IMG/VR virus record: IMGVR_UViG_3300014656_000094
Coordinates: 1 to 30,674 of that record
Length of the DNA stretch: 30,674 nucleotides
Source: a virus
Taxonomy: Duplodnaviria > Caudoviricetes
Direction: 5' to 3' (one strand)
How positions within the stretch are numbered: position 1 is the stretch's first letter; each line of letters starts with the position of its first letter. A program made the position numbers and the translations under genes. Positions 1 to 30,674 of this stretch are shown here, piece after piece. Below the pieces are notes generated by a model. The model was not told the DNA's origin. It saw only the letters and a list, made by a program, of their open reading frames with translations, and searched no databases.

Positions 1-267
1 ATGGTCGTTAATCTTGACAAGCGGGCTAAAGATTTAAAGCCGACAAAAAAGCAGTTTGAAAAGTGGGCTGAAGAACCGCTTTATAAATTAGCCAAATTAA
101 TATGGTCATTGTTCTTGATTTACGGCAATAATTTATCGCTAATATTGCCATATTTAAAAAATCCTTTTGCAATGGTAATTATTAGCGGAGTGATAAAAGC
201 TGCCGATTTATGGAACAAGCGTAACGGCACTAAAATTGTAACATTTTTTAAGAAGAAAAAGAAATAA
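1..267 (+). CDS. Hypothetical protein, possibly membrane-associated; may be 5'-truncated
   Basis: ORF with hydrophobic central stretches and a basic C-terminus; starts at the window edge. Confidence 0.5.
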   Translation: MVVNLDKRAKDLKPTKKQFEKWAEEPLYKLAKLIWSLFLIYGNNLSLILPYLKNPFAMVIISGVIKAADLWNKRNGTKIVTFFKKKKK

Positions 268-278
268 AGGACAATAAA

Positions 279-650
279 ATGGTATCTAAAAAAGATACAC
301 GAATGAATAACGAAGGTCCGGAGGCGCGAAGGTTATTTACGATCAAAGAAATTATATATATAATTTTTCTTATTGTCAGTACTGTCGCGGCGGCTATCGG
401 AACCGGGATATTCGCTAAGGACGTTCTCACAGCGGATGCTATTAAACAGATTAATTACAATACTACTGCTGTCCAAATGTTATCTAATGATTTTGATAAT
501 TATATGAATAGTACCGAGAAAGTCAGTATTTTGAAAGAGAAAAATACTCAAATGCAAATTAACAATCTGGAAAAAGACGTTAAAGAAATGAAGGAATTGC
601 AAAAAAGAGACAGTAATAAATTAGATAGAATTTTGGAAAAACTAAACTAA
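279..650 (+). CDS. Single-TM plus coiled-coil membrane protein (possible lysis accessory/holin-like)
   Basis: AAGGA RBS; hydrophobic segment IIYIIFLIVSTVAAAIGTGIFA; C-terminal heptad pattern. Confidence 0.5.
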   Translation: MVSKKDTRMNNEGPEARRLFTIKEIIYIIFLIVSTVAAAIGTGIFAKDVLTADAIKQINYNTTAVQMLSNDFDNYMNSTEKVSILKEKNTQMQINNLEKDVKEMKELQKRDSNKLDRILEKLN

Positions 651-703
651 AATAAGGGCAAGATAGCTCAACACACATATCTCACTAAGAAGAGGAATTT
701 ATC

Positions 704-1099
704 ATGGCACTTACACCCGCAAACATTTATCACGGCCCTGCTGCAACCGTAACTTTAGGTGGTAGCGATTTAGGTTCTATGGGCGAGAACAATGTTTTAA
801 TCACTTATGAACCTGCTGTAGCTACGCTGCACGATGGGCAACAATTCCACATGTATGGCTTAGGTCGGGTTGAGGTTGAATTGACCGAGACGGACGCGAC
901 TCATTTAGCGACTATTTCAGCGGCTAAATCAACGGCGGCGGCTTTGGTTGTAACCGGGTTGAACGGCAAGGTATATACGCTTGTTTCAATGATTTTCTCT
1001 TACAAAACCAAAAGACAGTTCGGTGAAGAGCCTCATATGGTTATTATTTCAGCTCAAAAGAAAGTCACAGATGAAGACGATTTCGTAACAATAACTTAG
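704..1099 (+). CDS. Putative major tail tube protein
   Basis: GAGGA RBS; beta-rich 131 aa with N-terminal IYHGP...DLG pattern; upstream of chaperone and tape measure genes. Confidence 0.65.
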   Translation: MALTPANIYHGPAATVTLGGSDLGSMGENNVLITYEPAVATLHDGQQFHMYGLGRVEVELTETDATHLATISAAKSTAAALVVTGLNGKVYTLVSMIFSYKTKRQFGEEPHMVIISAQKKVTDEDDFVTIT

Positions 1100-1110
1100 G
1101 AGGTTTTTAA

Positions 1111-1548
1111 ATGGCTTTGGACCCTACTCAAATTTATCATGGGCCTATTGTTAAAATAGGTCTAAGAAATCCGGCTGCTGCGGTGGTCGAGTATTTCGGG
1201 TTCGGTGAGAATAATTGCCTTATCGAATTTACTCCGGTTGAGTTTACTCTAAACGATGGTCAAATTATATCCGGTTATGGTGAGGGTAAAATAGAAGTTG
1301 AATTCGCTGAGACTCCGGCGGCTTTTATCACTGCATTAAAAGCAAGACGCCTTGAGTTGACCGACTTTTTAGTTTACACCTCTTATACCGCTGTTGACTC
1401 ATATACTCGTTTTGAGGTAACCGATTTATTAATTACTTACAAAACCAAAAGACAGTTCGGCGAAGAGCCTCATATGGCAGTTGTCACTGGCAGTAAAAAG
1501 GCTCTGAATGAAAGTAATTTCGTTTCAAGAGTAGTGGTGACTCCGTAG
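1111..1548 (+). CDS. Tail tube protein paralog
   Basis: Clear paralog of 704-1099 (IYHGP, GENN, TLxDGQ, YKTKRQFGEEPHM); GGAGG RBS. Confidence 0.65.
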   Translation: MALDPTQIYHGPIVKIGLRNPAAAVVEYFGFGENNCLIEFTPVEFTLNDGQIISGYGEGKIEVEFAETPAAFITALKARRLELTDFLVYTSYTAVDSYTRFEVTDLLITYKTKRQFGEEPHMAVVTGSKKALNESNFVSRVVVTP

Positions 1549-2406
1549 ATGTCGAACAAGTTGAACATATTCGGCGGCTGGGCTTATGTCAGTTTATACG
1601 ATGCGACAAATGGATTTTTACATTTATCCCAGTCGGTTGAGTATAAGTTAGCGGAAAAGCCACAGTCCAATATTACAATAGAAGGTCAAGTCCGCGTCTA
1701 TGCTGTGAATAATGATCTGAAATTGAAAATTCCAGAAAGCGATCAAGATTTACTCGATGATCTGAATACGAGAGTGGCTTATAAACAAGATATTTATATA
1801 ATGTGTAACGATAGCATTATTCTGGTTGAGAATGTGTATATCAGTCCTTCAGTAATACGCGAAGGGAAAGGCCATTATATAGATGTGGATGCGTCAACTA
1901 ATATCGTTGCTGATGTGACACACCGCGTAAACCTGTTAGACAACAGCGATATGGAAATAAACAACGGTACCATCGCCACGGGTTGGGTGGATTATAATTT
2001 ATTCATAACGGATATAATCGCATCGCACCGCACGGGTGACGCGCAGCAAGCCGAATGGGACGGGGCCGGGTCTTTGTATTACAATGCGCCTTTTCCCATC
2101 CACAACGGGCAAAGGGTGACCTTTAGCGTCTACGCCAAAGCCGGGGCAACCGGATTTACAGGGAGCATGGTATTAGATATAAGAAGCTCGGTTCCTAGTA
2201 CTATTCAGCAGATTACTTCGGCAATTTCTCTTTCGGCTAATCAGGAACAAAGATTATCTGTAAGCGGGATAGTCGATTTACCCGCCGGGTACGACGCCGG
2301 GCATGACGTGCAGGTGTACATTTATTCCACCGTAGTCGCTTACAGTATTTCCATCGACGACGCTCAACTTGAAATGGGTGGATTGTCAGATTACAGGGCA
2401 TATTAA
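1549..2406 (+). CDS. Tail protein: tube-like N-terminus plus C-terminal carbohydrate-binding-like domain
   Basis: NLLDNSDME...VTFSVYAK...IDDAQLEMG pattern typical of CBM-like domains in phage tail proteins. Confidence 0.55.
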   Translation: MSNKLNIFGGWAYVSLYDATNGFLHLSQSVEYKLAEKPQSNITIEGQVRVYAVNNDLKLKIPESDQDLLDDLNTRVAYKQDIYIMCNDSIILVENVYISPSVIREGKGHYIDVDASTNIVADVTHRVNLLDNSDMEINNGTIATGWVDYNLFITDIIASHRTGDAQQAEWDGAGSLYYNAPFPIHNGQRVTFSVYAKAGATGFTGSMVLDIRSSVPSTIQQITSAISLSANQEQRLSVSGIVDLPAGYDAGHDVQVYIYSTVVAYSISIDDAQLEMGGLSDYRAY

Positions 2407-2424
2407 ATTAAAGGAGTTATTAAA

Positions 2425-2811
2425 ATGGCAGACGCTAAAAAAAGTCCGGAAAAGAAAAAGTCGGCGGAACGGGTCCCATTTCATTATACAGTTCTTGGAG
2501 TGAAGTTACGACAGGAACCGTTAAAAATGTTTCAGATACGTGATTTCGTTAACCTTTTTTCTAAGTTTAAAATTGACGACGACAAGGTTAAAAAAGCCGG
2601 GGTTACTTTTGAAGATGTTACCGAGATGCTTTTTTCTGAGAAGTTACAGGAGGTTGCTGTTATTCTGTTTGGCGTAGTCGCCGCTAAAATTGAATGGGAT
2701 AAAGCAGACGGGAACGATGTTGCGGATATGGTAGAAGATTTTTTCGACTTGAATCCGAGTCTTATAGCGAGGTTGAAAGAATTAGCCGCTTCTTTCGTCT
2801 TGAGTCGGTAG
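2425..2811 (+). CDS. Tail assembly chaperone (gpG-like)
   Basis: Between tube and tape measure genes; contains slippery T TTT TTC; AAGGAG RBS. Confidence 0.7.
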   Translation: MADAKKSPEKKKSAERVPFHYTVLGVKLRQEPLKMFQIRDFVNLFSKFKIDDDKVKKAGVTFEDVTEMLFSEKLQEVAVILFGVVAAKIEWDKADGNDVADMVEDFFDLNPSLIARLKELAASFVLSR

Positions 2812-2987
2812 GATTACGAGACGCAGTAATTAAGAAACACGGCCTCGATATAATGATGTATAGATTAGCTGACGGGGATTTTTTAAGAGTAATGGCTATG
2901 CAAAAAAATTGGACGCTCGTAGATTTGCATCATTGGACGGGAATCCGGAATTATGTAACAATTAGAGATAAAGAGAAAAATGGCTGA
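2739..2987 (+). CDS. -1 frameshift extension of the tail chaperone (gpGT-like C-terminal part)
   Basis: Heptamer TTTTTTC at 2739-2745; -1 frame open for 82 codons to TGA at 2985-2987, overlapping the tape measure start. Confidence 0.7.
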   Translation, partial: FFRLESESYSEVERISRFFRLESVGLRDAVIKKHGLDIMMYRLADGDFLRVMAMQKNWTLVDLHHWTGIRNYVTIRDKEKNG

Positions 2988-5502
2988 AGTAGGGACATTT
3001 TTAATCAAGCTAAAAGTTGATGACAAAGGCAGTATCACTGTAATCGACGGCGCTAAAGGCAAGATGACCGGGCTAAAAAATGAGAGCAGTAAAGCCGGAG
3101 AATCTATGTCTGCAGATTTCAATAAAATCCGCATGGGGGCTATTGCTTTTGTAGCTGCACTTTCCGGGGTCGCCCTGGGTTTAAATAAAGCCGTTAACGC
3201 GGCCAGCAACCTTGAGGAAGCAACCTCTAAATTCGACACCGTTTTCGAAGGTATGGGCGTCCAGGCCAACGCCTGGAGTAAAAACCTGGTTGAAAATTAC
3301 GCTATGTCCACCAGGGAATCTAAAGAGTATTTATCTTCTATTCAGGATTTATTGGTGCCTATGGGAATGGTCGCCGATAAAGCCGGGGAACTGACAAATA
3401 AGATCGTCCAGCTTTCGGCAGACCTGGGCAGCCTTAATAATTTGCAAACCGAGCAGGTCATTGATGATATAAAAAGCGCCCTGGTCGGCAATTATGAAAC
3501 GGTTAAAAAATACGGGACCATTTTAAACGAGACGGTCATCAAACAGGAGGCAATGAATTTAGGTTTATGGAACGGCAAGGGAGCTATCGACGCAAATATA
3601 AAAGCAGAGCTGGCTTATAATATAATCGCCAAGTCCAATGTTAAAGCCCAGGGGGATATGAACAGAACCGCCGAGCAATACGCAAACACAAAAAAAAGGG
3701 TTGCCGCAAAAACTGAGGATGTGATCGCATTGTTCGGCGCTAAACTTATCCCGGTTTTTAAAGCCGCTTTATTACTTTTTGAGAAACTTATAATCGGCGC
3801 GGAGAAACTTATAAAGAGCTGGGATAAAGTTATTGACAGTCTTGTGCGCCTGGTTATGCAGTTGGCGGTTGTTGCCGCCGGACTTGCCGCCATAAAACTG
3901 GCTGTTATCATAACATCTTTAGGCGGTATCGCTACCGCCGCATCCCTGGCCGGGACAGCATTTGGAGTATTCGCTTTAAATGTGCAAGCTGCAATGCTAA
4001 AAATAAATGCAGCTATCGGCCCTATCGGATGGGTTGCAATTGCCGTAGGCGCCTTGGTCACTGCTTTTAAAATATACGAGAAACAGGCCGGGCTTATAGT
4101 TGATTACAACACTGCACTTGTTAAATCATTCGGTAAATTTAAAGAGTTGGCGTTAGATTACTATGCGGCAAAGACAGTAGAAGAGCTTGAAAAACTTGCT
4201 CCGGTTTTAGAAAAAAATCTTAAAATCGTTGGCGAAAAAATACGCCAATATCAAAAAGAAATCGATGCGGGGGAAAGAGAATCTACTAACGAGGCTTATT
4301 TAGAGCTAATCAATAGATACGATAATATTAAGAATAATATTGCAAAAATTAAACAGGCAGTAAAAGATAAAAATGATTTCCAAAATGAACTGGAGGGGAA
4401 ATTAACACAAAAACAACTTGACGAGTTGAATAAGCGTAAAGATTACGAGTTTGAAACTAACAGAATTACATTAGCCGCTTATATGGTTCATCTCAATAAT
4501 AGATTAGCCGCTATGAAAAAAGCCGGACTCGAAGAGTCGCTGGAATATATGAAATTAGCGGACGCCAAAAATAAAATCGATAGTGATTTGGCAAAAAGGC
4601 AAACCCCTTTAACCATCAAGAGCGCTAAAAAAAATACGGGTATTAAAAGGGAAGCCCAGGAACAGGAAACGATTGACACTGCGGAGGCCCTTAACAGACG
4701 GGCCGAGTATGAAAACGAATGGCATAATAAATCCAACGAAGAGCAGTTAGCCATTACCAGTCAGGGCGCCGAGGCCGGGCTGGAAGTGGCCGAATTCATC
4801 GGGTCTCAAATGCAGGATCAGCGCAACCGGGAAGCGGAAAAGAAAAGGGATGCGCTAAGAAAAGAAGTTCAAGCCAGCCAAGTTGCTGCGAAAAAAGATT
4901 TAGACACCGGGAAAATAACTCAGAAGGCTTATGATTTACGCCTCAAAGAGATAGCGAATTATGAGAGTAACCAAACCAAGAAAATTGAACAGGAACAAAA
5001 GAAGCGGAGTGCTATTGAAAAGACAGCGGCTATAAGCAGAACGATAATATCTACTTATGAAATGGCCGTTAAGGCTTTTAATTCGTTGGCTCAAATACCA
5101 GTTATCGGAACTATATTAGGCGCGGCGGCGGCTATTGCAGCGACTGTTTTTGGTTTTAAGCAAGTCCAATCTATAAGAGCTACCGGGTACGAGGAGGGCG
5201 GTGAGTTTGACAAGGGTCAGATGGGATATATTGAAGGTACAGCTAAAGAATTAATCGCACCTAAGAAAACCTTCGTCGAAGTTATTAAGAATATGATGGT
5301 TCAAAAGGAAATAGACGTGCAACGCACCTCAGCGACTCCGGTTATGGGAGCGGAAAGCTCAAAGTCTTTGTTCGATGCCCTGGGTGAAAAAGTTGATAAT
5401 ATTACAACTGCTCTTCGTGAACTGGATTTAAGGGTAGACGCTGAGGGTGTCGCACTTGCGGCGGAGGCAGGCAACAAACAAATAGCTGCTAAGGATTGGT
5501 AA
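2980..5502 (+). CDS. Tail tape measure protein
   Basis: 840 aa, Ala-rich and helical, hydrophobic segments, ADLGSLNN-type motif, position after the chaperone. Confidence 0.9.
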   Translation: MAEVGTFLIKLKVDDKGSITVIDGAKGKMTGLKNESSKAGESMSADFNKIRMGAIAFVAALSGVALGLNKAVNAASNLEEATSKFDTVFEGMGVQANAWSKNLVENYAMSTRESKEYLSSIQDLLVPMGMVADKAGELTNKIVQLSADLGSLNNLQTEQVIDDIKSALVGNYETVKKYGTILNETVIKQEAMNLGLWNGKGAIDANIKAELAYNIIAKSNVKAQGDMNRTAEQYANTKKRVAAKTEDVIALFGAKLIPVFKAALLLFEKLIIGAEKLIKSWDKVIDSLVRLVMQLAVVAAGLAAIKLAVIITSLGGIATAASLAGTAFGVFALNVQAAMLKINAAIGPIGWVAIAVGALVTAFKIYEKQAGLIVDYNTALVKSFGKFKELALDYYAAKTVEELEKLAPVLEKNLKIVGEKIRQYQKEIDAGERESTNEAYLELINRYDNIKNNIAKIKQAVKDKNDFQNELEGKLTQKQLDELNKRKDYEFETNRITLAAYMVHLNNRLAAMKKAGLEESLEYMKLADAKNKIDSDLAKRQTPLTIKSAKKNTGIKREAQEQETIDTAEALNRRAEYENEWHNKSNEEQLAITSQGAEAGLEVAEFIGSQMQDQRNREAEKKRDALRKEVQASQVAAKKDLDTGKITQKAYDLRLKEIANYESNQTKKIEQEQKKRSAIEKTAAISRTIISTYEMAVKAFNSLAQIPVIGTILGAAAAIAATVFGFKQVQSIRATGYEEGGEFDKGQMGYIEGTAKELIAPKKTFVEVIKNMMVQKEIDVQRTSATPVMGAESSKSLFDALGEKVDNITTALRELDLRVDAEGVALAAEAGNKQIAAKDW

Positions 5503-5505
5503 AAT

Positions 5506-6894
5506 ATGGCAGACATCTCTTTTCACTTTCCCTCCTCTACCGGCTCTTACGACATAAATGGGCACGCATTCCGAATGCGTATTTATTATGAAGGGACGCT
5601 GGCAAATACAAACTCCAATGTACACTTAGCAAGCATCGGTAAATTGTCTTATCCATTTGAAGTGAATCCATCCGGTCAAGATTCCCGGCTGTCTTCAATG
5701 AATGTTGTATTTTTCAATGACAATAATTTCTTTGAGGATAACCTTGTTATCCCGAAAATCCATTCCGTTTACTTTGAGTTGAAAATAGACGGTTCCATTA
5801 TTTACGACGGCCGGGTGCAGTGGGAAAACGTTAAAAAGGAAAATTACACAAAGGTCGGCGCGGCCTGGGAATACCAGAAAATAACCATCCCCATCGTGGA
5901 TAAAATAGACGCCCTGCGCTTTTTGGATATGACCGATATCGCCTGGTCTAACGGCGACACGGTTTATGATTTATTAGAGGATATGGCCGGGGCCTGCGGG
6001 CTTACTTTAGAGGTTGACGCCTTTGCTATTGAGGAGGGCAACGGCAACAGTTATACTATTATCCCCGGCGGAGACGACCAGTACCGCCTGCAAACTTTTT
6101 CGGAAACAACCCTTTTAATCGCCCTAAAAAAACTTTGCTTATTATTCGCGGCCCGCGCTTACTCCTACGGTAATAAATTATATTTCGTCCCCCTGGACGG
6201 GCTGGGTACTTTGGCTATTAGTTCGGACGACGTGGTTAAGTACACCGGGGCCATTGACTATAATTCTGTTTCCAGTGTGCGGCTTTTGGCCTCCGTAGAT
6301 CCCTGGACACAAATCAATAAATCGTTTACTGTCACGAAAGGCTACCGCATGGATCTTGCTGCTCAGGATGTGGAAATTGATCTGGAAGGTTATATCGACA
6401 AGGTTTATATTACGGCTCCGGTTACAAATCAATATTACCCGGCGGCTCCGGGCGGGCTTCCTACTTCCCCGACGACAACAATAATCAATTATGCAACGGG
6501 CGGCCTTTTTGTTATTGAATCCGGTATGATTTTGTATACGGACTGGGATGGAGCGGACTACGCTTATGACAGCGTCATCCAGGAAGTTAATTCGGCCACA
6601 CAGCTTGTGTTTTACGCCGACGGCTTTACGCCCCATACGGGTAAGGAATTCACGGTAGACCGCTTTGGGGTTGGCGGGCGGCTGCATAAAATCGATAAAT
6701 TAATGACTTTGATCAGCCAGACTTATCAGGATTATTATTTGCCGTCACTTTTTATCGGGAAAGAGAAATTTGAGATTCACGGCTTTAAAAGTCCGGTGCA
6801 TACTTACACCATATTATCTAATAATTATAATTTATATTCCTTCGAGTTAGACTTCAAGAAATTCCGAACGATTGTAACGGCAAAACGCACTTAG
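5506..6894 (+). CDS. Tail tip/hub-type minor tail protein
   Basis: Beta-rich 462 aa ORF directly after the tape measure gene. Confidence 0.55.
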   Translation: MADISFHFPSSTGSYDINGHAFRMRIYYEGTLANTNSNVHLASIGKLSYPFEVNPSGQDSRLSSMNVVFFNDNNFFEDNLVIPKIHSVYFELKIDGSIIYDGRVQWENVKKENYTKVGAAWEYQKITIPIVDKIDALRFLDMTDIAWSNGDTVYDLLEDMAGACGLTLEVDAFAIEEGNGNSYTIIPGGDDQYRLQTFSETTLLIALKKLCLLFAARAYSYGNKLYFVPLDGLGTLAISSDDVVKYTGAIDYNSVSSVRLLASVDPWTQINKSFTVTKGYRMDLAAQDVEIDLEGYIDKVYITAPVTNQYYPAAPGGLPTSPTTTIINYATGGLFVIESGMILYTDWDGADYAYDSVIQEVNSATQLVFYADGFTPHTGKEFTVDRFGVGGRLHKIDKLMTLISQTYQDYYLPSLFIGKEKFEIHGFKSPVHTYTILSNNYNLYSFELDFKKFRTIVTAKRT

Positions 6895-7114
6895 GACATA
6901 CCTTGTCAACGTCGCCTACAATCCACTTTTGATAATATATCAAATCGCCCTCTGACATTTGCCAAGCAGTTTGGCATTTAGGGCAAAAGTAGACAGTCCT
7001 ATGGCTTTTTACATCTTCTTTTCTTTCCCTTTGTTCTTTACGTGTGAGCGTTTTATTAGGCATTCCGGTTTCTATTCGGACCTTATATTTGTCTCTGGAA
7101 GTAAAAGTACTCAT
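6854..7114 (-). CDS. Small Zn-ribbon protein
   Basis: CPKC...CPKC; start overlaps the stop of the upstream gene. Confidence 0.6.
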   Translation of the reverse strand: MSTFTSRDKYKVRIETGMPNKTLTRKEQRERKEDVKSHRTVYFCPKCQTAWQMSEGDLIYYQKWIVGDVDKVCPKCVLPLQSFGIS

Positions 7115-7482
7115 CAGAATCCTTTCAAAGCCATTTCAAATAATACAGGTTCATCGTTCCAGTTCAATTTAAATTCTTTCCCAGCCACAAAACCGGTAAA
7201 GAAATTGCGGTTTCTCAAATCTTTTATATTATAAATCTGCAATGGGGTAGGTTTGTCTTTCCAGTTTCGTTTAACTTCGAGCCAGATATTAATTGTTTTT
7301 CTTGTACGTTTAATAGCGCACAATATATCAGGCAATCCGGACTCTTGATATTTGCTACCGTGAATTTTAATGAAACGGACGTCATCCTGGAAATTGGCAA
7401 TCAATATTTTTTTTATCAGGGCATTATTGGCGGTTTGATTCATATTAAAATCCTTTCCATATTGTGTTTTAAGCGGTATCAC
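7114..7482 (-). CDS. VRR-NUC family nuclease / putative Holliday junction resolvase
   Basis: KIHGSxYQxSGLPD...WLEVK...PTPLQ, a PD-(D/E)xK motif set. Confidence 0.85.
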   Translation of the reverse strand: MIPLKTQYGKDFNMNQTANNALIKKILIANFQDDVRFIKIHGSKYQESGLPDILCAIKRTRKTINIWLEVKRNWKDKPTPLQIYNIKDLRNRNFFTGFVAGKEFKLNWNDEPVLFEMALKGF

Positions 7483-7715
7483 ATTTCAAGTATAATCAAG
7501 TGTCCGCAATGCGGACAAAAGGTAAATGAATAATAGATCATTTGCATATCGTCTATTTTAATGATTCGTTTACATGTTGTATTGAATTGATGCGTCACGT
7601 GGTCGCGTTTATAGGAGCAGATAAGTTTTTTATAAGATGGCTTAAATGCCCATTTAAGCCGATCTCTTAATTCCATATTATCATAAGAAGTCAGCTCGTC
7701 TTTAAGTTTTTGCAT
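7479..7715 (-). CDS. Hypothetical protein with C-terminal CPHCG
   Basis: AAAGGA RBS; ATGA overlap with the next gene. Confidence 0.6.
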   Translation of the reverse strand: MQKLKDELTSYDNMELRDRLKWAFKPSYKKLICSYKRDHVTHQFNTTCKRIIKIDDMQMIYYSFTFCPHCGHLIILEM

Positions 7716-7741
7716 TATACAGTCCTTTCAGTTAATCTGGT

Positions 7742-7954
7742 TTAATCCTTCAATTTCACATCATAAACAGCCTGTTCTAAGCCGTTTTTACCGTGCTTAA
7801 TTCGCTTTACTGGTAAGCCGTTCCTTTTAGCGAATTGAACCAGCAGGACGGACGTGTGACGGTCTAAATTTGAAGCTATCCCGGTATCAAGAAGTGCATA
7901 TCTTTGCTTTGAGGAAATGCTATCGCGCATCAGGTAGTTTTCCTCCGTAACCAT
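7742..7954 (-). CDS. Hypothetical protein (start may be 7930)
   Basis: GGAGG lies upstream of the ATG at 7930, which is coupled to the preceding stop. Confidence 0.55.
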   Translation of the reverse strand: MVTEENYLMRDSISSKQRYALLDTGIASNLDRHTSVLLVQFAKRNGLPVKRIKHGKNGLEQAVYDVKLKD

Positions 7955-8154
7955 TCCAGTATTTTAGTTTTTGTTATTTCACCGACGCGGCGTTTATTGT
8001 AAACAGACCAGTGCTTTTTATTCGTCCCGGCCTTATGCACAATCCCGAAATAATGTACTACTGTCCAGTGGCCATCGATGCGTTTATAATAAACATATGC
8101 TTCGTCGTAGGGTTGCCGTAATAAAGTTTTTACAAAATCAGCCATAATAAACAA
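7930..8154 (-). CDS. Hypothetical protein
   Basis: Co-oriented ORF filling the gap to the array; start uncertain. Confidence 0.5.
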   Translation of the reverse strand: MFIMADFVKTLLRQPYDEAYVYYKRIDGHWTVVHYFGIVHKAGTNKKHWSVYNKRRVGEITKTKILEWLRRKTT

Positions 8155-8159
8155 TCATT

Positions 8160-8206
8160 TAGGTTTATTTGCAGTGGATTATTAGCGGTTCAATATCATG
8201 TTATAT
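8160..8206 (+). other. Left boundary site of the array (attI-like core or degenerate attC)
   Basis: GTTCAAT-ATCAT-GTTATAT (inverted boxes, 5-bp spacer); TAGGTTTAT 8160-8168 is the reverse complement of ATAAACCTA 15404-15412. Confidence 0.5.
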
Positions 8207-8851
8207 GCCTTCAAACATTGCAATTTGACTTGTCTCACGTTTAAATCTTTTTTTCATTGCATCGTAATATTCTTTGTCAATCTCACAGCCGACAAAATCA
8301 CAGCCAAAGTAATGTGCTGCTATTGCAGAACTTCCCGAACCCAAATGAGTGTCAAGTATTTTTTGACTTGGTTCGGCATAGTTTTTTAATATCCATTTAT
8401 ATAGTGATACAGGCTTTTGAGTTGGGTGAACCCTAAAAAGCGTCTCTTTATCTTGTGATATATGATACCGAAAAATTGAAACCCTTGTATTGAAACTTGT
8501 ATATGCTAACTCACAAGCGGATTGCTTTGAGTTATCATATTTTTTATCCCACACAATAACACATTGTGTCGGTGGCAAAATACCAGTAAAATACTGCATA
8601 CCCCAAATAATCTGATTTTTTGAAATTCTAAACAATTCATTGAAATATTTTTGTCCTGGTCTTGCTCCAAAATTATATCCATTTTTTTTATCCAGTGATA
8701 GCCAATATTTTTTATTACCTTTATTCATCGTCACGTTGACATAAACGTTACCAATCATACCATACGGCGGATCAACAATCGCCAAGTCAAACGCATTGTC
8801 GGGCTGTGTTGCCATATATTTCATACAATCTATGTTTAGTAATTCTATCAT
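8201..8851 (-). CDS. N6-adenine/N4-cytosine DNA methyltransferase (cassette)
   Basis: DPPY, HPTQKP and LDTHLGSGS motifs in beta-class order. Confidence 0.9.
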   Translation of the reverse strand: MIELLNIDCMKYMATQPDNAFDLAIVDPPYGMIGNVYVNVTMNKGNKKYWLSLDKKNGYNFGARPGQKYFNELFRISKNQIIWGMQYFTGILPPTQCVIVWDKKYDNSKQSACELAYTSFNTRVSIFRYHISQDKETLFRVHPTQKPVSLYKWILKNYAEPSQKILDTHLGSGSSAIAAHYFGCDFVGCEIDKEYYDAMKKRFKRETSQIAMFEGI

Positions 8852-8868
8852 AATTCTCCAAACTTGGC

Positions 8869-8926
8869 ATATAACAAAGCAATTAACCTGACGGAAAAAC
8901 GCCGCAGGTTATTGCCAACGTTATGT
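8869..8926 (+). repeat. attC-like site 1 (58 bp)
   Basis: ATATAAC AAAGC AATTAACC TGAC...GCA GGTTATT GCCAAC GTTATGT. Confidence 0.9.
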
Positions 8927-9628
8927 TGCTTCTATTCTTTGTTTGGCCATATCAAACCACTTAGGCTCTTTTTCAACTCCAATAAAATTACGTCCAAGTT
9001 TTTTACAAGCAACGCCAGTAGAGCCACCACCCATAAAAGGATCTAATACAGTGTCGCCAATTTGTGAGCTTGCATCTATTATTTCCTCCATTAACCACAC
9101 AGGTTTATTTGTTGGATGCTTAGATTCTTTTGGCTTAGAAGCGCCTTTCCATAATGGGACTTCATAAAATCTATTGAAGGTTGCCTTTGGTTTTTTAGCA
9201 TAAACGCATAATTCCATACCACTTAACCATAAATGCTGTGCGTTCATCGGGCTTGGATTAGTCTTTTGCCAAGCACATTGCCTTGTTGACCATTTATTAT
9301 CAACAAACGCCTTTCGCCATTGACTAACTTGTTCAATTCCACACCAAACATAAATGCTTCCAATACAAATTCTTGAAAATTCTGAAACAAGATAATCAAT
9401 ATCTATTTTTTCACTATCAGCAACACCTTTGTCTATTTCCCGTAACCCATTTGTAACCCTATTAACCTCGTTGTATGGTGGATCGGTTACAATAAGCTCA
9501 ACTGAATTATCTGGTATTGTCTTTAGTATTTCAACGCAGTCACCACGCAACATAACATAGCGTTCAACCTGACCGCAAACGCGCTCGGTTTCTTGTTGTG
9601 TTGCTGGCATTATCAAAGTATCTTCCAT
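8921..9628 (-). CDS. N6-adenine/N4-cytosine DNA methyltransferase (cassette; starts inside attC 2)
   Basis: DPPY, HPTNKP and LDPFMGGGS motifs; AAAGGA RBS in the attC loop. Confidence 0.9.
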   Translation of the reverse strand: MEDTLIMPATQQETERVCGQVERYVMLRGDCVEILKTIPDNSVELIVTDPPYNEVNRVTNGLREIDKGVADSEKIDIDYLVSEFSRICIGSIYVWCGIEQVSQWRKAFVDNKWSTRQCAWQKTNPSPMNAQHLWLSGMELCVYAKKPKATFNRFYEVPLWKGASKPKESKHPTNKPVWLMEEIIDASSQIGDTVLDPFMGGGSTGVACKKLGRNFIGVEKEPKWFDMAKQRIEAT

Positions 9629-9678
9629 ATACTAAATTTATCCTTTATGTTTGCGGCAGGTTAACTCATCCGTTATGC
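9550..9678 (+). repeat. attC-like site 2 (129 bp)
   Basis: ACATAAC ATAGC GTTCAACC TGACCGCAAAC...GTTTGCGGCA GGTTAAC TCATCC GTTATGC. Confidence 0.9.
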
Positions 9679-9815
9679 TACAAAATCTCATCATCTATTT
9701 TAAGCATATATTTACTAATCTCAGCCCTAATTGTCTTGTTAATCAGGTACAAAAAACCTATACCAGCGTTCATTCCTAAAACAAATATCACAATATATTT
9801 TACAAGTTCTCTCAT
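9678..9815 (-). CDS. 45-aa membrane peptide MRELVKYIVIFVLGMNAGIGFLYLINK... (cassette; not in ORF track)
   Basis: AGAGG RBS; fills the cassette; one hydrophobic helix. Confidence 0.65.
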   Translation of the reverse strand: MRELVKYIVIFVLGMNAGIGFLYLINKTIRAEISKYMLKIDDEIL

Positions 9816-9836
9816 TTTACTACCTCTTTATTTGTA

Positions 9837-9919
9837 CCCTAACCTCGTATTCAACCCGACTCAGCACACGCGCTGTCGTCGGAAAGTCTACGGTTGGCGG
9901 GTTAATACGTTCGTTAAAC
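9837..9919 (+). repeat. attC-like site 3 (83 bp)
   Basis: CCCTAAC CTCGT ATTCAACC CGAC...GCG GGTTAAT ACGTTC GTTAAAC. Confidence 0.9.
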
Positions 9920-10096
9920 GGCTTTTACCATTGATTGTAAATATTCAGTATTGCTTTCAGTATATCCTTTTCTTTCATTTTCCCAAGAATAATGCAATAC
10001 TTGAACTCCACCTATTGGCTGCCAGCCCTCTTTTATCATTTTATTTACATTTTCTATCAAATCGTCTATACTATCATATTCTAAAATATCGTACAT
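9914..10096 (-). CDS. DUF1737-like small protein (cassette)
   Basis: VNKMIKEGWQPIGGV motif; GGAGG RBS. Confidence 0.7.
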   Translation of the reverse strand: MYDILEYDSIDDLIENVNKMIKEGWQPIGGVQVLHYSWENERKGYTESNTEYLQSMVKAV

Positions 10097-10112
10097 CTTT
10101 CCTCCAATCGCC

Positions 10113-10242
10113 GTCTAACATAGCAATCAACCCGACCAAAAACGCCCGTCGGTTGCCGGGCAGGCTCTAATTCGTAGCAGTGCGTTGGTTGGTTAAACCT
10201 ACTGGCCGTTGAGTTTTTGGCGGGTTATCGCAGCCGTTAGTT
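10113..10242 (+). repeat. attC-like site 4 (130 bp)
   Basis: GTCTAAC ATAGC AATCAACC CGACCAAAAAC...GTTTTTGGCG GGTTATC GCAGCC GTTAGTT. Confidence 0.9.
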
Positions 10243-10611
10243 GCTAAATCTGTCTGGTAAATATTTTTTGCATAGTCGGTCGATCATTTCTTCGGAGAAG
10301 TAAATATTTAGCGTGAGCAGTCTTATAATAAGTATCATTTTATCAAGCTCAATCTCGGTCATAGTAATAAGACTATCATTGGATATTATATATTTTCCTA
10401 TTTGGATGCTGCTTGGTTCTCTCCACGTAAGAGCCGCAAGCTCAGTCTGGTTATCCCAGTTATATTTAGCATAATGCAAAGAATCTGATGGCATATATCC
10501 AGACAAAGAATCTGTTGTATGTCCAGCTTGTCCCATTACGGACGCAACTAACAAAATTATGCAGCAGACTAAAAACGCGCTGCGTTGAAGAAATCTTTTT
10601 GTTCTGGTCAT
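10237..10611 (-). CDS. Hypothetical exported protein (cassette; starts inside attC 5)
   Basis: AGGAG RBS; basic N-terminus plus hydrophobic h-region ending VMG/Q. Confidence 0.7.
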   Translation of the reverse strand: MTRTKRFLQRSAFLVCCIILLVASVMGQAGHTTDSLSGYMPSDSLHYAKYNWDNQTELAALTWREPSSIQIGKYIISNDSLITMTEIELDKMILIIRLLTLNIYFSEEMIDRLCKKYLPDRFSN

Positions 10612-10672
10612 AATATTATCTCCTAAAGTTTATGTCCACTTGGTTTTTTGCCGCTGATAATCACCGTTATAC
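10546..10672 (+). repeat. attC-like site 5 (127 bp)
   Basis: AACTAAC AAAAT TATGCAGC...GCTGATA ATCACC GTTATAC. Confidence 0.85.
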
Positions 10673-10852
10673 GGCTTTCGGGTGACAAATAGAATCACAT
10701 CCATGCCAGTCCAGGGTGTCTTTAATTGGCCCACCAATAGATTGAATAAATCCCACAATCATTTTTGCAAGGATGAAGTCTGGCATATCACACTCACTTT
10801 CAATACAATGCTTATTGATTAATACGGTTAACTCTTCCTCGAACTCTTTCAT
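10667..10852 (-). CDS. Hypothetical protein MKEFEEEL... (cassette)
   Basis: GGAGGT RBS before the ATG at 10852; stop in the R' box. Confidence 0.75.
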   Translation of the reverse strand: MKEFEEELTVLINKHCIESECDMPDFILAKMIVGFIQSIGGPIKDTLDWHGCDSICHPKAV

Positions 10853-10866
10853 CTTACCTCCTCGCC

Positions 10867-10963
10867 GTCTAACATTATACTCCAACGGAATTTAAACGCG
10901 GCTTGTTAGTTTAATTGTTTAGTTAATCTCAGCGTTTAAATCCGCTGAGTATGCCAGTTGTAC
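10867..10963 (+). repeat. attC-like site 6 (97 bp)
   Basis: GTCTAAC...CGGAATTTAAACGC...GCGTTTAAATCCG...GTTGTAC; identical to site 8 up to the GTT. Confidence 0.9.
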
Positions 10964-10965
10964 GG

Positions 10966-11175
10966 CTAATTGAAACGTTCAATAATAACTGGGGCATTAA
11001 CTATCTCTACAAAGACAGAGTCCCCTTTCATCACATAAAAAATATTGTGTAGCTCGTTTGGGAATTCAAGGGATTTATCAATTATTTCAGTTACGCCATT
11101 AAAATTGTGATTATAAGCAATATAGGATCCATCTTTACAGAGAACCGTTATGCTTTTGATTGCTGGAAATATCAT
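10966..11175 (-). CDS. Hypothetical protein MIFPAIKS... (cassette)
   Basis: GGAGGTAAGG RBS before the ATG at 11175. Confidence 0.7.
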   Translation of the reverse strand: MIFPAIKSITVLCKDGSYIAYNHNFNGVTEIIDKSLEFPNELHNIFYVMKGDSVFVEIVNAPVIIERFN

Positions 11176-11192
11176 ATCCTTACCTCCGTGCC

Positions 11193-11282
11193 GTCCAACA
11201 ATGTGCTGTAACCGACATTGCACGCGGCCCTTTTTCTATGTTAAGTTAATTAAGCAATGCGGCTAAGCACTGCTCGTTAAAC
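11193..11282 (+). repeat. attC-like site 7 (90 bp)
   Basis: GTCCAAC AATGTGCT...CCGACATTGC...GCAATGCGG...AGCAC...GTTAAAC. Confidence 0.85.
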
Positions 11283-11462
11283 GGCTTCTTTTGTAATAGT
11301 GCATCCCTCAGATATGTAGTGAATTGTTCCATCATCTTCTGCGATAATCCAACTATCACCAGTTGCACAAGGAATATTTTTTACAATACCGTGACAAAGT
11401 GTAAATTGAGCATTGTTAAAATTTACGACTACCCTATCGTCTTCTTTTATAAGTTCTCTCAT
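11277..11462 (-). CDS. Hypothetical small beta protein (cassette)
   Basis: GGGAG RBS; stop in the R' box. Confidence 0.7.
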   Translation of the reverse strand: MRELIKEDDRVVVNFNNAQFTLCHGIVKNIPCATGDSWIIAEDDGTIHYISEGCTITKEAV

Positions 11463-11478
11463 CTTATTCTCCCGTGCC

Positions 11479-11575
11479 GTCTAACATTATACTCCAACGG
11501 AATTTAAACGCGGCTTGTTAGTTTAATTGTTTAGTTAATCTCAGCGTTTAAATCCGCTGAGTATGCCAGTTAAAT
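11479..11575 (+). repeat. attC-like site 8 (97 bp)
   Basis: 11476-11571 identical to 10864-10959. Confidence 0.9.
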
Positions 11576-11935
11576 TTGCCCCATAATATTTAACCAATGT
11601 TCTCTTAATGTTTTCGCTTCCCAATTTATTGTTGCTGCAATCCATCTCCAACTTTTACCTTCAGCCAACATCTTTCCAACGTACCCAAGTTTACCCTGTT
11701 GGATAAGCCCAAAAGAAATAGGCAAATCTAACATCGTATTCAACTCAGACCGCAAACGCGGTCTTTCGCCATTATCGTATTTACTTGGTGACCACTTTGG
11801 GTCATTTTGTTTCGGTAACATATATCCTCCTGTTTGCGGCTGGTTAATACGTTCATTAAACTTCACTTCTGGTATTTCTATATATTCTCCGCATAATACA
11901 CACTGTAATTTATCGCCACATTTTGGACATCTCAT
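11570..11935 (-). CDS. In-frame fusion of two cassette ORFs: Zn-ribbon peptide plus an 83-aa protein with its own start at 11821
   Basis: GAGG RBS at 11935 and AGGAGG RBS at 11821; frame runs through attC 9. Confidence 0.65.
   Translation of the reverse strand: MRCPKCGDKLQCVLCGEYIEIPEVKFNERINQPQTGGYMLPKQNDPKWSPSKYDNGERPRLRSELNTMLDLPISFGLIQQGKLGYVGKMLAEGKSWRWIAATINWEAKTLREHWLNIMGQI
11726..11861 (+). repeat. attC-like site 9 with mutated core (ATTAAAC)
   Basis: Right end GGTTAATACGTTC-ATTAAAC versus GGTTAATACGTTC-GTTAAAC in site 3. Confidence 0.85.
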
Positions 11936-11949
11936 AATTACCTCACTTA

Positions 11950-11983
11950 GTTTAACATAATTATTAAGCTGACTAAAAACGCC
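11950..11983 (+). repeat. attC-like site 10, left half only
   Basis: GTTTAAC ATAAT TATTAAGC TGACTAAAAACGCC with no L'/R' partner. Confidence 0.7.
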
Positions 11984-11996
11984 TACGCACGGCTTT

Positions 11997-12146
11997 TTAT
12001 TTTACTATCTCTTGTTTCTTCTCTTTTTTAACATCGGCATCAACTTCGACATTAAACGCGGGTAGTTTTTCGTGGCACATTTCCCCTGCGTGTTCTGCCA
12101 TATCATCATTCGTTCCAGTATAGCCACAATATTTACATTTGTTCAT
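11997..12146 (-). CDS. 49-aa Cys/His peptide MNKCKYCGYTG... (starts inside attC 11; not in ORF track)
   Basis: AAAGGGA RBS; CxxC...H...C pattern. Confidence 0.65.
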   Translation of the reverse strand: MNKCKYCGYTGTNDDMAEHAGEMCHEKLPAFNVEVDADVKKEKKQEIVK

Positions 12147-12182
12147 TATATCCCTTTCTGCGTTTAATGCCAGGCGTTGTAC
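12026..12182 (+). repeat. attC-like site 11 with L' deleted
   Basis: TTTTAAC ATCGG CATCAACT TCGACATTAAACGC...GCGTTTAATG CCAGGC GTTGTAC. Confidence 0.7.
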
Positions 12183-12184
12183 GG

Positions 12185-12385
12185 CTAAAACGGTTGTTCT
12201 TTTTCTAACTGCTCAATAACACCTTTTAAAAACAGAATAAAATCAGATTTACCCATTATTCTATGAGCAAAACACAATCCATATAAAGTTGGGTTATTGG
12301 GAATGTTTGCCATGTGCCCTGCATAATGGCCAGCGCACTGGTCATAAAAAAATTCTGCCGTTGGTTCGTTTACTTTAATATCCAT
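12185..12385 (-). CDS. Hypothetical protein MDIKVNEP... (cassette)
   Basis: AGGAG RBS before the ATG at 12385. Confidence 0.7.
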   Translation of the reverse strand: MDIKVNEPTAEFFYDQCAGHYAGHMANIPNNPTLYGLCFAHRIMGKSDFILFLKGVIEQLEKEQPF

Positions 12386-12400
12386 AACTTCTCCTACGCC

Positions 12401-12494
12401 GTCCAACATCGTTATGCAGTGGAACAAAAACGCGGACGGCTGTTTTTAAGTTTAAATTACGTGGGTTTTTACCCACTGATAACTACCGTTAGTT
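12401..12494 (+). repeat. attC-like site 12 (94 bp)
   Basis: GTCCAAC ATCGT TATGCAGT GG...CC ACTGATA ACTACC GTTAGTT. Confidence 0.9.
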
Positions 12495-12516
12495 GCGCGC
12501 CAACTAATGTTGTACG

Positions 12517-12810
12517 CTATTTACCAGCCGGATATTTTCTTACTTGACTTGGTGTACCATTCCATCTGGCGTTATCATCAGCAAATGATAAATGAGCAAT
12601 TTCCATAATTTCGTACAGCATTCCATATTTCATCATTTCCCGTTTCTGACTTATCCCTGGATGGCCGTTCATTGGCAAATATCTATTGGCAATAGCAAGT
12701 AACCAAGCTACCTGATCGCAACTTATGGCGCGTTCAACATTGTGTTCAACCGGAATTAAAACGCCTCCCGGTTTTTGTTGTTTGGTTTCTTTTTTTAAGT
12801 TATTTTCCAT
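12517..12810 (-). CDS. Hypothetical protein (cassette; starts inside attC 13)
   Basis: AAAGGA RBS in the attC loop. Confidence 0.7.
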   Translation of the reverse strand: MENNLKKETKQQKPGGVLIPVEHNVERAISCDQVAWLLAIANRYLPMNGHPGISQKREMMKYGMLYEIMEIAHLSFADDNARWNGTPSQVRKYPAGK

Positions 12811-12860
12811 ATCATATTCCTTTCATAAAGGTTTTAATCCCGTTAACACCATCGTTATAC
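12732..12860 (+). repeat. attC-like site 13 (129 bp)
   Basis: GTTCAAC ATTGT GTTCAACC GGAATTAAAAC...GTTTTAATCC CGTTAAC ACCATC GTTATAC. Confidence 0.9.
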
Positions 12861-13406
12861 CGTTTTCATAAATGTTACCCAGTGTGTTTTTTGCGCTTTC
12901 CCAGAAGGATGCCCGAATAATGGTTTCTGGTCCGTAAGTTTAAGTATTTCTTTGAGTGGTATGTCGCTTTCGTTCCATTTAAAAATCAATATCCCATCAT
13001 TCTGCAGCACCCTAAAACATTCAGTAAAGCCTTTACGTAAATCTTCGCGCCAGGTATCTTTGTTTAATCTGCCATAGGATTTTGCCATATAGCTATTTTC
13101 ACCCAAAAAAAGATGAGGCGGGTCAAACACAACAAGTTTAAAAGTCTGGTCCGCAATATCCATATTTCTAAAATCCATAATTTTATCTGGTAAACATTTT
13201 CTAATACGTGCATCTTTGCCTTTGCCGACAACCGTAGGCTGCATAACCCGAAGGTCCGCAAAAAGTACATTTGGGTTATTTTTGTCAAACCAAAATTGTC
13301 TACCACCACAGCAGGCATCCAGCACTGGCGGTATAACATCGTGCTGCATTGGACGCGAAACGCGTCCCTTTGCAGACACTTTTTTCTTTATCTTATCTTT
13401 ACTCAT
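12855..13406 (-). CDS. Class I SAM-dependent (probably DNA) methyltransferase (cassette; starts inside attC 14)
   Basis: LDACCGGRQFWFDK, VFDPPH and ECFRVL motifs of a common phage methyltransferase family. Confidence 0.85.
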   Translation of the reverse strand: MSKDKIKKKVSAKGRVSRPMQHDVIPPVLDACCGGRQFWFDKNNPNVLFADLRVMQPTVVGKGKDARIRKCLPDKIMDFRNMDIADQTFKLVVFDPPHLFLGENSYMAKSYGRLNKDTWREDLRKGFTECFRVLQNDGILIFKWNESDIPLKEILKLTDQKPLFGHPSGKAQKTHWVTFMKTV

Positions 13407-13446
13407 AATTTAGTTCCTTTCGCGCCACTGAGCACCAGCGTTAAAT
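13331..13446 (+). repeat. attC-like site 14 (116 bp)
   Basis: GTATAAC ATCGT GCTGCATT GGACGCGAAA...TTTCGCGCC ACTGAGC ACCAGC GTTAAAT. Confidence 0.9.
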
Positions 13447-13447
13447 G

Positions 13448-13735
13448 CTACCATAGCCTTTTACTTGTTACCTCATCCCATTGTGAATTAAGAAATTCAA
13501 CTAAAGTAGGATTACTAAAATCAAGCAGCCAGGCAATAAGCGTAAAAAATACTAAAAAAAACGATACCACAAGAATTGTCAGAAGCAAACCGTTCCAAAA
13601 TCCTAATTTTTCATCTTTTGGATATTTATACCCACAATGTTTACAAGTCTCAATCTTATTTTTCTCTTTGCCACATTCCGGGCAAGTGTCTGGCCCTGTA
13701 TTTCGGGTCACTGGAATTATAATTGGTGTGTTCAT
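13448..13735 (-). CDS. Zn-ribbon plus TM helix protein (cassette)
   Basis: CPECG...CKHCG followed by a hydrophobic helix; AAAGGGA RBS. Confidence 0.75.
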   Translation of the reverse strand: MNTPIIIPVTRNTGPDTCPECGKEKNKIETCKHCGYKYPKDEKLGFWNGLLLTILVVSFFLVFFTLIAWLLDFSNPTLVEFLNSQWDEVTSKRLW

Positions 13736-13752
13736 TTTTAATCCCTTTCTGC

Positions 13753-13811
13753 ATTTAACATAATTATCAAGCCGACCGGAAACGCCCGGCGGCTTATAAT
13801 GGGCGTTATAA
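13753..13811 (+). repeat. attC-like site 15 (59 bp)
   Basis: ATTTAAC ATAAT TATCAAGC CGACCGG...CCGGCG GCTTATA ATGGGC GTTATAA; textbook 59-base-element layout. Confidence 0.95.
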
Positions 13812-13847
13812 TTATGCGTGTTTTTACCGGATGCGCAGCCCCCGGAG

Positions 13848-13934
13848 TTAGACCGTTAATAAAATACTGTCCTTTATTAATAATACCAGGGTCAATAAGA
13901 TTGTTAAATTGGTTATCAAACATAAACGTATCAT
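13848..13934 (-). CDS. 28-aa hydrophobic peptide MIRLCLITNLTILLTLVLLIKDSILLTV (cassette)
   Basis: Strong AGGGAGGTGAT RBS upstream of the ATG. Confidence 0.55.
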   Translation of the reverse strand: MIRLCLITNLTILLTLVLLIKDSILLTV

Positions 13935-13964
13935 TGCCTTTTATCACCTCCCTTCACACGATAA

Positions 13965-14047
13965 TTATAACCTCGTATTGAACCCGACTCAGCACACGCG
14001 CCGGAATCGGGAATTATTTAGTTGGCGGGTTAATACACCCGTTATAT
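13965..14047 (+). repeat. attC-like site 16 (83 bp; same family as site 3)
   Basis: TAACCTCGTATTnAACCCGACTCAGCACACGCG...GTTGGCGGGTTAATAC shared with site 3. Confidence 0.9.
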
Positions 14048-14301
14048 TACTCAACAATCACCTTAGTATTGGCCCTGTTTGCCAGTAAGTACTCTCCACT
14101 GATAATGCCAGCACTTGCCTTTTCATCCCAATATTCGTCGAACGTGCAAGCCTTTACTATTGCCTGCATTTTACCGGCACCGATAATAGCTCTCTTGTAA
14201 CTCCCGTCTTTAACAATATCCTGTGCAATTTCTAAAGCCATTTGTGCCAAGCCTTCTCTTCCTAATATCCTCCCAAATTTTCTGAGTTCTACTATCTTCA
14301 T
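14047..14301 (-). CDS. Hypothetical protein MKIVELRK... (cassette)
   Basis: GGAGGAG RBS before the ATG at 14301. Confidence 0.7.
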   Translation of the reverse strand: MKIVELRKFGRILGREGLAQMALEIAQDIVKDGSYKRAIIGAGKMQAIVKACTFDEYWDEKASAGIISGEYLLANRANTKVIVE

Positions 14302-14313
14302 AACTCCTCCGTA

Positions 14314-14408
14314 ATATAACATCGTAATGCAGTAGAATTAGCACACGGCCTGTTCCTCTGCGTTGTTTAAATCGTGGCTGGCTAATCCACTGATTACCAG
14401 CGTTAGCG
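14314..14408 (+). repeat. attC-like site 17 (95 bp)
   Basis: ATATAAC ATCGT AATGCAGT AGAATTAGC...GCTAATCC ACTGATT ACCAGC GTTAGCG. Confidence 0.9.
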
Positions 14409-14603
14409 GCTTAAATCCTCGAAAGTATATATATTAATAATTCCTTTTTCTTTTAACATTTTTTCCAATCTCTCAAGCCTCGGCTTCGTTTCGTTTTCAT
14501 ATTCCCATATCATATATGCAAGCCTTTTTTTATAAAGTTTCTTATTATAGCCGCTAACAAATCGTTCAACTCTGACGGCAAACGCCGCCAGTTTCTCAGT
14601 CAT
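14403..14603 (-). CDS. Hypothetical protein MTEKLAAF... (cassette; starts inside attC 18)
   Basis: AAGGGA RBS in the loop; stop in the R' box. Confidence 0.7.
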   Translation of the reverse strand: MTEKLAAFAVRVERFVSGYNKKLYKKRLAYMIWEYENETKPRLERLEKMLKEKGIINIYTFEDLSR

Positions 14604-14645
14604 AATCATTCCCTTCTTGCCGCTGCTTAACACGCGGCGTTAAAC
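14552..14645 (+). repeat. attC-like site 18 (94 bp)
   Basis: CGCTAAC AAATC GTTCAACT CTGACGGCAA...TTGCCG...TTAAC...GTTAAAC. Confidence 0.8.
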
Positions 14646-14942
14646 TTCAGCACGGCTTACATCTTTAATTGGCTTTCCACAATCAGGGCAATATTTACCC
14701 GGTATAGCTATAAAATAGCAATCACAATTAGTTTCATAGCCGTCTTTTTTCCCATAGCCATCCAGTAATTCTGTCCATTCACAAACCGCCGTGCTGTCGT
14801 TCGGTGGGCTAAGCCTATTCTCAAGACCCACACTATACGCTTTCCATATCATCTGGTTAAGTTCTCCGCAGGTTTTAGGAATTTTGCTAATGGATAAATG
14901 TGCCACCTCCAGCAGACCCATTTGTTCTTTTGTTAGTTTCAC
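14640..14942 (-). CDS. Hypothetical protein with C-terminal Zn ribbon (cassette)
   Basis: GAGGT RBS, GTG start; CEW...YETNC...YCPDCGKPI. Confidence 0.75.
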   Translation of the reverse strand: MKLTKEQMGLLEVAHLSISKIPKTCGELNQMIWKAYSVGLENRLSPPNDSTAVCEWTELLDGYGKKDGYETNCDCYFIAIPGKYCPDCGKPIKDVSRAEV

Positions 14943-14956
14943 TTACACCTCACTAA

Positions 14957-15037
14957 GTTTAACATCATATTCAAGCGGACGGTCGCACGCGACTCGCCCG
15001 GTAACTATTAGTTGGCCGCTTAATATCCGCATTAAAC
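14957..15037 (+). repeat. attC-like site 19 with mutated core (ATTAAAC)
   Basis: GTTTAAC ATCAT ATTCAAGC GG...CC GCTTAAT ATCCGC ATTAAAC. Confidence 0.85.
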
Positions 15038-15370
15038 GCTCTTGCGTTTTAAATGACAATATGCACCAATAATCTCGTCAAAAGCTTCTGTGCTTAGTTT
15101 ATAAAAGTAGGTGACAATTTTATTTCTTTCTATTTGAAACCCACCCTGCTTGTATTTTTCTATTTCAGATATTTCATTTATTAATTTTTTTGTACAGATC
15201 ATAATTGTGTCATTTTCTAATTTTATATAAAGTCGTCTATTTTTGAGTTTCACCTCTACGCCGTCAGCATATGATATGCGTTTAACATCGTGCTGCATTG
15301 GACGCAAAACACATCCCTCTGGCACGTTACTTTTTTTAAATGGGTCATTATATGTTTCTAAACCTCTCAT
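15032..15370 (-). CDS. Hypothetical protein (cassette; starts inside attC 20)
   Basis: AAAGGA RBS at the loop/right-arm junction; RPMQHDV shared with the 13406 ORF. Confidence 0.7.
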   Translation of the reverse strand: MRGLETYNDPFKKSNVPEGCVLRPMQHDVKRISYADGVEVKLKNRRLYIKLENDTIMICTKKLINEISEIEKYKQGGFQIERNKIVTYFYKLSTEAFDEIIGAYCHLKRKSV

Positions 15371-15407
15371 AATTTTCCTTTCGCGCCACTGAGCACCAGC
15401 GTTATAA
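15280..15407 (+). repeat. attC-like site 20 (128 bp; same family as site 14)
   Basis: TAACATCGTGCTGCATTGGACGC...TTCCTTTCGCGCCACTGAGCACCAGCGTTA shared with site 14. Confidence 0.9.
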
Positions 15408-15473
15408 ACCTACTTCACTATTTTTAATATTATGGTGTTTACTGCAGCCGACAAATCACGCCTCTTTGTAACC

Positions 15474-16259
15474 TTAAATTTCTAAGTCGCTATCTTCTCC
15501 AGCTATTTCGGCGTCAACTATTTCGGCGTCAATTATTTCGGTTTCTTCGCTTTCTTCTTCGTACACCTGATAGCCTTCTTCGGTCAGCATTTCATACGCA
15601 GACTCAAACATATCTACAAGGCCTGGTTCTGTTAACCCGGCTGGGACGACATCATGAAAACTATAATATTTTTTATCCCCATCCTCAATATATTTAGTTG
15701 TGATTTTATAAGTAAAATACCAGGGACTTTTGCGCTTTGAGGCCATTATATTTGTAAATCGGCGGCCTTCGTCGAATGTAGATACTCCAAAACTTAACAT
15801 CATTGGAGTCATATCTTCAGCATCCGGGCATATTACAGGAATGTTTATATATTGTGAACAGACTGGTCTTATTTTTTTACCGTTTTTTTCAGTCCATTCT
15901 TTTAAAGGGCATTCACTACAATCACCGCCCGGCATGCCTATGCCTATTTTATTATTTTTGGCGATACAATTAATACCTTTTCCTTGTGCTATTGGAATGA
16001 AATTAATACGGGATTTGCCGATAAGTAGTGGTACGATTTTTAGTGGGGTTTTTGGTTCTGCTAATATATTCATCGTCAAATTATTAGCAAGACTTCCGAC
16101 TCTTATTTCGTACGGCGGTGCGGCTTCTTTTGACATACTCTGTACAATTTTAAGACGCGGGACGATTAGAAGCTCAGAGTCAAATCCTTCTAAGCCTTTA
16201 ATTTCAGACGTTTTTTGAAGTGCGCCTGCATTTTTTTTTGCGATTTCTTTACTTGTCAT
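15474..16259 (-). CDS. Putative ssDNA-binding/recombination protein
   Basis: PRLKIVQ motif, CxxC cluster, very acidic C-terminal tail, early-operon context. Confidence 0.5.
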   Translation of the reverse strand: MTSKEIAKKNAGALQKTSEIKGLEGFDSELLIVPRLKIVQSMSKEAAPPYEIRVGSLANNLTMNILAEPKTPLKIVPLLIGKSRINFIPIAQGKGINCIAKNNKIGIGMPGGDCSECPLKEWTEKNGKKIRPVCSQYINIPVICPDAEDMTPMMLSFGVSTFDEGRRFTNIMASKRKSPWYFTYKITTKYIEDGDKKYYSFHDVVPAGLTEPGLVDMFESAYEMLTEEGYQVYEEESEETEIIDAEIVDAEIAGEDSDLEI

Positions 16260-16277
16260 GATTACTACTCCTTTTAA

Positions 16278-17516
16278 TTAGTTCAAATATGCTTTCAAGA
16301 TGTGAATCGCCTCATCTATTTTATCGTCAACTTTCGATACAATTTCTTTTGCCTCCCGTGATTTGGGCTGGGGTAGCTTCAGGGTGTCGAGATCGTTCAT
16401 AAAGGCTTTTAATTGCTCTTTATCACTTGCACCTATAAGCCGTGCTTTTTCAGCTTTAATCGCTTTCTGCTCATCTTCTATTTGTTGCAGTTGTACAAGC
16501 CGTTCCTTCTCGGCTTTTTGCCTTATATCCATTTCGTCACTTATCCGCTTAATTAGATGGTTCCAGGCGTCGTCGGTGTATGTTCGGATTTCTGAAAAGC
16601 TAACATTAAAATCGTCTTTTGTAAAAGACATTGAGTCAGGGCTTATTGACAGCCCAAGAGCATAACAATCTGTTGCTCTTTTATCCTGTTGTTGTCGATA
16701 TTTTTCGTTGACATCATTTGCAGCCGTATACGCTGCAAGAACCGACTTAAATTCCTTGTCATCAATATCGGCTAATTTCTCAGCAAGAATTAAAGCAGTT
16801 TCGCCTATATAAATATGTTCGCCTTTTATCCTTGCCTGAGGCATTTGGCCTAATCTGATATAGGAAATTTTTTCTTTTTTAGCAGCGGCTACAATAGCTT
16901 TCTCAGCGGCTATTAATCGTTTTAAATCTTCCGCCCTGGTTTGCTCTTCTGCTTTAATGCGGGCAGTTTCTTTTTTAGCGTCGGCTTTTTCTTTAGCGAT
17001 ACGCGCGTCGTTAACCTCTTTTGCCGTAGCGATAAATTCGCTAAATTCATCTTCGGTGTAAAGGTCTAACCCGATAAAAAATGGTTCCGGGGCGTTGTAT
17101 TTTGAAAGCATATCGATTCGGTTTCGAATGAGTTTAAGTCGGGCGGTTTCTTTTTTGATTTTTATGAAATCTTCTTGTTGCTGCAGATGGACTTCAAGTG
17201 GTTTCAGGTGCGCTTTGATAACGTTGTAAATACCGTCGATTGCTCTACTCATAAGCAGATAATTTTCTTTAAGATTTATCCGCTTTTTGTCCGCGTCGGT
17301 TCTGATTCTAACAAGTTGAAGCCTTAATTCTCTTGCGGCTTTCATTTGGGTGACTTGCGTTTCGTCAGATACTTTAATGTTCCGGGCCGTTGTCGCCGCC
17401 TTATTCATCTCTTTGAATATGGGGTCGAATACGACCTGAATCTCTGTTTGTTTCTCTTGCGGGACTACCTGTAATTCATTTTCCAGGCTTACGTCTAAAA
17501 CGTGGTCATTTTGCAT
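16278..17516 (-). CDS. Coiled-coil early protein (DUF1351-like)
   Basis: ARELRLQLVRIRT...KKR...LKE pattern, charged helical composition; GGAGG RBS. Confidence 0.5.
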   Translation of the reverse strand: MQNDHVLDVSLENELQVVPQEKQTEIQVVFDPIFKEMNKAATTARNIKVSDETQVTQMKAARELRLQLVRIRTDADKKRINLKENYLLMSRAIDGIYNVIKAHLKPLEVHLQQQEDFIKIKKETARLKLIRNRIDMLSKYNAPEPFFIGLDLYTEDEFSEFIATAKEVNDARIAKEKADAKKETARIKAEEQTRAEDLKRLIAAEKAIVAAAKKEKISYIRLGQMPQARIKGEHIYIGETALILAEKLADIDDKEFKSVLAAYTAANDVNEKYRQQQDKRATDCYALGLSISPDSMSFTKDDFNVSFSEIRTYTDDAWNHLIKRISDEMDIRQKAEKERLVQLQQIEDEQKAIKAEKARLIGASDKEQLKAFMNDLDTLKLPQPKSREAKEIVSKVDDKIDEAIHILKAYLN

Positions 17517-17740
17517 TATGCCTCCAAGTATGGTTTTTTGTCAGGGTTTTTTTTAATCCAATCTAACACTATTGACGCAATAACTTCCGTAGACCTCAAA
17601 TAATCAGACGAGTCATTAAGTGTTAGCATTGCATTTATATTCATTAGTTTTTCAAAAAGTTCTGGATTTAGATAAGCTGAACTGGCAAATAGTATATCTT
17701 CTGGACAGGTCATTCTTGCCGCAATGGTTAAAAAGTTCAT
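17516..17740 (-). CDS. Hypothetical protein MNFLTIAA...
   Basis: GAGGGT RBS before the ATG at 17740; avoids the long overlap of the ORF-track start. Confidence 0.55.
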   Translation of the reverse strand: MNFLTIAARMTCPEDILFASSAYLNPELFEKLMNINAMLTLNDSSDYLRSTEVIASIVLDWIKKNPDKKPYLEA

Positions 17741-17741
17741 T

Positions 17742-17990
17742 TTACACCCTCGGTTTAAATTCTGTAAAATTTCCGATAGTTTCAATGCAATCATGTATAA
17801 TTTCCTGTAAGGCCGTGAATTCATCGTAGGTTATTTTTTTGCAATCCTCGGCGTGCTCTAATATTTTGCCCGTGGCGTCGTTAAAAGCGTCGATAACGCA
17901 TACAATAGAGCTGCAAACTTCAATGGCCTGGGCCCCGGTTCCAAGTGTAATTTGAGGCTTGTCCAAAATATTTTCGCATACTGAACACAT
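17742..17990 (-). CDS. Hypothetical Cys-containing protein MCSVCEN...
   Basis: GAGGAG RBS; ATG coupled to the upstream stop. Confidence 0.55.
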   Translation of the reverse strand: MCSVCENILDKPQITLGTGAQAIEVCSSIVCVIDAFNDATGKILEHAEDCKKITYDEFTALQEIIHDCIETIGNFTEFKPRV

Positions 17991-18433
17991 TATTTTCTCC
18001 TCAGTGTATTTATTTTGGTATAAATCCATGTACTGACTCCGGTCGGGATAATATTTTCAAGTTCTAACATTTCTTTAACCGGGGCCTGATTCACCTTACT
18101 TTGAATAAATTCAAAACGTGAATTTTCATAACACCACCTTATAAATGCTTCTTTGTCGTCGACTCCGGCTTTGAGGTCTGCTTTTTTCGTGACAGTGGTT
18201 AGCTCGCCGGTAATTTTTTCAACGTCAATCGCTTCCATCTTTTTAATGAGCAGAAATTCAATATCTGATTTCGCTTTGTTCATTGCTTTTTCAAGTTTGC
18301 CGATTCCGGTTTTAGCGTCCTTAGTGCGCTGTAGAAAGTCGGCAAGGTGTCCGAGAGTCATATCGGAAGAAGAAAACCCGCCTATTTCCTGCAGATCTTT
18401 AATTATGCCGATTTCTTTTGTTAGTGCATCCAT
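17990..18433 (-). CDS. Siphovirus early protein (Gp157/Gam-like architecture)
   Basis: N-terminal coiled coil plus beta/alpha C-terminus; located in the recombination cluster. Confidence 0.45.
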   Translation of the reverse strand: MDALTKEIGIIKDLQEIGGFSSSDMTLGHLADFLQRTKDAKTGIGKLEKAMNKAKSDIEFLLIKKMEAIDVEKITGELTTVTKKADLKAGVDDKEAFIRWCYENSRFEFIQSKVNQAPVKEMLELENIIPTGVSTWIYTKINTLRRK

Positions 18434-18444
18434 TTTCTAATATC

Positions 18445-18762
18445 CTATAATTTATATATTAATATTGCTTTTTTAAGGTCTATTCTGTTATAGCCTTTAG
18501 CGTCTTCAAAAGCATACAATTTAGCGTTTTCAATCAGGCCGTTATTATTGATTGAGCGGACAAAATTGTTCCATTCGATTCGGCGGGATTTGGTTATTTC
18601 AAGAGTCCATTCAGCTTTAAAAATTGCTAATAAATTCCTGCGGTTTTCAACAATCCTATCTTCACTTGCAAGTTCTTCCGTATAAGGATTATACCCTTCG
18701 CCGCCTTCGTTCATTACCGTTGTGTATTCTTTTTCTGCTTTTTTTAATTCTGTAATTGTCAT
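18445..18762 (-). CDS. Hypothetical protein, first gene after the early promoter
   Basis: AAAGGAG RBS. Confidence 0.7.
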   Translation of the reverse strand: MTITELKKAEKEYTTVMNEGGEGYNPYTEELASEDRIVENRRNLLAIFKAEWTLEITKSRRIEWNNFVRSINNNGLIENAKLYAFEDAKGYNRIDLKKAILIYKL

Positions 18763-18794
18763 CTCTAATCTCCTTTGGTTGCGCGTTCATTTCC

Positions 18795-18823
18795 AATATA
18801 AGAAAGGTTTTAAAGAAAGTCAA
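18795..18823 (-). promoter_or_regulatory. Sigma70-type leftward promoter
   Basis: TTGACT - 17 bp - TATATT on the minus strand with AT-rich upstream sequence. Confidence 0.75.
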
Positions 18824-18851
18824 GTGTTTTTATAAATAAATTATATAATGT

Positions 18852-20363
18852 TTAAAGCTCTTTTATGTCAAGTTCTTTTAAAACGTCTCCTTTCGCTTCC
18901 AGACGTTTGTCTATTTGTATATCAATCCCGCTGCTTTGCAAGTGGTAAATTGTCATTTTGTTTTTTTGGCCTATACGATTTATCCGGTCATTGGCCTGTA
19001 AATACGTTTCTAAATTGAAGTCCTTCTCATAATAAATAATATCACTGCAAAATTGTAAATTTAGGCCGTGGCCGGCCGACATCGGATTCGCTACTAATAT
19101 TTTAACCTCATTTTCAAATAGATTCAGCTCGTCTACCTTGCCGGTAAATTGCACAAATGACATGTTTTCTTTAGCCAGGGCGCGGCATATCATTTTGATA
19201 GATTCTCTGAAGTGAGCAAATATTATTACTTCCCCAGGTATCTGCTCAACAAGTTCAACTATCAAATCAGTACGGTTTTGTGGAAAATGTATAATCCTTT
19301 CATCGCCGTAAACGAACCCGGAACTTATTTGTCTCATTTTCATTAATTTTGTAATTGCAAAAGGGGCTGTAATTGGTTCTCCTGTTTCTAAAAATAAAAT
19401 CATATCCTGTTTCATCTGCTTATAAGCTCGCTTTTGATCGGGAGTCATTTCACAGATGCGATATTCATGAATAACCGGAGGCAAGTCTAAACAGTCTTTT
19501 TTGTGATGCCGGACACTATAAGGCGCCATTTTCGCTCTAACGGCTTCCAGTGCGCCGGGTTTTAAATAATAAGTAGCCCCGTCGTCCATTGACTTCAATT
19601 TATTAACAACATAAGCCGCCCCCTCTATATCGTCCGCTGTGAATTTAGAAACCCATGCACTTTCTAAATTGTTCCAATAATACGATTTGGTTTTTTTTAT
19701 AAAATTCACCGCTTTTTTACTATATGGGAACTTTATATATATATTCCCGTTTTCAAGGAAAGTCTGAACTATTAACTGATTAGAAAAATATCTTTCCCGG
19801 AAAGAGAACCAAGAACTACCGAAAATGTTATCGCTTAAAAAGCGAAATTGAGGAAATATATCCATTAAACTATTCGGAGCTACGGTCCCGGTCATTATGC
19901 TGCGATACTGAGATTTTAAAAACATAACTCTTTTAGCTCGCATAGATTGCGGATTCTTGCATTTTGTCGATTCGTCAAGAATTATAGTAGACCAAAAAAC
20001 CCTGGTTAAACCATAAGAAATATTCTTTTTTTTCGGAATTATTATTTTAGCCGTATCATAAGGTACTATAATATTATAGTCCTCATGGCCGGTTAATCCA
20101 TCTAAAAAATCAAGAGCTTTGCGGCTGCCTTTGTCTAATACAATCTGGCACTCTGGCGGAAACGCTTCGTCTAATTGCTGTTTCCATACTTTAATTGCTG
20201 TACTTGGCGGGCACATTATAAGGTTGAGTTTACTTTTACGATGCAAGAGCAGGGCTATTTGTACTCTTGTCTTGCCGGTTCCCGGCTCACTCAAATCGGC
20301 ACAGAATGTTAATTTAATGAATTTCTCAAAGCTGGTTTTCTGATGCTCATATAAGTCTATCAT
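18852..20363 (-). CDS. SNF2-family (DEAD/DEAH-like) helicase
   Basis: EPGTGKT, ILDES, MTGT, GHGLNLQ and QANDRINRIGQ motifs. Confidence 0.9.
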   Translation of the reverse strand: MIDLYEHQKTSFEKFIKLTFCADLSEPGTGKTRVQIALLLHRKSKLNLIMCPPSTAIKVWKQQLDEAFPPECQIVLDKGSRKALDFLDGLTGHEDYNIIVPYDTAKIIIPKKKNISYGLTRVFWSTIILDESTKCKNPQSMRAKRVMFLKSQYRSIMTGTVAPNSLMDIFPQFRFLSDNIFGSSWFSFRERYFSNQLIVQTFLENGNIYIKFPYSKKAVNFIKKTKSYYWNNLESAWVSKFTADDIEGAAYVVNKLKSMDDGATYYLKPGALEAVRAKMAPYSVRHHKKDCLDLPPVIHEYRICEMTPDQKRAYKQMKQDMILFLETGEPITAPFAITKLMKMRQISSGFVYGDERIIHFPQNRTDLIVELVEQIPGEVIIFAHFRESIKMICRALAKENMSFVQFTGKVDELNLFENEVKILVANPMSAGHGLNLQFCSDIIYYEKDFNLETYLQANDRINRIGQKNKMTIYHLQSSGIDIQIDKRLEAKGDVLKELDIKEL

Positions 20364-20480
20364 ACTATTTCCCTCCGCTTGGTTTAATATAACACATTAT
20401 AATATTAATGCAATATTAATTTGTAATTAATACAATTAATTTATATATTGAATTACATTTATAACAAAGGAGCAAATCAA
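20364..20480. promoter_or_regulatory. AT-rich divergent control region
   Basis: Between divergent genes; AATATTAAT direct repeat and near-palindrome TTGTAATTAATACAA. Confidence 0.5.
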
Positions 20481-20627
20481 ATGACTGAAACAATGATGAT
20501 CCCGGTTTCAAAAGAAATCCACGAGGCTGCTAAAAAACGAGCGGCTGAACTTGGAATGACTCTGCAAGACTTCACCGAAGTGCAACTACAGCGAGCGCTT
20601 AATAAAGGCAAGAAAACCACCTCTTAG
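20481..20627 (+). CDS. 48-aa ribbon-helix-helix (Arc/CopG-like) regulator; not in ORF track
   Basis: MTETMMIPVSKEIHEAAKKRAAELGMTLQDFTEVQLQRAL; AAAGGAG RBS. Confidence 0.75.
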   Translation: MTETMMIPVSKEIHEAAKKRAAELGMTLQDFTEVQLQRALNKGKKTTS

Positions 20628-20649
20628 CGGTTACATATAATGAAGGGAG

Positions 20650-22146
20650 GTGTACTTGACAGAACTGCTAAGAGTTCCACCTCATGATATTGAGGCGGAA
20701 ATAGCTGTCTTGTCGTCTATTATATTAGATAACGACGTAATCGAAAAGACAGTTAAAATATTGCCTGGCGGATATTTCTATAAACAGGCGCACCGATATA
20801 TTTATAAAGCTATAATTGAACTGCATACGGCTAATATTGTCTGCGATATGTTAACGATTGCCGACCAGCTTAAAAAGGACGGTAATTTCGACGATTCCGG
20901 TGGTATGGCATATCTTATAGATGTTAATAACCGCTCGGCCTCAAGTGTAGATATTAATAGCCATATATCCATTATACGCGATAAAGCTATTCGCCGAAAA
21001 GCTATACAAGCCTCTGATGCGACTACTCAAAGTCTCTATGATGGTGATTTGTCTGAGACGCTGCAAAACGGCTTTGATAAATTGACCGCCGCTGCTAAGG
21101 CCGCCGGGAGGCCCATTGGAAGGACTAACAGCGAAGAGGTCTTTAATTATTATAATGATTTGCGCATTACAAGCGAAACTGATGTTCCGGATATAATCCC
21201 GATTGTGAAAATTGGCAAATGCGTTATTTGTACGCCTGAAAATATTACCGCTATCTCAGGTGAGTCGAAGTCTTCTAAGTCAGCCCTGGCAAATGTCATA
21301 ATTGCCGGAGCTATTTACCAAGATGAAACGAAAGCCGAATCATTCAAGCATCTTACTATTCTGAAAAATTGCGATAAAAAAGCAGTACTGCATTTTGATA
21401 CCGAACAATCCCGGACTATCCATAAGATAAGACATCAGGGAATTATTAACCGGGCGGGTCTGGCAAACGAAGATCCGGCATACTACTATTCCTATAATAT
21501 CAGGAAACTTAATATCGAAGATTACCAAAGCATTACAAGCGAAATCTGCGAAGCGGCTTACGAAGCTCACGGCGGCGTCTATATGATCGTGATTGATGGA
21601 ATTGCCGATTATATAAAATCTGTGAACGACGAGGAACAGTCTAATGAGATTGTTCACTATTTTGAGCAACTATCTGTACTCTACCAGTGTCCTATTGTTA
21701 CCATTATACACCTTAACCCGAATAGTGAAAATAAGCAGCGCGGCCACCTGGGGTCACAGCTACAAAGAAAATCAGAATCCGTCTTACTTATCAAAAAAGA
21801 TAATAATACCGGGATAAGCTGGTGCGAAGGGCAATTCCTTAGAAATGCAGGAAAAGAAAACCTCATTAAAATCCAATTCATTTACGACGCTCAGAAAAAA
21901 TATCACATCTATGCAGGTGAGAGGTTCGATGAAAAGACAAATGAACTTGAAAAGCTAAGATTCTATGCGAATGATATATTTTCCGCTAAAGGCTCGGTTT
22001 TAAGATCAACGGCCATTAAACAACTTATGGAATTAGGCGGATGGGGGAGCAGAACAGCGGAAGAAAAACTGAGAGATATGGAAAAACTTGAGTTTATAGA
22101 AAAGGAAAATCCAAAAGGTAAAAAGGCTTCTTATGTATCAAAATGA
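20650..22146 (+). CDS. Replication helicase: DnaB N-terminal domain fused to an AAA_25/RepA-like ATPase
   Basis: PPHDIEAEIAVL...FY...HRYIYKAI (DnaB-N); GESKSSKS Walker A variant; HFDTEQS; IVIDGIAD; RGHLGSQL. Confidence 0.8.
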   Translation: MYLTELLRVPPHDIEAEIAVLSSIILDNDVIEKTVKILPGGYFYKQAHRYIYKAIIELHTANIVCDMLTIADQLKKDGNFDDSGGMAYLIDVNNRSASSVDINSHISIIRDKAIRRKAIQASDATTQSLYDGDLSETLQNGFDKLTAAAKAAGRPIGRTNSEEVFNYYNDLRITSETDVPDIIPIVKIGKCVICTPENITAISGESKSSKSALANVIIAGAIYQDETKAESFKHLTILKNCDKKAVLHFDTEQSRTIHKIRHQGIINRAGLANEDPAYYYSYNIRKLNIEDYQSITSEICEAAYEAHGGVYMIVIDGIADYIKSVNDEEQSNEIVHYFEQLSVLYQCPIVTIIHLNPNSENKQRGHLGSQLQRKSESVLLIKKDNNTGISWCEGQFLRNAGKENLIKIQFIYDAQKKYHIYAGERFDEKTNELEKLRFYANDIFSAKGSVLRSTAIKQLMELGGWGSRTAEEKLRDMEKLEFIEKENPKGKKASYVSK

Positions 22147-22152
22147 TGCTAA

Positions 22153-22490
22153 TTGGTCAGTTTCTGACCAAAACCCCAAATGTACATGTATATCCATAAA
22201 AAACAATATGTTACAAAATAGGTACATTTCGACAATGTACATGTATAACCATAATAAACAACAAGTTAACGACATATACATTTGCCCCTACATGTATGTA
22301 GAAATAATGTATGTATTATATTATGGTATTGACGAAAAATTACACAGTGGTATATTAAAACCGCCCCATATAGGGCGGTTTAATAATATAATAGATCGTA
22401 CATTTAGGTACATTTCCCCAAATGTACATGTATATCCATAAAAAACAATATGTTACAAAATAGGTACATTTAGGTACATTTGGACAAATG
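22153..22490. repeat. Repeat-rich putative replication origin
   Basis: 56-bp perfect direct repeat (22174-22229 and 22416-22471), many GTACAT/ATGTA motifs, two hairpins; directly after the helicase gene. Confidence 0.7.
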
Positions 22491-22694
22491 TATATGAAAT
22501 CAAAAAACTATAAAATTCCGCCCGAAAATAAGCGTAATCCGGATATACCCGTTAAAGATTATCTCTGGCTCGCTATATTAGACGATCAAGCCGAAGGCGC
22601 CCCGCCTGTGAATTTTATCCCGCAAGACGATTGGCTAACTGTTTATTACATATTTGATAGTCACGGCAAAAAACGCTGGAAAGTCATCTCATAA
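22488..22694 (+). CDS. Hypothetical protein
   Basis: ORF filling the gap before the terminase genes. Confidence 0.5.
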   Translation: MYMKSKNYKIPPENKRNPDIPVKDYLWLAILDDQAEGAPPVNFIPQDDWLTVYYIFDSHGKKRWKVIS

Positions 22695-22754
22695 ATAAAT
22701 TTTAAATTTGTGCGCGATGCGTATTATATTAATCTTGAATTGAATGAGGTGGAA

Positions 22755-23093
22755 ATGGCTGAAAATCAATCGGAGAAACAGCCGGAAAAGAAACGTAACC
22801 CGGCGGACCACTTAAAAGACAAGCGTTTTAAACCGGGCCAGTCGGGTAACCCTGCAGGTCGTCCCAAAAAAGGCTCGGCCATTGCTGATATACTTAACAA
22901 GATAGGCGACGAACTTATAAGCGTTGGCGGCGAAGATATAACAAAGCGGGAGGCAATTTTACGAAAAGTCTATGTTATGGCCGGTAAGGGCAATATGTCA
23001 GCTATTAATTATATTTCAGATCGTACAGAAGGCAAGGCCGTTGAAACAGTTCAGCCTCAACAGGGATTCGATCATGTCGAGTATTTAGAATGA
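22755..23093 (+). CDS. terS: Terminase small subunit (DUF5681-like)
   Basis: FKPGQSGNPAGRPKK motif; GAGGTGG RBS; ATGA overlap with terL. Confidence 0.8.
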   Translation: MAENQSEKQPEKKRNPADHLKDKRFKPGQSGNPAGRPKKGSAIADILNKIGDELISVGGEDITKREAILRKVYVMAGKGNMSAINYISDRTEGKAVETVQPQQGFDHVEYLE

Positions 23094-24376
23094 AAACGCT
23101 TAAATTAAGACGAGAAGACTACTTGTCTCATCAGTGGGAATTTCTTACAAGCACTGCTATAATTACCGGCCTGATTGCCGGGATGGGAGCGGGTAAAACA
23201 TATGTATTTGTCCGCAAAATGTTTCTCAATCATTTGTTTCGGAAAAACAAAAACCGGGGGACTTCAAATGGCTGGGTAATATATCCGACTTATGACTTGG
23301 CTGAGGAATTATTTGTAGAGCCGTTAGAGGAATTATTAATCACATTTGGGATACAATATAATTATGATAAATCAAAGCATCGTTTTACAACGCCTTATGG
23401 TACACTGAAAATGTATCAACTGCAACGTCCGCAAAGAATTGTCGGTGCCGAATTGACCTATATAGGATTTGACGAGTTCGATGTTGAATCTTATAAGAAT
23501 TGTGATATGGCGTTTAAGAAGTCACTTGGCAGGATGAGAGGTTCTGACGACATCACGATAGATTTCGTCTCAACGCCAGAGGGCTTGCATTATTTATACA
23601 AAATATTTGTGGCTGACAATAAAAAAGGGGAACGACATTTAATCAAGGCAAAGACTGAAGATAATCCTTATAATCCGCCGGGATATTTTATTTTATTAAA
23701 AGAAAACTATCCGCCTAAATTATTACAAGCCTATATGAACGGCGAATTTGTGAGCCTGATGGATGGGCTTTTATATTATAATTGGGACAAGGAAATACAT
23801 ACTAACGATGTTCTTGAAAACAAAGATCAGCCTTTATTTTTAACTTGCGATTTCAATAAGGCGCCAATGGCCTGGCTGGTCGCTCAGGTCAACCCAACTA
23901 TTAAAGGGAATTCGTTACACTATGTTGCTGAAATCAATATTCAGAACAACGCTACGACTAAACAAGCTGCTGAAATGTTTGTAGAGCGGTTTGCCGACCA
24001 AAAACGCAAAGAGGTTTTCGTTACAGGGGATGCCTCCGGGAACATAACTACGACAAGAGATTATACGACTGATTATCTGATACTCGTCGAGGTTCTCAAA
24101 CAGGCTAAATGGATTGTCACCCTGGATGTTTCTTCCAGCAATCCTAATATCAATAATCGGGTAAATATTCAAACGACATTAATTCACCAGGGGCGGTTGA
24201 CGGTCAACAAATCTTGCCAGGGTTATATTTTCGACTTGGAAAATGTTACTGGGGATGGCAAAGGAGCTAAAGATAAAGACAACAAAATCTTAACTCATTT
24301 CACCGATGCCGGAGATTATTTGGCGTTTAAGTTATTTAAAAAAGAATTTTTCAATCAAAAAGTAAGGCAGGTTTAA
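23090..24376 (+). CDS. terL: Terminase large subunit
   Basis: AGMGAGKT Walker A, GFDE Walker B, STPEG, DNPYN, CDFN, HFTDAGDY. Confidence 0.92.
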   Translation: MKTLKLRREDYLSHQWEFLTSTAIITGLIAGMGAGKTYVFVRKMFLNHLFRKNKNRGTSNGWVIYPTYDLAEELFVEPLEELLITFGIQYNYDKSKHRFTTPYGTLKMYQLQRPQRIVGAELTYIGFDEFDVESYKNCDMAFKKSLGRMRGSDDITIDFVSTPEGLHYLYKIFVADNKKGERHLIKAKTEDNPYNPPGYFILLKENYPPKLLQAYMNGEFVSLMDGLLYYNWDKEIHTNDVLENKDQPLFLTCDFNKAPMAWLVAQVNPTIKGNSLHYVAEINIQNNATTKQAAEMFVERFADQKRKEVFVTGDASGNITTTRDYTTDYLILVEVLKQAKWIVTLDVSSSNPNINNRVNIQTTLIHQGRLTVNKSCQGYIFDLENVTGDGKGAKDKDNKILTHFTDAGDYLAFKLFKKEFFNQKVRQV

Positions 24377-24377
24377 T

Positions 24378-25826
24378 ATGGCTGACGGTGTAGATTTAAC
24401 TCAGAGCAATACATCCTATAATGGCACGACGAGTAGAAGTTCTCTGGCAAATATACGCGCTAATTTCCTGGACGAGGATGCTAATTTTATCCGCAAATGC
24501 CTTATTCAGGATTTGGCTAAATTCGTCGATGTGGCGGATATTGTTCACATGAAACTAATAACGTTAGATTTCTTTATACCTGCCTTTCTTGACAGGATTT
24601 GCAACGTATATGATAACGCTCCGATTCCGAGATTCGCTAATGACACTCCAGATGAGAAATTGACCAATTTATTAAATGAGGTGCGCTTCTTTTTAACGTT
24701 GCAGGATAACTTCACACGGTTGCGGATGCACGGGACGACGATTCCTTACGTACGCTATAATCAGAAACTCGACAAGTTATGGATTGATTTAAGTTTAAAT
24801 GAAAGTAATACTATTGTTTTCTCACATCCGGGGCATCCTAAAGAGGCAGTTGTAATTGCCTATCCGAGAGTGATAAGCTCGACGGTTACTCATTATTATA
24901 TTTGGAATAAGGAAACGAAAGAACATTATTATACTAAGAAGAAGCCGGAATTCGACGCGGATAAATTAGACATAAAAGCTCAGACTAAATATAAAGTCGG
25001 CGAAAATCAAGATACTAAGGGTCCCGGCTATTGGCCTTTCATCGATTATCATTATAGGCTTACAAATAATTTCTTTTGGGGCAACGGGATGGATTCAATA
25101 GTTGAGCTTGTCCGGGCTATAAATTTACTGCTAACCGTCTGCACTGATGACACTATAACCGAGAGCATTCGAATATTGCTTTTAAATTTCGACCCTAAAG
25201 GAACTACCGGCGAAAAAGGTCAATTAAAATCAGGCGTTCGACATCCGTTTTTCAAAGAGGGTGGTTTCGACTCTTCGTCAAATCCAGACGGGAAAATCTT
25301 ATCGGTAAATTTATATAACGACGATGTAATAAAGTTGATCGAAAATCTAACCGATATTGTCTCAAATACGCATTCAATAGACAATATTATCAAATCGTCA
25401 GTATCCGCTAACTTGTCTGGGATTGCGATTAAATTAAAGACTGAGCCATTATTACAACGCTGGGCGAAGGATATAAATGTTGTCCGATATTATGACAACC
25501 AGTTACTTACCACACTTGTTGAGGTTAATAATTATTATCGCAAAGAGAAGATTTCAACCGAGGTGATGAAAGGGCTTTCGCTTGATTACCAGCAGCCAAA
25601 CATGGTAGCGGATGAGAAAGGCGACTACGATTTGGAACGGCTTAAATGGGAAGATGGGACGAGTTCCCCGGTTATTTTTATGATGCAAAAAAATCCTGAA
25701 TTAAATGAGAAATCGGCTATTGACCAGATAAAGAAAAATTTAGGCGATACAAAGGATTTAATGCAGGCGATGAGTATTTCAATAATTGAGCCGGATGAAA
25801 AGGATAACATAGACCTTGGAAATTAA
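24378..25826 (+). CDS. Portal protein
   Basis: 482 aa after terL; NLSGIAIKLK motif as in SPP1-like portals. Confidence 0.8.
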   Translation: MADGVDLTQSNTSYNGTTSRSSLANIRANFLDEDANFIRKCLIQDLAKFVDVADIVHMKLITLDFFIPAFLDRICNVYDNAPIPRFANDTPDEKLTNLLNEVRFFLTLQDNFTRLRMHGTTIPYVRYNQKLDKLWIDLSLNESNTIVFSHPGHPKEAVVIAYPRVISSTVTHYYIWNKETKEHYYTKKKPEFDADKLDIKAQTKYKVGENQDTKGPGYWPFIDYHYRLTNNFFWGNGMDSIVELVRAINLLLTVCTDDTITESIRILLLNFDPKGTTGEKGQLKSGVRHPFFKEGGFDSSSNPDGKILSVNLYNDDVIKLIENLTDIVSNTHSIDNIIKSSVSANLSGIAIKLKTEPLLQRWAKDINVVRYYDNQLLTTLVEVNNYYRKEKISTEVMKGLSLDYQQPNMVADEKGDYDLERLKWEDGTSSPVIFMMQKNPELNEKSAIDQIKKNLGDTKDLMQAMSISIIEPDEKDNIDLGN

Positions 25827-26016
25827 TGCGCTTATAAAGCTGCAAGTTATTCTGATAGCAAAGCATCAGATTGAATGGCAAAAGATAGTTAAGATTGCCG
25901 TTGCTAAATACGGGGCTACTGATAAGGCTCAGGGTTATATAAATAAGCAGCTCAAACAGTTTGCAACAAGTATGGTTGACAGCGGCTTTAAGTTGGGATT
26001 AAAATGGCTGGATTAA
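25816..26016 (+). CDS. Hypothetical protein
   Basis: Short ORF overlapping both neighbours. Confidence 0.5.
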   Translation: MEINALIKLQVILIAKHQIEWQKIVKIAVAKYGATDKAQGYINKQLKQFATSMVDSGFKLGLKWLD

Positions 26017-26453
26017 GATATGACTTCACTGCATTTTTCGCAAAAGAGGTCAAGACATTCATTCGTAAATACAAATCGTTAATAACACAGAAGCGCGGTA
26101 TTGATGAGGACGATGCGCCAAGAAATGAGCCGTCTACTGCTAAACGAAAAGGATTTAACCATTGGTTAGTGCATACCGGAGAATTAAGACGGAGCGGTTT
26201 TGAGTCTAAGGCAGGCAGAATGGAAGCTTCTATATTTGCCAGCAAGAAAACACATACGAGTAAATATAAGAATCCGCCGACTTTCGAGGATTTATTCGCT
26301 TGGCATACTAAAAAAAAAAAAAAAAAAAAATATTCAGGTATTTTTGGGATCCCGGTAGCCAGTTTATTTGAGGCGCGTATGCAAAAGGAATATATGAAAC
26401 AGACGCAAGCTGATCTTGCAAGTTGGATAAGGAAACAGAATGCCAGGCTTTAA
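26004..26453 (+). CDS. Virion morphogenesis protein (Mu gpG-like)
   Basis: PRNEPSTAKRK...LVHTGELRRS motif; contains an A21 tract. Confidence 0.55.
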   Translation: MAGLRYDFTAFFAKEVKTFIRKYKSLITQKRGIDEDDAPRNEPSTAKRKGFNHWLVHTGELRRSGFESKAGRMEASIFASKKTHTSKYKNPPTFEDLFAWHTKKKKKKKYSGIFGIPVASLFEARMQKEYMKQTQADLASWIRKQNARL

Positions 26454-26916
26454 AGTAACCGGAGACAAGGTTAAAACTCAGATAGCTTTAATAATTGAGG
26501 AAATGCAGCTTGAGACTGATTACCTTTTGCAAAGTATTCAGCTTGATATTAAGAAACGTATATTCGCAGGAGCTACGGCTAAAGAGGCAAAGCAAATCGT
26601 TTTAAATGAATTTTTAGCAGGTGAAGGCCCGGCAAAGGCTTGGTTAAATAAGCAAAACCGCAAGTTGGCGGAGATGGGAAAGGATTTAGTTGCAAAACCT
26701 TCAAATTTACATGCAGAAAAAAATCCTAACTCTGATTTCGCTTGGGTGCTCGGCAGCGTTAAAACGTCGCATTGTTCTGATTGTTTATCTTTGGCAGGTA
26801 AAGAACCCAGAACGATTAGTGAGTGGCGCGATCTGGGCTATGGTTTACCGAGAGAGGGCAGGACTGAGTGTAATGTGGGCTGTCAATGTTTGTTTAAGGA
26901 AGTGGATAAAAAATAA
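26440..26916 (+). CDS. Head morphogenesis / minor capsid protein (MuF-like C-terminus)
   Basis: W...HCSDCLSLAG...CNVGCQC Cys pattern. Confidence 0.6.
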   Translation: MPGFKVTGDKVKTQIALIIEEMQLETDYLLQSIQLDIKKRIFAGATAKEAKQIVLNEFLAGEGPAKAWLNKQNRKLAEMGKDLVAKPSNLHAEKNPNSDFAWVLGSVKTSHCSDCLSLAGKEPRTISEWRDLGYGLPREGRTECNVGCQCLFKEVDKK

Positions 26917-26979
26917 ATTTTAAAAATGTGTGTTTATGCGTTTATATTTAAAAAACGTAAAATTTAACTGGAGACCCAG

Positions 26980-27564
26980 ATGGAAATTAATGAGTTAGTT
27001 GAGCAGGTGCTCGCAGAAGTAGATGGTGAGACAGCCGAAAAAATTAATGGGACACTTGGTAAAATCAAAACCGCCGTTCTGTCATTAATTGATGACGCTA
27101 AGAATGCGTCGAGCGAATCTAAAGGCCGCAAGTTAGAGATTCGTCAGCTTAAAAAAGATTTGGAAGACACCAGTCTTGAGCGTGACGAATTAAAAACCGC
27201 CGCCGCCGCTGATAATTCAAAAGAAGAGCTTGATAGTTTAAGGGATTTTAAAACTAAGTCAATGGCTTCCAGAAAAGCAGGTTTTTTAAAATCTTTTGAA
27301 ATTATTAAAGCTCATTCTAATTTTGAGAAGGCTAAAGGATTGTTTGACGTACCTGAGAAGATTGAAGAAATGACAGATGCTCAGCTTGAAAAAAACATCG
27401 TCGAATTGGATAAGCTGAATAATTTAGCTTATTTCGGTGACATTAAAAAAGTTGATACCGACGATAAGCCGGTCGATGGTAAAAACCAAAGTCTCCTGGA
27501 CAAAATTAGCGCCGCTAAAACAATGGCTGAAATCGAAGCCATACAAGCGGAAGAGAATTTATAG
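26980..27564 (+). CDS. Capsid scaffolding protein
   Basis: Acidic coiled-coil protein directly upstream of the major capsid gene. Confidence 0.7.
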   Translation: MEINELVEQVLAEVDGETAEKINGTLGKIKTAVLSLIDDAKNASSESKGRKLEIRQLKKDLEDTSLERDELKTAAAADNSKEELDSLRDFKTKSMASRKAGFLKSFEIIKAHSNFEKAKGLFDVPEKIEEMTDAQLEKNIVELDKLNNLAYFGDIKKVDTDDKPVDGKNQSLLDKISAAKTMAEIEAIQAEENL

Positions 27565-27579
27565 TAAAGGAGTTTAATC

Positions 27580-28488
27580 ATGGCAATAAGTACAGCCGCA
27601 GCATTTGATGACAGCGTGATTGCTTTAATGGGACAGGCCTTTTTAGTGGCATCCGCTGACCGGATTGTAGTTGACCAGTTCGTTGACCACGTAGAAAACA
27701 TCGGAGCAAAGAGCATTGATATTACCAAATACGCAAAATTATCAAAAGCCACAACACCCTTAACCGATGGAACCGATGTTACACCGAGTTCAATGAGTGA
27801 CACTAAAGTGACTCTGACTCCGCTGGAATATGGTGACGTTGTAACTAATACTCGTCTGGCTTCATTGCAGACAGGCGGGAAAGCCGATCTGGGAGCCGCT
27901 AAAGTAGTCGCAACTCAGATGGTTGAGACGATGAACGCTTTGGGTTGCATTGCAGGTGAAGCCGGAACAAACATCCGCCTTGCTAACAGTGCCGCAAGTG
28001 AAGCTGCTATTGTAGCCGCTGACATTCCGACCGATGCTGATCTGGAATATGTTCATAATCGCCTTTACCGATCTAATATTCAGCGTTTCGATGGTGACGC
28101 TTATATTGCAGTCTGTCATCCGGACGTTGCCTCTGAAATCAAACGGATAGACGGCTTCGAAGCTGTATTGAAATATGCCTCGCCTGATATGTTGTTAAAA
28201 AATGAAATCGGGATGTATAAGGGGTTTCGTTGGATTTCGACAGCGGGGATGTCAATAAATGCAGATGCAGGAGCTGATGTCTGTGATACTTATCATACTT
28301 TGTTTCTAGGAAGGAATGCTATCGGGAAAGCGACTTCGCTCGCACCTCATTTGGTATACGCGCCTGCTGGAGATAAGTTGAATAGGCTTATCAATGTCGG
28401 CTGGTATGCGGTCACTAAGTATTTAATCGTTGACCAGGATGCGTTGTGGGTTCTTACTTCCGCATCTGGTTTTGGTGATAACGTCTAA
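27580..28488 (+). CDS. Major capsid protein (N4-gp56-like family)
   Basis: TPLTDG...VTLTPLEYG, YIAVCHPDV, EIGMYKGFRW, DKLNR...VGWY; AAAGGAG RBS. Confidence 0.88.
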   Translation: MAISTAAAFDDSVIALMGQAFLVASADRIVVDQFVDHVENIGAKSIDITKYAKLSKATTPLTDGTDVTPSSMSDTKVTLTPLEYGDVVTNTRLASLQTGGKADLGAAKVVATQMVETMNALGCIAGEAGTNIRLANSAASEAAIVAADIPTDADLEYVHNRLYRSNIQRFDGDAYIAVCHPDVASEIKRIDGFEAVLKYASPDMLLKNEIGMYKGFRWISTAGMSINADAGADVCDTYHTLFLGRNAIGKATSLAPHLVYAPAGDKLNRLINVGWYAVTKYLIVDQDALWVLTSASGFGDNV

Positions 28489-28513
28489 AAGTTCTTCCTC
28501 CGCCAGGGAAACG

Positions 28514-28556
28514 AAAGCGGTCGGGTTTTTATCCGGGTTGCCTGGCCGCTTTTTAT
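28514..28556 (+). terminator. Putative intrinsic terminator after the capsid gene
   Basis: AAAGCGGTCGGG...CCTGGCCGCTTT stem followed by a T run. Confidence 0.5.
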
Positions 28557-28575
28557 TAAATAAAAGAGGTAAAAA

Positions 28576-28773
28576 ATGCGAAAAGTTAAAAAGGCTATGG
28601 AAAAAGACTCAAAAGAACTAATAACAGCAATAGCCAAAAAGCCTTGGAAATGTGAAATAATTGGCAAAAGGTTTGCGCTAAAAGAAGGTCAGCTTGTTGA
28701 GCTAACAGCTTTTGAGTTCCAAGTATTGGCCGGGGCTGACGTGGTTAGCATATTTAAAAAGGTGCATGTTTAA
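28576..28773 (+). CDS. Small hypothetical head-associated protein
   Basis: GAGGT RBS; TAATG coupling to the next gene. Confidence 0.6.
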   Translation: MRKVKKAMEKDSKELITAIAKKPWKCEIIGKRFALKEGQLVELTAFEFQVLAGADVVSIFKKVHV

Positions 28774-29180
28774 TGGCCGTATTAGATAACATAACAGTCG
28801 TAGACGCTGACTTGATTAGCGTTCGGGCGGATATTACACAATATTTTCTTCACAGTACGGACGACGATTTTACTGAAGAAATTGCCGGGGCGAAGCGTAA
28901 AGTATATCGTGAAATCCGAGCCATTGAACGAGTCAAGAATCCAGCCCTTACAGAAGAAGATTTGGCTACGCTATTGGACACAATTAATGATAGTCCGCAA
29001 GATAAGCCGATATTGGAGAAGATTGTTTATATTACCATTTCGGATATTTTAATCGCGAATAATATGACTGAATTGGCTGAGGTGTATTTCAAGCAAGCAA
29101 ATGAGGTTGCGCTCAGTTACCTTATAGATACGGTTCAAGAGGATGCTATACAATATAAGCCGATTGTGATAGGCCGATGA
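28773..29180 (+). CDS. Putative head-tail adaptor
   Basis: Helical 135 aa in the canonical post-capsid position. Confidence 0.5.
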   Translation: MAVLDNITVVDADLISVRADITQYFLHSTDDDFTEEIAGAKRKVYREIRAIERVKNPALTEEDLATLLDTINDSPQDKPILEKIVYITISDILIANNMTELAEVYFKQANEVALSYLIDTVQEDAIQYKPIVIGR

Positions 29181-29575
29181 CATTTAAAACGCTGCACACT
29201 AACATAAAAGCAATTATTATCGCCGGTGGGTTTAAGTACATCCCGGCTGACAAATGGTTCAACATTGAACTCGGCCAATTTCCTCAGGCTCTTGTCAATA
29301 ATAGTTTTACTTTAAAATTCACAGGGTTATCCGGCGGGGCGAAAATTCATACAATGTCAATACTTGATATTCAACCTGAATTCGTGTTAAATGCTAAAAA
29401 CGATATTTATTTGGATGTCTTTGACAAGGCCATGACAGCCGTTAAAAATTTAAAAGATGTCACGATTCCAAATTATGGCAAAATAATAGTTCCGCCGTTG
29501 GCACAATTTTCAACGGTGTATTTTTCGGACTATGTAATATTGACTTTTAACGATGTAAAAATAGAGGTGAAATAA
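29177..29575 (+). CDS. Putative tail completion/terminator protein
   Basis: Size, position and alpha/beta pattern; ATGA coupling. Confidence 0.45.
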   Translation: MTFKTLHTNIKAIIIAGGFKYIPADKWFNIELGQFPQALVNNSFTLKFTGLSGGAKIHTMSILDIQPEFVLNAKNDIYLDVFDKAMTAVKNLKDVTIPNYGKIIVPPLAQFSTVYFSDYVILTFNDVKIEVK

Positions 29576-30084
29576 TGAAAAAGTACTTTATCATTTTGAT
29601 GCTGGCTTCGGTTGGGTTAAGTCAGTCGTATTTGACTTATACAACGAATACGATTTTTTTCAGAAATTACAGTGCAGTAAATATGACTGTTCCGCTTGAC
29701 AGCGTGAAATTGGATAGCGCAGCGGGGCAAATTATGTATGTTCATACAATCGCAAGCAGGGCTGACACATTGCAAAGTATAGGTTTTAAGAATGAAGGTG
29801 TCCAAGCCCGGCAAACGGTTATGTGCGGCGTTGACTCAGTAGACGGAGCAGATACTCACGTCTTAATTTACTATGGCCTTTATCGAGGCATTGAATTAGG
29901 CTGGTTATGGACTTTGGTTGATTCGCTCCAAACGGACGGGGATTATAGTGAAATAAATATTGCCGATACTGATATAGTTTCTTTTTCGACCCTAAGAGTT
30001 ATCGACGTATGGGGCATCAAATTAGTTGAAGTCGGTGCCCAGTCCAATAAATTATGGACTCGTATTATTGGTTATAAAGATTAA
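29575..30084 (+). CDS. Beta-rich protein with predicted Sec signal peptide
   Basis: MKKYFIILMLASVGLS/Q; GAGGTG RBS. Confidence 0.7.
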   Translation: MKKYFIILMLASVGLSQSYLTYTTNTIFFRNYSAVNMTVPLDSVKLDSAAGQIMYVHTIASRADTLQSIGFKNEGVQARQTVMCGVDSVDGADTHVLIYYGLYRGIELGWLWTLVDSLQTDGDYSEINIADTDIVSFSTLRVIDVWGIKLVEVGAQSNKLWTRIIGYKD

Positions 30085-30098
30085 TTTGGAGGCATAAA

Positions 30099-30674
30099 AT
30101 GCGATTAATTATTATTATATTATTATTTTTAGTGGGTTCAATTCAAGCGCAAGAAGGCCTCTATGGCAGCCCAAAAATCCACTTCGGGAATGTAGAAGAT
30201 AGCGTATACCTGAAATCCAAGTACACGGTAATAAGCCTGCCGAAAGCGTACTTCAGCGACGAGATATCCTTGACCACAATGATAAGCGAGGGAGCGAAGT
30301 ATTATGACGCAGACGGCGACAGCGTGATAATTGATCCGTCAAAATTAAAGGTAATTGACTACAAGTTAGACGGTGTAAGGAAGTTTACGGTGGATAGCAC
30401 AGGGAAAGGTTATTTTGCAGGCAACGTCGGTATTGGGACGACTGGACCTGGAACATTACTTCATATCTATGGCAATAATGCAAACCCTCTAATTTTAGAA
30501 AGGTCTACTGGTACGGCAGCAAATATGCAGTTCAAAAATACAGAAGGGGTTGTCTATATAGGATTAAGTGGCACGGAAAAATTTGCTATTGGTCCAAATC
30601 TTGATTTAGATTCTTCCCCGTATTTGTCTATAACTCCAACCAACGGCAACGTCGGCATCGGGACAGCAGCGCCA
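30099..30674 (+). CDS. Tail-fibre-like protein with signal peptide, 3'-truncated; not in ORF track
   Basis: GGAGG RBS; MRLIIIILLFLVGSIQA/Q; two GNVGIGT repeats; open to the window end. Confidence 0.75.
   Translation, partial: MRLIIIILLFLVGSIQAQEGLYGSPKIHFGNVEDSVYLKSKYTVISLPKAYFSDEISLTTMISEGAKYYDADGDSVIIDPSKLKVIDYKLDGVRKFTVDSTGKGYFAGNVGIGTTGPGTLLHIYGNNANPLILERSTGTAANMQFKNTEGVVYIGLSGTEKFAIGPNLDLDSSPYLSITPTNGNVGIGTAAP

Follow-up and report, generated by a model that had tools for sequence, protein, structure and literature searches.

We identified an array of integron-type attC cassettes in a groundwater phage, in which every gene runs in the reverse of the canonical orientation. The window, which is the whole stretch of 30,674 nucleotides analysed here, carries 18 intact attC-like sites of 58–136 bp between 8869 and 15407, all with the top strand on the + strand, while all 19 ORFs of the array lie on the − strand, that is, on the attC bottom strand. 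By its structure, the array consists of integron-type attC cassettes. These reversed cassettes, which are part of the phage early module, probably move in and out at G^TT through the action of an IntI supplied in trans, most likely that of the host.

The sites were detected with a covariance model of our own, built from 54 bacterial attC sites, which also recovered the published TJE1 and H101 attC sites on the published strand. Within the window, the model gave no match outside 8869–15407. The initial annotation had counted about 20 attC-like sites of 58–157 bp. The count agrees with the 18 intact sites plus two damaged ones, at 11950 (left arm only) and 12026–12182 (157 bp, L' box missing), neither of which matched the covariance model; the range applies to intact sites only up to 136 bp, the upper value being the length of the second damaged site. 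A structural scanner gave 16 matches in 8200–15407, whereas 60 dinucleotide shuffles averaged 0.22 matches, with at most 2 in any one of them; the remaining 23.5 kb of the window gave none. One of the 16 scanner matches (10983–11165) had no covariance-model support. Rfam gave no match in the window, and an over-specific attC search pattern matched nothing.

The layout described in the initial annotation, R''-5 nt-L'' (8 nt)...L' (7 nt)-6 nt-GTT, was found in register in 16 of the 18 sites. The sites at 11193 and 14552 were one base off register, and the R' core was ATT rather than GTT in two sites (11855 and 15031). The example quoted there as site 15 is 13753–13811, with the sequence as given. 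As had also been proposed, the sites are alike in structure more than in sequence, with a mean column identity of 46% across 17 sites; yet one pair, attC 6 and attC 8, is identical over 96 bp (10864–10959 and 11476–11571), and this identity stops at G^TT. Position 4 of L'' is an extra (extrahelical) base in 15 of the 18 sites, and position 3 in one further site. A second unpaired base, T, was found in the extension of most sites. Extrahelical bases on the R''-L'' arm are described as directing the strand choice of IntI (PMC2727003). Of two checks suggested in the initial annotation, the covariance-model search gave the 18 matches above, and folding paired the R and L boxes of the bottom strand with a computed probability of 0.03–0.75 in 16 of the 18 sites and 0.01 in one, the remaining site being mis-registered by the folding constraint. 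Where the two strands could be compared (16 sites), pairing of these boxes favoured the bottom strand in 13. For longer sites, the unconstrained minimum-energy fold often differed from the R/L-paired fold.

In the canonical bacterial cassette, the gene lies on the attC top strand and ends before its own attC, an arrangement seen in 0 of the 19 units of the array. The repeat unit reads instead as TTRRRY, then a reversed gene, then attC. Eight of the 19 ORFs start within an attC, in their own hairpin, and 11 stop at the core. Canonical cassettes inverted on the top strand were ruled out, as the starts and stops form part of the bottom-strand sites themselves. The opposition of gene polarity to the attC top strand is absent from the initial annotation. 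The cores on either side of each ORF were complementary at 6.37 of 9 positions versus 3.63 after permutation, a value reached by 0 of 100,000 permutations. The hairpin arms pair inside one site, and the bases past GTT pair with the next site; such a switch across GTT is the mark of cassettes recombined at G^TT. Judged from these pairings, the units of the array behave as cassettes with a predicted G^TT crossover.

An attI-like simple site at 8188–8206 (+ strand) is composed of an L-like box GTTCAAT, a 5-nt spacer and the core G^TTATAT (G at 8200), with no hairpin partner. The cassette 1 ORF (8201–8851) encodes an N6/N4 DNA methyltransferase of 216 aa, has a stop codon complementary to the core TTA, and is followed by attC 1 (8869–8926, 58 bp, 52.2 bits). 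The cassette 2 ORF (8921–9628) also encodes an N6/N4 DNA methyltransferase (235 aa) and starts within attC 2 (9550–9678, 129 bp, 55.2 bits), the bottom strand of which carries its ribosome-binding site and start. The hydrophobic product of the cassette 3 ORF (9678–9815, 45 aa) belongs to no family, and attC 3 (9837–9919, 83 bp) is 82% similar to the attC at 13965. The cassette 4 ORF (9914–10096, 60 aa) has a weak DUF1737/phrog_2036 match. The adjacent attC 4 (10113–10242, 130 bp) is 72–75% similar to sites elsewhere, the one at 72% being in a genome of the phylum of G043 (Calditrichaceae label). The cassette 5 ORF (10237–10611, 124 aa) starts within attC 5 (10546–10672, 127 bp). Cassettes 6 (ORF 10667–10852, 61 aa, phrog_30199), 7 (ORF 10966–11175, 69 aa) and 8 (ORF 11277–11462, 61 aa) are followed by attC 6 (10867–10963, 97 bp), attC 7 (11193–11282, 90 bp, 77% similar to a site in the viral locus L001) and attC 8 (11479–11575, 97 bp), respectively. 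The cassette 9 ORF (11570–11935) encodes 83 aa when started at 11821, within attC 9 (11726–11861, 136 bp, ATT core). Its frame is open to a second start farther upstream, at 11935 in the adjoining damaged cassette, which gives a read-through form of 121 aa.

The first damaged attC (11950–12000, + strand) keeps R'' and L'' but has lost its right arm. The second (12026–12182, + strand), within which a Cys/His-rich ORF (11997–12146, 49 aa) starts, keeps its inner stem and core. Next come an ORF of 66 aa (12185–12385), attC 10 (12401–12494, 94 bp), which is the weakest covariance-model match (18.5 bits), and a 21-nt palindromic mini unit without an ORF (12489–12509, + strand) between two GTT cores. 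An ORF of 97 aa (12517–12810) starts within attC 11 (12732–12860, 129 bp). The phrog_954 methyltransferase (12855–13406, 183 aa) has its first ~25 residues encoded by attC 12 (13331–13446, 116 bp, 77% similar to attC 18). An ORF of 95 aa (13448–13735), with CxxC pairs and a hydrophobic stretch, precedes attC 13 (13753–13811, 59 bp). The following ORF (13738–13947, 69 aa) extends across the whole of attC 13, ending 2 nt short of the next start. Beyond attC 14 (13965–14047, 83 bp) are a phrog_33658 ORF (14047–14301, 84 aa), attC 15 (14314–14408, 95 bp) and an ORF of 66 aa (14403–14603) that starts within attC 16 (14552–14645, 94 bp, arms off register by one base). The last two ORFs are one of 100 aa (14640–14942) with a weak zinc-ribbon match, followed by attC 17 (14957–15037, 81 bp, ATT core), and one of 112 aa (15032–15370) that starts within attC 18 (15280–15407, 128 bp), the final site of the array. 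The leftward early module continues on the − strand on both sides: upstream (15474–20363) with Pam3 gp34-like and gp33-like genes and a phrog_62 helicase, on the strand shared with the cassette ORFs, and downstream, past the attI-like site (6854–8154), with small ORFs and a VRR-NUC-like nuclease. The earlier description of about 19 small ORFs inside an early operon was confirmed, with 19 genes in a leftward early module.

The cargo is phage-like. The three methyltransferases named in the initial annotation are present, but the DUF1737 and zinc-ribbon assignments fell under Pfam cut-offs. With PADLOC models, the array ORFs matched methyltransferases and one marginal Cas12a stretch, and nothing else. 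The best GenBank phage match of the 12855–13406 methyltransferase was MW202573 (74%), which belongs to the published set of phages with attC clusters (PMC9892861). Within one methyltransferase family there are a plain gene, a forward cassette (TJE1) and reversed cassettes with starts within attC.

The core of the attI-like site is complementary to R'' of attC 1 over 10 of 12 nt, and the attC covariance model gave no match at 8188–8206. A similar box-5 nt-GTT build was found in other phage arrays, at their 5' end, and beside bacterial intI genes. attI sites have little consensus, and by its likeness 8188–8206 is a putative attI. A Pc at this end would read the array genes antisense; promoter-like matches in the promoter scan (61 versus 52.5 ± 8 expected) were at chance level.

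We then scored gene polarity in other arrays with a codon-model classifier, which calls the window reversed at 14 of 14. In contig sets gathered with patterns derived from the window's own sites, the reversed build was observed in 34 of 37 viral contigs versus 0 of 32 cellular contigs, the latter being forward in 30. A first classifier, based on the longest ORF over one point, was dropped; it called only 8 of 16 window sites reversed, and viral arrays 65 forward, 37 reverse and 34 ambiguous. Metagenome loci of mixed origin with window-like sites comprised 47 forward, 14 reverse and 13 ambiguous, and no whole cassette was common to these loci and the window. On re-check, the MW202573 array and the array that holds H101 attC1 and attC2 were also reversed. 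The array of TJE1, a virulent phage, is forward, indicating that reversal is not universal. Among capsid relatives (33 records, 8 of them at least 90% complete), no array but one single site was detected, and no array was found in a contig of G250, which among named genomes is closest in the head module. Single early proteins identified no relatives among viral contigs beyond the window's own protein, and the attC at 8869 had no match among GenBank phages. A search of 167 genomes of one candidate host phylum gave no spacer-like match. Host hints point toward FCB-type bacteria and are not decisive.

As stated in the initial annotation, no tyrosine recombinase was found in the contig, which is approximately 41% complete. 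The incompleteness leaves room for an IntI of the phage's own, in the unsequenced part of the genome or recently lost, which would make this a complete phage integron. In support, the viral contigs L082 (100% complete) and L097 carry an IntI above the TIGR02249 cut-off adjoining reversed cassettes. However, intI starts 24–44 nt from the first core in both, while the 1.3 kb past the attI-like site of the window (6854–8154) holds neither IntI nor an IntI remnant; no intI stands beside the attI-like site as it would beside attI in a complete integron. Furthermore, of the 13 records that have reversed cassettes and are at least 90% complete, only one has IntI and 10 have no tyrosine recombinase. 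We consider an own integrase unlikely, and supply of the recombinase in trans is the best reading.

Evidence of exchange was obtained from related viral loci. In L340–L342, cassettes of 99–100% identity are rearranged at cores; L341 is without 1,225 bp present in L340, the gap running from core to core; and a methyltransferase cassette of 76% identity lies between different neighbours in L340 and in L342, the junctions falling at the core. These comparisons, of the kind suggested in the initial annotation, show a homologous cassette swapped at G^TT in other phages. One difference between L340 and L339/L341 (196–511) ends away from any core. This junction would fit an array built by IntI long ago and now frozen or decaying, its present changes arising from homologous recombination of similar sites or hairpin slippage. 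The two damaged sites, the mini unit, the two ATT cores and the identical 96-bp pair point the same way, as do four DNA runs of identical sequence, none with a joint at a core; likewise, five DNA assemblies compared with the array, as contigs only, gave no such joint. In contrast, R and L pairing is kept in 16 of 18 sites at a computed probability of at least 0.03, the cores across each gene have kept nearly all of their complementarity, and the L340–L342 rearrangements involve nearly identical cassettes. A frozen array appears improbable, slightly more so than an own integrase.

The published recombination assays bear on the enzyme. H101 attC1 and attC2 are reported to be recombined by IntI1, with the bottom strand preferred over the top strand, while P12002L attC1, of which the bottom strand is the coding strand, gave no IntI1 recombinants (PMC9892861). 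The latter result would fit movement of the cassettes by some recombinase that is not an IntI, such as a simpler enzyme of the Xer type. We regard this as very unlikely, given that the window sites carry the extrahelical bases reported to direct IntI strand choice (PMC2727003) and that the recombinases found beside reversed arrays are IntI by TIGR02249. Least probable of all is the capture, en bloc, of part of a chromosomal integron from a bacterium: the sites fit a model from bacterial attC, the site at 10113 resembles sites in other contigs at 72–75%, and captured Vibrio integron pieces are published (PMC9892861), but the arrays of 30 of 32 cellular contigs are forward and none is reversed, the cargo fits phage families and matched no PADLOC model beyond methyltransferases and the marginal Cas12a stretch, and the sites are heterogeneous.

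Under recombination by a trans-acting, probably host-derived IntI, the enzyme would bind the folded bottom strand, here also the coding strand. Recombination of attC with attC would yield excised circles, which could be inserted at the attI-like site or at other attC sites. The array genes would be read from the phage early transcript entering at the 15407 side, and not from an integron Pc. A canonical host cassette, if captured, is predicted to land antisense and be silent. Co-directional replication would place the bottom strands on the lagging-strand template, favouring excision. The initial annotation had proposed cassettes shuffled in trans; the attC structure, the G^TT cassettes and the trans-acting recombinase as best reading are retained, but the cassettes are not canonical and all genes are reversed.

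Integrons are viewed as bacterial devices in which strand choice puts genes under Pc, and recent work presents them as stores of anti-phage systems. We propose tentatively, at somewhat less than even confidence, that host IntI serves a reversed cassette pool belonging to phages across several bacterial phyla, that host and phage cassettes are mutually silent, and that a few IntI-carrying phages can serve the rest. If so, IntI would shuffle the phage cassettes, which encode anti-restriction methyltransferases and small proteins without known function, and their expression would come from the early transcript. Host cassettes, of which many are anti-phage, would be silent when captured, as would phage cassettes in host integrons. 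Such a phage-side version would make the same enzyme a counter-defence tool, and would explain, in part, how phage early regions come to be mosaic. It is relevant to cassette origin as well, given the methyltransferase family found as plain gene, forward cassette and reversed cassette. The 16 small ORFs without known function are candidates for counter-defence screens, and the attC sites of the window are suited directly to standard IntI assays.

The array is an attC cluster with no intI nearby, in an incomplete contig, and in this respect is a CALIN. Seventeen phage CALINs (attC clusters lacking integron integrase) have been published (Qi, Rajabal, Ghaly, Tetu and Gillings 2023, PMC9892861); together with our 37 viral contigs with scorable cassettes, they qualify the earlier statement that integrons are rare in phages. 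As far as the accessible parts of that paper go, these clusters resemble the window array in the lack of intI within phage genomes and in methyltransferase cargo, but have 2–4 sites each (Table S1) compared with 18 intact sites here, and the text carries no remark on reversed genes, starts within attC or an attI-like end in virulent phages. We found no published description of the reversed build. Bacterial cassettes and the window array share the R''-L''-L'-R' build with extrahelical bases at 58–136 bp, the G^TT crossover and the complementary cores across each gene. Unlike bacterial cassettes, those of the window have the gene on the bottom strand, so that attC precedes the gene in the reading direction and often holds its start; unlike bacterial integrons, the array is without intI or an evident Pc and is placed in a phage early module. 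The complete phage integrons of L082 and L097 resemble it in reversed cassettes, in starts within attC and in an early module with an attI-like site at its distal end, but differ in having IntI directly past that site, encoded on the strand that carries the cassette genes. Phage attC clusters are already known, and the reversed polarity is the distinguishing feature of the array described here.

The attC-like array of about 20 sites proposed in the initial annotation was borne out: 18 sites matched a covariance model and two more, at 11950 and 12026, are damaged, all confined to the array (8200-15407). A strict structural scan of the window detected 13 attC sites, all on the plus strand and all within 8869-15407, and a wobble-tolerant scan detected 16 in the array and none in the window outside it, with a mean of 0.22 and a maximum of 2 in 60 shuffles. 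The covariance model, trained on 54 bacterial attC sites, matched 18 array sites, all plus (E 7.6e-10 to 0.042), and none in the window outside the array; the single, weak minus-strand match in the window overlaps a palindromic site. These matches are partly circular because the bacterial training sites were gathered with a window-derived pattern. The strand assignment is free of this circularity, and the model finds the published sites of phages TJE1 and H101 on the strand named top in the paper (PMC9892861).

In 15 of the 18 sites, L'' position 4 is an extra base; T usually occupies the second unpaired position of the bottom strand. A G directly follows AAC at R' in 16 of 18. Such attC features, including extrahelical bases, are described in the available text of PMC2727003. 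With the R and L boxes paired, computed folding made the bottom strand likelier than the top in 13 of the 16 comparable sites, the remaining two being left out for misfit to the constraint. Longer sites folded without constraint often adopted other shapes. The array also contains a 21-nt unit at 12489-12509.

The initial annotation overlooked the polarity of the genes. All attC top strands are plus and all 19 ORFs are minus, placing each gene on the attC bottom strand. In 11 of 19 ORFs the complement of the core TTA serves as stop codon, and 8 of 19 take their ribosome-binding site and start from within the attC of their own cassette; this defines the unit as a gene together with the attC to its right, in agreement with the strand that the extrahelical bases indicate. 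Among close homologs of the methyltransferase at 12855-13406, many lack its first ~25 residues or carry other extensions there. Two ORFs, 11570-11935 and 13738-13947, extend across an attC site, which makes the C-terminus, or a fusion, dependent on the adjacent cassette.

Base pairing around the genes marks the units as cassettes. The core left of a gene is complementary to R'' right of that gene at 6.37 of 9 variable positions (19 pairs), compared with 3.63 in permutations, none of 100,000 of which reached the observed value. Position by position, L stem bases pair inside their own site in 11-16 of 16 cases, and core bases 6-9 pair with the next site in 14-15 of 15, versus 4-11 of 18 with their own. 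The change of partner occurs past L' but ahead of the bases that follow GTT, and coincides with the IntI cut position. Sites 10867 and 11479 share a 96-bp identity that ends at GTT. The first core, at 8200, has no hairpin partner and shows an L-like box with a 5-nt spacer, a build also present at the 5' ends of most other inspected arrays; by this likeness, the region appears attI-like.

The window is an entire linear viral record of 30,674 bp, estimated by CheckV to be 41% complete, and groundwater metagenomes contain its sequence. The structural module (terminase, capsid, tape measure) runs rightward and the early module leftward, from ~20363 to 6854, with the array inside it. Of 6500-22500, RNA run X5 covers only 13953-14476 (identity 99%+), spanning the phrog_33658 cassette and its flanks, a weak hint, as contig data show neither strand nor level. 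An origin candidate at 22156-22496, after the DnaB-N/AAA_25 gene, has a 56-bp direct repeat with copies 242 bp apart and shorter TACAT-rich repeats; in sequencing run X1, depth over the 246-nt piece between the copies was about half that of the flanks. At 704-1548, two neighbouring tail-region ORFs, probably tandem paralogs, share a 42-nt stretch (999-1040 and 1436-1477, 98% identity).

We then compared polarity across 103 viral and at least 153 genome loci, with full flanks for 80 of 146 genome loci in one scan. Cassettes were scored as 90-1500 bp intervals between same-strand sites and oriented by a codon model. Viral cassettes were 87 reverse, 9 forward and 2 ambiguous; cellular cassettes among the matches listed were 83 forward, 11 reverse and 18 ambiguous. 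By contig, the viral count was 34 reverse and 3 forward, with the near-identical loci L094 and L103 scored separately, and the cellular count, among the matches listed, was 30 forward, 0 reverse and 2 tied, excluding three loci with ambiguous calls only. Two short contigs and one provirus with intI make up the forward viral group. A cruder early classifier gave a different picture and was dropped, having miscalled the window itself. A reversed phage cassette array is well supported by sequence. In viral locus L001, a reversed two-cassette array with an attI-like end (2717-3260) lies in a packaging module (HNH, portal). One of its sites resembles window site 8869 at 91%, the other window site 11193 at 77%.

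The absence of a tyrosine recombinase, reported for the window, was confirmed by a search of this 41%-complete record. Six of 41 viral records searched encode one. Fourteen records are at least 90% complete. Setting aside one, the forward provirus, leaves 13, of which 10 lack a tyrosine recombinase, 2 have ordinary phage integrases and 1 (L082) has IntI. The IntI proteins of L082 and of partial record L097 scored 347 and 388 bits (cut-off 265), and intI lies 24 and 44 nt, respectively, from the first core, on the strand of the cassette genes; the intI-attI-attC geometry is therefore canonical there, and the genes alone are reversed. IntI is also encoded in genomes that have either window-like sites or a related head module (G042, G250). 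In L082 (2898-9739; G022, 43.5 kb, 100% complete), IntI directly follows an attI-like site, with at least seven reversed cassettes and PAPS-reductase-like and Lar-like restriction-alleviation genes among the ORFs. In the temperate phage L097 (4457-7778; G041), one gene run contains reversed cassettes and IntI, followed by an excisionase and an ordinary phage integrase.

Searches of viral contigs by single early proteins found no close relative of the window phage. A phage-like contig of G250, a genome labelled Ca. Neomarinimicrobiota, shares a head module (34-64% identity); its early module is unlike that of the window and has no array. Homologs of the 12855-13406 methyltransferase occur at 14 viral loci, and the covariance model finds sites in four, in every case on the opposite strand from the gene. 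Loci L339-L342 carry a 76% identical methyltransferase as a cassette, with sites of another type, undetected by the model. L340 and L342 have two cassettes in common (99%); one locus carries them side by side and the other separates them by 1.5 kb, the junctions lying at the core. A stretch of 1,225 bp of L340, core to core, is absent from L341. The predicted rearrangement at G^TT was seen among these loci. A further difference between them ends away from a core. Further cassettes common to unrelated viral loci likewise end at cores. In contigs of the window's own sequencing runs, no joint at a core was among the matches listed; from 8919 onward, other contigs there match the cassette 2 end, and the attC arm preceding that match is a different one.

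As for why the genes are reversed, an early transcript entering from the end opposite attI would have to read them. Excision is more frequent for bottom strands that lie on the lagging-strand template, according to the accessible part of PMC5371416, and reversed cassettes would put the bottom strand on that template if replication runs with transcription. Anti-phage cassettes are present in host integrons, as stated in the available portions of 10.1101/2024.07.02.601719 and 10.1101/2024.07.02.601686; these would enter the window array antisense.

The literature searched, including the accessible text of PMC8618304 and PMC8946536 and with subscription journals mostly outside its coverage, held no description of reversed phage cassettes. 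The consulted sections of Qi et al. 2023 (PMC9892861) report 17 CALINs, attC clusters without an integrase, in 10,705 phage genomes; IntI1 recombined five of six phage sites, bottom over top, the one failure being attC1 of Polaribacter phage P12002L. In that site, the bottom strand is the coding strand. A 46% homolog of cassette 1 is present in TJE1, whose array is forward. The TJE1 orientation and the P12002L attC1 failure count against reversal as a rule. At 29100-32800, P12002L has several TAAC...GTT hairpin-like spacers between minus-strand genes, beyond its two reported sites, of a type not picked up by the covariance model. On re-checking, phage MW202573 was also reversed, and in H101 the attC top strands are plus and the annotated genes all minus; two of the IntI1-tested sites therefore derive from a reversed array.
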